Source: an uncultured Cytophagia bacterium (GTDB lineage: Bacteria > Zhuqueibacterota > Zhuqueibacteria > Thermofontimicrobiales > Thermofontimicrobiaceae). Taken from it: 64,000 bases of DNA. Under the pieces are notes generated by a model. The model was not told where the DNA came from, did no database searches, and saw nothing but the letters and a program-made list of their open reading frames with translations. Positions 1-64,000 of the stretch are shown here, in pieces; position 1 is the stretch's first letter; each line of letters starts with the position of its first letter. A program made the position numbers and the translations under genes. The stretch is taken from positions 22,783 through 86,782 of the forward strand of contig CAYYMH010000011.1 in the NCBI GenBank assembly GCA_964472785.1, written 5' to 3'.

Positions 1-13
1 GTCATCTTCAAAA

Positions 14-1774
14 TTGGCACACATCATGAAAATATTTAAACCATTAGCCATGCTGCGACCGTATTTTGCGCGCTATAAACGAGAGATCGCGGTTTCGATT
101 GTGTTGATCATCGTTGCCAATGGGCTGTATGCCGTATTGCCGAAAATTTTACAATTTGTGATTGATAAAATCGAAGTTGGCATCACACAGCAGGAGCTCA
201 TTCTTTATGCGTCGATTTTTGTCGTGCTGACTGCGGTGCAATCGTTGATTCGGTTTATTATCCGGCGGAAACTGGTTGGCATGTCGCGCAAGATCGAATA
301 CCATTTGCGGAACGATTATTTCAGTCATCTGCAAAAATTATCGCTCAAATTCTTCGTCCGCAACAAAACAGGGGACTTAATGGCGCGGGCAACCAATGAC
401 ATCCGTTCCGTTGCCATGACCATCGGGCGTGGGTTTATGTTTTTCTCCAGCAATGTTGTGGTTTTCAGCGTCGTGATCGTTCTCATGGTCACCACGAATC
501 TGAAACTCACCCTGCTCTGCCTGCTGCCGTTTCCGCTGGTGATGCTGGTGGTTTACAAGAGTATGAGTTTTTTCTTTCATACGTTTGAAAAAATTCAGGC
601 AAAATTTTCCGACATCACCGCCAAGGCACAGGAAAACATTTCCGGCGTTAGGGTGATCAAAGCGTACGTTCAGGAGGAGCACGAAGTCGATCAATTCCAG
701 AATTTGAATCATGAATACCTCAGCGAAAACCTGAAACTTGCCAAAGGCAGAGGTGCGATGTGGGCGAGCATGGAAATATTGTTCGGGCTGGCGTTTATCT
801 TTCTGCTCTGGTTTGGCGGCAATGCGGCGATTAAAGACCAGATCAGTATCGGTGATTTTGTAGCTTTTACGGTTTGGCTGGGCATGTTAGCCTGGCCCAT
901 CGTTTCGTTTGGCTGGATCATTAATTTACTGCAGCGGGCATCGGCATCCATGCACCGCATAAATAAAATCATGCTTGAAACGCCGGAAATTGAAAATACA
1001 GCGTCATGCGATTACGCGATAAAAGATATTCAGGGACGCGTCGAATTCAAAAATGTGACCTTCAGCTACAACGGGGAACCGGTGCTGAAAGACATCAATT
1101 TCGAACTGAAGCCGGGCAAGACGCTGGCACTCGTCGGCCCGACCGGCAGCGGAAAAACGACACTGATTAATTTGATCCCGCGCCTGATTGATGCGACAGC
1201 CGGTCAGGTTTTGATCGACGGACGCGATCTTCGTTCAATTCCGTTAGCGGTGCTGCGGCGGCATATCGGGTTCGTGCCCCAGGAAACATTTTTATTTTCA
1301 GAAACCATTGAGGAAAACATCTCGTTTGGAGTTGAAAATTCACGACATGAAGAGATCGATTGGGCAGCCCAAATATCCACTATACGCGAGGATTTGAAAA
1401 ATTTTCCGGAAAAATATCAGACATTGATCGGTGAACGAGGCGTCAATTTATCCGGCGGACAGAAACAACGAACAGCCATTTCCCGGGCTTTGCTCAAGAA
1501 ACCGAAAATTTTGATTCTGGATGACGCATTGTCTTCAGTGGACACGTACACCGAAGAGAAGATACTCAAAAGCCTGAAGGATAATCATTTTTCACAAACC
1601 AATGTCATCATTTCTCACCGCATCTCGTCCGTCAAACACGCGGACTTAATTCTGGTGTTGAAGGACGGAGAAATTACTCAGCGGGGATCGCATCAAAAAC
1701 TGGTCAGAGAAAAAGGGCTTTACGCAGAGCTTCATGAGCAGCAATTACTGGAAAAAGCCATTGAGGATATGTAG
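14..1774 (+). CDS. ABC transporter ATP-binding/permease protein (fused TMD-NBD exporter, subunit A of a probable heterodimer)
   Basis: 586 aa. The N-terminal part is a 6-TM domain. Walker A is GPTGSGKTT and the ABC signature is LSGGQKQR, followed by a Walker B ILILDDALS-type segment. The next gene is a paralog 35 bp downstream. Confidence 0.9.
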   Translation: MAHIMKIFKPLAMLRPYFARYKREIAVSIVLIIVANGLYAVLPKILQFVIDKIEVGITQQELILYASIFVVLTAVQSLIRFIIRRKLVGMSRKIEYHLRNDYFSHLQKLSLKFFVRNKTGDLMARATNDIRSVAMTIGRGFMFFSSNVVVFSVVIVLMVTTNLKLTLLCLLPFPLVMLVVYKSMSFFFHTFEKIQAKFSDITAKAQENISGVRVIKAYVQEEHEVDQFQNLNHEYLSENLKLAKGRGAMWASMEILFGLAFIFLLWFGGNAAIKDQISIGDFVAFTVWLGMLAWPIVSFGWIINLLQRASASMHRINKIMLETPEIENTASCDYAIKDIQGRVEFKNVTFSYNGEPVLKDINFELKPGKTLALVGPTGSGKTTLINLIPRLIDATAGQVLIDGRDLRSIPLAVLRRHIGFVPQETFLFSETIEENISFGVENSRHEEIDWAAQISTIREDLKNFPEKYQTLIGERGVNLSGGQKQRTAISRALLKKPKILILDDALSSVDTYTEEKILKSLKDNHFSQTNVIISHRISSVKHADLILVLKDGEITQRGSHQKLVREKGLYAELHEQQLLEKAIEDM

Positions 1775-1808
1775 CCGAATTACTTATTATTACAAAGGAT
1801 AATCGAGA

Positions 1809-3626
1809 TTGAAAAGCAGTTATCACGACGAAGAAATACTTGGCAAAGCCTACGACAGCCGGCTTTTTAAACGGCTTCTGGAATACCTGAAACCTTATAA
1901 GGTTCAAGTGGTGGTGGGTATCCTGTTGGTGCTTATCGCAACCGGGCTCGAACTGCTGGGTCCGTACCTGATCAAAGTTGCCATCGATCAATACATCGTC
2001 ACCAAGATTTCCGAAGGCTTGATCACGATTGTGCTCATTTATCTGGGATTGCTGATATTCAAATTTATTTTTCAGGTGATTCGTGCGTACCTGATGCAAT
2101 GGATCGGACAAAAGGTGGTGTTTGACATCCGCATGAAAATTTTCAAACATTTTCAAAAATTGTCGCTGTCATTTTTTGATAAAAATCCTGTCGGACGTCT
2201 GGTGACCCGGGTTACCACAGATGTGGAAACATTGAACGAGTGGTTTTCAGCGGGAATTGTCTCGATTTTCGGGGATGTATTTCTGCTGCTCGGTATCGTG
2301 ATTGTAATGATCAATATTCAATGGAAATTGGCGCTGGTCACTTTTTCGGTGCTGCCGATTCTCATTTATATCACCGTCTTTTTCCGAAAACGGATTCGCA
2401 CGGCCTACCGCGACATCAGAACGCGGATTGCCAAAATCAATTCCTATCTGCAGGAAAACATCAGCGGGATGACCGTGGTGCAGATTTTCAACCGGGAAAA
2501 ACGTAATTTTAAAAAATTCGACCAGTTGAACCAAAGTCACCTGGAAGCACATTTGCGTTCGATTTTTTACTACTCCATTTTCCTGCCATCCATCGATGTG
2601 ATCGAATCCATTGCGTTGGCGTTGATTATTTGGTACGGCGGCATGCAGTATTACGCGGAAAATGTCACGTTCGGTATTCTGGTGTTGTTCATTCAGTACT
2701 CCAAGCGTTTCTTCCGCCCGATCTCCGATTTGACGGATAAGTATAATATTATGCAATCTGCCATGGCAGCGTCGGAGCGGATTTTTATGTTATTAGATGA
2801 AAAACCGGAAATCACCAATCCGGAACAACCAAAGACGCTCACTCAATTCAATGGTCGTATTGAGTTCCGAAATGTCTGGTTCGCGTACAAAAATAAAAAA
2901 GACGGCTCACCGGACTATGTGCTGAAGGATATTTCTTTTACAGTGAATCCCGGAGAACGCATCGCATTTGTCGGCGCCACTGGAGCCGGGAAGACATCGA
3001 TTATGAATTTGCTCTGCCGGTTTTACGACGTTACCGAGGGAGAAATTTTGCTGGACGGTATCAATATCAAAGACCTGAAAATTCAAGACCTGCGTAAAAA
3101 TCTCGGATTGGTGCTTCAGGATGTGTTTATTTTCGCGGGAACAGTGGAGGAAAACATCCGGCTGGGCAATGCGGGAATCAGTTCCGACCGAATCAAAAAT
3201 TCTGCAAAAGATGCAAACGCCCACCATTTCATCAAAAATCTGCCCGACAAATATGATGAATTTATGATGGAGCGGGGAGCTTCGCTATCCACCGGTCAAA
3301 AACAATTGCTTGCCTTTGCCCGCGCGCTGGCTTTTGATCCGAATGTTCTGATCCTGGATGAAGCAACATCGAGCGTGGACACTGAATCGGAAAAATTAAT
3401 TCAGCAAGCGCTCAACAGACTGATGGCAAACCGGACTTCCATTTGCATCGCGCATCGTCTGTCCACCATTCAAAATTGTGACCGGATTATTGTCATGCAC
3501 AAGGGACAAATTCGCGAGGAGGGTTCTCATCAGGAATTACTGAAATTGAAGGGAATTTATTACACGCTGTATCAATTGCAGTTTATGGATAAAAAATTTC
3601 AAGCGGATGCATCAGTCAAAAATTGA
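1809..3626 (+). CDS. ABC transporter ATP-binding/permease protein (subunit B of heterodimeric exporter)
   Basis: 605 aa with a TTG start preceded by aaagga. Walker A is GATGAGKTS, the signature is LSTGQKQL and Walker B is LILDEATS. The TMD plus NBD architecture is MdlB/MsbA-like. Confidence 0.88.
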   Translation: MKSSYHDEEILGKAYDSRLFKRLLEYLKPYKVQVVVGILLVLIATGLELLGPYLIKVAIDQYIVTKISEGLITIVLIYLGLLIFKFIFQVIRAYLMQWIGQKVVFDIRMKIFKHFQKLSLSFFDKNPVGRLVTRVTTDVETLNEWFSAGIVSIFGDVFLLLGIVIVMINIQWKLALVTFSVLPILIYITVFFRKRIRTAYRDIRTRIAKINSYLQENISGMTVVQIFNREKRNFKKFDQLNQSHLEAHLRSIFYYSIFLPSIDVIESIALALIIWYGGMQYYAENVTFGILVLFIQYSKRFFRPISDLTDKYNIMQSAMAASERIFMLLDEKPEITNPEQPKTLTQFNGRIEFRNVWFAYKNKKDGSPDYVLKDISFTVNPGERIAFVGATGAGKTSIMNLLCRFYDVTEGEILLDGINIKDLKIQDLRKNLGLVLQDVFIFAGTVEENIRLGNAGISSDRIKNSAKDANAHHFIKNLPDKYDEFMMERGASLSTGQKQLLAFARALAFDPNVLILDEATSSVDTESEKLIQQALNRLMANRTSICIAHRLSTIQNCDRIIVMHKGQIREEGSHQELLKLKGIYYTLYQLQFMDKKFQADASVKN

Positions 3627-3638
3627 CAGGAATTTTGT

Positions 3639-4433
3639 TTAGTCTTCAAATAAAAATTGAAAGATACTTTTTTCAGTCTCCACCTTTGACTTTAATAAAT
3701 CTGATTTTCGCTCGCTAACTGTTTCATCTCGTTTACATAGATGCTTGATCAATTTCATATCATCATTCCACCTAACGCCGTCAAAAAACTCGACACCTTT
3801 GTGATCACGGATTTTATACAGCGCTTTGGTCTTGTAACATGTACCGAGATAGACGTAATCCAAATTCTGCTCCATCGCCCAGCGGATCGTCCGCCACATC
3901 ATCCATTTGCCCAATGAATGCGATTTTAAATAATCGAGGTCAAAAAAGGAGTACCAGTAATGGAGCGTGTTACCGTGAATCGCCGCACAGACATAACCAT
4001 ACGTTTTTTCAACCGATCTAAAAATGAGGATGTGGCTCAAGATATTCCCGTTGAAAATGTACTTAATCCGGGCTTCATCCATTCGTCCGCCATCGAAGCG
4101 GGTTTCAGCGTATTGTTTGCAAAAGCCTAAAAAATCATTTTCGTTGGTATCAAAATCTGATTTTTGAACAGGTATCAAATCAATCTTCAGTGGTTCGACC
4201 AAACGGTTCACTCGCCGGTTTTCCGAGGTATCTGTAAATTTATCCAGATTGATCCGCACACTTCGAGCCAGATAAAAAATGTCTTTTTTAATAGAGAAAT
4301 CCCCTGTAAATGGCAAAAAACCTTTTGCGTAGATTTCGGGAATTTCCTGTTGAGTTTCTTTGACGCAATATACGCCAAAGGAAAAAGTGTAGGTTTGATA
4401 ATCGATTTGGTGTTGTGAGAAGATGAGTTTCAT
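3639..4433 (-). CDS. ATE_C-domain protein (arginyl/leucyl-tRNA--protein transferase, Bpt-like)
   Basis: The C-terminal region HYWYSFFDLDY...SLGKWMMWRTIRWAMEQNLDYVYLG...DGVRW matches the conserved ATE_C/Bpt block (YxFYDPDY...SLG...YVYLGYWI). The start was moved to the internal ATG at 4431-4433 (MKLIFSQ). Confidence 0.55.
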   Translation of the reverse strand: MKLIFSQHQIDYQTYTFSFGVYCVKETQQEIPEIYAKGFLPFTGDFSIKKDIFYLARSVRINLDKFTDTSENRRVNRLVEPLKIDLIPVQKSDFDTNENDFLGFCKQYAETRFDGGRMDEARIKYIFNGNILSHILIFRSVEKTYGYVCAAIHGNTLHYWYSFFDLDYLKSHSLGKWMMWRTIRWAMEQNLDYVYLGTCYKTKALYKIRDHKGVEFFDGVRWNDDMKLIKHLCKRDETVSERKSDLLKSKVETEKSIFQFLFED

Positions 4434-4458
4434 AATCTTATTTGAAATAAATTTACAT

Positions 4459-5433
4459 TCAGCTCCAAGACACGCGATGAGAATACAGACTCTGCGGATG
4501 ACCAATAATATTTATATCAAATTTAAGGGAAGTTTCTACCCTTGAGCTTGCGCTGTGAATTCGAAAAGATATTTGCCAGCCTTTGTCAAAAGTTAAGTGC
4601 AAAGTATTCGTTGAATTATTTTTATAACGGAATTCAATGATGCGTGTTGGGAATTGCAATTTTCCAACATGTATTGAGGGTCTAATTTCATTAGCAGGTT
4701 TGTTCAGTGTCCCATTGAAATTGAAAGCCTGAATAAGTGTAAGTCGATTTTCTTTTATCACTTTGTAAAAGTCTTGTTTACCTATAAGATAGTGGAGTAA
4801 TCTTTCTGGAACAATGGATGGATTTTTTCTGTCAATTTTTAACAACTCATTCCTGAATGCGTTCAGTACTTTCTGATATATTTCGTGTTTTTTAGGTAAT
4901 GAACTCCATAACGTTTTTGACTTACTCAACGGTCTCAGCGCATCAAAAATTTCTTTTACTTTAGTGATATACTCCGATGAACATGGTATTCCAAGCCATT
5001 TTTTACCAAAATCAATTCGACCGGATAATCTTGAGTGTTTCAAGGCGCGATGTTGATTTTTCGCTGAAATTCCAATTTCCCACTGGTGTTTCTTTCTGAT
5101 TGCTAATATGTCTCTTGTATCTCCCACAATACCAGCTTTATCTGAAATTAATTGTAATTCCAAAGCATCATTTTTTGACAAGGGATTCGTAAGCCGAGGT
5201 TCCAATAACATCAAATGCTTAATAGCCGATTCCGACGCTCGTTTGTACTTATGTTGTTCCTTATCACTGCATTTATTAAAACATTCTAACGCTATATCGA
5301 ATGAGCGATCTTCTACAATTTTAACATCTTGTTTATGACTTAACAGTTCATATAATTTTATCAGAAGAGAATATTCAAATGCCTTACCTGTCTCCCTTTG
5401 ACTAAGCGGGGTCATTATTTCTTTCTCCTTCAA
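4459..5433 (-). CDS. putative type II restriction endonuclease (partner of the adjacent Dam-family methyltransferase)
   Basis: 324 aa with no family recognised by eye. The call is positional: it is co-oriented with the upstream methyltransferase and overlaps its stop by 4 nt (ATGA). The gene is low in GC (about 33%) relative to its neighbours. Confidence 0.4.
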   Translation of the reverse strand: MKEKEIMTPLSQRETGKAFEYSLLIKLYELLSHKQDVKIVEDRSFDIALECFNKCSDKEQHKYKRASESAIKHLMLLEPRLTNPLSKNDALELQLISDKAGIVGDTRDILAIRKKHQWEIGISAKNQHRALKHSRLSGRIDFGKKWLGIPCSSEYITKVKEIFDALRPLSKSKTLWSSLPKKHEIYQKVLNAFRNELLKIDRKNPSIVPERLLHYLIGKQDFYKVIKENRLTLIQAFNFNGTLNKPANEIRPSIHVGKLQFPTRIIEFRYKNNSTNTLHLTFDKGWQISFRIHSASSRVETSLKFDINIIGHPQSLYSHRVSWS

Positions 5434-6314
5434 AGATTGAAATAAGCCTGGATATCTTTGCTAAGTATGAGTACTTCTCTCGAATTCTTATCATTTGACA
5501 TACCGTATTTCCAAACGGGAAAAAGTATTTTATAATTCTTATAAAGGTCTAATATTTCAGGACAATTGTTATAAGAAAGAAGCCAGTTGTCTCTATTATC
5601 TAAAATCTTAAACAATGCTAAATGATCAAAATCTCTATGTGCGTCTCCGTTTCTGCCATATAAATTATTCTTTATCAAATAAGGTGGATCCAAATAAAGA
5701 AACATATTGGGATGTCTTTCAATCGAATATCGGAAGTCAAAATTTCGAACTTTTATTAGGGGATTATGAAAGTTTCTGATTCGATCAATTGAAGTTAATG
5801 TAAATCTGGGATGTCCCGGAGACATTCCTCCCGATAAGGTCGAACCAGAGTATGATGATCTATTTAAAACATAAAATACAACGGCTCTTTCTATTTTTGT
5901 TTTAAATGATTTTTGCACTTTTTGTAGATGATAAAATTTTTCTTTTGAAAGAGGATAATATTTTAATACATGGTTTGCGAGTTCATGAGGGTCATCAATC
6001 AAGGATTGCCAAAATTCAACCAAAGGTTTAAATATATCGTATCCAAAAACTTTTATTCCTCTTCCGGTGCAGGCTAATTCAACGGAGCCCCCTCCGATAA
6101 ATGGAGCACACATTTCATCAATGAATTTGGGAATTAGCGACAAAATAATATTGACGGCTCTTGTTTTCCCACCAGGATATCTTAACAGAGATTTTGTAGA
6201 ATATTTTACGGTTTCACAAGTGGTACTAAAAAGATGCTCCAAGGAACCATCGTCTTTCACTACTTTTACGCTTTTGTTTCCCCCAGATACGATGTAGGAA
6301 TGATTTTTAATCAT
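5430..6314 (-). CDS. DNA N6-adenine methyltransferase, Dam/D12 class
   Basis: RYPGGKTR (Dam motif X-like), FIGGGSV (AdoMet-binding motif I) and YLDPPYL (catalytic DPPY motif IV) are all present. Confidence 0.85.
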   Translation of the reverse strand: MIKNHSYIVSGGNKSVKVVKDDGSLEHLFSTTCETVKYSTKSLLRYPGGKTRAVNIILSLIPKFIDEMCAPFIGGGSVELACTGRGIKVFGYDIFKPLVEFWQSLIDDPHELANHVLKYYPLSKEKFYHLQKVQKSFKTKIERAVVFYVLNRSSYSGSTLSGGMSPGHPRFTLTSIDRIRNFHNPLIKVRNFDFRYSIERHPNMFLYLDPPYLIKNNLYGRNGDAHRDFDHLALFKILDNRDNWLLSYNNCPEILDLYKNYKILFPVWKYGMSNDKNSREVLILSKDIQAYFNL

Positions 6315-6460
6315 TTAAGGTGCCAGATTCATTAGTTTCTTCCTGAAATTGAAATCATAAGATAAAAATATGAAATTTGTAAATTAATATCAAGAGTTAA
6401 TTTGTACAAAGATTTTAAATCGTGAAATTATTGGGGTTATTATTTTGTTGAAACCAACCA

Positions 6461-7060
6461 CTAATTGATATTATTCATTGCTACTGATACCCGAATCACT
6501 CCCCGAAAATCTCCTTCTTCGTAACCCAATGCGTTATCTTCCGGATAATTTTCCTGCAATGATTTCAGAATGCCATCATCCACCTGCTGTTTCGCCCCAT
6601 GACATTTGAGACACAGTTTCGTCATTCGCATCGGTTTGTAATAGCTTAAAACCTGATTCGATTCCTCTGTTTGAATGTAATGCTTCGGCAGGCTGTCATG
6701 TTCTGCTAATGTTGTCTCAAAATATTCCAATGCTTTCTTTTCATATTGATCCGGCGCGTTAGCTGGGTTTCTGTACTTAAAAGACGTTCTTTTAATTTCA
6801 ACACCTTCCGGCAAATTCTGCTGCACATCATCCGTAATAGGCATTGCCTGAACCGCACAAAATTCGAATGCAGTAACCGGATCACTTTCATTCAAAGCTT
6901 CGATCAGATGGGTTTTCAGCTCTTTCATCAACGCATTGGAAGACGACTCCCCGATCTGGATTATCTTTTGTTCTTGCTGCTCGGTGAGCTTTGATTGGTC
7001 ATCAGAACATCCCCAAAAAGTAAGCGTAATCAAAAACGATGTGAAAATGATACTTTTCAT
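6461..7060 (-). CDS. DUF3365-like lipoprotein with CxxCH heme-binding motif
   Basis: It has a signal peptide plus lipobox (LTFWGC). A CLKCHG motif sits near the C-terminus. Its size and layout resemble Tll0287/DUF3365 proteins. Confidence 0.45.
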   Translation of the reverse strand: MKSIIFTSFLITLTFWGCSDDQSKLTEQQEQKIIQIGESSSNALMKELKTHLIEALNESDPVTAFEFCAVQAMPITDDVQQNLPEGVEIKRTSFKYRNPANAPDQYEKKALEYFETTLAEHDSLPKHYIQTEESNQVLSYYKPMRMTKLCLKCHGAKQQVDDGILKSLQENYPEDNALGYEEGDFRGVIRVSVAMNNIN

Positions 7061-7098
7061 TGATGATTCCTCCTTATTTTGATATTTTTGTCGCCCGA

Positions 7099-7539
7099 TT
7101 ATTTCAATTTTTTTCTGTAAATAATCATTCGCCCCGCCTGTTTAAAACCGAGCGCCTGGTGAGTTTTCTGACCGATTTTATTTGTTGTTTTGGTGTCGGA
7201 ATAAATTTCTTCGCAGCCCTGGCGTTGTGTCCACTTTTCCGCCTCTTCAAGCAGCGCCTTACCGAATCCCTTATTACGGTATTTCTCCTCCACATACCAG
7301 CCTTCAATATAACCAACTTTAGCCGGCATAATTTTCATCATCGATTCACGCAACGCGACTTCAATAAATCCCACCGCTCGATCTTTTTCGAGGCAGATGA
7401 AAATACTGTATTTTTCCGGTAGCGACAGCATGAGCAACGCTTCTTTTTCATGCGTTGACAAACTTTGTCTGGGCCAAAGTTGATGGCGTAAACGGATCCA
7501 ACTGTCTAAATGTGAAGGTTCAACCAGAATGATTTGCAT
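7099..7539 (-). CDS. GNAT family N-acetyltransferase
   Basis: 146 aa. It carries the acetyl-CoA binding motif region RNKGFGKALL and a GWYVEEKYR block. Confidence 0.8.
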   Translation of the reverse strand: MQIILVEPSHLDSWIRLRHQLWPRQSLSTHEKEALLMLSLPEKYSIFICLEKDRAVGFIEVALRESMMKIMPAKVGYIEGWYVEEKYRNKGFGKALLEEAEKWTQRQGCEEIYSDTKTTNKIGQKTHQALGFKQAGRMIIYRKKLK

Positions 7540-7555
7540 TCTTCTTTCCTTGATT

Positions 7556-8275
7556 TTAACTTACTTTTCTCCAAATCCAATTAATTTCTTTTTGCATTCG
7601 AAACAGATAATACAATACAGACAAACTGCCTAAAAGGCTTAAAAATAAAAACGGAGAAAGTGTGTTTAACATTTGACCGTAATTAAGGAAACTGCTGACT
7701 GGCATTCCGATGATTAAGATAGAGGTAATAAAATCGGCAAGCCAATAAAATCCATAAAAGGCAAAAATAAGTTCAGTTGAAAAAGGGTCTAACTTGAATG
7801 ACCGTTGGGCAACTGAAATTGATCTTGTGAAAAAGTAATAAAAAATGATCGAAACAAACCGCTCACTGTATGCAATCAAATACATGAAAACGGGCTGATC
7901 AAACCTGCCACCTTCATCAAAAGTCCTGGTAGCGACTAATGCCGCCGATGTCAGAATAGCTGCAATCCATAAAACGATTTTGATAATCAATAAAATTTGG
8001 GCCGTGCTGAGCACATTACTTTTTTTAATAACAGTTAATGCCTTCTTGACTTCTGCGAGGTTAATGTAAAGCCAGTAGAGATAATAGAGACCAAATGTGA
8101 TGATACTGAGAAGGATCAGACCGATGAAGCTTCTTTCTTTGCCAGTTGAAATTTTCTTTGTGTCGGGTGACGCTTTTTCTTCAGGATTCAGCTTCTCGTA
8201 GCATTTATTGCAGATCGAATCTAATTTGAAAAATTCTGAGCTGGGATAACTTTTACCACATTTATCACACTTCAT
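7556..8275 (-). CDS. membrane protein with N-terminal zinc-ribbon (CxxC...CxxC) and DUF4234-like TM region
   Basis: The N-terminus reads MKCDKCG...CNKC. It has multiple hydrophobic helices and a YYLYWLY motif. Confidence 0.45.
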   Translation of the reverse strand: MKCDKCGKSYPSSEFFKLDSICNKCYEKLNPEEKASPDTKKISTGKERSFIGLILLSIITFGLYYLYWLYINLAEVKKALTVIKKSNVLSTAQILLIIKIVLWIAAILTSAALVATRTFDEGGRFDQPVFMYLIAYSERFVSIIFYYFFTRSISVAQRSFKLDPFSTELIFAFYGFYWLADFITSILIIGMPVSSFLNYGQMLNTLSPFLFLSLLGSLSVLYYLFRMQKEINWIWRKVS

Positions 8276-8470
8276 TTGCTCAACCCTCTTAAGATAAACA
8301 GATAATCAGTGGAGGAAAAATTTGTAATGTTAGCAAAAAGTACAAACTTTTTACGATAATGTCAACTTAAAAATGAAGAAAGATTGGTGAAATTTTGAAA
8401 CACAAAATTTGGGTCGGGCGTTAATGCACCTTTTTGTTAAACCAATTATTGGAATTATCAGAAAAAAAAA

Positions 8471-9634
8471 TCACTTCTCCACATTTTCATACCCAGTCAT
8501 TTCAACGTACCCCAAACCAGAGATAAATTTTCCGTTGGAAGTTCCTCTGAACGACACACTCCCTTCCCAATAACGAATGGAAACATTCAATTCCTGATTC
8601 GCGATATTCGGGATGATGGTCAACTCGACGTTCTCTTCCTGAATTTTCATTGTCCATTTTGCCGGATACAAATCGCCGAACGGACTTTGCCAATAATCCA
8701 ACACAGTCAATTTCACTTCTGTAAAATCAATACGACGACTCGTGCCATTTTTTTCAACAAAAGTACCGCTGCTAAATTTTGAAAGCGAACCGTCCGCATT
8801 TCGAATCTGGTAATACATAATTTCCCTCCCATCATCCAATTGAAGAGAGAACCAATCCCAGCCGACCTGATTTTTCCCTAAAGCGCTGGTACTCCATTCC
8901 CGGTCCAGCCAGGAATTGCCCTGAACAGCGAACTGTTGATCATCGACAGAAATATTTCCCTTGGTTTTTAACCGGGTAAATGAATAATAATACGAAGCAT
9001 TCCCCGGCTCCTGGCCCTTCTGGCTTAATCCTTTATCACCCTGAAAAACAACCGGTTTAGCCGCGGTCAGGTTAAGTCTGAGGCTAATATTTTCGTCGCT
9101 CGCAATTAAACTGACTGCTGGAAATTCGTATTGGATTTGAGCGGCGATTTGTTCAACCCGCCAATCATCCAGCCAGATTTCGAGCGGGCTTGCCTGAGCG
9201 CCGGTTAACTTTTGCGCGCCGCGATTGAAGCGTTCGAAAAAATAGAACTTTTGGTTTTTGACGTCAGTCAATGCAAGATGCGCCATGTAAATCTGATTCG
9301 CTGACCAATCAGATTGCCGATCAATTGAATCCGGATTAATCGCGTTCCGGAAAATCGTAAATTGGTATCCGAACAATCGATCATCTTCAGTTTTCAGATT
9401 TCCGGTAAAATACCACCACTCGGAACGAAATTCAGGGTGAGCGCCAAGATCGCGCGGAAACTCAAATTTAATCGGAGTCATCGCTCTGGCAAAACCCTCA
9501 TTCGCGGAATCCGCCAAAATATCAGTGACTCTGATTGATGCATCATTTTGAATTGGTGTGTTCTTGTTAATCCAGAAATAAACAATTATTCCAAAAGTAA
9601 AAACAAGTATCAAAAATGTTATCAACTTTTTCAT
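8471..9634 (-). CDS. AttH-like lipocalin/CrtC-domain protein
   Basis: It has an N-terminal TM or signal segment. The motif FPRDLGAHPEFRSEWWYFTGNL matches the AttH/CrtC-family signature (DHGAHP...EWWYxTG). It lies downstream of the FtsX permease and ABC ATPase, as in attEFGH-type operons. Confidence 0.6.
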   Translation of the reverse strand: MKKLITFLILVFTFGIIVYFWINKNTPIQNDASIRVTDILADSANEGFARAMTPIKFEFPRDLGAHPEFRSEWWYFTGNLKTEDDRLFGYQFTIFRNAINPDSIDRQSDWSANQIYMAHLALTDVKNQKFYFFERFNRGAQKLTGAQASPLEIWLDDWRVEQIAAQIQYEFPAVSLIASDENISLRLNLTAAKPVVFQGDKGLSQKGQEPGNASYYYSFTRLKTKGNISVDDQQFAVQGNSWLDREWSTSALGKNQVGWDWFSLQLDDGREIMYYQIRNADGSLSKFSSGTFVEKNGTSRRIDFTEVKLTVLDYWQSPFGDLYPAKWTMKIQEENVELTIIPNIANQELNVSIRYWEGSVSFRGTSNGKFISGLGYVEMTGYENVEK

Positions 9635-9652
9635 TTGCTTATCTGCTAAATT

Positions 9653-12205
9653 TTATTCTTCTCTCAAAGCCAGCGCCGGTGATGTCTTTGCCATTTTATA
9701 AGCCGGAAAAATACCGGCAAAAATGGCAGCCAATACAGCTAAAATCAACCCTTGCAGCAAAAGCCCGGGAATGAAATCAAAGTGGATGGTCCAGCCAAAC
9801 GACCGTTCGTTGATGACTTTAATCAGCACCAGCGCCAAAATATTTCCGATGGGCAGAGCGATCAATCCGGAAATCAAGCCCATCAATCCGGTTTGCAAAA
9901 TGACCATTTTCCACAATTCTTTCGGAGTCAAGCCAGTCGCCCGAAGCACGCCGAATTCCCGGGTTCGCTCAAGTTGAATTGCCATCAACGCACTCAAAAC
10001 GCCAACAAAAGCCACAATGATTGCCAGAGATTGCAGAACACTGGTGATTAAAAACGTCCGGTCAAACACCTGGATCGATGAATTCATTAGCGACCGGTTC
10101 GATTGAACCTGAACTTCCTGATCCGGTGGCAGCATTCGCCGAATTTGCTCCATGAACGCATCTGCCAAAACACCGGCATTCAAATAAAGCAGAATGCCGG
10201 ACAACTTGTCATCCCGCCAATATTTTCGATAGGTTGGATAAGCAATCGAAACCAGACCGAGATCAGTGCCATAATCATAATAAACGCCAACCACCTCGAA
10301 TTTTTTGTCCCCGTGATCCGTCAGTAAAATAACGTCATCCCCAACATTTGTGTCGTAGTGATGGGCATAGGTTTCCGAAACCAGCGCCGCCTCATTCTCC
10401 TGATACTGCTGCCAGGCTTGATCCGGATCCCCGCTTTTGAATGTGAAATCGTCGTAGCGATGCTTACCGATTTTGGCGGTCAACAAAATAAAAGCGCCTT
10501 TCTCTGTCAATATTTTTTGTTCACGATAATAATTCACATGTTTTATTTCTGGCATTTTCGAAAACTTGTCAACCAAATCAAAATCCAAATTTCCGTTACT
10601 CTGCGTGGCAACGATGCGGGGCGCTGAAATAAAAATATCCGCTGATAGCAAATTTTCCAGCCAGTCAGATACCGTATTTCGAAAACTTTTCACCATGGTT
10701 CCCACACCGATCGTTGTCGCCACGGCAATACTCAAAGCCGCAATAGCCACCGACGTACGGCTGATTTGCGCGGAGATACCATTGGCTGCCATTTTACCCA
10801 ATGTTCCGAATAATCTTCCCATCAACGGTCGCACAAGTTTGACCGCGACGACGATCAAAAGAGGCGTCAGCAAGGAAAGCCCCAGCACCAGCGGCACCAA
10901 ACCGCTGTAACTCACCCAGATGCTTTTGCCCGGTGTAAACAAAATCGCTGCACCCAGTAACGCTGCGAAACTGCCCCAGATCGTGAGTTTCGGAATATGA
11001 GTTCGAATACCTGTTTCCAGATTGGAGCGACTCATCACCACTCTCGGCGGAGAGAGTGTCGCCTCCCGTGCCGGCTTGAGCGCCGCAAAACAGGTGGCAC
11101 CGATGCCGATGATGAATCCTTTTAATAAATTCAAAAAAGAAATATGAATCGTATTCACTGTTAGTACAAAATACAAATCATTGATCGACTGCGTGACCAG
11201 ACCGATCATTCCTTTGCTGAGCAAAATCCCGGCAAACACGCCGATGAGCGTGCCGATAAATCCCAGTATCAATGCCTCATTCACAATCAGCCAAAATATC
11301 TCTTTCCGGGTAACGCCGAGCGACCGAATCAGCCCGATATAGCTGCGCCGCTGCACCACGGCAAAGGTCATGGTATTGTAAATCAAAAACATACCCACGA
11401 TGAGCGCCAGCAAGCTCATGGCTGTCAGATTCATGTTGAACGCGCTCACCATTTGCTCGGCTGAATTGGTGCGATAGCCCGCTTTTTCGATGCGGACACC
11501 ACTTGGCAGTACTGCTTCCAATTTCTGCAAAATCGAATCTGTCTGCTGATTATCAATTAACAGATCAATTCTTGAAACGTGCCCATCCATTCCCATCAAT
11601 TCTTGCGCAGTCGAGATATCGGCAATAATCATATTCTCCAACGCCTGCCCATTTTGCCCATCTCCTACATTGAGCAGACCAATAATTTTCAGCGTATCTT
11701 TTTTAACGCCAATTTTGATGGGTAGCGGATCACCAGTTTTTTTGCCCAGATTTTTTGCTGTCGAATTTGAAATTATCACAGCGCGCGGCTCGGTAAAAAA
11801 TTTTGTAAAATTTTTCAAATCGAAAGTTTCCGCTTCCAAAATATTCCGGCGAAAAGGAGCCTCCGAAAACCAATCGACACCCAGCAGAGTCAATGTCCGC
11901 GGTGGTTCATCTTCAATAGTCAAATAGCCCTCAATCGCCGGCGCACTTTTTCTGAAACCCAAATCGGTGCGAATAATCCGAAACAGCGAATCCGGCACAC
12001 CGGACGGTCCGCCGACAAGCTGGTGGGTGGCTTTACCGGCAATAGTTTCAAAGGAAAGGCGGAAGGCACGGACGGCGCTCTGATTCACCAGATCGATGGA
12101 AACGACCACTGCCACGCCGAGCGCGATTCCCACGATGGACAGGAGAATCTGCCAGGGATGATGCAATAAATTGACAATGCTGGATTTAATCAGTGTCTTT
12201 TTCAT
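9653..12205 (-). CDS. ABC transporter permease, FtsX/MacB family (duplicated FtsX domains)
   Basis: 850 aa with two blocks of four TM helices separated by large periplasmic domains. This is the typical architecture of LolE/MacB-like fused permeases. Confidence 0.85.
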
Positions 12206-12899
12206 GGGCAGGAATGTTTGGTTTGTCCGTATGTTTTAATTTCCCATCTTTGAGCGTAAGAATTCGGTCTGCCAGTCCGATTACCTCCCGACTGTGGGTC
12301 GCCATGATCAGTGTGGTGCCGGCATTGCGAACCAGACGATCCAGCAGTTGAATAATTTGGCTGCCGGTTTCCAAGTCCAGATTACCGGTGGGCTCGTCTG
12401 CTAAGACAATGGCTGGCTGATGAATCAGTGCTCTAACAATAGCGACGCGCTGCTGCTCACCACCGGACAGCCGATCCGGATAAGTTTTAGCCCGATCCGC
12501 TAATCCGATTTCGTTCAGCAATGCTGCAATCCGTGTTCGACCTTCTCCGTTTCCAGCATTATTCAATTCAAGCGGCAGCAGCAGATTTTCTTCGACCGTC
12601 AGCGTCGGGATCAGATTAAAAAACTGAAATACGAAACCGATATTTTTCCGGCGGAACAACGTGCGCTCCTGTTCGGACATGGTTGTCAAATTTCGCTGCC
12701 CGATGACGACTTCACCGGAATTGGGCAGATCAATCCCACTGATCAAATTGAGCAACGTGGATTTCCCGGAGCCGCTTTTGCCTAACAAAATCATCAGCTC
12801 CCCTGCCGTGATCTTCTCGGAAATGTTATTGATCACGGTATTTTCAGCGTTCCCTTCCCGGTAGGTTTTGGTCAGCTTTTTTAGTTCGATCTGCAACAT
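12186..12899 (-). CDS. ABC transporter ATP-binding protein (LolD/MacB-type)
   Basis: The start was moved to the ATG at 12897-12899 (MLQIELKKL). Walker A is GKSGSGKST, the signature is [15 protein letters not shown] and Walker B is [11 protein letters not shown]. Confidence 0.9.
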
Positions 12900-13219
12900 G
12901 AATAGTAATTTTTTGAATATAAATTGAGTTGTAATATTTATTGAAAAAGAGCAAGAATAGATAACGGTGGTTTGTGGAATATGTTCCCGGAACATGAGCG
13001 TGCCCCAACTCATTTTCTTTTCCAAAGCAGGTCTTTTGCATGCAACACCAACGGATTGAAGCGGAAGTTTGATGCGGATGGGTATGTGGAGAAGGTTGGG
13101 AAATTGAAAAATAATTCAGATTAGATTTTACTTCCCAAATTGATTGATTGTCACTAATCCAATTTTCCCGCCGTATATTCTTTCTCAATCAATAGAAACC
13201 ACGGAAGCATTATTATGTG

Positions 13220-13483
13220 TCAATCAAGACTTGTTTCACGATTTCTCCTGGACGTGAAAGCATTCTTCCGACGGATTTTCAAATCTTTTAAAAATTCCTT
13301 AAAATCATCTTCAGGCATATCACGCCAACTTCCTGCTAATTTTAATATTTTGTCAGGAGTTGATACCTTTGCTTCTAATCCCAAACGATAATGATGAATT
13401 AAATCAAAAATTTCAGATACTTTTTCATCCGGTATTTTTTCAATCTCATCGAAAATTTTATCGCGCATTACTGATTTTTTCAT
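13220..13483 (-). CDS. hypothetical small protein, DUF2281-like (orphan antitoxin-like)
   Basis: 87 aa. The C-terminal region LAGSWRDMPEDDFKEFL resembles the DUF2281 GSxxGxxxxDDFDxPLxDF block. No toxin partner is adjacent. Confidence 0.3.
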   Translation of the reverse strand: MKKSVMRDKIFDEIEKIPDEKVSEIFDLIHHYRLGLEAKVSTPDKILKLAGSWRDMPEDDFKEFLKDLKIRRKNAFTSRRNRETSLD

Positions 13484-13675
13484 TTTGGAATCCAGAAATT
13501 CCTTATTGTTCCTAACTAATTGTTTATCTATATTTTTCAGTTAATATTACAAATTTAATTCGAAAAATGCAAGCTATTATTGACAGAAGCCTAACAAGAA
13601 TTTGTAAAAAATAATTTCCGGGCTCAAAACTATTACCCAACAACCAATTCATCAATCCGTTCTCTGAGAGCTCGT

Positions 13676-14137
13676 TTATTTTTCCATCAAAGCCTTTTCA
13701 ACTTCACTGACATCCGGTATATCCGACATGGAATAACCGTAATAGACAAATGTGAGAATCCCGGACTTGTCGATCAGCATCTGCGCGGGCATTCTGCCAA
13801 ATTTGAAAATTTTCACTTGCTGTCCGTAAAGCTTTATGACCGAATGTTTCGGATCAGGCAAACCAACGAACGGCAGGGATTCCTTTTGCCAGTATTTTTT
13901 GAACGCCTCGGAGTTTTCCGGTCCCACGACCAACACTTCAACATCTAACTTCTGCAATCTGTCTGCTTCCTGACGCAACTGCGCCATGTGCTTGCGGCAA
14001 AATGGTCACATAAATCCCCGGTTAAAAACCAGCAGCACATTTTTCTTCTCTTTGTAATCAGACAGGGAGACGTTTTCCCCATTAAAATCTTTCAGCGTAA
14101 AATTTGGGGCTTGAGTGTTGAGTTGTGCTTTTGGCAT
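13676..14137 (-). CDS. redoxin/AhpC-TSA-fold thiol:disulfide oxidoreductase with in-frame TGA at the redox-active position (candidate selenoprotein, UxxC)
   Basis: An ATG at 14135-14137 opens 43 sense codons (MPKAQLNTQAPNFTLKDFNGENVSLSDYKEKKNVLLVFNRGFM). A TGA follows at 14006-14008, and the same frame continues as PFCRKHMAQLRQ...EK to the stop. The N-terminal part aligns with the beta1-alpha1 region of BCP/peroxiredoxin (VLYFYPKDDTPGCT). The TGA therefore falls at the first Cys of a CxxC-like pair (U-P-F-C). Confidence 0.5.
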
Positions 14138-14353
14138 TTAATAGTACTTTCTTAATTTTTTTGTAAAAACCTAAAAGTGATTTTACTAGTTTTAACATGA
14201 AAAAATATTGCACTGCATTTCGAGCGTATAGCGTGATTAACCCAAAGGATTTGACAATTGCACAAAACCTGCATTTCAGCTGTGGCCAAGTCGTCAAGTT
14301 TATTCTTTGATTTGTGTTTTAACAACGAACAATTAATAAAAATTTGCTATACT

Positions 14354-14397
14354 AAAGACCGCAAGATTCAAATTTAATTTTACTACCTGCGGTCTTT
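14354..14397 (-). other. 10-bp perfect-stem hairpin downstream of the DGR template repeat
   Basis: aaagaccgca (14354-14363) pairs with tgcggtcttt (14388-14397) across a 24-nt loop. On the minus strand a T-tract follows about 10 nt after the stem. It may be a terminator or structured spacer of the DGR RNA. Confidence 0.35.
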
Positions 14398-14520
14398 ATT
14401 TTGTTATTCGTCTCAATTCGCCACAGGCGGACCAAGACAGGAATAAGCCTGTCGTCTATCAAGGCGCTGGATAATCTCCAGTCGGAAAATTATCATCTGA
14501 CCAAAAAACATTACACGATT

Positions 14521-14647
14521 AAAAACTAACGAACACAACGAAACCCGATATTGTTGTTGCTATTGTTCGGATTGTTGTTGTTGCGATTCGCACAACGCGT
14601 GTTGTTGGCATTGTTGTTCCACGAACCGCTCCGCAGCACGCGATCTG
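14521..14647 (-). repeat. DGR template repeat (TR)
   Basis: 127 bp that is about 86% identical to 17110-17236. On the coding (minus) strand it is Asn-codon rich (aac/aat). 14 of the 18 mismatches to the other copy fall at adenines of this copy. Confidence 0.75.
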
Positions 14648-14761
14648 TTTTTTCGGCTTATCCCTTTTCTTTTGAAATAAAGGAGTGAAATGCCTTTACG
14701 CATTTCACGGCGGCGCATAAAGGCGCCGCACTCCATTTTATTATTTGCCGTGCTTTGTGTT

Positions 14762-15124
14762 TCACTTATTGTTATGATTATCAAAAGCTTGTTTTTTTAT
14801 CCAACCGCCAAGCATCTTTCCGATTTCGTTTATTTGAATATTGATTCGTTCATAATAACTGAAATTCCAAAAATTCAACTCCAACGTCACTCGCGTTAAA
14901 ATGCGCAGCCGTTCCAAATAATCACTGGCGCGATATAAAGCGGTTAATTTATCTGTTGAAGTAAAACCAAGCGTAATTTCTTCGATGAATTTCAGACTAC
15001 TGTCCTGTAATCGATGCGAAATAATATATCGCTGCGACTTCGGAAATTTCATCGTCGCTTTGAATAGGTCAACTGACAGTTGATAACTTTTATCAAATAA
15101 CGGGTAATCTTCTTTTCGTTTCAT
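14762..15124 (-). CDS. avd: DGR accessory variability determinant (Avd), four-helix-bundle protein
   Basis: 120 aa. The C-terminal motif EIGKMLGGWIKKQ parallels EVGRILGSWIARV of Bordetella-phage bAvd. It sits between the reverse transcriptase and the TR. Confidence 0.7.
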   Translation of the reverse strand: MKRKEDYPLFDKSYQLSVDLFKATMKFPKSQRYIISHRLQDSSLKFIEEITLGFTSTDKLTALYRASDYLERLRILTRVTLELNFWNFSYYERINIQINEIGKMLGGWIKKQAFDNHNNK

Positions 15125-15131
15125 AATATCC

Positions 15132-15197
15132 GGAGTGCATCGCCTTTATGCGATGCACGTTGCGATGCACGTGCAATGCATAAAGGCATTGCACTCC
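15132..15197. repeat. REP-like palindromic hairpin pair (copy 1)
   Basis: Two inverted units built on ggagtgcatcgcctttatgcgatgcac. Three other copies occur at 16282, 16915 and 21594. It lies between avd and the reverse transcriptase. Confidence 0.7.
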
Positions 15198-15204
15198 AAT
15201 TCCT

Positions 15205-16269
15205 TTATTTTACAAAAATAAAACGATTGAATAAATCTTCCCGCAAACGCCAGGTATCGGCATGTCCCGCGTGACCGATCCATGATTGTACGGATGAATT
15301 GATGGTTTGAAAATCAATGACGCCTTGTTTGTAGTCCTGTTGAAATATTTTCATTCGTTTGGCAAATAATCTGATGTTTGATTTTCGCAAGCGGCGATAT
15401 TCAGGGAAAATACGATAGCCCATAAAATCCGTTCCCTGCGTGACAGGGAATATTGTATTCTTTTTCGGATGAACGGACAAACGCAGCGTTGCCAAAAATC
15501 TGATGATTTCATGCCGTATATTCCACAATTCTGCTTTGGAATCGGACAACACCACAAAGTCATCCATGTAGCGAATATAATGATGGCAGCGAAGAACAAA
15601 TTTCACAAAATAATCCAGCTCGCTCAAATAAATATTCGCCAAAAACTGACTGGTTAAATTTCCGATAGGCAAACCGCGCTGCCGTTCCAGTGGAGTTAGC
15701 AAATCATCATCGCCATACCAGTGCATCACGTATTCATCTTTTAAAATATCTCTGCCGCTATGAATAATGGCGTCTAACAGCCACAGCAGATCGTTGTCCT
15801 TAATTTTTTTTCTTAAAATGGCAAGCAGAATCTCGTGATCGATGCTGGGAAAATACTTTTGAATATCGCATTTAAAAACGTATTTCTTTTTCCTGCAAAA
15901 TTGGGTAAACCGATCCGCTGCTTTATGCTGCCCTTTTCCTTTGCGACAAGCATAAGAATCAAAAATGAATAGCTTTTCGTAGATCGGCTCCAGCACATTG
16001 CAGATGGCGTGATGCACCACCCGATCACGAAACGGCGCCGCCGATACAAGCCGACGTTTGGGTTCCGTAATATAAAAATTATAGTAGCAGCCGACTTGAT
16101 AACTTTTGGAACGTAAATCATCTTGCAATTGAAACAATTCTTTCTCTAAATTTATCTTGAACTGTTCCACATACGGCTTCCATTTTTTCCCTTTTGCCGC
16201 TTTTTTAAAGGCGCTATACAAATTTTTAAAGGTGATAATGTGCGGATAGATATTTTTTATCGTTTTCAT
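15205..16269 (-). CDS. DGR reverse transcriptase
   Basis: The start was moved to the ATG at 16267-16269 (MKTIKN). LPIGNLTSQ is the DGR-specific I/LGxxxSQ variant of the QGxxxSP motif. The YMDD catalytic box is YMDDFVV. The N-terminus SAAPFRDRVVHHAICNVLEPIYE is typical of DGR reverse transcriptases. Confidence 0.9.
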   Translation of the reverse strand: MKTIKNIYPHIITFKNLYSAFKKAAKGKKWKPYVEQFKINLEKELFQLQDDLRSKSYQVGCYYNFYITEPKRRLVSAAPFRDRVVHHAICNVLEPIYEKLFIFDSYACRKGKGQHKAADRFTQFCRKKKYVFKCDIQKYFPSIDHEILLAILRKKIKDNDLLWLLDAIIHSGRDILKDEYVMHWYGDDDLLTPLERQRGLPIGNLTSQFLANIYLSELDYFVKFVLRCHHYIRYMDDFVVLSDSKAELWNIRHEIIRFLATLRLSVHPKKNTIFPVTQGTDFMGYRIFPEYRRLRKSNIRLFAKRMKIFQQDYKQGVIDFQTINSSVQSWIGHAGHADTWRLREDLFNRFIFVK

Positions 16270-16281
16270 AATTTGCCAGAT

Positions 16282-16335
16282 GGAGTGCATCGCCTTTATG
16301 CGATGCACATGCAATGCATAAAGGCATTGCACTCC
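16282..16335. repeat. REP-like palindromic hairpin pair (copy 2)
   Basis: ggagtgcatcgcctttatgcgatgcac followed by atgcaatgcataaaggcattgcactcc. It lies between the reverse transcriptase and rayT. Confidence 0.7.
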
Positions 16336-16339
16336 ATTT

Positions 16340-16888
16340 CTAAAAATCATCGATATCGTTGTAATATGTAATTGTTTGTGGTTTATATGTTAAGAAATTC
16401 TCTCTTAACCTTTCTTCTTCCTGCGCTTTCCAAACACGAAAACTTGAGAATGAGTAATCATTTAAATTTTCTACATAATGATGCTTCACAGGATTATACA
16501 AAATGTATGTCGCTGTTTCATAATAATGTTTTTCATTGCGAATACAGCGATCCCAGTATTGATACCAAAATGGTTTTACATCAATACTCAACTCTTTTTT
16601 TATGTGGAACGCGCTGGTTTTATGCAAGGTATTAAAGAAGCGTGGGATATCATCACTTTTTTTAACGTTTGCCAAAAAATGATAATGATTTTCCAATACA
16701 ACCCAATCGAATATTTCCCATTGATATTTTTCGATAAATTGAAAGAGGTATTTGATAAATATTTCTTTTGTTGTCGGAGTAGAAAGCAAACATCGTTTCT
16801 GATAGACAGCGCCTGTGAAAAAATAGTAGAAATCATCGATAAACCAATGGGTTGGAGCGTGCTTATATCTTTTTATAGTCAGGCTCAT
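16340..16888 (-). CDS. rayT: REP-associated tyrosine transposase (RayT / TnpA_REP, IS200-like Y1 HUH)
   Basis: The start was moved to the ATG at 16886-16888 (MSLTIKRYKH). The HUH motif is WVVLENHYHFL. The C-terminal block YWDRCIRNEKHYYETATYILYNPVKHHYV parallels E. coli RayT FWEHAIRNTKDYRHHVDYIYINPVKHGWV. REP hairpins flank it on both sides. Confidence 0.8.
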   Translation of the reverse strand: MSLTIKRYKHAPTHWFIDDFYYFFTGAVYQKRCLLSTPTTKEIFIKYLFQFIEKYQWEIFDWVVLENHYHFLANVKKSDDIPRFFNTLHKTSAFHIKKELSIDVKPFWYQYWDRCIRNEKHYYETATYILYNPVKHHYVENLNDYSFSSFRVWKAQEEERLRENFLTYKPQTITYYNDIDDF

Positions 16889-16914
16889 ATTGTTATCCGT
16901 GTGTTGTGAAATCC

Positions 16915-17010
16915 ATAAAGGGATTTCACTCCGTTTGGAGTGCATTCCCTTTATGGAATGCACCGCGGAGCATAAAGGCATATTCGCAATGCATAAAGGC
17001 ATTGCACTCC
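16915..17010. repeat. REP-like palindromic hairpin cluster (copy 3, composite)
   Basis: A partial unit (ataaagggatttcactcc) precedes ggagtgcattccctttatggaatgcacc and gcggagcataaaggcatattcgcaatgcataaaggcattgcactcc. It lies between rayT and the variable repeat. Confidence 0.7.
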
Positions 17011-17109
17011 GAAATGCAAAAATTTTTCGTCCGCCTTCGGCGGAACCCAAAAACCCAATTACCAAAACCCAAGTAACCAAATCACAAATCACAAAAAAGA
17101 TAGACGACT

Positions 17110-17236
17110 AAAAACTAACGAACGCAACGAAACCCGATATCGTAGTTACGATAATGCGGGTAGTTGACGAAGCGATTCGCACAACGCGTGTAGTTGGCAT
17201 CGTTGAGCCACGAACCGCTCCGCAGCACGCGATCTG
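17110..17236 (-). repeat. DGR variable repeat (VR) at 3' end of target gene
   Basis: 127 bp homologous to the TR. It covers the last ~41 codons of the 742-aa ORF and includes its stop codon. At TR-adenine positions the codons change from aac/aat to ctc, gat, tac, ttc, gtc, cat, tat and cgt. Confidence 0.75.
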
Positions 17237-19343
17237 CGCCACTCGACGGACCTGTCGGATTTTCATAGGGACTTTTGCCGTAATAATCGCTGCCATACCA
17301 GTCGGCGCACCATTCCCACACGTTGCCGCTCATGTCGTACAAGCCAAGCTCGTTGGATTGCTTAGCGCCCACGGGGTGCGTTTTACCGCCAGAATTGTTA
17401 CTATACCATGCCACACTGCCCACATCGTTGCTGCCGCTGTATGTATACCCTTTCGATTTATTACCGCCGCGCGCGGCATATTCCCACTCCGCTTCCGTGG
17501 GCAACCGTTTGCCCGCCCAGTTGGCGTAGGCATTGGCGCCGTACCATGTGACTTCAATAACGGGGTGATTGGCATAACCGCTCACTGGCACATATTTATT
17601 GCGCTGCTTTACAATTTTACAGTCTGTACCCTTTATATCAAGCCAGGTGGCGCCACCTTCACTCTGGTTGCCTTTCTCATTGAGAAATTTGCAAAATTGT
17701 TCGTTGGTCACTTCGTATTTGTCTATGTAAAAATCCTTCACATACACTTTATGGATGGGTTTTTCGTCATCACCCCCATCATTGCTGCCCATCATAAAGG
17801 CGCCGCCCTGCACATACGCCATGTCGGGATACGTTTTGGATTTGTCGTCAGTACTGGGACTGTTTCTTTGTTCAATCTGCCTGTTTTTTAAACCAAATGG
17901 CGGCTCGGTTTTCTTTTCCTGACTTGCGCTGCTGGCGTCTGCGCTGTGCGATAAGGCGGACATTTTAAACCTCGCCACCACGGTCAGGAAAAAATTATCG
18001 TTATCGCCCGCCACGGGATACAGCCAGATCGTGTCCACATCGCGATACATATCCTGTCCGCCGCCTGTTTTATCCGATTCCAGCATGAAATTGACCACTT
18101 CAGTTTCACGGATAAACTGTTCCACTTTGGAGTAGCTTTGTTTTATCTGCGTGTACACATCGAACGCGGTTTTGGCAATGTCGTCGGCGGGATTGCCTTC
18201 GGCGGTGACATTGGCGGTGAATCGGGCAATCAGCTCCTTTTCTTTAGCGGCGATAAGCTGATTTTTGAGCTGCTCCACCTGGTTGTCGAAATAGCGCAGG
18301 GATTTGTTAATGCTAACTTCGATGTTGTTGGCGTCGTACACCACATTCGTCTTTTCCTGAATGGTTTGTTTGAGAAAACGGCTGCGATTCGCCAGATTGG
18401 TTTGCAACTGTTCAATATCCGAATCAATTTTCGCCAGGTTGGCAAAGCCATTGCGGATAATCTGCTGCTGTCTGCGGCTGGATGTGCTGTTAGAATTGTC
18501 GATCACGGCTTTGCTGGAATTCACTTCAAATTCGATGCTTTTAATTTCAGCGGCGGACACGCCTGCGGACTGCAGTTTGGTTTGATAATTGTAATCGCTC
18601 AATAAATTAACAACGAGATGCGCGCTCGTTGTTTCTGCATAGTCCCTTGTCGCGGCAAGCGATTTCTTGAGCGGCGCTACATTGACTTTGATGAGATATA
18701 AAAATTTAGTTTGTCCAGCAATTTTTTTGAACATAGGCTGCTTTTCAACCGTCATTTCGCCGCTTATTTGCGCTTTGATGCGGTCGGTGAGCAGGCGGTT
18801 GTCTTCAATTACGGTCAGGCTGGAAATAAACACGCCATTCAAATCTTCGATTGCCGTCGGCGCCAGCAGCTTCTCCGCCTGGTCCGACAGTTTTTCTTTG
18901 GACGCCAGGATATCGATATCGTTGAGCAGCACGAGATAAAAACCCTGAAAAGCGATACTGGCCAGATCCTGCTGAACCTGCTGTTCAATATCTTTGCGGC
19001 TTTGCTGCTTCACCGTAATCTGCTCCTGCATTTTCTTGATGTCCACCAGTTTGAGCAGCTCCTGTTTGTCCATGTAAATATTGGTCATCTTGTTTTTCAG
19101 CATGGCGATCTGGTTGTCCACATCGATATTGTTGCGGGTGATCTGAATTTTCAGCTCGTCAATATCCAGCGACTTGCAGAAAAACCGCGCCGTTTTGATT
19201 TTCTGACTCATGGCAGATTTTTGAATACTGCCTTTGTCGAAAATCAACGGACTCGCGGGTTGATAGATTTGAGAGTAAAGAGGAATAGCAAACAGAAATG
19301 ACAGGAATAGACAAACTGTTTTTTTTATCATTTGAATCTCCAA
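17115..19343 (-). CDS. DGR target (variable) protein: secreted coiled-coil-rich protein with C-terminal FGE-sulfatase (C-type-lectin-like) domain
   Basis: It has a signal peptide (MEIQMIKKTVCLFLSFLFAIPLYSQ). The C-terminal roughly 250 aa carry FGE/SUMF1-like motifs (GGAFMMGS, HPVIEVTWYGANAYANWAGKRLPTEAEWEYAARGG, NVWEWCADWY). The VR occupies the C-terminal tail, as in known DGR targets. Confidence 0.75.
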   Translation of the reverse strand: MEIQMIKKTVCLFLSFLFAIPLYSQIYQPASPLIFDKGSIQKSAMSQKIKTARFFCKSLDIDELKIQITRNNIDVDNQIAMLKNKMTNIYMDKQELLKLVDIKKMQEQITVKQQSRKDIEQQVQQDLASIAFQGFYLVLLNDIDILASKEKLSDQAEKLLAPTAIEDLNGVFISSLTVIEDNRLLTDRIKAQISGEMTVEKQPMFKKIAGQTKFLYLIKVNVAPLKKSLAATRDYAETTSAHLVVNLLSDYNYQTKLQSAGVSAAEIKSIEFEVNSSKAVIDNSNSTSSRRQQQIIRNGFANLAKIDSDIEQLQTNLANRSRFLKQTIQEKTNVVYDANNIEVSINKSLRYFDNQVEQLKNQLIAAKEKELIARFTANVTAEGNPADDIAKTAFDVYTQIKQSYSKVEQFIRETEVVNFMLESDKTGGGQDMYRDVDTIWLYPVAGDNDNFFLTVVARFKMSALSHSADASSASQEKKTEPPFGLKNRQIEQRNSPSTDDKSKTYPDMAYVQGGAFMMGSNDGGDDEKPIHKVYVKDFYIDKYEVTNEQFCKFLNEKGNQSEGGATWLDIKGTDCKIVKQRNKYVPVSGYANHPVIEVTWYGANAYANWAGKRLPTEAEWEYAARGGNKSKGYTYSGSNDVGSVAWYSNNSGGKTHPVGAKQSNELGLYDMSGNVWEWCADWYGSDYYGKSPYENPTGPSSGADRVLRSGSWLNDANYTRCANRFVNYPHYRNYDIGFRCVR

Positions 19344-19487
19344 AACTGTATTCTAGTGTAACTTAGCTATTCGTTGATTACTACTGCAAAATTAGCATAT
19401 GCCTTAATATAGAAAATATTAAGTAAGATGTCAACAAAAAATTGCCTCTTTCTGCAAAATATGATTTCTACTTTTCTTTACTTACCC

Positions 19488-19560
19488 GACAACACCGCGG
19501 CAATTCCCACCACGCCGCATTGGGATACGCGTGACGCTTCCAGTGGTAACAGATCAGGAA
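19488..19560 (-). pseudogene. degenerate duplicate of the crtW 3' end (remnant)
   Basis: About 60 bp are roughly 80% identical to 20101-20175. Read on the minus strand it gives CYHWKRHAYPNAAWWELPRCCR, against crtW CYHFGYHWEHHAFPNAAWWELPGYYRKS. Confidence 0.4.
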
Positions 19561-19563
19561 GAC

Positions 19564-19806
19564 TTAAACTGACCCCAACTTCAATCGTTCAGCAATCCAA
19601 ATTTTAATTATAGACTGCCGGGTCACTCCCAGTCTTTTCGCTTCTTTATCAAGAGATTTTATCATCCATATTGGAAAATCCACATTGACACGCTTTTGTT
19701 CCAAACCCGGTCTTTTGGCGTTCTCCAAATCTAAGTAATCTGTCAGATCTTCCCCGTTATCAAATTTCTTATCAAATTCTTCAGCTTTCATATATTTCTT
19801 TTTCAT
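19564..19806 (-). CDS. brnA: BrnA antitoxin (RHH/CopG-like) of BrnT/BrnA type II TA system
   Basis: 80 aa. The C-terminal region KEAKRLGVTRQSIIKIWIAERL is the BrnA-type ribbon-helix-helix. It overlaps the upstream brnT by 26 nt. Confidence 0.7.
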   Translation of the reverse strand: MKKKYMKAEEFDKKFDNGEDLTDYLDLENAKRPGLEQKRVNVDFPIWMIKSLDKEAKRLGVTRQSIIKIWIAERLKLGSV

Positions 19807-20041
19807 TTTTCCTCGCCCTTCGAACTGAAATTAATCTTATTTTTTTATTTCGATACGTAAATATAGCAGCCCAATGTTTGTTATAAATCATGGCGATTAA
19901 AACATATCTTGGCTCATCCAGATGTTTCGTTGGAATTTCAATCCTGTCAGGATCGTTCCATAATTCCTGGGCTTCTATAAAGTCAATACCGTGTTTATCG
20001 TTATTGGCTTTGCTCTTATTCTCGTCAAACTCAAATTCCAT
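19781..20041 (-). CDS. brnT: BrnT toxin (DUF497 ribonuclease)
   Basis: 86 aa. MEFEFDENKSKANNDKHGIDFIEAQELWNDP matches the BrnT N-terminal consensus (F.WD..K...N..KHGV.F.EA..VF.D). Confidence 0.7.
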   Translation of the reverse strand: MEFEFDENKSKANNDKHGIDFIEAQELWNDPDRIEIPTKHLDEPRYVLIAMIYNKHWAAIFTYRNKKIRLISVRRARKNEKEIYES

Positions 20042-20099
20042 TATGGTATATAATTTATATATTTATTATATAATAATCAAGCTATTTTTATGCTTCATT

Positions 20100-20819
20100 T
20101 CAGCTTTTCCGATAATACCCCGGCAACTCCCACCACGCCGCATTGGGAAAAGCATGATGCTCCCAGTGATAGCCAAAGTGGTAACAGGTGAGAAAGGAGA
20201 GCAGCAGCGGATAATCGTTGCTTCTGGCGCGGTGTTTGTCTTTGAAGCCTTCGGCGGTGTCCCGGTGTGTCAGGTAGGTACCAAAATAGAATAACTGCAC
20301 CGTGCTCAACAGCGCCGGCGCCACCCAGAATAGAAATATATTGACCATTGCCACGCCTGCCACATGCAGCAGCAGGTTAAAAAGGACTGCCATACCCAGG
20401 ATCTGATACCACGTCAAATAGTGCGTCATAAAGCGCCAGTACCAGCGCCAGAATTGCGGGTGTTCGCCATCGTGGTAATCCGGGTCTCCCTGACTTGCCG
20501 GATATTTGTGGTGATCCCAGTGTTTGGTTTGCAATTTTTTGAACGAGAACAGGGCGTAGAGCAGCAGCGAAAGATGTCCGAAGAAATTATTTACGTTCCG
20601 ATCCGTAGGGAAGATGCTGCCGTGCATCGCGTCGTGAGCCGTGATAAACAGTCCGGTGTATAAAAAGGTCTGCCAGACTACGGCAATAGGGATCAGAAAC
20701 ATCGTTGTGGAATTGAGCTTCAGGGTCAGCAGCCCGTACAGGCTCGCGCCCCAAATGAGCAGAACTGTCATCGCGATAAGCAGTCCTTTGAGCGATTTTT
20801 TTCTTTTTTCATTTTTCAT
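20100..20819 (-). CDS. crtW: beta-carotene ketolase, CrtW-type (membrane di-iron desaturase/hydroxylase fold)
   Basis: The start was moved to the ATG at 20817-20819 (MKNEKRK). The histidine boxes are HDAMHGS, HWDHH and HWEHH. It is the 3'-most gene of the carotenoid operon. Confidence 0.75.
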   Translation of the reverse strand: MKNEKRKKSLKGLLIAMTVLLIWGASLYGLLTLKLNSTTMFLIPIAVVWQTFLYTGLFITAHDAMHGSIFPTDRNVNNFFGHLSLLLYALFSFKKLQTKHWDHHKYPASQGDPDYHDGEHPQFWRWYWRFMTHYLTWYQILGMAVLFNLLLHVAGVAMVNIFLFWVAPALLSTVQLFYFGTYLTHRDTAEGFKDKHRARSNDYPLLLSFLTCYHFGYHWEHHAFPNAAWWELPGYYRKS

Positions 20820-20823
20820 GGCT

Positions 20824-21507
20824 TCACCTGAAAATAATGAATACAAAATAAATGAATTGCGCGACATACGCGTGCAGCGCGATGTCGGAGTGTGTCTTTT
20901 CAAAAAGCTGCCATTTCAGCGCGGGAAGAATAAACAGGAAACTGAGCACGAACCAGGCAAAGTAATTCTGCATTGGCACGATCCCGTTTGACCAGTTCCA
21001 GTAATTCAGTTTCATCGCAGCCGGTTCCATCACCAAATCGAAAATCACCATCAGCAGCGCGATAATGAACGCCTGTAAAACGAGATTGAACTTTCCGGTT
21101 TTTGAAGCTATTTTTTGCAGGATTGCCGCGGATGAAAGCAGCATCACCACCCAGGCACAACCGATCGCCAGTGGTACGCCAAACAATTTTGGCTGCAAAG
21201 TATCGCCATACTGATAGCTGCCGAAAATATGTCCGGTTTTGACGCCGAGTAATTCGATCAGGTAACTCAACACGAAAACGCTGATTACCCACACCAGAAA
21301 TTTGTTCTTTTCGTTCTTTTTATCCGGTGAAAAGTTTTGATAAAAATCCCAACTCACCCACACTGCCAGTCCGAAAATAAGCGGCGCTGCCAGAATCCGC
21401 ATTGTCGTTTGTAGCACATTGAGCACATGCCAGAGTCCGCCGGCGGTCAGGAAAAAGTAGAGGGCGAAAATTTGTGCGTGTTTCTTTTTTAATTTCATCG
21501 TTTTCAT
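20824..21507 (-). CDS. carotenoid biosynthesis-associated membrane protein (Caroten_synth/DUF422-like; possibly CruF-type 1',2'-hydratase)
   Basis: 227 aa polytopic membrane protein. It is embedded in the carotenoid operon between the GT2 gene and crtW. Its size and position match CruF of salinixanthin/myxol-type clusters. The family assignment is from memory and is not verified. Confidence 0.45.
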   Translation of the reverse strand: MKTMKLKKKHAQIFALYFFLTAGGLWHVLNVLQTTMRILAAPLIFGLAVWVSWDFYQNFSPDKKNEKNKFLVWVISVFVLSYLIELLGVKTGHIFGSYQYGDTLQPKLFGVPLAIGCAWVVMLLSSAAILQKIASKTGKFNLVLQAFIIALLMVIFDLVMEPAAMKLNYWNWSNGIVPMQNYFAWFVLSFLFILPALKWQLFEKTHSDIALHAYVAQFIYFVFIIFR

Positions 21508-21593
21508 TACAACCTAAAAGATATGAACCTCAAAGTTCACGAAGAACACAACGTTTGTAAAGAATTTTTCTGAATCTTTGTGAACTTTAGTTT

Positions 21594-21645
21594 GGAGTGC
21601 AATCCCTTTATGGATTGCATGCATCGCATGAAGGCGATGCACTCC
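21594..21645. repeat. REP-like palindromic hairpin pair (copy 4)
   Basis: ggagtgcaatccctttatggattgcatgc followed by gcatcgcatgaaggcgatgcactcc. It lies intergenic inside the carotenoid operon. Confidence 0.7.
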
Positions 21646-21707
21646 GAGGTACTTATAATTGAAAAGTACTTGACACCTCGCTCTTTTAAGAAGCAAAAAA
21701 ACCATTA

Positions 21708-22820
21708 CTATTTCACCGCAATCTCGCGTCCCTTCCAGCGGATTTTGCCCCGTTTAAAACTGAAAAATGAATTCAGCCCGATGGTGATGGCGTAAATGAT
21801 ACTCACCGGATGCAAAATCGTGCTCACCCAAAACGGATGTTTGTAACGGATCGCCAGCAGCGCCCGTAGCAACACATTCAATCCAATGGCAATCAACGCC
21901 AGCGTTCGGACTGACGGAATCATCCACAAAAAATACGGGTAAATAAAACCAATGATCAACGAAAAGATAATCCCGAAAAACGTCACGTTGTGATAGCCGG
22001 TCAAACCGTAAAAGTTTTTGGAGAATCCTTCCCAGACCTCACGTGCCGAGGAATACATCCGGCAATAGACCGCGCCGGTACCGGCAGTCGTGAGCGTCTT
22101 TTTTCCCTTCCGTTTGGCGATTCGGCTGAGCTCGGTGTCTTCCACTAAATGATTTTTCACGACATCGTGCCCCCCAATCTCACGGTAAGCTTTTTTGGTG
22201 AACGCAATCCACTGACCATTGGCGGCTGCCAGCGACGGATTGGGCGCGTAATAAGTTAGCCAGAGCGGCAGCGTCCCGTACACGAAGAAATCGACAATCG
22301 GCACAATCAGTTTTTCAGCAAATGTCACCGTCCGCTGCTGGGGAAAGGCAGAGACAAGGTCTAATTGATATTTCTGAAGGTACGCCACCGTATTCGAGAC
22401 CACGAATTTTTCGTGCTGATTATCCGCATCCGTAAAAATAAAGATCTCTCCTTGCGCTTTCTGACTGAGCTGATGACATGCCCAGTTTTTGCCTGTCCAG
22501 CCCGTGGGCAGCTTTTCTCCCTGAATCAGCCGCACCCGCGAATCTTTGGCAGCGAAATTATTGACAATTTCCTCCGTACCGTCAGTGGAATGATCATTCA
22601 ACACGATCACTTCAAAATTGGGATAATCCTGCTCAAGGATGCCGTTCAAACAATTGCCGATATTTGCCGCCTCGTTTCGTGCCGGAATTAAAACCGACAC
22701 TTTGGGAGTATCGGTCAATTGGGGCGCGTGTTTCAACCGCGGTCCCAGCAGCACATTCACCAGCGTTACTGTCAGCACCATTATCAGTAAGACGATTCCG
22801 ATTGTCAAAAGTATAAACAA
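21708..22820 (-). CDS. family 2 glycosyltransferase, probable carotenoid glycosyltransferase (CruC-like)
   Basis: The GT2 motifs are VLIPARNEA...VIVLNDHSTDGT and TDADNQ. It has C-terminal TM helices. It lies between the acyltransferase and the Caroten_synth gene. Confidence 0.7.
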   Translation of the reverse strand: MFILLTIGIVLLIMVLTVTLVNVLLGPRLKHAPQLTDTPKVSVLIPARNEAANIGNCLNGILEQDYPNFEVIVLNDHSTDGTEEIVNNFAAKDSRVRLIQGEKLPTGWTGKNWACHQLSQKAQGEIFIFTDADNQHEKFVVSNTVAYLQKYQLDLVSAFPQQRTVTFAEKLIVPIVDFFVYGTLPLWLTYYAPNPSLAAANGQWIAFTKKAYREIGGHDVVKNHLVEDTELSRIAKRKGKKTLTTAGTGAVYCRMYSSAREVWEGFSKNFYGLTGYHNVTFFGIIFSLIIGFIYPYFLWMIPSVRTLALIAIGLNVLLRALLAIRYKHPFWVSTILHPVSIIYAITIGLNSFFSFKRGKIRWKGREIAVK

Positions 22821-22821
22821 T

Positions 22822-23547
22822 TTAACCCCTCTGTTTTCGTTTCAATAGTTGATCCATTTTTTCGTTGATTGACTGCGCACCGGATAAAAGGACAGCGCCT
22901 CGCTCACCCGAAATGATTTGTTCTTCTAACTGATCCAGTAGTCCGTTTTCGATGCGTTCCAGCCAGGTCATTCCCTCAAAATTCGTTTGATCTAAAATAT
23001 AATTTTCACCGAACCGGAAAAACACAAGTGCCCGTTGCTCCCCCAAATATTCCGCCCGCATCGCCAGCGGCAGCACATTGATTGATTTGCCATATTTTTT
23101 AATGATCCAATCGACACCGCGTTTCAATCCGAGCGGACGTGTGCCCCACGGCAAAAGTTCTCCCTGCGGGAAAATGCAAATCGCCGGTGATGAAACCTGT
23201 TCAGACGTTAATAGTTCCAACGTGTAGTTGAGCGATTGATAAATTCCTTTTGAAGTCTCGAGATTGATACTGTACGCGCCCACTTTTGAGAAAAAATTAT
23301 ATTTACTTAGTTGCTGCTCCAGCATCATCAGGTATACTTTTCGATGCAGTATTTTTTTTTGCAATAAATAGATGAAAAATCCATCCCACCAGGTACTGTG
23401 ATTGGGCAATAAAAGCAGCGGTAATTTCGGATCCGTCTCCGGTAACTCTCCCAACAGATTGATGGAGTGGAAATGCTTTTTCATTAACCGGAACACGTAG
23501 AAGTGAAATAGTTTATCTGCCCACCATGTGTGTTGTGCTTTGATCAT
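22822..23547 (-). CDS. acyltransferase (PlsC/lysophospholipid acyltransferase fold), probable carotenoid-glycoside acyltransferase (CruD-like)
   Basis: The start was moved to the ATG at 23545-23547, which overlaps the crtB stop (ATGA). The HxxxxD motif is NHSTWWDG. Its position is next to the glycosyltransferase. Confidence 0.65.
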   Translation of the reverse strand: MIKAQHTWWADKLFHFYVFRLMKKHFHSINLLGELPETDPKLPLLLLPNHSTWWDGFFIYLLQKKILHRKVYLMMLEQQLSKYNFFSKVGAYSINLETSKGIYQSLNYTLELLTSEQVSSPAICIFPQGELLPWGTRPLGLKRGVDWIIKKYGKSINVLPLAMRAEYLGEQRALVFFRFGENYILDQTNFEGMTWLERIENGLLDQLEEQIISGERGAVLLSGAQSINEKMDQLLKRKQRG

Positions 23548-24518
23548 ATTTGTTTTTGCGCTCTTTGCGTCTTGGCGTGACGTTTCAGTTTCTCGGATTG
23601 TCGAGAAATTTTTTCTTCCCTGCGAATTTTTTCTTTCATCACTCTCCACCGGGTACGCCACACTTCCAGAAATAAGATAGCAAATTTTTTCACTTGCGGA
23701 ACGAACACTCTCCCCAAAAACGGATTGAAATCCTGAGCTTCAATTTTATTCAAAATCCCCCGATAAATTTTACTGGCGGAATAAATCGCAAACTGGGATT
23801 CTGTCGCCAGCATTGGAATGCCGAGGTCTGCTTCTTTATAATAATCATGGGCACGCTTTACCTGAAACTGCATCAACTTTTTGAAGTTATCATCCATTTT
23901 TTCATCAATCACATGCTGACGGTCAATTCCGAAGCGGTGCAACTCTTCCAGCGGAATGTAGATGCGTCCCATATTTTTGTCTTCCTGAATATCGCGTAAG
24001 ATATTGGTCAACTGCATGGCAATGCCTAATTTTTCCGCATATTGGAACGCTTTTTTATCTTTGTAGCCTAAAACATACGTCATCATTAAACCGACGACGC
24101 CTGCGACCCGATAGCAAAACGTGTACAAATCCTCGAAAGTTTCGTACTGTTTATTTTGAATATCCATTTGCACACCCTTAATCAGATCCAACGGGTACTC
24201 AATCGGAATCTTATATTTTTGAGCCACCACAATAAACGCCTGTACCACCGGATGCTCCGACTCTCCCGTACGGTAGGCGATTTTCATTTCTTTGGCTAAC
24301 GATGTAGCTTCACTGATCAATTCTGCGTCAGATCGCTTGCGCGGATTATCAATCAGATTATCGGCATGACGGCAAAAGCCGTACAAGCCAAATGTTGCCC
24401 ATCGCCGCTTAGGAGGTAACATCAGCGTTGAAATAAAAAAACTTTTTGAATGATGTGCCGTCGCCAAGCGTGCGTGCGTAAACGCTGCTTTGTGCGACGG
24501 TTCCTTCCAAAACTTCAA
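23544..24518 (-). CDS. crtB: phytoene synthase
   Basis: The squalene/phytoene synthase signatures are YCYRVAGVVGLMMTYVLG and DIQEDKNMGRIYIPLEEL. Confidence 0.85.
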   Translation of the reverse strand: MKFWKEPSHKAAFTHARLATAHHSKSFFISTLMLPPKRRWATFGLYGFCRHADNLIDNPRKRSDAELISEATSLAKEMKIAYRTGESEHPVVQAFIVVAQKYKIPIEYPLDLIKGVQMDIQNKQYETFEDLYTFCYRVAGVVGLMMTYVLGYKDKKAFQYAEKLGIAMQLTNILRDIQEDKNMGRIYIPLEELHRFGIDRQHVIDEKMDDNFKKLMQFQVKRAHDYYKEADLGIPMLATESQFAIYSASKIYRGILNKIEAQDFNPFLGRVFVPQVKKFAILFLEVWRTRWRVMKEKIRREEKISRQSEKLKRHAKTQRAQKQI

Positions 24519-24564
24519 AACGTTGACCTCATTTATTTGTGAATGTGACTAAATTGTTCGAAAA

Positions 24565-26043
24565 TTATTCCTCAAAATCTTTTAAAATCGCATATTCCGT
24601 GGCTTCTGATGTGAGTAACGTCCCCGGAATTCCGGCGCCCGGATGGGTGCTGGTTCCTACCAGATAAAAATTGTCGATATCTTCGCTCTTATTCGCCGGA
24701 CGGAAACTGGCTGTCTGAATAAGTTTCGGTTCCAGTCCCCAGGCACTGCCTAAATAATTATTGCAATGTTTTTTAAAATCTTCGGGCGTCACAATTTCCA
24801 TCACCTCGATGTTTTTCCGTAAATCCTCTAATCCGAAATCCTGCTCCAGAAATCTCAATATTTTTTCTGCAAAAATGGATTTCATTTCCGCCCAGTTAAT
24901 ATCACCGGCTAAATTGGGAACTGGAATCAGAAAATACATGCTCTCGCCGCCTTTGGGCGCCATTGATGGATCAGTGCGGGTTGGCGCGTGGGCATAGATT
25001 GAAAAATCATCGGATAAAATTTTCCGGTCGAAAATGTCATAAATCAGCTCCCGGTAACGCTTGGCAATGATCAAGGTGTGGTGCAGCAATTTCGGGTACT
25101 TTTTTCGGGAACCAATGTATAAAATGAATGCACTCATCGAATATGCCATGTTTTTGACGCGCCGGTCACTCCATTTCCGCCGATGCTCACTTTTGACTAA
25201 ATCGAGATATGTGTGCGCAAAATGCGCATTTGAGACGACCACATCCGCCATAAATTCCTTTTCACCGGCTTTCACGCCGACTGCTTTCTTATCTTTCACT
25301 ATCACTTCAGTGACTTCTGTGTTCGTTTCAATCGTCCCGCCAAGCTCCAGAAAGAGCTTTTCCAGTGCCTGAATAAAACTGTACATCCCGCCCTTTGAGA
25401 ACCAAACGCCACCTTCCTTTTCCAAATAAGGGATCATTAAATACACAGCCGGCGCCCGGAACGGATTACCGCCAATGAACAGCGTGTTAAACGAGAAGGT
25501 AAACACATTTCGAAAATCCTTGAAATAACGTTTAACCGCGTAGTACGAAGGCAACGGAACCCAGAGTTTCAGCGCTTTGGGTAAAAATTTCAACAGCGTT
25601 CCTTTTGAAAACGGCCGTTTCCCCAAGCCTTTTTTGATAACCGCATCGTGCATTTCTTCTGCATGTTTGATAAACCGCTCATAATTGTCCGCATCCTTTG
25701 GATTGTACTGTCCCAGTTGGGCTTTCATTTTTTCTGTATCGCCCTGGTAGTCGATGGTCGTGCCATCGTGAAAATAAATCCGGTAATACGGATCCAACAG
25801 TACCAGATCGAGATAATCTTCCATCTTTTTTCCGGCGGCTGAAAACACGTCCTGAATGATTTCCGGTGCTGTAATCAGTGACGGTCCCATATCAAATTTG
25901 TAATCGCCGACTTGCATGGGATAGGCGTGTCCGCCGGTCTTTTCATTTTTTTCCAGTATCGTTACCTGAAATCCTTTGGCTTGCAGCCGGATCCCCAGCG
26001 CAAGCCCGCCAAATCCTGAACCTATAATAATTGCTGTTTTCAT
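24565..26043 (-). CDS. crtI: phytoene desaturase
   Basis: It has the N-terminal FAD-binding fold MKTAIIIGSGFGGLALGIRL...EKNEKTGG and CrtI-family length (492 aa). It is adjacent to crtB. Confidence 0.85.
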   Translation of the reverse strand: MKTAIIIGSGFGGLALGIRLQAKGFQVTILEKNEKTGGHAYPMQVGDYKFDMGPSLITAPEIIQDVFSAAGKKMEDYLDLVLLDPYYRIYFHDGTTIDYQGDTEKMKAQLGQYNPKDADNYERFIKHAEEMHDAVIKKGLGKRPFSKGTLLKFLPKALKLWVPLPSYYAVKRYFKDFRNVFTFSFNTLFIGGNPFRAPAVYLMIPYLEKEGGVWFSKGGMYSFIQALEKLFLELGGTIETNTEVTEVIVKDKKAVGVKAGEKEFMADVVVSNAHFAHTYLDLVKSEHRRKWSDRRVKNMAYSMSAFILYIGSRKKYPKLLHHTLIIAKRYRELIYDIFDRKILSDDFSIYAHAPTRTDPSMAPKGGESMYFLIPVPNLAGDINWAEMKSIFAEKILRFLEQDFGLEDLRKNIEVMEIVTPEDFKKHCNNYLGSAWGLEPKLIQTASFRPANKSEDIDNFYLVGTSTHPGAGIPGTLLTSEATEYAILKDFEE

Positions 26044-26059
26044 AATTTTATCATTTCCT

Positions 26060-26089
26060 AAATTAGATTTTAACTATTTATTTAATCAT
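26060..26089. promoter_or_regulatory. candidate operator/regulatory repeat upstream of crtI (copy 1)
   Basis: aaattagattttaactatttatttaatcat recurs with about 85% identity at 26245-26277. Confidence 0.25.
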
Positions 26090-26244
26090 AAATTAACCGC
26101 CGAGCTCGCGGAAAACGCAGAGATTTTTTTTGAAAACATCTGATCTACGTTGAAAAACTGTCTATCATATATTATTTAACTAAATAAGTATTTGTTTTTT
26201 TATATTAATTCTTTCTTTGCGTTCTTTGCGTCTTCGCGGTGAAT

Positions 26245-26277
26245 AGTTAAATTAGGTTAACTGTTTTATTTAATCAT
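26245..26277. promoter_or_regulatory. candidate regulatory repeat (copy 2) at 3' end of second desaturase gene
   Basis: agttaaattaggttaactgttttatttaatcat is a direct repeat of 26060-26089. It partly overlaps the stop codon of the 493-aa gene. Confidence 0.2.
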
Positions 26278-27758
26278 CATTTCTTCTCTTTTTCCAAAAT
26301 CAAATCCGCACTCAATTTACCAGATAACATCACCAGCGGCACACCGCCACCGGGATGCGTCGAACCGCCGACAAAATACAACCCCTTTATTTCGCGGCTC
26401 CGGTTCGCCGGTCTGCGGAACGCCGTGGTTTTGTTATTTGAGGCGATGCCGTAAATGCTCCCCCGGTTGCTGCGGTAGTAATCATAAAAATCCTGCGGGG
26501 TGAATACTTTTTCAGTTTCAACTTTATCGGTTACATCTAATCCATTACTTTTCAGTTTATCCAAAACAAAATTCCGCATCCGATTGACAATATCGTCCCA
26601 CTGTTGCCCCTCTGCTAAATATGGCATATTTAAAAGAACGAACCAGTTTTCATGACCTTTCGGTGCGTGAGCTTTGTCGGTCTTGCTGCTGATGGCGATA
26701 TAAATAGTCGGATCGTCTGGTGCCTGTTTCTCTTTGAAAATGCTCTCAAATTCTGGTGCATAATCATTCGGGAAAATAATGTTATGATGCGCTAATTGAT
26801 CATATTCGCCTTTCACGCCCCACAGAAAAACCAGCCCTGACAACGACGGCTCGAACCGATTCAGCTTTTTCCGCTTTTTTTCGAAGCCGTCAATTAATTC
26901 GTTGTAAGCCACCACCACATCCGCGTTTGAGATTACATAATCCGCACTGATCTTTTCGCCGTTTACCTGAACTCCAATCACCTGCTTATTTTGTTGCAGA
27001 ATTCTTTCAACATGTGCGGATGTCGAAATGTTGACGCCATTTTCGCATGCTAATTTCTCAAGCACAGTTACCAGTTGAAACATCCCGCCTTTAATGTAAA
27101 AACTGCCCAGTCCGTACTCGACGTAAGGAATAATATTTAGCGTCGCCGGCGCCTGATACGGATTCGATCCATTGTAGGTGGCGTAGCGATCGAAAAGCTG
27201 AATGATTCTCGGATGTTTGAAAAAACGTGACACACCCTGATGCGCTGTTCTCATCGGATCGATCTGATACGCTCTGAACAGCGTCATAAAATTTTTCCAA
27301 TTGATCACTTTATTCGGTTCATGAATCGCGCTGTAAAGGAAAATATCAGCCGTCAAATCATAAATCCTTTTTCCGTAATTCATGAACGCTTCATACTGCT
27401 CCGCATCTTTCGGGGATAATTTTGCTATTTCCGGCCGCATCCGGTCTGTTTCCGTTGATGTATCCAGCGATGCCCCGTCCTCCCAAAAATAACGGCACAC
27501 CGGATCAATGGGCTCAAATGTTAAATAGTCCTCCCTTTTTTTACCAATAAATTGAAACAAATCATCCACCACAAAGGGCATGGTCAGAAGTGACGGTCCG
27601 GTATCAAATTGAAATCCCTGATCTTCAAAGCGGTTCATCTTCCCGCCCAATCTGTCATTTCGCTCGAACAGCTCAACATCGAAACCGCGATTTGCCAACC
27701 GAACCGCTGCGCTGAGTCCGCCTAATCCGCCGCCAATGACTGCAACTTTTTTACCCAT
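26277..27758 (-). CDS. CrtI-family carotenoid desaturase (second paralog; possibly CrtD-type 3,4-desaturase)
   Basis: The N-terminus reads MGKKVAVIGGGLGGLSAAVRL...ERNDRLGGK (FAD fold). It is 493 aa and is the second CrtI paralog in the operon. Confidence 0.8.
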   Translation of the reverse strand: MGKKVAVIGGGLGGLSAAVRLANRGFDVELFERNDRLGGKMNRFEDQGFQFDTGPSLLTMPFVVDDLFQFIGKKREDYLTFEPIDPVCRYFWEDGASLDTSTETDRMRPEIAKLSPKDAEQYEAFMNYGKRIYDLTADIFLYSAIHEPNKVINWKNFMTLFRAYQIDPMRTAHQGVSRFFKHPRIIQLFDRYATYNGSNPYQAPATLNIIPYVEYGLGSFYIKGGMFQLVTVLEKLACENGVNISTSAHVERILQQNKQVIGVQVNGEKISADYVISNADVVVAYNELIDGFEKKRKKLNRFEPSLSGLVFLWGVKGEYDQLAHHNIIFPNDYAPEFESIFKEKQAPDDPTIYIAISSKTDKAHAPKGHENWFVLLNMPYLAEGQQWDDIVNRMRNFVLDKLKSNGLDVTDKVETEKVFTPQDFYDYYRSNRGSIYGIASNNKTTAFRRPANRSREIKGLYFVGGSTHPGGGVPLVMLSGKLSADLILEKEKK

Positions 27759-28431
27759 TGGATTGCTTCCTCAAATTTTCATAAAAAATCACACACAAAA
27801 GTAAATGTGATATACCGTAAAAAAAATCTTCAATAGGTATCGTGAAAACTCGTAATCCGACTTGGTAACTTTCACCATACAAAACCACCGGACGCGCCGT
27901 CAGATAACCATTGAAAATTAAAATTAACAACAAAACAAGTCCTAAAAATTGATACGTTCGAAACTGTTTGAATATTTTTGTTTTTAAAAAATCGTCCGAT
28001 AATCCGACAACCCCAAACACAAACAATGCCAGACCGGTGTATTCTTTTCCAAAGAAAAACAGCACAATTCCGATCGGAATAAATATCATTAAAATCCGAT
28101 TTAAGTTATTTCCTAATCCTCCGATACTTTTATTCTCAAAATACGCTTTTAATACTTCCCAAATAAATAATGAAGAAAATGGAACCGTGACAAAGAAAAA
28201 CCATTCTTCGATAGGCAGTCCGAGCAAGCGAAAATTCATTGTATAGTTATCATTAAACCACCAATGCCTTCCTGTGACCAGCGCATCCCAAACAATAAAC
28301 AGAATCAACGGAATAGTTAACGCTTTGAAAACACGAAACCACTTGTCAACAAAATACACTTTTTTATCAAAGCTTAAGAGTAAAGGTCCGGTAATCACCA
28401 CAACATTAAAAATCAAATATTCAAATCTCAT
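27751..28431 (-). CDS. lycopene cyclase domain protein (fused CrtYcd-type heterodimeric-cyclase homolog)
   Basis: 226 aa membrane protein. It carries two halves that each have the PxE(E/D) cyclase motif region (LPIEEWFFF, IPIEDFFYG). Confidence 0.75.
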   Translation of the reverse strand: MRFEYLIFNVVVITGPLLLSFDKKVYFVDKWFRVFKALTIPLILFIVWDALVTGRHWWFNDNYTMNFRLLGLPIEEWFFFVTVPFSSLFIWEVLKAYFENKSIGGLGNNLNRILMIFIPIGIVLFFFGKEYTGLALFVFGVVGLSDDFLKTKIFKQFRTYQFLGLVLLLILIFNGYLTARPVVLYGESYQVGLRVFTIPIEDFFYGISHLLLCVIFYENLRKQSNG

Positions 28432-28988
28432 TCACGACTCAAATCATTTTTTATCTCATTCAACAGTTTCGACTCGTTCGATGTCAAATTTACCTTTTGC
28501 TCCATAAATTCAATCACATTAAGAATCAACTCAGGTTTGTAATCCTGAAATTGGTCAGGTAATAATTTAATAATTTTCCGAAAACTCCGCTCCGCATCGT
28601 CTTTCCGATTAAAGAAGAACGGAAGATAATAATTTGTGGATCCGTGGATAAACAACGCTTCGATATCTTCCGGGCTTTTTTCGATGCCTTCATCCATTAT
28701 ATCCAGACCGCGTTTTACCCATTTTAATTTATTATGCGGCATAAAGGAATGCTTCCCTTTGATTGCCATCAACGCTCCAAGGTATGTTCCGGATTTTCCT
28801 TCCAAGTTTTCATTCTTCTCAAGCTCTGAAAAAAGCCTGATTGCCTGATCTAATTTAGCTTCATCTTCTATCGACTGATAAAAATAGATTCGGGCTTGAT
28901 CTAATGTCTTATCAAAGTTTGAACCTGCAATCCCAACTGTAAAGTTAAAAGTAAACACAGATATTAATAATAAGTAATTCGTCTTCAA
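28428..28988 (-). CDS. hypothetical secreted protein (first gene of carotenoid operon)
   Basis: It has a signal peptide. Its start overlaps the cyclase gene start region by 4 nt. No recognisable domain was found. Confidence 0.4.
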   Translation of the reverse strand: MKTNYLLLISVFTFNFTVGIAGSNFDKTLDQARIYFYQSIEDEAKLDQAIRLFSELEKNENLEGKSGTYLGALMAIKGKHSFMPHNKLKWVKRGLDIMDEGIEKSPEDIEALFIHGSTNYYLPFFFNRKDDAERSFRKIIKLLPDQFQDYKPELILNVIEFMEQKVNLTSNESKLLNEIKNDLSRE

Positions 28989-29225
28989 TTTTAATTCTCC
29001 TCGAAACTAATTTTAAATAAATACATCTAAATAGGCGATAAAAGCTTTTTATTTTTAGTTTCTATTAAATCATCATTCTGATAAAAGTTCATATCGCTTA
29101 TATTTTTGAAATTTAGATTCACGACATTAAATTTGGTTTCACAAAAAATTTGAGTTGTTTAATTTTAACTTTTAACTAATTAGCGTTAATTTTTTTAAAA
29201 AGTCAAGGAAAAAAGGATTAAATTA

Positions 29226-30677
29226 ATGAAAAATAATAAAAAAATATTACTGACGGGCGCAACAGGTTACATCGGTGGGCGGCTACTCAGAGTTCTGAAA
29301 GAAGCTGGCTATTCGATTCGTTGTATGGCACGGCGTCCTGAATCATTATCTCATTGGAAAGATGGAAACACAGAAATTGTTTACGGTGATCCGCTTAACA
29401 AAGATTCTCTAAACACAATTTTTGAAGGTGTTGACGTCGCATTTTATTTTATCCATTCACTGGGTTCAAAAGAAAGTTTTATGGAGCCGGATCGGATTGC
29501 AGCAGAAAACTTCAGCAAAGCTGCAAAATCGCAAGGCGTCAAACGTATCGTATATCTTGGAGGTCTCGCCAATCCGGATGAGGAGCTATCTGATCATCTC
29601 AAAAGCCGGCTGGAGGTTGCTGACTACTTAAGAAGTTCTGGAATTCAAGTTATCGAATTTCGGGCTTCCATTATTTTAGGTTCCGGCAGTTTGTCTTTTG
29701 AAATGATTCGCGCTCTGGTGGAACGCCTGCCTGTGATGATCATTCCCAAATGGGTCAGAGTCAAAGCCCAGCCAATAGCTATCGAAGATGTGACAGATTA
29801 TTTGATGGCTGCAATTGATCTTGAGACCGAAGAGAATAAAATTTATGAAATTGGCGGTGCCAATAAAACATCGTACATGGGCATTATGAAGGAGTACGCC
29901 CGCCAGCGCGATTTGAAACGGTTGATGATTCCGGTGCCTGTTTTGACGCCCAAGCTGTCAAGTCTATGGCTCGGTTTAGTGACACCGCTGTATGCGCGAA
30001 TCGGGAGAAAGCTGGTCGACAGCATTAAACATCCCACGGTTGTACGTGATAAATCCGTACTGAAGGATTTTGATATTCAGCCCAAAACAGCAAAAAATGC
30101 GGTGAAAGCAGCTCTATGTAATGAAGAACGGGAGTTTGCCGAGACGAAGTGGTCTGATTCATTAGCTTCAACCGGAAATTCGCCACGTGATTGGGGCGGT
30201 ATTCGTTTTGGCAATCGTATTTTGGACATTCGAGAAAAACATGTTGATGTTTCGCCGGAACAGGCTTTTGCGCCCATCCGAAAGATAGGTGGAGATGTCG
30301 GCTGGTACTACGCCAATTGGCTTTGGAAACTGCGCGGTTTTCTGGATATTTTGGTTGGCGGTGTTGGTTTACGCCGCGGAAGAAGGAATCCGGATTCTGC
30401 TAACATTGGGGATACGATTGATTTTTGGCGGGTGCAAGCTTTTGAACCGGACAAGAAACTCCGTCTATTAGCAGAGATGAAGCTACCGGCGCGCGCATGG
30501 TTAAATTTTGATGTGGAAGCAGGAGAAAACGGTGGTTCAGTAATACGTCAAACTGTGGAATACGATCCGATTGGACTGTGGGGCATTTTATACTGGTATC
30601 TCGTCTATCCGCTGCATCTATTTATTTTCTCCGGTATGATCCGAAATATTGCCAAAGCAGCCGTAGCAAAAGATTAA
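29226..30677 (+). CDS. NAD(P)-binding SDR/epimerase-family protein with C-terminal DUF2867-like domain
   Basis: The Rossmann motif is LLTGATGYIGGRL. It has a YbjT-like architecture with a roughly 150-aa C-terminal extension. Confidence 0.7.
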   Translation: MKNNKKILLTGATGYIGGRLLRVLKEAGYSIRCMARRPESLSHWKDGNTEIVYGDPLNKDSLNTIFEGVDVAFYFIHSLGSKESFMEPDRIAAENFSKAAKSQGVKRIVYLGGLANPDEELSDHLKSRLEVADYLRSSGIQVIEFRASIILGSGSLSFEMIRALVERLPVMIIPKWVRVKAQPIAIEDVTDYLMAAIDLETEENKIYEIGGANKTSYMGIMKEYARQRDLKRLMIPVPVLTPKLSSLWLGLVTPLYARIGRKLVDSIKHPTVVRDKSVLKDFDIQPKTAKNAVKAALCNEEREFAETKWSDSLASTGNSPRDWGGIRFGNRILDIREKHVDVSPEQAFAPIRKIGGDVGWYYANWLWKLRGFLDILVGGVGLRRGRRNPDSANIGDTIDFWRVQAFEPDKKLRLLAEMKLPARAWLNFDVEAGENGGSVIRQTVEYDPIGLWGILYWYLVYPLHLFIFSGMIRNIAKAAVAKD

Positions 30678-31175
30678 TTTTGTATCTAATCAAAATTCTA
30701 AAACAAATAGTAAAAGAGAATGGATCACTTATTGATAAATTTTGAGTGCAGCAACTGTGTTGCTGCATGAAGTAACATAGTTACTTCACTCCAAAAATAA
30801 AATAGTAACTTACACATAGTTAATCAAATAGTAACCATACTAAAAATATTCAATTTAGAGGAAACACGCGAAATAGCGCTAAAACCAAAATTAAAAAATA
30901 GTGTTTAGTGGCTGAACGGAAACTCTTATTTTTGTTATTTTGAGGAGTACCTCGTCAAGCTCGGCATAAACTCCACGACGAAAAATATCATCCTACTAAG
31001 TGGCTGTCTATTTTAAGCTTAGTAGTGTAAGATTCTTCATCCGCCAAAGGCGGATTCAGAATGACATTTTTGTTTCGTTCAATGACTACTTAGTGATTTT
31101 TTGTGTGTTTAGTGGGCTACAGTTAGATAGTTTTTAGTTAATTTTAGATTTAATTTCTATTATTGAGTAACGAAA

Positions 31176-32060
31176 ATGGAAACGAAAATCAAATATTTCA
31201 ATAGTCAAGAAGCGGCGAAAATTCTAAACGTCAACGTTTCAACTATCAAGCGCTGGACAGATGAAGGGGAGCTGAATTGTATCCGAACGGCTGGTGGTCA
31301 CCGCAAGTTTACGATGCAGCATTTGGCAGAACATTTGAGAAAGAATAAAAAGAAAACCAGTAAAGACCATTTCTTTCCGATTGAGGATGAACAAGACATG
31401 GTTGTCAATTCCCATATTTTAAAGGGGAATTATGATTTTTTGATTGACTATGTTTTTGAAGTGGCAAAAAATGCTAATCGTCAAAAAGTGCAACATGTAC
31501 TAAATGGTTTGTATGTCAGGCGATTTCCTTTGCACGAAATTTACGATAAACTACTTACCCCGGTTCTTCATCGCAATGGTGAAGACTGGGAACAAGGAAA
31601 GATTAATATTGTACAGGAACACTTTAGCACGCAAATTATCCGCGATATGATTATCCAATTACAAAGTATCGTTCAAATTTCAAAAGAGAAACATGGGAAA
31701 GCATTTTGCCTGACTCTATCAACAGAAATGCATGACATTGCGATCAAAATGGTTCAACATATTTTGGAATTGAACGGATTTCAGGTGCTTTACAGTGGGC
31801 AAATGACGCCAACCTTGAGGATTGAGCAAATATTCGAACTTCATAAACCGGACTATCTGTTTATCTCCAGTACCATCATTTCCGATTTAAATCTGAATCA
31901 AGCTGAATTTGATAAAATTTGCCACATGAGCGAAAAGTATGGAGCGGATATTTATGTTGGTGGACAGGGATTTGACCAAATTGACCATAATCACATCACT
32001 GTGAAATCCAGATTATTTTCTTTCAAACAATTAGATTCATTGTTCAATGATAGTAAATGA
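31176..32060 (+). CDS. carH: CarH/LitR-type light-dependent transcriptional regulator (MerR HTH + AdoCbl-binding domain)
   Basis: The N-terminal MerR-type HTH is AAKILNVNVSTIKRWTDEGEL. The Wx9EH motif is WEQGKINIVQEH. The B12-binding E/DxHxxG-like motif is EMHDIA. At 294 aa it matches CarH in length. Confidence 0.8.
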   Translation: METKIKYFNSQEAAKILNVNVSTIKRWTDEGELNCIRTAGGHRKFTMQHLAEHLRKNKKKTSKDHFFPIEDEQDMVVNSHILKGNYDFLIDYVFEVAKNANRQKVQHVLNGLYVRRFPLHEIYDKLLTPVLHRNGEDWEQGKINIVQEHFSTQIIRDMIIQLQSIVQISKEKHGKAFCLTLSTEMHDIAIKMVQHILELNGFQVLYSGQMTPTLRIEQIFELHKPDYLFISSTIISDLNLNQAEFDKICHMSEKYGADIYVGGQGFDQIDHNHITVKSRLFSFKQLDSLFNDSK

Positions 32061-32297
32061 TATGACGATTATTCAGATAATTTATGTAATTTATAAATAT
32101 GAGAACCCTTTCCGTTAAAAAACCATCCAAATTACAAACGCTTATAACGCTCAATTTAAAGGAACAATATATTTGGAGGATTCTACCATGCAATTCTTAA
32201 AATCTTTATTTACAGTAATATTTGTAGTTTCAGTGATTTTCTTGTTAATTTTAGTATAAAAAATTATAAAAAGTAACTATATTGGGGAGTTTAAGAG

Positions 32298-34640
32298 ATG
32301 TTAAAGAAAATTTTTGGGTTATTCGGATTTTTAACAATAATATTTATTTCTACTGCATTTACTCAACCAAAAGGTGCGATCAGTGGAACTGTGGTTGATG
32401 CCCGAACAAAAGAACCATTAATTGGAGTGAATGTCGTTGTAGTTGGAACGATCACCGGTGCATCAACAGATTTAAAGGGACAATATGTTATTAAAAATGT
32501 ACCAGTAGGGACTTACCGCTTGCGCTTCGATTATATCGGCTATGAATCCAAATTAAAGACAGATGTCGTCGTTATTTCAGCACGCCCAACAACGGTAAAC
32601 GCTGAATTGAACGAAACTGTGATTGAAGGACAGGAAGTCACCGTAACTGCTGGTTATTTTGTCGAAGAAGAAAAAGTTCAACCCAGTACAATTGGACTGA
32701 CGCGTGAGGAAATTCGTCGCTTTCCGGGCGGTTTTGAAGACGTCGTGAGAACTGTGTCCACTTTACCCGGTGTTGCCATCAACTCCGCCGGCGGGCGAAA
32801 TGATTTACTGGTTCGCGGCGGAGGCCCTTCAGAAAATTTATATACGATTAATAACATCGAAGTCCCAAATATTAATCATTTCGGTTCACAGGGTAACAGC
32901 AGCGGAAGTTTGAGTTTTGTTAATTTGGATTTTGTACAGGATGTCACTTTTTCCACTGGAGGATTTTCCGCTCGCTATGGCGACAAAATGTCGTCTGTCC
33001 TTTCTTTGCAGATGTTGAATAAAATTCCGGAAAGCTTCGAAAGTAAGATCACTATTTCAGCAACACAATACGGACTCGATACTGAAATACCGATTCAGGA
33101 TAAAGGTAACTTTATCTTTTCGGCAAGGAGGAGTTATCTCGACTTAATTTTCAAAGCGGCAGGACTGCCGTTTGTACCGATTTACACTGACTTTAATATT
33201 TTTGCAAATTATGATTTGTCACCTAAAGACAAAATTTTCTTTTTAGGTTTATCTGCCATAAATAATGTTGACAGAGATCAAAGTTCGCTGGAGAACCGTG
33301 TCCGCAATGCCGGACTGCTGGATAACTCACAGTATCAGGGAATATCCGGACTTAACTACCGGCGATTGCTGAATAATGGATATATTGATTTGACGCTTGG
33401 CATGAATCTATTCCGTTATCGTTTCAGCCAACTTGACCAGAATGAAATCGAATACTTCAAAAGCGATGCCGACGAATGGGAAAATAGTGTCAAACTTCAG
33501 CACTATTGGGTGGCGACCAAGACTTTTGGCGTCAGAAGCGGCTTGTCCGCGAAATTTATCCGTAATGATAACACCACCAGTTTTGCGGATACCATTTATG
33601 ACCGCAGTGGAAATCGCGTCCCGGTTTCGGCAATTGGTGTTGATCCCTTTGTCAAGACGAACACACGGGCTCAGAAATATGCCGCTTTTATGGAAGTGGA
33701 TTGGCTGCTGCACCCTTGGTTCAATGTTAATGCTGGATTGAGGGCAGATTATTATGAGTTTTTGAGTGACAAATTATATTTGGCACCACGCCTGTCGGTG
33801 AAATACAAACTCACTGATAAAATTTCGATCCGAACCAGCGGCGGGATCTATTACCAATCTCCCTCGTATGTGTGGGTAGTAAATCCATTCAATGAACAAC
33901 TTAAGGCATTGCAAAATCGGATGGCAGTTGTAGGCTGGGATTATCTTTTTCGCGATGATCTCCGGATGTCTTTGGAAGGCTACTATAAAAAATACAGTGA
34001 TCTACCCAGCGGCATTGTTCCCGGTGTAACGGATTATCTGGTACTGACGAACACAGGTACCGGCTTTGGCGGGAGACAGGATGACTTCCAGTCTTTTGGC
34101 TATTATGATTTAACATCGTCAGCGACTGGTATCGCTTACGGTTCAGAATTATTGGTCCAGAAAAAATTCTCTGAAATTCCGCTTTACGGATTATTCAGCT
34201 TGACATACAGCAAATCCGAAGTTACTGCCAATAACGGAATGACCTATCCGGGTCAATACGATCAGCGGTTTATTTTGAATTTATCCGGAGGCTATATTTT
34301 CAATGACAAGTGGGAAATCGCTGCCAAATTCCGCTATTTTACCGGAGTTCCGTACACTACGCTGTATCGTCCGTCAAAAAATCCGACGAATCCCGGATCG
34401 ATTCAGAATTTGCCAGCGGATTATCTGACGTCCCGAACGCCAGCGGGTCACCATCTGGATGTACGGGTTGATCGTTATTTTAATTTTAGCAGTTACACGC
34501 TGATTGTTTACCTCGATATTCAAAATATTTATGATTACAAAATTCCACAGCGACCGAGTTACGATTTTTGGGCAGACGAAATTAACACCAGTAGTGATAT
34601 TGGAATTCTACCGTCGATTGGGATTAGTTTGGAATTGTGA
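32298..34640 (+). CDS. TonB-dependent outer-membrane receptor with N-terminal carboxypeptidase-regulatory-like domain
   Basis: It has a signal peptide. A CarbopepD_reg-like beta-sandwich (GTVVDARTKEPLIGVNVVVVGT...YRLRFDYIGYE) precedes a plug and a beta-barrel. It ends with a C-terminal aromatic residue pattern. Confidence 0.75.
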   Translation: MLKKIFGLFGFLTIIFISTAFTQPKGAISGTVVDARTKEPLIGVNVVVVGTITGASTDLKGQYVIKNVPVGTYRLRFDYIGYESKLKTDVVVISARPTTVNAELNETVIEGQEVTVTAGYFVEEEKVQPSTIGLTREEIRRFPGGFEDVVRTVSTLPGVAINSAGGRNDLLVRGGGPSENLYTINNIEVPNINHFGSQGNSSGSLSFVNLDFVQDVTFSTGGFSARYGDKMSSVLSLQMLNKIPESFESKITISATQYGLDTEIPIQDKGNFIFSARRSYLDLIFKAAGLPFVPIYTDFNIFANYDLSPKDKIFFLGLSAINNVDRDQSSLENRVRNAGLLDNSQYQGISGLNYRRLLNNGYIDLTLGMNLFRYRFSQLDQNEIEYFKSDADEWENSVKLQHYWVATKTFGVRSGLSAKFIRNDNTTSFADTIYDRSGNRVPVSAIGVDPFVKTNTRAQKYAAFMEVDWLLHPWFNVNAGLRADYYEFLSDKLYLAPRLSVKYKLTDKISIRTSGGIYYQSPSYVWVVNPFNEQLKALQNRMAVVGWDYLFRDDLRMSLEGYYKKYSDLPSGIVPGVTDYLVLTNTGTGFGGRQDDFQSFGYYDLTSSATGIAYGSELLVQKKFSEIPLYGLFSLTYSKSEVTANNGMTYPGQYDQRFILNLSGGYIFNDKWEIAAKFRYFTGVPYTTLYRPSKNPTNPGSIQNLPADYLTSRTPAGHHLDVRVDRYFNFSSYTLIVYLDIQNIYDYKIPQRPSYDFWADEINTSSDIGILPSIGISLEL

Positions 34641-34675
34641 TGTATTAGAAACAATTTAATCTTCCGTTAAAAATT

Positions 34676-34704
34676 CCTTGACAAAGTCAGGATATTTGAT
34701 ATAT
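34676..34704 (+). promoter_or_regulatory. possible sigma70-like promoter (TTGACA-N17-ATATTA) upstream of the Ntn-hydrolase/photolyase operon
   Basis: ttgaca is at 34676-34681, followed by a 17-nt spacer and atatta at 34699-34704. It lies about 190 nt upstream of the ATG at 34894. Confidence 0.25.
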
Positions 34705-34893
34705 TATGAGAAAGACAGCAAGCCAGAGTAGAATAATACACACGTCAAATTCCCTACTCAGTCTTAAATTGTTGCCGTCTTTTGAGTGCCCACTAAACAT
34801 ACTCAATACACAATAATTTTCGTTGAGTTTAAAACATTTCTTTGTGAAGCATAATCCACGAATCATAAATTATCAAGCATAAGGCGGGAATTT

Positions 34894-36120
34894 ATGTTTA
34901 ACAGACGATATTTATTATTAATCCTAATTTTAACAGCACTTTTATTCTCTGTTGAAACTTTCGCTTGCACCACTGCCATTGTATCGGGTAAGTATACGAA
35001 AGACGGGAGACCGTTGCTCTTTAAACATCGCGATACCGGAACACTGCAAAACAAACTCATGTTCTTCAGCGATGGCAAATATGAATATATCGGACTGGTC
35101 AATTCGGATGACGCAGAGGGTGAATCTGTCTGGGCTGGTTTAAACAGCGCTGGTTTTGCCATCATGAATTCTGCATCTTACAATCTAAACCTGAAGGACA
35201 CCACATCGCTGAAGGACCGTGAAGGGATCGTAATGAAAAGAGCGCTCCAAATCTGCGGTACCGTGGATGATTTTGAAACGCTGCTGGACACACTTCCCAA
35301 ACCGTTGGGGGTGGAAGCTAATTTCGGAGTGATTGATGCGAAAGGGAACGCTGCCTATTTTGAGACCGGAAATTTCGACTTCCGAAAATTTGATGTTAAC
35401 GATCGCGGAACAGCGCTCTTTGGCTATATTATCCGCACCAACTATTCCTACAGCCTGGATGCGGATCAGGGATATGGTTACATTCGTTATCAAAATGCGC
35501 AGCAATTGTTCAACATGGCCGCAGCGACAAACAATCTATGTTATGAATTTATTTTGAAAGATGTTTCCCGCTGCCTGAAGAACTCCATGACCAATGTCGA
35601 TTTAAGGAAAAACTTACCGGCAAATGGTCGCGATCCGGTGATGGTTAATTTTCGTGATTTTATTGTCCGTAACAGTTCTGCTTCCACAGTCGTTGTTCAC
35701 AGCGTGAAACCCGGAGAGTCGCCTGAATATGCGACTATGTGGACGATCCTCGGATTCCAATTGTGTACGCCAGCTATGCCGGTTTGGGTAAAAGGCGGCG
35801 ACCAATTGCCAGCACCGCTAATCGCTGATGAAACCGGAACCGCACCTCTGTGCGACCTAGCGCTCAAATTAAAAGAAAAATGTTTGCCGATAACAAGGGG
35901 CTCAGGAAAATATTATCTTAATCATGCTGCTGTCATTAATGAAGAAGGAACAGGTATTCTCCAAAAATTAATACCCATCGAACATGTTATTTTTCAAAAG
36001 GCACATCATGAAATGGAAAAATGGCGCGAGACCGGATTGGAAAAGAAAAACATCCTGAACTTTTATCAATGGCTGGACGATCAAATCTTTGTCGATTATC
36101 AAAATACTTTTGGATTCTAA
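34894..36120 (+). CDS. Ntn-hydrolase, peptidase C69 / choloylglycine-hydrolase-like (N-terminal Cys nucleophile)
   Basis: The signal peptide ends ...ETFA. It is followed by CTTAIVSGKYTKDGRPLLFKHRD, which fits the Cys-Thr-Thr...GK...DG...R-D pattern of C69 and linear-amide hydrolases. Confidence 0.55.
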   Translation: MFNRRYLLLILILTALLFSVETFACTTAIVSGKYTKDGRPLLFKHRDTGTLQNKLMFFSDGKYEYIGLVNSDDAEGESVWAGLNSAGFAIMNSASYNLNLKDTTSLKDREGIVMKRALQICGTVDDFETLLDTLPKPLGVEANFGVIDAKGNAAYFETGNFDFRKFDVNDRGTALFGYIIRTNYSYSLDADQGYGYIRYQNAQQLFNMAAATNNLCYEFILKDVSRCLKNSMTNVDLRKNLPANGRDPVMVNFRDFIVRNSSASTVVVHSVKPGESPEYATMWTILGFQLCTPAMPVWVKGGDQLPAPLIADETGTAPLCDLALKLKEKCLPITRGSGKYYLNHAAVINEEGTGILQKLIPIEHVIFQKAHHEMEKWRETGLEKKNILNFYQWLDDQIFVDYQNTFGF

Positions 36121-36132
36121 AACGAGTAAGCA

Positions 36133-37311
36133 ATGGCAACTCAACGCGAACAAAAGCTACGGGCTTTAGCGAAATTAATGAACCGGCAAAACGTCAGCTC
36201 TATTCCGGTGACAAAAGCGCTGATTGATTGCTTTGACGCTGTCATCACACCGGAAGAGAATGAATTTTTAATCAAGCTCGGTACTGAGCCTCACACTTAC
36301 CAGCAGGCAACAGAAAAAGCTCAAATTCCTGAAGAGGATTTCCCACCTTTTTTTGAAAATATTCTTAAAAAAGGTTTGGTTTGGGAGAAAGATTGTTTTG
36401 ATGGTGACAAAAGGTATGAGTTAGCCCCGATCCTGTTGGGTTGGTTCGAGATTTACCTTTCGAATGGGAAAGAAACGCCTCAGCAACAAGAGTTTGCCAG
36501 ACGCGTTGAAAAGCTGTTTCAGTCATGGGGAAATTTAAATCGCTTTCCCATTCGATATCTCTGGAACCTCAAACATCAGCACGGAGAAGCTCACAAGCAT
36601 GTTGCAACCACCAAATCTTCCCCAACAGCAGATTCTGTAACAGTCAAACTGAATCGGCAAATCAATGCCAATGATACCGAAATCTATCCTTCAAAAAGCG
36701 TTTTTGAACTAATTGAAAAATATGGAAATAAAAACGAAATTGCCGTGGTTCATTGTTTCTGCAGGCAATGGAAAAAAATGGTCGGTGATCCCTGCCGTTT
36801 CGATTATCCGCCTGAATCGTGCATTGTGATCGGCAAGTTCACAAAATATACCGTAGATTATGGGATTGGGAGATACATCTCAAAAAGCGATGCGTTTCAA
36901 CTGATCAAAAGACTGCAAAAAAGCGGAGCCGTGCATCAGGTCTATTATGAACATGAGGACATGAGCTTGCCTGAAATTGCCATCTGTAACTGTTGTTGGG
37001 ACTGCTGCGGTGTGCTGGGTTCTTATAACCGCGGGATTTTACCGCTTCATTTTAAATCATATTACATCGCCCAAATTGAAAATGCCGAGCGCTGCACAAA
37101 ATGCCGGAAGTGTGAAAAATATTGTCCTGTGGAGGCGATTTTTGTCGAAGGGCAGCAGTTGAAAATTGATGAACAAAAATGCATTGGCTGTGGTCAATGC
37201 GAATTGCAGTGTCCGCACAATGTATTGTCTTTGCGTTACCTGGAACGGGATGTGATTTTGCCGTTACAAAAAAAGTCGAAAGCAAGAATTAAACCAAACC
37301 ACATAAAATGA
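36133..37311 (+). CDS. Fe-S protein with two 4Fe-4S ferredoxin motifs and extra Cys cluster
   Basis: The ferredoxin motifs are CTKCRKCEKYCPVEAI and CIGCGQCELQCPHN. An additional CNCCWDCC cluster is present. Its stop overlaps the photolyase gene start by 4 nt. Confidence 0.6.
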   Translation: MATQREQKLRALAKLMNRQNVSSIPVTKALIDCFDAVITPEENEFLIKLGTEPHTYQQATEKAQIPEEDFPPFFENILKKGLVWEKDCFDGDKRYELAPILLGWFEIYLSNGKETPQQQEFARRVEKLFQSWGNLNRFPIRYLWNLKHQHGEAHKHVATTKSSPTADSVTVKLNRQINANDTEIYPSKSVFELIEKYGNKNEIAVVHCFCRQWKKMVGDPCRFDYPPESCIVIGKFTKYTVDYGIGRYISKSDAFQLIKRLQKSGAVHQVYYEHEDMSLPEIAICNCCWDCCGVLGSYNRGILPLHFKSYYIAQIENAERCTKCRKCEKYCPVEAIFVEGQQLKIDEQKCIGCGQCELQCPHNVLSLRYLERDVILPLQKKSKARIKPNHIK

Positions 37312-38843
37312 CAAAGTCAGTTCTCAGATTAATTTTGGGGGATCAGTTAAATATCAACCATTCCTGGTTTGGGAATGTGGACCAAGATGTAATTTACGCA
37401 ATGATGGAAGTCCGCCAGGAAACCGATTATGTAAAACACCACATCCAAAAGGTACTTGCCTTTTTTGCCAGCATGCGCGCATTTGCCAAACAACTTCAGC
37501 AGCAGGGACACACGATTCACTACCTTCGTTTGGATGATCCCGAAAACCGGCAATCCATTCCGGATAATTTAACTTATTTCATCAATAAATACAACGTTAA
37601 ACAACTCGAGTATCAATTACCGGATGAATACCGATTGGATCAGCAACTTAACGCTTTTTGTGATGAGCTGTCGATAAAAACGAAAGCAATGGACACGGAA
37701 CATTTTCTTTCCATGCGCCATGATGTCAAAAATTATTTTTCCGGAAAAAATCAGTTCCTGATGGAATCATTTTACCGCCATATGCGAGATAAACACAACA
37801 TTCTCATGGAGGATAAAAAACCAATTGGAGGAAAATGGAACTATGACATCAAAAACCGGCGGAAATATGACGGGCAGCAAACAGTGCCAGAACCGCTCAT
37901 TTTCGATAATAAGGTTGAACATTTAATAACGCTGCTCGAGGCGCAAAAAGTGAAAACTTTCGGTCACTGCGAGTATCATCTGATCTGGCCTATTAACAGG
38001 GCGCAATCGCTCGAACTTCTAAACTATTTTATTAAACATGCCCTTCCCTATTTTGGTAGTTATCAGGATGCGATGGTAAAAAAGCACTGGAGCCTGTTCC
38101 ATTCCAGATTATCCTTCAGTTTGAACACAAAAATGCTGCATCCAATGGAAGTAATCATTTCAGCATTGAACGCGTGGAATGATAACAGGAATCAGATTGA
38201 GCTGCATCAAATAGAAGGCTTTGTCCGACAAATATTGGGCTGGCGCGAATACATGCGAGGCATATACTGGTCAGAGATGCCAGACTATAAGAACCTTAAT
38301 TTTTTCGACCATCATCGAAAATTACCTCATTATTACTGGGATGCAGAAACAAACATGCAATGCATGAAATATGCATTGGATCAATCATTAAAAAAAGCTT
38401 ATGCCCATCACATTCAGCGGCTGATGATCACTGGTAATTTTGCACTATTAGCAGGTATTCATCCAGATGAAGTGGATGCCTGGTATTTGGGCGTTTACAT
38501 CGATGCGGTTGAATGGGTGGAAATGACCAACACACGGGGAATGAGCCAGTATGCGGATGGTGGCATCGTCGGCTCCAAACCGTATATTTCAACAGCGAAC
38601 TATATCCAAAAAATGAGCGATTACTGTGAAGGCTGTTTTTATGATTACAGAAAAAAATATGGTGACAAAGCCTGCCCGTTCAACAGCCTGTATTGGGCAT
38701 TTTACCACCGTCACCGTAAAAGATTGGGCAAAAATCCAAGGGTTGCCATGATGTACCGTGTATGGGATCTAAAATCAGAAACAGAAAGATATGCGATTCT
38801 TGAACAGGCTGATTTATATTTACAAAACGTTGAAAAATTATAA
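37308..38843 (+). CDS. cryptochrome/photolyase-family protein, PhrB/CryB-like (FeS-BCP, COG3046)
   Basis: The N-terminus LRLILGDQLN...HHIQKVLAFFASMRAFAKQLQQQGHTIHYLRLDD parallels A. tumefaciens PhrB (LILGDQLS...[34 protein letters not shown]). It is 511 aa. Confidence 0.8.
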   Translation: MTKSVLRLILGDQLNINHSWFGNVDQDVIYAMMEVRQETDYVKHHIQKVLAFFASMRAFAKQLQQQGHTIHYLRLDDPENRQSIPDNLTYFINKYNVKQLEYQLPDEYRLDQQLNAFCDELSIKTKAMDTEHFLSMRHDVKNYFSGKNQFLMESFYRHMRDKHNILMEDKKPIGGKWNYDIKNRRKYDGQQTVPEPLIFDNKVEHLITLLEAQKVKTFGHCEYHLIWPINRAQSLELLNYFIKHALPYFGSYQDAMVKKHWSLFHSRLSFSLNTKMLHPMEVIISALNAWNDNRNQIELHQIEGFVRQILGWREYMRGIYWSEMPDYKNLNFFDHHRKLPHYYWDAETNMQCMKYALDQSLKKAYAHHIQRLMITGNFALLAGIHPDEVDAWYLGVYIDAVEWVEMTNTRGMSQYADGGIVGSKPYISTANYIQKMSDYCEGCFYDYRKKYGDKACPFNSLYWAFYHRHRKRLGKNPRVAMMYRVWDLKSETERYAILEQADLYLQNVEKL

Positions 38844-39855
38844 TAACATGTGATATAGCCTGATCGAATTTGGACGTTCAACACGAGTATTAGTCACTTA
38901 GTAGAAACAACTCATTCATTTTTCTGAACAGAATTTTTTAAAAAATTAGAGTCTTTTTTGATAATTTCGCTTGACTTTGAAAATAAATTTATTATATTAA
39001 AACTGTTGTAAATTATTTCAGAACAAGAAGCTCATCCCTTCTCTTTCGGAAACAGAAACGAAAATTGAACCTCCGATCAGCAAATTCAACACACTAATAT
39101 CAGACCCGGGACACACTCCTTAAAATGGTCATCATATTGATAATTTATATTTTACAAGCTGTTATGAAATATTTAAAATTCAATTATTAGTTACATCCAT
39201 GACTGATTGAAATAATTTTATTTGCTAAGCTAAATTTAAAAATCTATTTACAATTTTAATTTCAATTTTGTCGATGTATAAAATTTGGTTTAAAGCCCAA
39301 ATTCAATGGACACAATGTTATATCCGTCCTATCAACAGGCCTTTCAACCGTTGAATTTTCACTGTTGATTCATAATAGCAGTCTATTTATATTTAAATAT
39401 TCTGCGAAAATAATTTCCTAAAAACATTTTTTTCTTGACATTAATTAAATAATTTTTTATTTTGAATATCGGCATCACAAGGCACCAAATGAATGGCATT
39501 TAGAATATGCTTTCTCATGCAGATTAACTTTCGATTAATATAATCCCAGTTGAATCTACCCGCAGTCGGAGCCAGACTCATACTTTTTCTGAATGCTTTT
39601 CTTAATACACACAATATCTCCTATCTAAGATTTTTCTATAATTTATTAGATTTAGCTACACAGATCATTAATAAATAAATGAGAGAAACACATTTAAAGC
39701 ATCCCTTATACTGCAGAAAATTAGGCGTGATGAACTTATGGGACAAATCATATGGATTATTAATCATCAAAGGAGGTGATAAATTCGATATCGTTTCCCC
39801 CCCCTTAATTCACATCAACCATTTCAGCAACATGTAAGTTAAGAAAGGAATTACT

Positions 39856-42800
39856 ATGAATAGTAAAATTGACTCAAACAGGATATACCTTGACTTGTTT
39901 GTTCTGTTTGTGATCGCTTCGTTTATTTGCTTTCCTCTTTTTTCTCATGCGCAGGAGTTGGTTACAAAAGAAAAGGTTATTGAATTAGCTAATCGATTTA
40001 TTCAGGATGGACAAGCAGAAATACCCTCTCTGTCAACAGCTCAATTCGGAGAACCTGAGCTCATCAATGACGATGCTGATAATCCCATTAAGTGGCAGGT
40101 CAAAGTAATGACTCAAAATCGCTTGATGGGATATTTTTATGTCAAAGCAGAAACCATGGATGATGGTAACATACCCGTTTGGTTTTCAGGTCTTGGAGAT
40201 ACCGGTCAAAAACAGGAACAAATATCTCCAATTAAAAAAGAAAAAGGGATAGCAGGAGAACCCCATATCGAAGAAAATGACAACCATTTTATTGAGGAAG
40301 AAGAATCGAATTTTCCAAAAGGTCAAACGACACCCAGAATGGGTTATTCATCACTGGTTTTTGATCCCTCTAAATTTCAACGAATTATTCCTGCAGACGA
40401 TGAGAAGGAAATCATTGAACAAGAACCTCCGGAAGCGCCCGCTGCCTGGAACACGATTAAATATGAGAGTTTTGAAGGTTCTTTTCCCAATGATTGGGAT
40501 GTTTATGCGGCAACAGGATATGCCGACGCCTATTGGGACGATACGTCTTATAAAAAATACGCTGGCTCTTGGAGTGGGTTTTGCGCTGATCTTGGTTCAG
40601 ATTCCAATGGCTATGGCGGTCAATATGTCAATAATATGTATGCCTGGATGATCTATGGACCGTTCAGTCTGGCTGACGCTACGGATGCGGTGGTTCAATT
40701 TCGTCATTGGACGAAAACGGAGGCAACTTACGATAAACTCCATTATGTCGCATCAAAAAATGGTACGAACTATTATGGTTGGTACCTGACTGGCAACATG
40801 ACTGATGATACCGGAAACATAAATGGTTGGCTTTACAAGGAATTTGATCTGACCAATGTCTATACTATCGGAGACTTAACCGGTGAAAGCCAGGTATGGA
40901 TCGCATTTGTATTTACCAGTGATGCGGTAGTTGTTAATGACGGATCATATCTGGATGAAATTTATCTTAAAAAAGATGTTGGGGATACAGCGCCAACACT
41001 GGTTGACCACTTTACCTGTAGAGACGGCAATGATCCATACAACACAGCAACCACTACATTTAATACCACAGATAATATTGCAGCGGAATTCGTTAAATTT
41101 AACTCGAGCTCTTGTACTCGTGGTTATCCCCTTGGTATTGATTTCTACGATGATACAAATTCATATTATTGGGGAGCAACGACAACAATTCCAGCCGGAA
41201 ACAGCAATTATACCTGGTGGGCGGGAATTTATATCTCGGGTCAATATCCTGAGACTCATCCGGGTACTTATAACGCACGGGTAAAATTGGACGGTAGTCA
41301 GATTGCCAGGGATAATTTTACTATTGAAGGTTCAGATACAGAACCAACTTTAGTCGATCATTTTACCTGTCGCAACGGTGATGATCCATACAACACCCAA
41401 ACCACAACTTTTAATACTACAGACGCTATTGCAACAGAATTCGTGAAATTCAATTCGACCGCTTGCACAAGAGCCTGGACGGTCCGTATTGATTTTTTTG
41501 ATGATAATGACGATTTTTATTGGGGAGCAGAAATGAATTTGCCTGCAGGAAATAGTAGTTGGACATGGTGGGCTGGAATGTACATTTCCGGTTATTATCC
41601 TGCAACTCATCCAGGAGATTACTGTGTACGTGTTCATCTGGATGGGAATTGGTTATTCAGAGACGATTTTGAGATTGTACAACAAGGAGGGGAACCCGAC
41701 ATCCATGTTAATCCAACCCAAATCGATATCTATCAAACTCCGGCAAATTTGCAAAACTTTGATATCGATCCACTACCAGTACAGGAAGAACCATTTCGTG
41801 GAAAACATCCCACAGGTCTTATAATTCCGGAATATGTCAAAGATTACTGGAAAACACATTCACCTCAAATCGAATTTGATGTAAACACACTCAGTGCATC
41901 AGTCGACTGGAGCAGCAGCGACAGTCCGGTAAAAAATCAGGGGACTTGCGGTTCCTGCTGGGCGTTTGCTGCTGTCGGCTTGGTGGAAAATCGTGGTGGA
42001 TATTCTGATCTTTCAGAGCAAGTTCTTGTATCATGTGCTCCCGGAGACTGCAACGGCGGGTGGATGTGGGACGCCTTTGAATATATGAATACAGACGGCG
42101 TTCCGCCTGAAGTCTGCTATCCGTACACTGCGACCAATGGAAACTGTAACAACAAATGTACGAATCCCGATTATTTAGTAAAAGTAACAAACTACACGCC
42201 AGCATACGGTTTGTGGGGAGAACCTACTACGGTTAACACTTTGAAAGGTCAACTGCAAAGTGGACCTGTTGTTGTGGCAATGCGTGTTCCGGATGACAAC
42301 ACATTTAATGGCTGGCCTGGTTATACAGGAGGTATTTACAATTACAGCGGCGGAAATATTTCCGATGGTCCCAATCATGCGGTTTTGCTTGTTGGCTACA
42401 ATGATGATCAGCAATATTTTAAAGCAAAAAACAGTTGGGGGACAACATGGGGAGAAAGCGGATATTTTCGTATTGCTTATGATGATGTAACTGACGACAT
42501 CCAGTTTGGAAGCTATGGTTGTATTGCCTCTGGCATTTACACTGAAGGCGGCGGAGAATCCTTCACGATAAGCAATCAAGGAACGGCAACTTTAGTGATC
42601 AACAGCATCAGTGACAATAAATCCTGGTTGTCATTTACACCAACGACGATCCCGAATATTACACCGGGAGGCTCTCAAGTCGTTACTGTGAGTGTTACAG
42701 ATTGGAATGCAGTAAGCTCTCCTTCAGAGACCGGAACCATTACAATCAACTCAAATGATCCGGATGAAGCGAATGTTCAGGTACAGGTAACAGCTTATCC

Positions 42801-44499
42801 AGATGGCGGTGGTGACAATCCTATTCTGAATGTCAATAAAACCAGTATGACGTTTAGTGCTAATCAGGACGGTCCAAATCCTGCGCCGCAGACATTCAAT
42901 ATCACTAACGGCGGAACCGGGTCGTTCAACTGGACTGTCGCTGATAATAAGAGCTGGCTTTCAGAGAGTCCGACTAGTGGCAGCACAACCAACGAAACCG
43001 ATGTCGTGACTGTTTCCGTCAATGTCGCTGGATTAGGTCAGGGTACCTATAATGGAACCATAACAATTAGCGCTCCTGCTGCTCAGGGTAGCCCCAAAAC
43101 CATCAATGTGACACTAAATATTGGAGGCGGTGGACCGTGTAATCCACCTTATGTTAAAGCTCAAGACGGAAGCGGTGTCACCGGAACCGTGTTCACAGTG
43201 GATGTCGACATCAATCAAAATCCGACCGCAATTGATGCGTTTGGCTTTCAGTTTACCTATAATAGCAGTAAAATGTCATTACAGAGTGTGGCAAAAGGCG
43301 TATTGAGTAACCACTTCAGTTTCTTCCAGTATAATGAAAGTCCAGCAGGCACAGTTACGATCGGTGGATTCGATACAACACCCATTTCTGAAAATAGCAA
43401 TGGTACGATTGCAAGGGTAACGCTTCAAGTGACAAATTGTACAGAAGGAGAGACCTCAACATTAGGCATTCAAAACCTGACAGACGATTTAGCCGGGATG
43501 AATACCTGTAATGGAACATTTACCTGTGATCAACCTTGTCTGTTAGGTGATGTCAATATGGACGATGCAATCAGCCCGGGAGATGCCCTGTGCGCATTTC
43601 AGATTTATCTCAATGGAGGCACACCACCATCCGGTGAATGTGATACGGAATGTGCCTTGTATGCGGCAGATGTAAATTGCTCGCCAAATGGCGTAACTCC
43701 GGGTGATGCACTTTATATTTTCCAGGCCTATTTGAACGGTTTAACTCCACCATTGGATTGTGATCCGACATTAGCGATGGCGAACGAAAATAGCAACAAC
43801 GCCAAAATCAGTCTGGTAAAATTGCAAAGCCTCGCCGACAACGAACTCAAATTAGCCTTGCAGGTGGAACAGGTCAATGTACTGAAAGCATTTGGAATAG
43901 ATATTGGGTTCTCTGACGAAGTGTTGGCCCTGAAAGAAGTGCAATCCACGACACTGACAGAAACCTGGCAGGCACTTGATGGTCAGGAAAATATGGCAGG
44001 TGTCATTAGCATCGGTGGTTTTAATCATGAAGCGATTTCTTCAAACGGTTTTCTGGCAACTTTGACCTTTGAGGTAAAACAGTCTGACCTAAACAAAAAC
44101 ATCGAATTGTGGTTATCGAATGCCCAAGATGACTTGGCAGGAGTTCAAGCCACCGCCAATGTATTTCGCTTTAATCTGCTTTCAACAGATGTGTATCGAA
44201 TCGGTGACGGTTTGATCCCGGAAGATTACGTACTCGACCAGAATCATCCCAATCCGTTCAATATGGAAACGGAAATAACCTATCAGATACCCGAACCGAC
44301 CTATGTCAAACTTGATATTTACAATTCAAGGGGTCAAAAAGTGAAATCATTGGTTTCGGAGGATCAGCAAGCAGGGCGTTATGCAGTGCACTGGGACGGA
44401 AGAAATGAAAATGGTGAAACAATGACTTCCGGTGTTTATCTGTACCGAATTTCAACGTCGAAATTTGTTGATTCTAAAAAGTTGATACTCATTAAATAA
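39856..44499 (+). CDS. secreted multidomain papain-like (C1) cysteine peptidase with cohesin-like and dockerin-like modules and T9SS C-terminal sorting domain
   Basis: The signal peptide ends SHA|QE. A tandem ~117-aa repeat is present. The C1 active site is QGTCGSCWAFAA. Two Ig-like domains follow, then a cohesin-like domain (AIDAFGFQFTYNSS...). The dockerin-like pair is GDVNMDDAISPGDAL / ADVNCSPNGVTPGDAL. The C-terminus (...VYLYRISTSKFVDSKKLILIK) is a T9SS CTD. Confidence 0.8.
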   Translation: MNSKIDSNRIYLDLFVLFVIASFICFPLFSHAQELVTKEKVIELANRFIQDGQAEIPSLSTAQFGEPELINDDADNPIKWQVKVMTQNRLMGYFYVKAETMDDGNIPVWFSGLGDTGQKQEQISPIKKEKGIAGEPHIEENDNHFIEEEESNFPKGQTTPRMGYSSLVFDPSKFQRIIPADDEKEIIEQEPPEAPAAWNTIKYESFEGSFPNDWDVYAATGYADAYWDDTSYKKYAGSWSGFCADLGSDSNGYGGQYVNNMYAWMIYGPFSLADATDAVVQFRHWTKTEATYDKLHYVASKNGTNYYGWYLTGNMTDDTGNINGWLYKEFDLTNVYTIGDLTGESQVWIAFVFTSDAVVVNDGSYLDEIYLKKDVGDTAPTLVDHFTCRDGNDPYNTATTTFNTTDNIAAEFVKFNSSSCTRGYPLGIDFYDDTNSYYWGATTTIPAGNSNYTWWAGIYISGQYPETHPGTYNARVKLDGSQIARDNFTIEGSDTEPTLVDHFTCRNGDDPYNTQTTTFNTTDAIATEFVKFNSTACTRAWTVRIDFFDDNDDFYWGAEMNLPAGNSSWTWWAGMYISGYYPATHPGDYCVRVHLDGNWLFRDDFEIVQQGGEPDIHVNPTQIDIYQTPANLQNFDIDPLPVQEEPFRGKHPTGLIIPEYVKDYWKTHSPQIEFDVNTLSASVDWSSSDSPVKNQGTCGSCWAFAAVGLVENRGGYSDLSEQVLVSCAPGDCNGGWMWDAFEYMNTDGVPPEVCYPYTATNGNCNNKCTNPDYLVKVTNYTPAYGLWGEPTTVNTLKGQLQSGPVVVAMRVPDDNTFNGWPGYTGGIYNYSGGNISDGPNHAVLLVGYNDDQQYFKAKNSWGTTWGESGYFRIAYDDVTDDIQFGSYGCIASGIYTEGGGESFTISNQGTATLVINSISDNKSWLSFTPTTIPNITPGGSQVVTVSVTDWNAVSSPSETGTITINSNDPDEANVQVQVTAYPDGGGDNPILNVNKTSMTFSANQDGPNPAPQTFNITNGGTGSFNWTVADNKSWLSESPTSGSTTNETDVVTVSVNVAGLGQGTYNGTITISAPAAQGSPKTINVTLNIGGGGPCNPPYVKAQDGSGVTGTVFTVDVDINQNPTAIDAFGFQFTYNSSKMSLQSVAKGVLSNHFSFFQYNESPAGTVTIGGFDTTPISENSNGTIARVTLQVTNCTEGETSTLGIQNLTDDLAGMNTCNGTFTCDQPCLLGDVNMDDAISPGDALCAFQIYLNGGTPPSGECDTECALYAADVNCSPNGVTPGDALYIFQAYLNGLTPPLDCDPTLAMANENSNNAKISLVKLQSLADNELKLALQVEQVNVLKAFGIDIGFSDEVLALKEVQSTTLTETWQALDGQENMAGVISIGGFNHEAISSNGFLATLTFEVKQSDLNKNIELWLSNAQDDLAGVQATANVFRFNLLSTDVYRIGDGLIPEDYVLDQNHPNPFNMETEITYQIPEPTYVKLDIYNSRGQKVKSLVSEDQQAGRYAVHWDGRNENGETMTSGVYLYRISTSKFVDSKKLILIK

Positions 44500-44520
44500 T
44501 TTCTATCCAATTCTATATTT

Positions 44521-44567
44521 CATCCCGGGGACAATTGTCTAAGTTCCCGGGATGAATAATTTTGTTT
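44521..44567 (+). terminator. rho-independent terminator after the C1-peptidase gene
   Basis: The stem is catcccggg...cccgggatg (9 bp perfect). It is followed by aataattttgtttg. Confidence 0.5.
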
Positions 44568-44766
44568 GAGACTCTTTGAGACATACCACGCTCAAATTTG
44601 ATCACAATTTGTTGTTACTCACATTCAGATATTCATCAATACCATGACACTTTTATTGATACTGATTTATGAGGAGTTTTTTTCTACTCTTGAACAAACT
44701 TTTGGTATAAACGATCACGTTCACGTTTAAAATATTATAAAGAAATATTTCAGAGAAAGGGAACAG

Positions 44767-47700
44767 ATGTCGAGATTATGCGCCATAGTTAGTTTGTTGT
44801 TGATAATTTTTAATCCAGCCTTGATAGATTCACAAACCGCAAACAACCAAAACAGAAAAAATCTTGAACTATTAGCCGAAAGACATCAAAAAAAATCTCT
44901 TCAAAAAAAACAGGAAGCCATCAAATGGGCACAGGAAAAGGGAGCACCTGTGCGAACAGAGTTTAAGGACGGGACGATCATTGAAATTCAAGAAATTTTA
45001 AATGGTTATCCCCTATATTACATTACTGAAAATATAAATGCCGCCAAAACCGTTTCTACCGATGATGTCTGGCCCGGTGGCTCTGCCGGCTTGAATTTAA
45101 CTGGTTTGGGAATTACAATTGGTGAATGGGACGGTGGCGGAGTACGAACCTCTCATCAGGAGTTCAATGGCAGAGTCACTCAGATGGATTCTCCCAGTGG
45201 CACCAGCAGCCATTCGACTCATGTTGCCGGGACGATGATCGCGCGTGGGATGGATTCAGACGCAAAAGGTATGGCATATCAGGCAACTTTGGATGCCTAT
45301 GAGTGGAGTTCAGATGAATCAGAAATGGCAACTGCCGCAGCAAATGGTTTATTGTTCTCAAACCACTCTTACGGTTTTATTACCGGGTGGGAATACAACT
45401 ATTTTGGTGACGGTCGCTATGCCTGGTTTGGCGATATTTCAGTCAGCCAGGTGGAAGATCATAAATTTGGGTTTTATCTGGATCACGCGGCTGACTGGGA
45501 TGAGATTGCTTACAATGCACCATATTATCTTATCGTCAAATCAGCCGGCAATGACCGCAACGATACCGGACCGTCACCGGGAGGCACGCATTGGTACTAC
45601 AACGGTTCGACCTGGGCATTAAATAATACGACACGCGATCGGGACGGTGGAAATGATGGATATGACTGCATTCCCGGAGGATCCGCGATTTCCAAAAATG
45701 TTTTAACAGTCGGTGCTGTCGATGACATTCCAGGCGGTTATACCATGCCTTCGGACGTTGTGATGAGTTCGTTTAGCGGCTGGGGACCTGCTGATGACGG
45801 CCGGATAAAACCGGACATTGTCGCTAACGGGATATCTCTTTATTCCTGCGATGATGATTATGACTCAGATTACACATCGAAAAGCGGCACTTCAATGGCA
45901 GCACCGAATACAACAGGTTCGCTCGCTCTGCTGCAGGAACATTATAAAGAAACGCATAATGACAGTTTGATGTTAGCTGCAACGTTAAAAGCGCTGGTAA
46001 TTCACACAGCAGATGAAGCCGGTGCCTACGCCGGACCAGATTATGAGTTTGGCTGGGGATTGCTCAATACAACAACTGCTGCCGAGCTGATTACGCAGGA
46101 TACGACAGATGGTAATTTCATACGAGAAGTGGAATTACAAAATAATGGTCAATATTCATTGCAGGTGAACTCCAATGGTGTTGACCAGATTAAAGTCACC
46201 ATTGCCTGGACAGATCCGGCGGGTACACCACCTTCAGCTCAGCTAAATCCGCGAACACCGATGCTAGCGAACGATCTCGATTTAAGAATTACCAATGATA
46301 ACCAAACGCACTATCCCTGGAAATTGGATCCTGATGATCCTTCGCATTCCGCAATCAGGGCAGATAACACCGTTGATAATGTTGAACAAATTATCATTGA
46401 AGAACCAATTCAGGGCGGTTACACAATCGTGGTGAATCATAAAGAACAACTAACAAACAGCAGGCAACAATTTTCGATGATTTTGGAAGGTGTTACCTTT
46501 GGATCTGATTCATGCATAGCACCCTACATCGCCTGTCCAAATGTTGAGGGGAAACCGGGTCAGAATTTGATTATTGATATAGCGATCGAGGACAATCCGC
46601 TACCGATTGATGCATTTGGATTTGAATTCAATTATTGCAGTGACAAATTATCCCTGGTTTCGGTCGAGAAGTACGATTTAACCGATTCTTTTCAGTTTTT
46701 CCAGTTTCAGGAAAACACACCCGGGACAGTAACTATCGGCGGATTCAATACTGACCCGATATTGGCGAACCAGAGCGGAGCTATCGCACGAATTACATTA
46801 CAGGTCGATCAATGTACCGAAGGAGAAACGTGTGATCTGGAAATCTCAAATCTGACCGATGATGTAGCTGGATTAAATATCTGTGACGGATCATTTACTT
46901 GTGTGACATGTTTGTTGGGCGACGTCACAGATGATGGCGCTCTCACACCGGCAGATGCGCTCTGCGTCTTTCAGCGATATTTAGAGCCGTCCTATCAGTC
47001 GACGGATTGCCCTTGTTTGGATGATGCGTCTGACGCTAATTGTGATCAATTAATTACCCCCGGAGATGCGTTAATTATATTTACGGCATATTTGAATAAT
47101 ATCGATCCTCCTCTTTTTTGTCCTGTATTAAAAACGGAATACGATCAAAAAGAAAATTTTGGAAATGAAAAATTGTATCTCAAGCCAACAGGAAATAATC
47201 CCGAACAGGAAATGACATTTTCATTAATGATAGACAATCCTGCTGAATTAAGAGCGTTCGGGATTGATTTGGGCTTTCCGGACGATTTGCTGAGATTCGT
47301 CGATGTTAAACCAACTTCCGTTACAGAGTGTTGGCAGATATTAGAAGGAACAGAACCATTAGCTGGCGTCGTACGAATTGGCGGGTTTAATCAGGAAGCC
47401 ATTCAACAAAAAGGTTCCCTCTCATTGGCGACAATTACCTTTAGAGAAAAAAGAGGAGCGCAGGGCGAGGGTGAGCTCTGGCTTTTTAATGCATCGGACG
47501 ACTTGAGTGAAATAAAAAAGGAAAACTTACAATTCAGCTTGCAGACAACCGACGTGCGACAGATAACATTTGAAACGACTCCAAAAACGTATGGATTAGG
47601 ACAAAACTACCCCAATCCATTTAATATGGAAACAGATATTTTTTATCAATTACCCGAAGCAAGCGAAGTCAAGCTTACTATTTACAATTCCCGGGGACAA

Positions 47701-47862
47701 AAGATTCAGACATTAGTAGCAGAACAACAGAACGCAGGACATTATGTAGCTCATTGGGATGGAAGAGACGAATCCGGGCAGGAAGTCAGCTCCGGTGTTT
47801 ATGTTTATAAATTGATTGCTAATGATTTTACAGATTCCAAAAAGCTTATTTTGATGAAGTAA
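44767..47862 (+). CDS. secreted subtilisin-like (S8) serine peptidase with cohesin-like/dockerin-like modules and T9SS C-terminal sorting domain
   Basis: The signal peptide ends IDS|QT. The catalytic His region is SHSTHVAGT and the Ser region is SGTSMAAPNTTG. A cohesin-like module (PIDAFGFEFNYCSDKLSLVSV) and dockerin-like repeats (GDVTDDGALTPADAL / ANCDQLITPGDAL) follow. The C-terminus is a T9SS CTD (...VYVYKLIANDFTDSKKLILMK). Confidence 0.85.
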   Translation: MSRLCAIVSLLLIIFNPALIDSQTANNQNRKNLELLAERHQKKSLQKKQEAIKWAQEKGAPVRTEFKDGTIIEIQEILNGYPLYYITENINAAKTVSTDDVWPGGSAGLNLTGLGITIGEWDGGGVRTSHQEFNGRVTQMDSPSGTSSHSTHVAGTMIARGMDSDAKGMAYQATLDAYEWSSDESEMATAAANGLLFSNHSYGFITGWEYNYFGDGRYAWFGDISVSQVEDHKFGFYLDHAADWDEIAYNAPYYLIVKSAGNDRNDTGPSPGGTHWYYNGSTWALNNTTRDRDGGNDGYDCIPGGSAISKNVLTVGAVDDIPGGYTMPSDVVMSSFSGWGPADDGRIKPDIVANGISLYSCDDDYDSDYTSKSGTSMAAPNTTGSLALLQEHYKETHNDSLMLAATLKALVIHTADEAGAYAGPDYEFGWGLLNTTTAAELITQDTTDGNFIREVELQNNGQYSLQVNSNGVDQIKVTIAWTDPAGTPPSAQLNPRTPMLANDLDLRITNDNQTHYPWKLDPDDPSHSAIRADNTVDNVEQIIIEEPIQGGYTIVVNHKEQLTNSRQQFSMILEGVTFGSDSCIAPYIACPNVEGKPGQNLIIDIAIEDNPLPIDAFGFEFNYCSDKLSLVSVEKYDLTDSFQFFQFQENTPGTVTIGGFNTDPILANQSGAIARITLQVDQCTEGETCDLEISNLTDDVAGLNICDGSFTCVTCLLGDVTDDGALTPADALCVFQRYLEPSYQSTDCPCLDDASDANCDQLITPGDALIIFTAYLNNIDPPLFCPVLKTEYDQKENFGNEKLYLKPTGNNPEQEMTFSLMIDNPAELRAFGIDLGFPDDLLRFVDVKPTSVTECWQILEGTEPLAGVVRIGGFNQEAIQQKGSLSLATITFREKRGAQGEGELWLFNASDDLSEIKKENLQFSLQTTDVRQITFETTPKTYGLGQNYPNPFNMETDIFYQLPEASEVKLTIYNSRGQKIQTLVAEQQNAGHYVAHWDGRDESGQEVSSGVYVYKLIANDFTDSKKLILMK

Positions 47863-47955
47863 AAAGAAAGCCAGATTTAAAAGTATAGTACCAAGTTATT
47901 GGACTAATAATATCATAATTTAATTTTATTTGTTCACTAAAAAAAAGGATAGTAA

Positions 47956-50035
47956 TATGATAAGGAAAAATTACTTCAGTTCGGTCGTGTTACTGGTCTT
48001 AACTGTCTTTTTGACAAACGCACATTCAGCATGGGACGTGAGCCCTGCCGAGACCTCATATCAATACGGACCTGGAGAAAGTTTCACTGTTGAAGTTGAA
48101 TTAAGCGGTTCGGGAAGCGACATTGATGCACTTGGATTCGATTTTAATTACCCGAACAACTTGCTTACTTTTGATAATGTCGATTTTTCCGGTACACTTA
48201 TGGATGTCTGGAATTTTAAACAATCCAGTGAGTTATCCCCGGGCCTTCTTAAAATTGGAGGATTTACAACAACCGGAATTATTACAGGAGGCACACAAGG
48301 CACTATTGTTAAAATAAACTTCACGGTCAAGCAAAGCGCGACTGGTAGCGGTCAGTTCATGATAACCAACGTCACCGATGATTTAACCGGAGCTACTACA
48401 TCCGCAGCGACATTTAACACTGGTGGTGCACCAACTGATGGATGGGACATCTCCCCCGCTGAATCTCAGTACCAGTATTCACCAGGTCAGGCATTCACCG
48501 TCGATGTTGAATTAAGCGGAGATGGTGATGATATTGATGCGTTAGGATTTGATTTTAATTATCCGAACAGCCTGCTTACCTTTGACAATGTCGATTTTTC
48601 TGGTACGCTTATGGAACCATGGGATTTTAAACAATCCAGCGAACCATCTCCGGGTCTTCTTAAAATTGGAGGATTTACCACAACTGGAATCATTACCGGC
48701 CCAACCCAGGACACTTTAGTCAAAATAAATTTTACAGTGAAACAGGGGGCAAATGGCAACGGAATGTTTACAATCGATCAACTTACAGACGATGTATCGG
48801 ACGCGACAGCAGGATCAGCAACCTTTTCCACGAACACAGGAGGAGGTTACGACGTTTCTGGGACGATCCAGTATTTCCAGAATCAGAAGGCAGTCCCTTC
48901 AGCAGATGTCTCGCTGAACGGGAACTTTACAATTACGGATAATAGCGGTCAATTTTCGTTTTCTCAAATTCCCGGTGGAAATTACAGTCTGAAACCGGCC
49001 AAAACCGGTGATGTTGGAAACAGCGTTAGTCCCTTTGATGCTTCGATGGTGCTGCGTTTTGCTGTGGGCTTAATTTCTCTCACACCCTATCAACAAATTG
49101 CCGCCGATGTTTCCGGAAACGGGAGTATCTCACCGTTTGACGCGTCATATATTTTACGCTATTCTGTGGGATTAATTTCTTCATTTCCTGTCGGAGCTGA
49201 TTGGGGATTTGTGCCGAATTCCTTTGTCATTGATGAAAACAATTGGAATGAAGCCCCGGACTCAATCGACTACTCACCGTTAAACTCAAATCAAACCGGA
49301 CAGGATTTTACAGGAATTGTTTACGGCGATGTAACCGGAAACTGGTTGAATGCGTCCCTCACTGCATCAACAAATGGTGCTGAAGTCATAGTAAAGAATT
49401 TCGAAAATTTGCAAAACTCGCTTATCAAGTATCCGATAGAATTTCAGATTGATGAGGAAGCGTTTTCCGGTAGCTTTACTTTGAACTACAGCTCAAATGA
49501 CTACGAATTTGTGTCCTGCTCAAATCCGCCTACTGGCGGATTAATCGCTGCAGCTTCCAGTTCAGATGGTCAGGTTAAAATCGCTTTTGCATCGGAAAAC
49601 TCGTTATCAAATCAAAAGTTAACCTTCAACCTGCTGCTGAAAAAAATCAAATCAGGACAGACTCATTTACCAGACGTCGAATTAACCGATGTATTCATTG
49701 ACGATAAATCTGTCTTAACAACAGCCGTAAACCAATTTCAACAAAACGAATTACCAGCGGATTTTAATCTCCATCAAAATCACCCCAATCCATTTAATCC
49801 GGAAACAAACATCCGGTTTACCATTCCGAAATCATGTTTTGTAACGATGGCAGTCTATAACCAGTTAGGTCAGCGGGTCAAAACATTAGTGAATGGCATT
49901 AAATCGCCAGGAACGCACGAAGTAACCTGGAACGGATTGGATGAAAATGATCAGCCGGTGGTGAGTGGTGTGTACATTTATAAAATGAATACCAATAATT
50001 TTACGGCTTCAAAAAAGCTCATTCTGATAAGATAG
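47956..50035 (+). CDS. secreted protein with two tandem cohesin-like domains, dockerin-like repeats and T9SS C-terminal sorting domain (scaffold-like)
   Basis: The ATG at 47956 is preceded by aaggata. Two ~137-aa repeats are present (DIDALGFDFNYPNxLLTFDNVDFSGTLM...). The dockerin-like pairs are GDVGNSVSPFDASMVLRF / ADVSGNGSISPFDASYILRY. The T9SS CTD is ...VYIYKMNTNNFTASKKLILIR. Confidence 0.65.
48032..48850 (+). repeat. tandem direct repeat (2 x ~411 bp, ~85% identical) encoding the two cohesin-like domains
   Basis: 48032-48442 is nearly repeated at 48443-48850. The antisense ORFs 48148..48330 and 48559..48759 are mirror images of each other. Confidence 0.7.
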
Positions 50036-50240
50036 TATCAAATGACCGTATGATAGAACAACTATTTGAATAATAATTGCTCAAGACACCGCTGCTATCG
50101 TCAAAATCGGTAACAGCGGTGGACATAATTGGATGAGTTTTTCAGAAATAGATCTTCACAAATTCCCACCCTCATACCTCTGTTAATTTCATTGGGAACG
50201 AATTAAATATAAATCAGTAACATATACCAAGTATAATTTG

Positions 50241-50272
50241 AAATCCGGCAATCTTGAATTCCGGATTTTTTA
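50241..50272 (+). terminator. rho-independent terminator after the scaffold-like gene
   Basis: aaatccgg (50241-50248) pairs with ccggattt (50261-50268). It is followed by ttttaa. Confidence 0.5.
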
Positions 50273-50323
50273 ATTCATCGGTAATGCGATAAAAAACACA
50301 GAATCGAACCTAACACAATCAGG

Positions 50324-51871
50324 GTGCTTATGAAGAAAACAAAAAAACCGAAAACGAGTTTTATAGACAAGGCGTTGAACATAGTAGAGCGTGTGGGAAA
50401 TGCGTTGCCGCATCCGGCTTCACTATTTGCAATATTTGCGTTGATGGCACTGATCGCTTCAACACTGGGACACTGGCTTAATGTACAAGTGACACACCCG
50501 GCAACCGGTGAGGTGATTAAAACTGTTAATTTACTATCCAAGACAGGGATTGAGCGGATAATTGACGACATGGTTGTCAACTATACCAGTTTTGCACCAT
50601 TAGGAATTGTGCTTGTAGCGATGCTGGGAATTGGTATGGCGGAAGGAAGCGGGCTCATCGGCGCGCTTATCAGGAAGTTGGTGCTTTCCTCACCCCGCAA
50701 ACTATTAACATTCGTGATCGTCCTGGCAGGTATTCTTTCCAACACAGCAAGTGATATTGGCTATGTGCTGTTGATACCATTAGCCGGGATTGTATTTATC
50801 GCAGTCGGACGGCATCCCATAATTGGTATGGCTGCCGCGTTTGCCGGTGTTTCAGGTGGATTTAGTGCTAATCTGATCCTGGGAACCATCGATCCGCTGG
50901 TTGCCGGTTTATCTGAAGAAGCTGCACATATTCTTGATCCGACGTATCATGTGAATCCTACTGCAAATTATTATTTTATGGTGGTCTCAACTTTTATCAT
51001 TGCGATTGCAGGAACTGTTGTCACCGAAAAGCTGGTGGCGAAACGTTTTGGTAAATACGAAGGAGCTCACAGCGAGGATCAAATCGAACCGCTATCAGAC
51101 CTTGAAAAAAAAGGGCTTCGCTGGAGTGGCATTACCTTGTTCGTATGGATCATTATCATTTTAATTGGCGTTGTTCCGGAAAACGGATTTTTACGTGGAT
51201 CTGAAGGTGGCTTGTTATCTTCGCCGCTGATAAAAGGGGTGATTGCTGTGTTATTTCTTGTTGCCGGTTCCGCAGGGATTGTTTATGGTGCAGTCACCGG
51301 TAAATACAAAAACGATGCTGATGTTGTCAACGGAATGACGGCGAGCATGAAATCGCTGGCAAATTATATGGTACTGGTTTTTTTTGCAGCGCAATTTGTC
51401 GCATATTTTAAATGGAGCAATTTAGGCGTCATTTTTGCCATCTCTGGTGCCGATGCACTCATGAAAGCAAATCTTGGCGTTATACCGCTGATGCTGCTTT
51501 TTATTATATTATCCGGAACCATCAATATGTTTCTTGGCAGCGCCTCAGCGAAATGGGCGTTGCTCGCGCCAATTTTCGTTCCGATGTTTATGCTACTCGG
51601 TTACACACCGGAACTGTCCCAGGCTGTTTACCGGATCGGTGATTCTGTGACCAATATCATTTCGCCAATGATGAGCTTTTTTGCACTCATCATCGCTTTC
51701 TTTCAAAAGTATGATGAAAAGGCAGGAATCGGAACCATTATTTCGACAATGCTGCCATATTCGATTGTGTTTTTTATCTGTTGGTCATTGTTGCTCATTG
51801 TTTGGATTTTACTGGGACTGCCATTGGGACCCGGTGCTGGGTTGTATTATGAGGGTGTGCAAGGATTTTAG
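50324..51871 (+). CDS. abgT: AbgT-family transporter (p-aminobenzoyl-glutamate / MtrF-type)
   Basis: 515 aa polytopic membrane protein. It has the N-terminal cytoplasmic segment followed by the ALPHPASLFAIFALMALIAS helix typical of AbgT/MtrF. Confidence 0.8.
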   Translation: MLMKKTKKPKTSFIDKALNIVERVGNALPHPASLFAIFALMALIASTLGHWLNVQVTHPATGEVIKTVNLLSKTGIERIIDDMVVNYTSFAPLGIVLVAMLGIGMAEGSGLIGALIRKLVLSSPRKLLTFVIVLAGILSNTASDIGYVLLIPLAGIVFIAVGRHPIIGMAAAFAGVSGGFSANLILGTIDPLVAGLSEEAAHILDPTYHVNPTANYYFMVVSTFIIAIAGTVVTEKLVAKRFGKYEGAHSEDQIEPLSDLEKKGLRWSGITLFVWIIIILIGVVPENGFLRGSEGGLLSSPLIKGVIAVLFLVAGSAGIVYGAVTGKYKNDADVVNGMTASMKSLANYMVLVFFAAQFVAYFKWSNLGVIFAISGADALMKANLGVIPLMLLFIILSGTINMFLGSASAKWALLAPIFVPMFMLLGYTPELSQAVYRIGDSVTNIISPMMSFFALIIAFFQKYDEKAGIGTIISTMLPYSIVFFICWSLLLIVWILLGLPLGPGAGLYYEGVQGF

Positions 51872-52199
51872 TTAATTTCTTGTACTTTTTGAAATAAACA
51901 AGTTAAACTGAATATGTTTCCGGACGAAATCTTTTGACTTATTTTTTTCCGTGTGAACAAAAACATTTCCCTTTCCCGGTTTATATTGAGTTGTCTGGTT
52001 CTGATATTTTTCGACAAATTCTAAATACTCATAACCACGGTAAGGGCACAGAAAATACAGACGAACTTTGCGGATAATCAAACAGCAGGACTTAATAAAA
52101 ACGGATAAATCTCGTATTTTGACTTCGGTTAATTCAGTCACTTTATTGTGATAATGACCACAAAAGTGAAATAGATGACGACCTTCTGGTAAGTGACAC

Positions 52200-52979
52200 T
52201 TATTCTAAAACATAACGAAATGTGATCACGCCCCGTTGTATATTCTGTGGTTCACTTTCAGAAAGCGGATTAAAACGCCATTGCCGCAATGCATCCAGCG
52301 TGAGTTTCTCCAGCTGCGGGTCTGATCTTATCACCGGAATCATCTCCCCAACCTGCCCGTTCGGTAAAACCGAGAAGCCGATTTTAACTACGGCTTGTTT
52401 TTGTAAATTTTCCGGATATTCCGGGATGACTTTATGTACCACCGCTCGTTCTGCCACCTTGCCTTCAATTTGGTAAGGCATATTTTCTCCACCCGCGTTG
52501 ATTTTACCCGCAGAACTCGCAGGCATAATTTTATCTTCCGGCGTCAGCTTCCGTCCCGCAGAGGCAATGAGTTTATCTTCTTTTTTTGAGGCACTGAATA
52601 ATGGTGCGTCGATCATCGTTTTGTTAGCAGATTGTTCGTGTCTGTTTATTTTCTCTTTATCCTCGACGGAGATTTTCTGGTTGTCATCCGGAACCCGCAA
52701 TTCCGGCGCTTCATCCTCCAGCATTTTTCGTAAAGGAAGTTTAACAACATCTGGTGTCGCTTGAACGCCGTCATTGACATCGGACAGCTCTTCGCTTTTC
52801 GAAAGCGGTGAATCCGGACGCAACGAAGAACCTCTTTCTGTTACAAATGCCACTTCCGTAAATTCAGAAGTCCTGAAGTGCCATTTGACTTTTAATAACA
52901 GAAAAAGAGCAATCAAAAGGGCATGAAAAAATATTGAGAGAATAAGCGCCCACTGTTTTTCTCGACTGTTTAAAACCAC
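52200..52979 (-). CDS. tonB: energy transducer TonB
   Basis: It has an N-terminal TM anchor and a Pro/Glu/Lys-rich linker. The C-terminal TonB domain is PEYPENLQKQAVVKIGFSVLPNGQV. It lies downstream of exbB-exbD. Confidence 0.7.
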   Translation of the reverse strand: MVLNSREKQWALILSIFFHALLIALFLLLKVKWHFRTSEFTEVAFVTERGSSLRPDSPLSKSEELSDVNDGVQATPDVVKLPLRKMLEDEAPELRVPDDNQKISVEDKEKINRHEQSANKTMIDAPLFSASKKEDKLIASAGRKLTPEDKIMPASSAGKINAGGENMPYQIEGKVAERAVVHKVIPEYPENLQKQAVVKIGFSVLPNGQVGEMIPVIRSDPQLEKLTLDALRQWRFNPLSESEPQNIQRGVITFRYVLE

Positions 52980-52981
52980 GG

Positions 52982-53401
52982 CTACAAATCACTCCCTGGT
53001 TGAGTTGCAATTAAAAATTTCTCTGCTCCGGCAATTTTGGCAATGTCCACAATTTCAACGGTTTTTTCCAGTGTCAAATCCTTATCTGCTTGAATAACCA
53101 CCAGCTTTTGAGAGTGCTGATCCAAAAGCTGTTTTAACTTGCCTCCCAGCTCACTTTTCAAAATGCGTTGATTATTCAAATAGATCATATCTGTTTTCGT
53201 GATCGTTAAATAAATTCGGTCTTTGGTGTCAACTTCTCCCGTAATCGCTTTAGGCAAACTCACTTTGATACCGGGTTGGACAAAAAATGATGAAGATAAC
53301 AGAAAAAATATCAGCAGTAACAATACAATATCGGTCAAAGAAATTGTTGAAAAGGTGACTATTTTTTTTCGATTCATTTTAAAATTCATCTTTTTTCTCA
53401 C
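52982..53401 (-). CDS. exbD: biopolymer transport protein ExbD/TolR
   Basis: About 139 aa with a single N-terminal TM segment. The region DVLLLLLIFFLLSSSF is ExbD-like. Confidence 0.8.
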   Translation of the reverse strand: MRKKMNFKMNRKKIVTFSTISLTDIVLLLLIFFLLSSSFFVQPGIKVSLPKAITGEVDTKDRIYLTITKTDMIYLNNQRILKSELGGKLKQLLDQHSQKLVVIQADKDLTLEKTVEIVDIAKIAGAEKFLIATQPGSDL

Positions 53402-54011
53402 CTCTCTCGATCAACATATCCAAAATGGTTGTCGAATGATCCTCCATTTCAAAAACAAGATATTCAACCTTGCCCTGAAGCCAGTTATAAAAAATGAGCG
53501 TAATAATACCAACGGCAAGACCGGCAGCAGTCGTAACCAGCGCTTCCCAAATTCCACCGGCTAAAACACTGGCATCCACATTCCCCCCGAGATTTTGAAC
53601 CTGAATAAACGCCCGGATCATCCCGGTTACCGTTCCTAAAAAACCCAAGAGTGGCGCAATAGCAGCAATGGTGCCCAGTATGCCCAGATTGCTTTCCAAT
53701 CGAAATATTTCCGCCTTTCCGGCGTTTTCAATCGCTTCTTTTATTTCTTCGCGTGAACGGTTATATCTTTCAACCGCTGCCTTGGTGATTTTCGCGACGG
53801 GTGCAGACGTCTTTTTTGCAAGCATTATCGCATCAGTGATTTTCTCCTTCATAATCAAAGATTTGATATGAAGAATGAAGCTGCGGGCATTAATTCGCAT
53901 TTTTCTCAAATATAGCCAGCGCTCGATAATAATCGCCATTGCAATAATAGAGCACAGAAAGATCGGTATCATCAAGATGCCACCTTTAACAAGAATCATC
54001 AAAAAATTCAT
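53379..54011 (-). CDS. exbB: MotA/TolQ/ExbB proton channel protein
   Basis: 210 aa with 3 TM helices. The C-terminal signature region is GFLGTVTGMIRAF. Confidence 0.8.
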   Translation of the reverse strand: MNFLMILVKGGILMIPIFLCSIIAMAIIIERWLYLRKMRINARSFILHIKSLIMKEKITDAIMLAKKTSAPVAKITKAAVERYNRSREEIKEAIENAGKAEIFRLESNLGILGTIAAIAPLLGFLGTVTGMIRAFIQVQNLGGNVDASVLAGGIWEALVTTAAGLAVGIITLIFYNWLQGKVEYLVFEMEDHSTTILDMLIERGEKKDEF

Positions 54012-54068
54012 TCTACCTCCTCTAAAGATAATTTCCTTTTCATTCGCTTTTAATCATTCAATTTTCAT

Positions 54069-55037
54069 TTAATCATAAAGCAAACCGATCAAGACTTTGC
54101 CAACATTCCCCAGACTCTGCGCACTGCATTTGTCCGGTGTATCTTCGATTGTATGCCAGTAGGGATAATCAAAATCAATGATATTAATGCAACGAATCCC
54201 CACTTGCAGCAGATTCAAATGATCATCATAAACATCATGCTTGACTTGGGGGATGAATTCGTGAATGCCCAATGCTTGTGCTTTATTCCACACTAAATCC
54301 ACGATGTCTCTGGCGTACTGATAAGAATTTTGTTCAATATAAAGCTGTTGATCCGCGTCGCCGATCAAATCCAATAAAATGCCGAATTCCGGCCGATAGC
54401 GTTTTGTTACTGTCTGAGCAAATTTCTCCGAGCCTTTTGCCCAGGTATGGTTTTGTCCGTAAGAACCAAAATCCTCTGCATCAAACAGAACAATATCCAC
54501 GCCATATTTCGGCCGCTTCAAGTGAAGCAGACGGGCTATTTCCAGCAAAACAGCAACTCCGGAAGCACCGTCATTCGCGCCCAACACCGGTTTTGAATGG
54601 TTCTGCGGATCTGGGTCCTGATCTGCCCAGGGGCGCGTATCCCAATGAGCGCAAAGTAAAATTCGTCGGGTATTGTCCGAATGAAAATTCGCGATAATAT
54701 TAAAACACTTCACTGGCTTTTCTTCGGGTCTGATGCGAATTCGAAACGGCTGTTCAGTGACTTTGTCAGCATATTGCTGCAACGTTTGAACGAGGTAGTT
54801 TTTGCAATTTACATGAGCGTCAGTGCCGGGAACACGAGGGCCGAAGTCACATTGTTTCTCTAAATACAGAAATGCATTATCCTGATCAAACTTAGGTGTA
54901 ACCTGACTGTTACACGAGGAAATAGATGCAACAAAAAAAATAATTATCAATTTTGTCTGAAATTTTATTCTCATGATAATATCCAATAAATAATTCCGAT
55001 ATTTCCGTACTAAATAAAACGAGTTAAGTATTTTCAC
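54069..55037 (-). CDS. M28-family metallopeptidase-fold lipoprotein, glutaminyl-peptide cyclotransferase-like
   Basis: The lipoprotein signal is ASISSCNS. The M28 zinc-site region is LLCAHWDTRPWADQD...VLFDAEDFG. It is adjacent to the SprA-like gene. Confidence 0.5.
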   Translation of the reverse strand: MKILNSFYLVRKYRNYLLDIIMRIKFQTKLIIIFFVASISSCNSQVTPKFDQDNAFLYLEKQCDFGPRVPGTDAHVNCKNYLVQTLQQYADKVTEQPFRIRIRPEEKPVKCFNIIANFHSDNTRRILLCAHWDTRPWADQDPDPQNHSKPVLGANDGASGVAVLLEIARLLHLKRPKYGVDIVLFDAEDFGSYGQNHTWAKGSEKFAQTVTKRYRPEFGILLDLIGDADQQLYIEQNSYQYARDIVDLVWNKAQALGIHEFIPQVKHDVYDDHLNLLQVGIRCINIIDFDYPYWHTIEDTPDKCSAQSLGNVGKVLIGLLYD

Positions 55038-55039
55038 GA

Positions 55040-58000
55040 TTAAGAGCCGCTAATGGAAATGTTGACATTAATTCCCAACTCCTGAATTGTCGTGTCTCCG
55101 ATTCGTTTATTGCTGTTCTTCCCCATTTTGAAGTGCACACCGCCGCGAACGTTCCGGCTGAACGAATAATTCAGTTGTGGTTCAAGTGACCAGCTCTTTC
55201 TCATATCTGTTTCGACCCAATCTTTTTCCTGTAACTTTTGAAAACTCTGATTGTTATTCATGCTGATGGTGAGCTGAAAATCCATGTTATTTTTCAACTC
55301 CTTATTTTTCAAAAATGGGAGTGGAATTCTCATTCCACCGCTATGGGAATACGAAGCGCTAAAAGACAGATCCGATTGCACGGATTTCTGACCTCCGGAA
55401 CCACCGCGTTGCGTAAAACTAATATTCTCAGAATAATTATAACGAACATTCATGTTGATATTCTTTTTTAAACTGATGTTAAATCCAGCCAACGGACGAA
55501 ATGATTTTGTGTACGATGTTTTTGTTTTTTGATTAGGATTGTTTTGCCATGATTCCTGTTTTTTACCGGAAAAATTATGATCGAAACTGATGCGCTGAGT
55601 AAATTTCTTAAAAAACGAAATTTTCTCCAATCCGGACCATCTGACCGTCCATTCAGCTATCGGGAATCCTCCCGTTTCTTCTATATAAAACCATGAATCT
55701 GAACTTCCCCCGGTTCTGGTTGTGGTTTCGTTTTCGTCTTCATCGTGACTATACTTCAGACTCACATCCATTTGTTTAATTATGTTTAATCCGGACTGGA
55801 GCGAAATGCTCCTGTTATCTCTGAATGAACCGTCATTGGTTCCCACACCCTCAACACTTTCCATGCCCGGATTCTTATCGAAACCGACCATGTAATTAAA
55901 AGAAGGCATGCCACCGGCTGGGTCTAATCCGTAATTGCTAATATTTTTCCGCTGCGTCAAATTCAAATTAATCGGTTTAATGCGACTGGTGATAAAATCA
56001 ACGCCGCTACCTAAAATTGATAATGGATTGAAACCTGATCCCTGATCTTCTTTTTTATCCTGGTCTGATTTGTCAGGCGGTTTTTTCGCTGGTGGCCTTC
56101 GACGCTTGACCCGAGTACCTGATGATTTTTTAAATAAAGACTTTACAAACTGATCCGGATCAAACGTTAATGATGTCGTAATTGAATTGTTATTGGATGC
56201 GTTTCGTCCCCTATCTTTTAGCTGAAGGTTATTACTAAACTTGAACTTGGCTGAATAAGAAAAATTCGTCTTTAACCAGCGAAATAATTGGGGATTAAAT
56301 TTAGCACTGATCGACTGACTCATGTCTGTCAACTGTCCAAATCGGAAATTAGTAATTTCCTCCAATGGCTCTGCAGTATCCCTGAGGTCATTTTTGTAAT
56401 CACGGGAAAAATCAAATGACATGCTCTGAAAAGGCTGAATACCGGTTTGGATGCTGCGAGAGATGAGAAAGGTTTCATTTTCCGTCACAACGCCCGATCG
56501 TGTTTCTGATTTAGAATTTGACCGATTTCCGGAAGCCTTCAAATTTAAATTTGTCGGAAAATAGAAAAATTTGAGTTGCGCCAGTTTGCTAATAATTGGT
56601 GCCTTGCCTATCCATTTGAACGGTTGAAAATATTTATCCTTGGGAAATGACAAATTGTAACTGATGTTTGCGGTGTACGTTTCCCGATCCGCATATTTCT
56701 GTGTGGAGCTTTTGCTGTGTGATTGCGCCGTGTTAAAGCTGATCGAAATATTGTCAATTGTATTTTTAACAAAGAAATTATTCGAACGCGTATTTTTACG
56801 AAACGAGACACCCAACCCTTGATTGATATTTTCATTACCGATTTTTTCTAAAACGGAATCCGGTGTATCCTTGGTTACCAGGATATCACTGCCGGGTAAA
56901 TACTTTGGGGTTGATGTTCTCTCAGAATAATTGAAATTTATCGGAATAGCGATACCCCACGAATTGGGGAGAAATTTGTGTAAAGAGAAATTACCCGAAA
57001 TGCTTCCTCCGATTTCATTGTTCCCCGAGCCAAAACGTTGGTTCACATTATGGAAATCCGCGTCCTTTTTATTGATCTCACCGTTGATAGTAAAAACATC
57101 TGCCACCTTCAATTGCGCGCGAGCCCGAAGCGCCACTCCTTTATCTTTTTTAACGCCGGAAAGCCGTAGTTCATTTATCCAAATTTCACCCGAAAAAGGT
57201 AGCCCATTTTTATCAATGTAATCTTCCATAGCATCCGGATTGGAAATATTTTTTATTCCTAAAACCAACTGCCGAACATTAGTCAGCGATGGTTCTCCTT
57301 TAATAATGTAATACTTACCATTGCCGAGACTATCAACGCGTAAACCGGTCAAGGTATCCGGCGGCTGCAGCTTCAACGTGGCGAGGTCATTCAGCGCGAT
57401 ATCCATATTGTTACCTTCCCAGCCTTCAAAGATCGGCGATCGGTATTCGTAGTAGTTGTTATTGTCAGAGCCGAAACGGAGAAATAATTCCACACTGGAC
57501 ACGTCTTTGCTGAAATTTCTTCCGTATGCATCACCGCCGTGGATGAACATTTTCATCCTATCGTAATGAATGTAATTTTCCGCCTGATAAAATGTTTTTC
57601 TTAAAATTCCGTTCGCGCCAGCTTCTAATTCATTCACACGAATCACTAATGATTGCTCTTTTGCTTCAACGCGTGTGATGCGGTCTTTAACTCCACTCAC
57701 TCCCGGTGGTGGGCTGTAATCATCATTATCATGTGTATTCGTGACTGCAGCGATCACGGTCGAATCATTTTTCGTATTATAACTTGAAAAATCGTCTGGT
57801 GCGACTCCCATTTCCTTCCAATCGTTCCCGACCAAATTTATTTCAGCAATTCGAAGATAGGTGTCCGCATAACAGCTATCGATCCAAACACGGACGTATT
57901 CAATACGCGACATATCCGGTTCCCCGACTCTTTTAGTGAATTCGCTCAAGGGAATGCGGTACAATCGCCATCCATATTCATTATCCTGTCCGCCAGCAAT

Positions 58001-61000
58001 GTACATGGTGTCTTTGTGACTTTTGGATAATGAAAAGGTATATTCAAAATAATCATTCTGAACGTCCAACGACCCGTTTCCGTTAAAATCTTCAGAGTCC
58101 GGTAGTCTGCCACCCGGATCATTTTCATTGCCTTCAGTGCCATTGATTCGTGAATAGTCATAACCGCCGGTAGTATAATACCAATCATCGTAACTGATCG
58201 GTTCACCGTCATCCCGTTGTCCGTTTTTGTTTATATCCCAATAATCTTCAGGATCGGCTCCTGCCATACCATCCAGCCCGACATCCTCACCCGGGTCAAG
58301 CAATTCATTTTTTATTCCATTCACAGGCCTATCTTCGTCGTCCAACTTACCATTCGGTATAATATCTTCGGAAATACGACCTAAATCGATATGCAATCGA
58401 CCGGCATCGCCATCGACCCAAACTTCTAAAAATTTACTATCACTTTGATCCGAATAACCGGTTGAGAGCCATCTTTGAATGCCGCCCCAGGATTGTGTGG
58501 GTTCATATTCCGGATCATCGGGCCTGTCCGCGGGTGAAAATTCCAGTGTTAACACATGCACAACCTGTGGCGTGTTTGGATTATGCGTATCGCGATTGGG
58601 CCAGATTTCTCTGATTGCCACCTGATTGTAAGGATTGTACCAGATCAATCGTCCGCGTCTTTTGTAGTGATAGAATGTCCGTTGCCAATTATTCGTTGGA
58701 TCAGGGATTTCGCCGATTCCCAACGGACAGGAGGATGCCCTCCAGCCACTCTTGATCACGCCCAATGGTGTAATTTTTTTCGCAGCTTCAAAATCATCGA
58801 TATAGGCAACACCATCCGGGTCATCTGTTTTCGTGTTATTCAGTGTGTTCGGATTCGGTAAAATCTGGGCAATCTCACCTTCAAATTTTAAATTAGATTC
58901 TTCTTTGGTCTCGATGAGCGGAAAGGCATCAATCGCTTTAGTTAAAAAGTTGGGTTTAAAATCAAATGATGTGTTCACATCCCAAATCATGTTCCGCATC
59001 GGTCCTTTTCCAACCCGCACCTTTTGATCCAAAGTGCTCTGATTCAAATAAAGGAAAGTACCTCCAATAAAAGAATTTTCCCAGAATCTGTATTCACCCC
59101 GCATCCCGAGCAGCGTTTTTTTCTCTAATTGAAAAAGTTCATTTCGTTGATAATTCACTTCAACATTGGCGGAAGGACTGGTCGCTTCCTCCCGTAAAAT
59201 GGTCAATTTCCCTGAATAATAATCAATGATATAGTCTTTATCTTTAATCAATTTTGATCCGTTGAGAATCACTTCCTCTGATCCTTCAATGACATTCCAA
59301 CCCAAATCATAGGTCGCACTACGATTTTTCGATTTCACCAAAATATAAAATTTACTCTCATTGGCGATGTAGCTCTGATTGGTCGTATCATACATTGCGG
59401 AGACTATTTTTTCTTTGGGAAGATAAGATTCGTCAGCAAAAGGGCGCAGACTCGGAAATTCAAGTTCTCCCTGTCCCAGCCTTAGAATATTTGAAATATT
59501 ATCGATGATATTATCCGGTTGCGTTTCACCGCTTTGATTTACTTTATCTAAACCGAACAAACTTAAATAAGATTTTACGCCTTCATCAGTATTAATCGTT
59601 TCTTCGTCATCTCCTGACGGTGTGTCAAAAAAGATTTTCGCCTCAAATCCATCAGGATCGATATCACGAGCTCCCAAATAATAAACATGACGAAACATCA
59701 AATCCCACGTGCTATCAGATGGGCGCGGTGACCGGGGTTTCAGCATTCTCAAAATGATAACATCTTCCTCGAACGGATTGAATTCGGTGTCTCCCACAAC
59801 CTTTCCGGAACTATCACGATAGGCAATGGCTAACATCTCATTATCGGAAACAGCGTTACGAAGTTTGATATAACCCAACGACGTTTCCAAAAAATATTCC
59901 GAACGATCGAGCCGAATCCAGTAGCCATAAGTATTTTCCTGATCGATTTGGGTAGTATCGGGATTTTCCACATCTGGATTTTCCAAAGCCCAGCCGTAGA
60001 TACGTCCTTCTTTTTGTTCGTAGCCCGGCGCTGATTTGTAAATTTCAAAATCGGTAATGATTTTATCTTCATAAAAGTAATGGGTACCAGACTCATCTAA
60101 TTCGGTATAATTATCCCGATAGGTGTGATCAACAAAGAAATACACACCTTTCATATAATTATAATCCTGAATTTTATACTCGCCCTCTTCAGCGCCGCCA
60201 CTGATGGTCAGTTTCTTATTCTCGCCTTTCTCCTGACTGGCAATTGTTGTCAAGTGAAAATTGCCAACTTGCGCCTCTGCTTTGATCCCGAACAAGCCGC
60301 TGTTTTTTCCGCTAAAGGAAACAAAACGGGTAGCAGGCAACGAAAGCGATATATTCCCAGCCTGAATCGACTGGATGATTTCGTCGTCGTAGCCTTTATA
60401 ATCCAGCTTCACCGTGTTTTCAAAATCAAAAGGACGCTCACTATCCTGGTCAACACTGACAGTAACCTTATCACCGATATTTCCCTGAACCCGGAAACGC
60501 TGGGTCTGTTCCATTTTAAAATTATAGTCTGACCCCCGGTTGATAGCAGTTTTTACCTGACTGCGTTTTTCATGACGAAAACCGCCGCGAATATTAATCT
60601 GACCGGTAACTGACAGAGACACCTGATCTCCGCCAAAGATCGTCTGAAAAGCCCGGCTTCTGATCTTGACCGGGATGGCGATTTCAATTCCCTTGCCTCT
60701 TTTTCTCTCAATCCGTTCACCGGAAATATCCTTAACCTTGTAATTTTGCCAGATGACATCTAAATTTTTATCCAGACAATAGCGTGTATAATCGGATAAT
60801 GAATAAGTAGCTGGCTGATGCAGGTACACATCAAAGGCTTGTTCTTCAACAGTTACTTCTGAACCAGTACTGTCAATGTCAACATCCCGCTTGATGGTAC
60901 GTGGTGTTTTTTTTACGGAGGGTTGTGTAAAATCGAGCATGGAGAGCCCTCGAGCGAGTTCCTTTCCAAACAATGGAATTCCATACGTTTGCTCCGTGGA

Positions 61001-61135
61001 AAGACGCAGACCAATATATGGATTGTCAGATGCCATAACTTTTCCCGAGATAAAAAACGTTGGGAAAATTATGATAAAAAACAATGATATGTAATAGGAA
61101 TGGAATTTCAAACCGGTTTTCGCTCTAAAGCTCAT
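55040..61135 (-). CDS. sprA: giant outer-membrane protein, SprA/Sov-like T9SS translocon candidate
   Basis: 2031 aa with a signal peptide. It shows long stretches of alternating Gly/Asn/Ser/Tyr/Phe-rich beta-strand-like sequence. T9SS cargo genes and T9SS CTDs occur in the same window. The assignment is by size and context and was not checked against a motif. Confidence 0.45.
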   Translation of the reverse strand: MSFRAKTGLKFHSYYISLFFIIIFPTFFISGKVMASDNPYIGLRLSTEQTYGIPLFGKELARGLSMLDFTQPSVKKTPRTIKRDVDIDSTGSEVTVEEQAFDVYLHQPATYSLSDYTRYCLDKNLDVIWQNYKVKDISGERIERKRGKGIEIAIPVKIRSRAFQTIFGGDQVSLSVTGQINIRGGFRHEKRSQVKTAINRGSDYNFKMEQTQRFRVQGNIGDKVTVSVDQDSERPFDFENTVKLDYKGYDDEIIQSIQAGNISLSLPATRFVSFSGKNSGLFGIKAEAQVGNFHLTTIASQEKGENKKLTISGGAEEGEYKIQDYNYMKGVYFFVDHTYRDNYTELDESGTHYFYEDKIITDFEIYKSAPGYEQKEGRIYGWALENPDVENPDTTQIDQENTYGYWIRLDRSEYFLETSLGYIKLRNAVSDNEMLAIAYRDSSGKVVGDTEFNPFEEDVIILRMLKPRSPRPSDSTWDLMFRHVYYLGARDIDPDGFEAKIFFDTPSGDDEETINTDEGVKSYLSLFGLDKVNQSGETQPDNIIDNISNILRLGQGELEFPSLRPFADESYLPKEKIVSAMYDTTNQSYIANESKFYILVKSKNRSATYDLGWNVIEGSEEVILNGSKLIKDKDYIIDYYSGKLTILREEATSPSANVEVNYQRNELFQLEKKTLLGMRGEYRFWENSFIGGTFLYLNQSTLDQKVRVGKGPMRNMIWDVNTSFDFKPNFLTKAIDAFPLIETKEESNLKFEGEIAQILPNPNTLNNTKTDDPDGVAYIDDFEAAKKITPLGVIKSGWRASSCPLGIGEIPDPTNNWQRTFYHYKRRGRLIWYNPYNQVAIREIWPNRDTHNPNTPQVVHVLTLEFSPADRPDDPEYEPTQSWGGIQRWLSTGYSDQSDSKFLEVWVDGDAGRLHIDLGRISEDIIPNGKLDDEDRPVNGIKNELLDPGEDVGLDGMAGADPEDYWDINKNGQRDDGEPISYDDWYYTTGGYDYSRINGTEGNENDPGGRLPDSEDFNGNGSLDVQNDYFEYTFSLSKSHKDTMYIAGGQDNEYGWRLYRIPLSEFTKRVGEPDMSRIEYVRVWIDSCYADTYLRIAEINLVGNDWKEMGVAPDDFSSYNTKNDSTVIAAVTNTHDNDDYSPPPGVSGVKDRITRVEAKEQSLVIRVNELEAGANGILRKTFYQAENYIHYDRMKMFIHGGDAYGRNFSKDVSSVELFLRFGSDNNNYYEYRSPIFEGWEGNNMDIALNDLATLKLQPPDTLTGLRVDSLGNGKYYIIKGEPSLTNVRQLVLGIKNISNPDAMEDYIDKNGLPFSGEIWINELRLSGVKKDKGVALRARAQLKVADVFTINGEINKKDADFHNVNQRFGSGNNEIGGSISGNFSLHKFLPNSWGIAIPINFNYSERTSTPKYLPGSDILVTKDTPDSVLEKIGNENINQGLGVSFRKNTRSNNFFVKNTIDNISISFNTAQSHSKSSTQKYADRETYTANISYNLSFPKDKYFQPFKWIGKAPIISKLAQLKFFYFPTNLNLKASGNRSNSKSETRSGVVTENETFLISRSIQTGIQPFQSMSFDFSRDYKNDLRDTAEPLEEITNFRFGQLTDMSQSISAKFNPQLFRWLKTNFSYSAKFKFSNNLQLKDRGRNASNNNSITTSLTFDPDQFVKSLFKKSSGTRVKRRRPPAKKPPDKSDQDKKEDQGSGFNPLSILGSGVDFITSRIKPINLNLTQRKNISNYGLDPAGGMPSFNYMVGFDKNPGMESVEGVGTNDGSFRDNRSISLQSGLNIIKQMDVSLKYSHDEDENETTTRTGGSSDSWFYIEETGGFPIAEWTVRWSGLEKISFFKKFTQRISFDHNFSGKKQESWQNNPNQKTKTSYTKSFRPLAGFNISLKKNINMNVRYNYSENISFTQRGGSGGQKSVQSDLSFSASYSHSGGMRIPLPFLKNKELKNNMDFQLTISMNNNQSFQKLQEKDWVETDMRKSWSLEPQLNYSFSRNVRGGVHFKMGKNSNKRIGDTTIQELGINVNISISGS

Positions 61136-61587
61136 GAATTCGTTTACACTGGTGGATTAGACGGTTCGCCGAATTATTTAGTTAAACTTGTTATGACAAT
61201 AAATGTTCATAAAAAAATTGACATTTTTCATTTATTCTGAATAGGTAACCTCAATAATACAAACAGATTACAAATAGTGCTTTATAGCTTGATATTAGAT
61301 TTATTTAAATTAAGTTTACAAAATATAGCAATGTTTGAAAGATTCATAAAGACAATTTTAGAGCTGTAAAAGAAACCTCAAAGATAATAACAAGTTTAAC
61401 TATACAAACCTCCTGGCGTTTAATAATCAACATTTGGTGAAGAATATGGATTTAATTGATCCTGCAGGCGTGGAGAATTTTCTTGCTAATCTATCATGTT
61501 TTGCTTATATTGTAACTGAATTTTCAAACAATGAGTTCCCATTAAAACCCGATTAAATGTAACGTTTTAGACAAATTAAAAATTTAA

Positions 61588-62991
61588 ATGTACCAATTAT
61601 CAAAACATATCATCCGACAACATGTGGGTCCTTTTTTCTTCGGCTTTTTTATCATAACGCTGCTTTTTATGTTGAATTTGATATTCAAAGAACTGAGCCG
61701 AATATTAAGCAAAGGCCTCGATTTTTTTGTTGTTTTGGAATTTTTCGTTTTGAATATCGCCTGGATTGTGGCGTTAGCAGTCCCAATGGGCGTACTCATG
61801 TCATGCCTGATGGCTTTTGGTCAATTGTCGGCTGACAATGAAATCACCGCGATCAAATCGTGCGGGATAAGTTTATACCGAATTATATTGCCGGTTCTAA
61901 TTGTCGCGGCTGGATTGTCAATATTTCTGATTTGGTTCAATAATTACGTGCTTCCGGATTCCAATCATCGGTTGAGATTGCTGGCAAGAGACATTACGAC
62001 GAAAAGACCCACTGTAAGTTTGGAGCCGGGATATTTATACGAAGACATCCCGGATATTTCGATTCGGGTTGAAAAGCTACAGGAGCAGAAAAATCTGTCA
62101 CTTATTGAAGATGTGCTCATTTACGACCGAAATGATGAAAACATTAATCGTACAATCATTGCAGAACGAGGCCGAATAGAGGTCGATAAGAACAGCGGTT
62201 TGCTCAAACTCATTCTTTTCGACGGTGAAATTCACGAAATTAATAATGATAAATTGGAGCAATACAATCGTATTCAGTTTCCGAAATATTCAATGACAAT
62301 TCCGATTCCAGATATGGTATTACAGCGTACTGACTCGGAATACCGCGGTGACCGCGAACAAAGTGCGAAGATGATGCGTCAGGAAATAGCCAGCAATAAA
62401 AAATTAATTCAAAAGAGAAAAGAAAATTTGCTTAAATTTATAAATCTGCAAATTGAGCGTTCTTTTAACTTCGATAAATTAACACCCATGGTTGGGGCAG
62501 ATTTGAAAGATAAAATTATCTTGCCAAATGTCGAAACGCTAAAAATGGCAACTCGTTTTCAGACGAATCTAAAAAAACAAATCCGAATCAACAAAAATAT
62601 TCTTCACCGCATAAAAGCCGAAATTGAAGTGAATCACAGCTATGAGTTGAGCAATAAAAAACTGCTGGTGGAAATACATAAAAAATATTCGATTCCTTTT
62701 GCCTGTATTGTTTTTGTTCTCATCGGCGCACCGCTCGGCATTATGGCAAACAGAGGAAATATGGCAGTCGGCGGTGGTATCAGCCTGATATTTTTTATTA
62801 TCTATTGGATTTTTCTCATCGGCGGTGAAGAGCTGGCTGATCGAAATATGTTGTCCCCCTTTCTCGCCATGTGGCTGGCAAATATTATCGTCGGTGCTTT
62901 TGGCTTGTATTTACTTGTGCGAACTGTGAAAGAGGTTTCTTTGCTGAGCTTTGATTTTCTAATAAAACTTTTACCTAAACGCTTTAGATGA
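61588..62991 (+). CDS. LPS export ABC permease, LptF/LptG (YjgP/YjgQ) family
   Basis: It has the N-terminal MYQLSKHIIRQHVGPFFFGFFIITLLF pattern, six TM helices and a large periplasmic insert. A paralogous gene follows 4 nt later. Confidence 0.8.
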   Translation: MYQLSKHIIRQHVGPFFFGFFIITLLFMLNLIFKELSRILSKGLDFFVVLEFFVLNIAWIVALAVPMGVLMSCLMAFGQLSADNEITAIKSCGISLYRIILPVLIVAAGLSIFLIWFNNYVLPDSNHRLRLLARDITTKRPTVSLEPGYLYEDIPDISIRVEKLQEQKNLSLIEDVLIYDRNDENINRTIIAERGRIEVDKNSGLLKLILFDGEIHEINNDKLEQYNRIQFPKYSMTIPIPDMVLQRTDSEYRGDREQSAKMMRQEIASNKKLIQKRKENLLKFINLQIERSFNFDKLTPMVGADLKDKIILPNVETLKMATRFQTNLKKQIRINKNILHRIKAEIEVNHSYELSNKKLLVEIHKKYSIPFACIVFVLIGAPLGIMANRGNMAVGGGISLIFFIIYWIFLIGGEELADRNMLSPFLAMWLANIIVGAFGLYLLVRTVKEVSLLSFDFLIKLLPKRFR

Positions 62992-62995
62992 TAGC

Positions 62996-64000
62996 ATGAA
63001 AATATTAGATAAATACATATTAAAAAATTTTTTTGGGACTTTACTTTTTGCTCTGATCGCTTTTTCGGCAATATTTATTATCATTGATCTCATCGGCTTC
63101 ATGGATAAATTTATCGATCAAAAAGTTGGTATGCCAATTATCATTCAGTATTATCTGTTCTATTTGCCCTACATTATTATCTTAACTTTACCGGTTGCCA
63201 CTCTGCTGGCAAGCTTGTTCAGTGTTGGCCAACTGGCGCGCTACAATGAAATTATTGCCATGCGCTCTTCAGGGTTATCGAGTCATCAAATTTTAGCTCC
63301 CTTATTTATCGCGGGTCTGTTAATCAGTCTGATTGCCATTTACAGTGGCGAGAGATTTGTGCCGATAGCAAACCAAAAAAAGAAAGATGTTTACGAAAAT
63401 TATGTGAAAAAAAATAAAAGTAAAACCAGACGAAAAACAAAAAATATTCAGTTACAAGTTGATAAAAACCGCTGGTTGACCGTCAGCTTTTTTGATATTC
63501 AAAAGAACACAGCTTACCAGGTCAGTTTGGAAGAATATCAAAACAGTACGCTGATCGAAAGAATAGATGCCGCCAGCATGACATGGGAAGAAAAGAAATG
63601 GATTTTTAATCAGGCATACTGGAGGCAATTCAATGGAATGGAAGAAAAAGTTGAACATTTCGAATCAAAACGATTGACAAATCTGAATTTCAAACCAGAA
63701 GACATTGCCAAAGTTCAAAAAAAGGCTGAGGAGATGAGCTTTTGGGAGCTGAAAAATTTTATTAAAGAAATTCGGCGAACAGGCGGGAATCCGGATCGTT
63801 GGCTGGTTGAATTGTATTTGAAAATCGCTTTTCCGTTTTCTAATTTAATCATCATTCTCTTTGGCGCTCCTCTTGCATCCAAAAAAACACGCAGTGGCAC
63901 GGCGATAAGCTTTGGTGTCAGTTTGTTTATCTGTTTCCTCTACTTTGGTTTAATCAAAGTGGGGCAGGGACTGGGACATAACGGAACGCTTCCTCCTCTG
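62996..64000 (+). CDS. LPS export ABC permease LptG/LptF-family paralog (3'-truncated by window end)
   Basis: The ATG is at 62996 (MKILDKYILKNFFGTLLFAL...). The reading frame is open to the window edge, as checked codon by codon. Confidence 0.75.
   Translation, partial: MKILDKYILKNFFGTLLFALIAFSAIFIIIDLIGFMDKFIDQKVGMPIIIQYYLFYLPYIIILTLPVATLLASLFSVGQLARYNEIIAMRSSGLSSHQILAPLFIAGLLISLIAIYSGERFVPIANQKKKDVYENYVKKNKSKTRRKTKNIQLQVDKNRWLTVSFFDIQKNTAYQVSLEEYQNSTLIERIDAASMTWEEKKWIFNQAYWRQFNGMEEKVEHFESKRLTNLNFKPEDIAKVQKKAEEMSFWELKNFIKEIRRTGGNPDRWLVELYLKIAFPFSNLIIILFGAPLASKKTRSGTAISFGVSLFICFLYFGLIKVGQGLGHNGTLPPL

What the first reader, a model, noticed from the sequence alone, without database searches (positions are those of the whole stretch)
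39856..50035. Three consecutive T9SS cargo proteins that all combine cohesin-like and dockerin-like modules: possible surface protease complex
A 1547-aa papain-family C1 peptidase, a 1031-aa subtilisin S8 peptidase and a 701-aa non-catalytic protein with two tandem cohesin-like domains lie head to tail.
- Each carries a cohesin-like beta-sandwich (the DIDALGFDFNYP / AIDAFGFQFTYN blocks parallel cohesin ANCDFVYSYDP).
- Each carries paired dockerin-like repeats (GDVNMDDAISPGDAL, GDVTDDGALTPADAL, ADVSGNGSISPFDAS).
- Each ends in a T9SS C-terminal sorting domain (...KKLILIK/MK/IR).
Each protein could therefore both bind and be bound. That suggests a T9SS-anchored, cellulosome-like assembly built around proteases rather than glycoside hydrolases.
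Basis: partly seen in the sequence, partly recalled or inferred. Interest (0 to 1): 0.6.

Follow-up and report, generated by a model that had tools for sequence, protein, structure and literature searches.

The report
Secreted proteases carrying cohesin–dockerin assembly modules
Three neighbouring genes of an uncultured KSB1 bacterium encode two secreted proteases and a non-catalytic partner that all carry genuine cohesin and dockerin "plug-and-socket" modules ahead of a type IX secretion tag, so a surface enzyme complex is plausible but binding is untested.

Summary
P1 (C1A cysteine peptidase), P2 (S8 subtilase) and P3 (non-catalytic) lie head to tail. Each ends in a T9SS type A sorting domain, and an SprA translocon gene lies 5 kb away.

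I count seven cohesins and three dockerins of two types. All three proteins end in dockerin–cohesin–CTD.
- **Enzyme class:** (CohA)–Cys-rich Doc–CohB–CTD.
- **Scaffold class:** 1–4 tandem cohesins–Doc–CohC–CTD.

Scaffold-class genes follow enzyme-class peptidase genes in 4 of 4 loci examined (KSB1/Calditrichota-like bins).

The Cys-rich Doc–Coh cassette is widespread: 350 representative clusters reach E ≤ 1e-30. It sits mostly on non-protease cargo, so it is a general T9SS-cargo cassette, not a protease-specific one.

Whether the modules bind between molecules (a cellulosome-like complex) or form a rigid intramolecular stalk could not be tested.

A CTD-anchored cohesin–dockerin complex with peptidases was already proposed in silico for Cloacimonadota (PMC8542988). 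I rate this a new variant of a known kind, of moderate interest.

The parts
39856..44499 (+). P1: 1547-aa T9SS cargo protein. Signal peptide, unknown N-terminal region (aa 195-640, including two ~115-aa repeats), cathepsin-L-like C1A peptidase (aa 680-876), Ig-like and BACON_2 domains (aa 902-1076), then CohA-Doc-CohB-CTD.
43138..43536 (+). P1 CohA (aa 1095-1227), cohesin module
43537..43773 (+). P1 Cys-rich dockerin (aa 1228-1306), 6 Cys. Repeats: DVNMDDAISPGDAL and DVNCSPNGVTPGDAL.
43795..44196 (+). P1 CohB (aa 1314-1447), second cohesin
   Evidence: Pfam 21.1 bits, below GA. BLAST to CohA at E = 1e-12. Beta-sandwich with pLDDT ~90. Local HMM 135 bits.
44248..44496 (+). P1 T9SS type A C-terminal sorting domain (aa 1465-1547)
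   Evidence: TIGR04183 34.6 bits against cutoff 23. FlgD_ig 5e-12.
44767..47862 (+). P2: 1031-aa T9SS cargo protein. Signal peptide, KP-43-like S8 subtilase with C-terminal beta domain (aa ~100-575), then CohA-Doc-CohB-CTD.
46510..46908 (+). P2 CohA (aa 582-714)
   Evidence: Pfam Cohesin 35.7 bits. 55% identical to P1 CohA.
46909..47136 (+). P2 Cys-rich dockerin (aa 715-790). Both loops have the canonical 12 residues: DVTDDGALTPAD and DANCDQLITPGD.
   Evidence: Pfam Dockerin_1 20.1 bits, below GA. 53% identical to the P1 dockerin. Loop positions.
47161..47559 (+). P2 CohB (aa 799-931)
   Evidence: No Pfam hit. BLAST 42% to P1 CohB, and E = 7e-15 to P2 CohA. Local HMM 149 bits.
47608..47859 (+). 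P2 T9SS type A sorting domain (aa 948-1031)
   Evidence: TIGR04183 44.1 bits
47930..50035 (+). P3: non-catalytic scaffold-class protein. 701 aa from the TTG; the database protein starts at the ATG at 47957 and is 692 aa. Architecture: Coh1-Coh2-CarboxypepD_reg-Doc-X-CohC-CTD.
48026..48835 (+). P3 Coh1 (aa 33-166) and Coh2 (aa 167-302), tandem cohesins 75% identical to each other
   Evidence: Pfam Cohesin 38.8 bits. BLAST. Local HMM 168 and 154 bits.
49007..49204 (+). P3 dockerin (aa 360-425), no Cys. The first Ca-loop is shortened by 2 residues. The second is canonical: DVSGNGSISPFD.
   Evidence: Pfam 22.3 bits against GA 22.9. Profile A4 hits the ScaB dockerin 4uyp_B at 2.4e-13. Three-helix model; the top 19 Foldseek hits are all dockerins, though weak.
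49205..49342 (+). P3 region X (aa 426-471). Highly conserved extension after the dockerin, ending in a third GDVTGNW half-loop. Fold unresolved.
   Evidence: Invariant columns in A1, A8 and A9. AF2 pLDDT <50.
49343..49771 (+). P3 CohC (aa 472-614), divergent third cohesin
   Evidence: Profile A5 hits archaeal cohesin 2xdh at 5.4e-5. hhalign against the local cohesin family: 90.6% probability, E = 1.3e-6.
49784..50032 (+). P3 T9SS type A sorting domain (aa 619-701)
   Evidence: TIGR04183 38.7 bits
50324..51871 (+). AbgT-family transporter immediately downstream. Possible uptake partner; the link is inferred from position only.
   Evidence: PF03806 4e-193
52200..55037 (-). TonB, ExbD, ExbB and M28 peptidase genes. 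Context only; a possible peptide trimming and uptake role is inferred.
55040..61135 (-). SprA/Sov-like T9SS translocon gene, 70-74% identical to candidate division KSB1 SprA
   Evidence: PF14349 1.2e-41. Homologues named SprA.

Best explanation
The three genes encode type IX secretion cargo of a candidate-division KSB1 bacterium: a cathepsin-L-like cysteine peptidase, a KP-43-like subtilase and a non-catalytic protein.

**Shown**
- Each protein carries genuine non-cellulosomal cohesin and dockerin modules.
- Each ends in dockerin-cohesin-CTD.
- Two classes exist. The enzyme class is cargo-(CohA)-Cys-rich Doc-CohB-CTD. The scaffold class is 1-4 tandem cohesins-Doc-X-CohC-CTD.
- The two classes are syntenic across genomes.

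**Inferred**
- After Sec export and T9SS translocation through SprA, the CTD is removed and the proteins stay on or near the outer membrane.
- Cohesin-dockerin pairing then joins them into a hetero-oligomeric surface assembly.
- The most likely wiring is that the two near-identical N-terminal cohesins of P3 each take the Cys-rich dockerin of one peptidase. The P3 dockerin and the CohA, CohB and CohC modules would provide further links or anchoring.
- Peptides released by the endopeptidases would be trimmed and imported by neighbouring functions (M28 peptidase, TonB/ExbBD, AbgT transporter).

The cassette itself is generic and is used for many kinds of cargo in these lineages.
For: - T9SS: TIGR04183 in all three proteins. 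SprA in the window.
- Active enzymes: catalytic motifs intact.
- Scaffold-like features: P3 has tandem cohesins 75% identical. Orthologues carry 1 to 4 such cohesins. The representative set also holds proteins with 3-5 tandem cohesins.
- Synteny: the scaffold-class gene lies directly downstream of Cys-dockerin peptidase genes in 4 of 4 loci: window, L001, L082, L083.
- Position-specific cohesin types are conserved across genomes: the best cross-genome match keeps the type in 25 of 26 cohesins. This suggests distinct specificities.
- The dockerin helices are the most conserved part of the module, as expected for a binding surface.
- The count of Cys-dockerin proteins equals the count of scaffold N-terminal cohesins in the window (2 and 2) and in L001 (3 and 3). 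This is weak evidence.
Against: - No binding was predicted or measured.
- All 127 Cys-rich dockerins in the representative set are fused directly to a following cohesin (median gap 8 aa), and CohA abuts the dockerin (median gap -2).
- pLDDT stays at 74-96 across both junctions and pTM is 0.66 for three domains. This fits a rigid intramolecular unit whose dockerin may already be occupied.
- Each protein has its own CTD and could be anchored independently, so a scaffold is not needed for surface retention.
- Pfam Dockerin_1 is below its gathering score in all three.
- The first Ca-loop of the P3 dockerin is shortened.
- The promoter/terminator scan gives no evidence for or against an operon.
- Other Cys-dockerin proteins elsewhere in the genome were not counted.
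Confidence: 0.45

Rival explanations
1. Rigid stalk. The Coh-Doc(Cys)-Coh unit is a self-contained, disulfide-stapled superdomain in which the dockerin packs against its own flanking cohesins. It acts as a spacer or stalk that holds T9SS cargo away from the outer membrane and LPS layer, or stabilises it. There is no intermolecular cohesin-dockerin assembly.
For: - 127 of 127 Cys-rich dockerins are followed by a cohesin, with a median 8-aa gap. The CohA-Doc gap has a median of -2.
- pLDDT is high through both junctions and pTM is 0.66.
- The dockerin has six invariant Cys, and CohA has further Cys.
- The cassette occurs on very diverse cargo, as a generic structural appendage would.
- Every protein has its own CTD anchor.
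Against: - It does not explain the non-catalytic scaffold class with variable numbers (1-4) of near-identical tandem cohesins, nor its strict synteny with enzyme-class genes.
- It does not explain why the putative recognition helices of the dockerin are so strongly conserved and duplicated symmetrically.
- It does not explain the four cohesin types conserved across genomes.
Confidence: 0.3
2. Head-to-tail polymer. The dockerin of one molecule binds the cohesin (CohB or CohC) of the next. Cargo proteins would then form daisy-chain fibrils or a two-dimensional surface layer rather than a discrete scaffold-plus-enzymes complex.
For: - Every component carries both module kinds in a fixed Doc-Coh order next to the anchor.
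- From my own knowledge of Peer et al. 2009 and work on Archaeoglobus fulgidus: proteins carrying both a cohesin and a dockerin are known outside cellulosomes. The best structural match of these cohesins is the A. fulgidus cohesin 2xdh.
Against: - No direct evidence.
- An 8-residue Doc-CohB linker favours either cis packing or no self-binding, and does not argue for trans binding specifically.
- It does not need or explain the separate scaffold class.
Confidence: 0.12
3. Other ligands. The cohesin-like sandwiches and dockerin-like Ca2+ modules bind something other than each other, for example substrate proteins, polysaccharide, LPS or other cell-surface components. They would then act as adhesion or substrate-targeting domains.
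For: - Much of the cargo attached to the cassette is adhesin-like: FG-GAP, Kelch, CARDB, PKD.
- From my own knowledge: dockerin-like repeats occur widely without known cohesin partners.
Against: Strict co-occurrence of both module kinds in the same proteins and loci is most simply explained by their binding each other. Fold and profile matches are specifically to cohesin-dockerin pairs.
Confidence: 0.1

Closest known systems
Putative CTD-anchored cellulosome-like complex of Cloacimonadota 'Ca. Stygibacter' (Williams et al. 2021, PMC8542988)
   Same: Uncultured FCB-group bacterium. Signal-peptide enzymes carry dockerins, including an S8/S53 serine peptidase and a cysteine peptidase. There is a non-catalytic cohesin-repeat protein with a T9SS-type C-terminal domain. 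A surface complex degrading polypeptides was proposed. Evidence there is also in silico only.
   Different: In that system the enzymes carry C-terminal dockerins only, and one giant (3755-aa) scaffoldin carries the cohesins plus CBM2/CBM3. Here every component carries both module kinds in a fixed Coh-Doc-Coh-CTD or Coh(n)-Doc-Coh-CTD order. Every component has its own CTD. The enzyme dockerin is a Cys-rich variant. No CBM and no glycoside hydrolase is present. The lineage is KSB1/Calditrichota.
Non-cellulosomal cohesin and dockerin modules (Peer et al. 2009, cited in PMC8542988; Archaeoglobus fulgidus cohesin, PDB 2xdh)
   Different: Those are scattered single modules. Here they form a conserved multi-gene system coupled to T9SS sorting domains, with four position-specific cohesin types and two dockerin types.
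Classical cellulosomes of Clostridia, including adaptor scaffoldins such as Acetivibrio cellulolyticus ScaB
   Same: Tandem near-identical cohesins on a non-catalytic protein. Dockerins with two Ca-loop/helix repeats. Proteins that carry both cohesins and a dockerin. The P3 dockerin profile hits the ScaB dockerin at E = 2.4e-13.
   Different: Gram-positive, anchored by SLH or sortase, built around glycoside hydrolases and CBMs, with the dockerin at a protein terminus on a flexible linker. Here the organism is diderm, export is by T9SS, the locus encodes peptidases, there is no CBM or GH, and the dockerin is wedged between two cohesins with almost no linker.
Gingipain surface complexes of Porphyromonas gingivalis (my own knowledge)
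   Same: T9SS-exported cysteine proteases with C-terminal sorting domains that end up as multi-domain, non-covalent protease-adhesin complexes on the outer membrane.
   Different: Gingipains are C25 peptidases that assemble through haemagglutinin/adhesin (Cleaved_Adhesin) domains, not cohesin-dockerin modules. There is no sequence relationship to the modules here.

Membership tests
Cohesin (Pfam PF00963) | Sequence match to the family model above the curated threshold | tested here: met
   P1 CohA 34.9 bits, P2 CohA 35.7 bits, P3 Coh1 38.8 bits against GA 24.1 on isolated segments. The whole-protein scan missed them. P1 CohB scores 21.1 bits and P3 CohC 14.1 bits (both below GA), and P2 CohB has no hit. 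These are linked by BLAST at 1e-9 to 1e-17, hhalign at 90.6% and profile against PDB at 5e-5.
Cohesin (Pfam PF00963) | Nine-stranded flattened beta-sandwich (jelly-roll) fold | tested here: met
Cohesin (Pfam PF00963) | Binds a cognate dockerin | not testable with these tools
   No complex prediction and no model coordinates were available.
Dockerin type I (Pfam PF00404) | Sequence match to the family model above the curated threshold | tested here: not met
   16.0 bits (P1), 20.1 bits (P2) and 22.3 bits (P3) against GA 22.9. All three are near misses.
Dockerin type I (Pfam PF00404) | Homology to experimentally defined dockerins at profile level | tested here: met
   The P3-type profile A4 hits 4uyp_B at 2.4e-13, the double-dockerin 8x39 at 2e-8 and DocCel5 at 1e-5. 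For the Cys-rich profile A3, seven of the top nine hits are dockerins, best 5m2s_B at 2e-4.
Dockerin type I (Pfam PF00404) | Duplicated Ca2+-loop plus helix segments (12-residue D-x-[DN]-x-[DN]...D loop) forming a three-helix fold | tested here: met
T9SS type A cargo (TIGR04183 / Por_Secre_tail) | C-terminal sorting domain matching the curated model, at the extreme C-terminus, plus an N-terminal signal peptide | tested here: met
   TIGR04183 scores 34.6, 44.1 and 38.7 bits against cutoff 23, ending 3 residues from the C-terminus. Hydrophobic N-terminal leaders were read from the sequence; no signal-peptide predictor was run.
T9SS type A cargo (TIGR04183 / Por_Secre_tail) | T9SS machinery encoded in the genome | tested here: met
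   An SprA/Sov homologue lies at 55040-61135 (PF14349 1.2e-41) and is 70-74% identical to proteins named SprA in KSB1. PorU, PorV, PorK-N and other components lie outside the window and were not examined.
Cellulosome | Dockerin-bearing glycoside hydrolases and a carbohydrate-binding module on the scaffoldin | tested here: not met
   No GH or CBM domain in P1-P3 or anywhere in the cluster. The cargo here is two peptidases.
Cellulosome | Non-catalytic scaffoldin with tandem cohesins that recruit enzyme-borne dockerins | tested here: inconclusive
   P3 and its orthologues have 1-4 tandem cohesins and are syntenic with dockerin-bearing enzymes. Recruitment was not tested.
Peptidase C1A (papain family) | Catalytic Cys-His-Asn with the Gln oxyanion residue | tested here: met
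   PF00112 1.5e-44. The motifs NQGTCGSCWAF, NHAVLLVGY and KNSWG align with cathepsin-L-like structures at 1e-29.
Peptidase S8 (subtilase) | Asp-His-Ser triad in subtilisin order | tested here: met
   PF00082 1e-31. The motifs GEWDGGG, HSTHVAG and SGTSMAAP are present. The closest structure is the KP-43 protease 1wmd at 1.8e-21, including its C-terminal beta domain.

The most novel reading that the evidence does not exclude
The (Coh)-Doc(Cys)-Coh-CTD and Coh(n)-Doc-X-Coh-CTD cassettes form a general, T9SS-coupled self-assembly code in KSB1, Calditrichota and related uncultured FCB phyla. Hundreds of different cargo proteins (enzymes and adhesins) would plug into each other and into small scaffold proteins through four cohesin types and two dockerin types. 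The result would be a modular enzyme and adhesin layer on the outer membrane: a diderm counterpart of the cellulosome principle, not restricted to carbohydrate degradation.
Probability: 0.3. Interest if true: 0.75.

Novelty: new variant of a known kind. Interest (0 to 1): 0.52.

Why it matters
Cohesin-dockerin pairing is the best-understood natural system for building extracellular enzyme complexes. So far it has been demonstrated almost only in Gram-positive cellulose degraders.

If the modules here do pair, the same principle is used by diderm bacteria together with the type IX secretion system, for protein degradation and for many other surface functions. The lineages concerned (KSB1, Calditrichota) are abundant in sediments and are thought to recycle detrital protein.

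The family is large: 350 clusters at 50% identity reach E ≤ 1e-30. It is compact, and its disulfide-rich dockerin is wedged between two cohesins. It would therefore offer a new set of orthogonal binding pairs for synthetic biology, and a concrete, testable model for how T9SS cargo is organised on the cell surface.

There is also a practical annotation point. Whole-protein Pfam scans missed the cohesins that isolated segments detect clearly, so such systems are probably under-annotated.

Tried and rejected
- The whole-protein Pfam scan listed no cohesin. This was a filter artefact, since isolated segments score well.
- phmmer of the single P1 module against PDB found nothing useful. Profiles were needed.
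- The one genome-contig scan was dominated by the generic CTD motif QNYPNPFN. It returned T9SS cargo from many FCB phyla but no source genome and little locus information.
- The exact-sequence look-up of P3 found no contig on record, and the cluster look-up gave no names.
- The word-indexed search with the module found only 22 hits and suggested a rare family. The exhaustive HMM search corrected this to thousands.
- The AF2 model of the P3 dockerin plus region X was low-confidence (pLDDT 56). Region X stays unresolved, and the Foldseek matches, though all dockerins, have E ≥ 8e-3.
- The AFDB fold library was unavailable. I could not test whether homologues' models share the same interdomain geometry.
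- Model coordinates and PAE are not exposed, so intramolecular dockerin-cohesin contacts could not be measured. I did not attempt a fused-chain complex prediction, because only pLDDT and pTM would have been returned.
- The promoter/terminator scan was no better than shuffles.
- There are no Rfam hits in the window and no convincing small ORFs in the 1-kb spacer upstream of P1.
- The P1 N-terminal region (aa 195-640) has no Pfam or PDB sequence match.
- A literature search for PDB code 8X39 was uninformative. The entry was identified from the fold search instead.
- I considered and rejected the idea that the large proteins upstream in L001 and L083 are P1 orthologues. They lack a C1 domain.

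Full report
**1. What is at the coordinates**

Three same-strand ORFs lie at 39856-44499 (P1, 1547 aa), 44767-47862 (P2, 1031 aa) and 47930-50035 (P3). P3 is 701 aa from a TTG. The public protein for P3 starts at the ATG at 47957 and is 692 aa. The intergenic gaps are 267 and 67 nt. A 1-kb AT-rich, gene-free spacer precedes P1. The promoter/terminator scan found no more sites than in shuffled sequence, so an operon is plausible but not shown.

**2. Catalytic domains and secretion signals**

- P1 holds a papain-family domain (PF00112, E = 1.5e-44). Its closest solved relatives are cathepsin-L-like enzymes (E = 1e-29). The motifs QGTCGSCWAF, NHAVLLVGY and KNSWG are intact.
- P2 holds a subtilase domain (PF00082, E = 1e-31). 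It has the D/H/S motifs and a KP-43-type C-terminal beta domain (1wmd, E = 1.8e-21).
- All three proteins end in a T9SS type A sorting domain above NCBIfam's cutoff (TIGR04183: 34.6, 44.1 and 38.7 bits against 23).
- All three begin with hydrophobic leader peptides (read from the sequence).
- A 2031-aa SprA/Sov translocon homologue lies 5 kb downstream on the other strand (PF14349, E = 1.2e-41). It is 70-74% identical to proteins named SprA in candidate division KSB1 / Zhuqueibacterota. This names the lineage of the window.

**3. Are the cohesin-like and dockerin-like segments real?**

Yes.

*Cohesins*
- The whole-protein Pfam scan listed no cohesin.
- The same model scores 34.9, 35.7 and 38.8 bits (gathering score 24.1) on the isolated segments P1 1095-1227, P2 582-714 and P3 33-166.
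- An AlphaFold2 model of P1 residues 1090-1452, built on 16 homologues, has mean pLDDT 89.8.

*Dockerins*
- Pfam Dockerin_1 is a near miss in all three proteins (16.0, 20.1 and 22.3 bits against 22.9).
- A profile of the P3-type dockerin hits solved dockerins strongly: the ScaB dockerin 4uyp_B at E = 2.4e-13 and the C. thermocellum double dockerin 8x39 at E = 2e-8.
- A profile of the P1/P2-type dockerin hits mostly dockerins: seven of its top nine matches, best E = 2e-4.
- The Ca-loop residues are canonical in both P2 repeats. P1 repeat 2 has a one-residue insertion. The first loop of the P3 dockerin is two residues short.

It is not met.

**4. The anatomy is richer than reported**

Segment-against-segment BLAST, profile-profile comparison and profile-against-PDB searches show seven cohesins and three dockerins.

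| Protein | Architecture |
|---|---|
| P1 | cargo-CohA-Doc-CohB-CTD |
| P2 | cargo-CohA-Doc-CohB-CTD |
| P3 | Coh1-Coh2-CarboxypepD_reg-Doc-X-CohC-CTD |

- All three therefore end in dockerin-cohesin-CTD.
- The P1 and P2 dockerins are 53% identical and carry six conserved cysteines.
- The P3 dockerin has no cysteine and is only marginally similar to the other two.
- P3 Coh1 and Coh2 are 75% identical.
- Region X (aa 426-471) is among the most conserved stretches of the P3 family and ends in a third GDVTGNW half-loop. Its fold could not be modelled.

**5. Relatives and synteny**

P3 homologues come from Calditrichota, KSB1 and Cloacimonadota bins. I built local HMMs of the four module groups and ran them over all ORFs of the window and of six related loci.

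Two classes emerge:
- **Enzyme class:** cargo-(CohA)-Cys-rich Doc-CohB-CTD. The cargo is C1 and S8 peptidases here, and M14 carboxypeptidase, S8 and large non-peptidase proteins in relatives.
- **Scaffold class:** 1-4 tandem cohesins-Doc-X-CohC-CTD.

Further findings:
- In all four loci that encode a close P3 orthologue (window, L001, L082, L083), the scaffold-class gene or genes lie directly downstream of enzyme-class peptidase genes.
- More distant proteins that share only the Doc-X-CohC tail are not so placed (L084-L086).
- For 25 of the 26 cohesins, the best cross-genome match is a cohesin in the same position. CohA, CohB, the scaffold N-terminal cohesins and CohC are therefore conserved types.
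- In the 64-kb window, only P1-P3 carry these modules.

**6. How common is the cassette, and is it protease-specific?**

An exhaustive HMM search with a Doc(Cys)+CohB profile, with no CTD columns, against 1.84 billion representatives found 4349 proteins at E ≤ 1e-3 and 350 at E ≤ 1e-30.

Among the top 136 representatives:
- The commonest architectures are Coh-Doc-Coh-CTD (48) and Doc-Coh-CTD (30).
- Some proteins consist of 3-5 tandem cohesins.
- The N-terminal region before the first module has a median length of 548 aa.

All 127 Cys-rich dockerins are followed directly by a cohesin (median gap 8 aa). CohA abuts the dockerin (median gap -2).

A Pfam census of 46 cassette proteins found CARDB, reelin-type, Ig-like, FG-GAP, BACON, Kelch and PKD domains. 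Peptidase domains appeared in only three of them. By BLAST, only 5 of the 136 match the C1, S8 or M14 domains of these loci.

The cassette is therefore a general appendage of T9SS cargo in these lineages. The protease theme belongs to this locus and its syntenic relatives.

**7. Mechanism**

*Shown:* real cohesins and dockerins, T9SS sorting domains, apparently active peptidases, two conserved classes, synteny.

*Inferred:* the proteins are exported by Sec and the T9SS and retained on the surface after CTD processing. Cohesin-dockerin pairing then links them.

The most economical wiring is that the two near-identical N-terminal cohesins of P3 take the Cys-rich dockerins of P1 and P2. Three observations support this. 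Copy number varies among orthologues. Synteny is strict. The counts match in the window (2 enzymes, 2 cohesins) and in L001 (3 and 3). The count match is weak, because the rest of each genome was not surveyed.

Downstream genes for an AbgT transporter, TonB/ExbB/ExbD and an M28 peptidase fit a role in peptide trimming and uptake. That link rests on position only.

The main rival is that Coh-Doc-Coh is a rigid, disulfide-stapled stalk whose dockerin is occupied in cis. In its favour are the invariant fusion, the near-absent linkers, high pLDDT through both junctions and a pTM of 0.66.

**8. Comparison with what is known**

- Non-cellulosomal cohesins and dockerins, including on peptidases and in proteins bearing both, have been catalogued (Peer et al. 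2009, cited in PMC8542988; my own knowledge, since the paper is not held).
- Williams et al. 2021 proposed, from sequence alone, a CTD-anchored cellulosome-like complex in Cloacimonadota. It has dockerin-bearing S8 and C25 peptidases, GH18 and GH57 enzymes, and a giant cohesin/CBM scaffoldin.
- In the held library, no paper contains both Calditrichaeota and either module name, and the KSB1 genomics paper contains neither term. That paper also makes no mention of peptidases or secretion systems.

Differences here:
- Every component carries both module kinds in a fixed order and has its own CTD.
- The enzyme dockerin is Cys-rich and wedged between two cohesins.
- There are four position-specific cohesin types.
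- There are no CBMs or glycoside hydrolases.
- Small scaffold paralogues replace one giant scaffoldin.

The system fails the cellulosome membership test on GH and CBM content. It may still work like a cellulosome.

**9. Verdict**

Module identity and T9SS cargo status are supported. Complex formation is untested. The claim that the assembly is built around proteases holds only at locus level.
- Novelty: a new variant of a known, so far purely in-silico, kind.
- Interest: moderate (0.52). The family is large and unstudied, and it makes T9SS-coupled cohesin-dockerin assembly directly testable. The concept has precedent, and no interaction evidence exists.

Noticed in passing
window 14504-19343 (- strand): A diversity-generating retroelement. 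The reverse transcriptase is at 15205-16350. The target gene at 17115-19343 has a C-terminal FGE-sulfatase/C-type-lectin-like domain. A 144-nt template repeat at 14504-14647 matches a variable repeat at 17093-17236, the 3' end of the target gene, at 84% identity. In the 122-nt coding part, 14 of 18 mismatches fall on template adenines (Fisher p = 9e-6). The template reads ...WNNNANNTRCANRNNNNPNNSNNNIGFRCVR*. The 250-aa ORF at 16340-17092 between target and RT was not examined.
   Followed up: partly
window 14682-17015: Short hairpin-like repeats surround the DGR reverse transcriptase. A 42-nt unit (TGCAATGCATAAAGGCATTGCA core) occurs four times, at 15161, 16299, 16896 and 16974. A 43-nt unit occurs twice, at 14682 and 16937. 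Their function is unknown.
   Followed up: no
window 24565-38843: A possible light-response gene group: two phytoene-desaturase-like amine-oxidase genes (24565-26043 and 26277-27758, - strand), a MerR-type regulator with B12-binding domains that looks CarH-like (31176-32060), a 4Fe-4S protein (36133-37311) and a photolyase-related DPRP protein (37308-38843). A CrtC hydratase lies further away at 8471-9634.
   Followed up: no
window 4459-6314 (- strand): A HaeIII-type restriction endonuclease (PF09556, E = 9e-101) lies next to a D12-class N6-adenine methyltransferase, inside a low-GC patch (GC 0.34 against about 0.42). The pairing is unusual, because from my own knowledge HaeIII-type systems normally use a C5-cytosine methylase.
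   Followed up: no
window 39856-41775 (P1 aa 1-640): The long N-terminal part of P1 has no Pfam or PDB sequence match. It contains two ~115-aa Cys-containing repeats (aa 381-495 and 496-610, starting TLVDHFTCR[DN]G[ND]DPYNT). A preceding ~180-aa region recurs in three other cassette proteins, P0147, P0117 and P0121.
   Followed up: partly
window 39856-50035: An annotation blind spot. hmmscan of the full-length proteins reports no Cohesin domain at E ≤ 1, while the same model scores 35-39 bits on the excised segments. Precomputed Pfam calls on homologues are similarly patchy.
   Followed up: partly
window 38844-39855: A 1-kb gene-free, AT-rich (GC 0.34) spacer lies upstream of P1, with many promoter-like hexamers. 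It has no Rfam match and no convincing ORF.
   Followed up: partly
window 29226-30677: A fusion of an NmrA-like/NAD(P)-binding domain with DUF2867, 483 aa.
   Followed up: no
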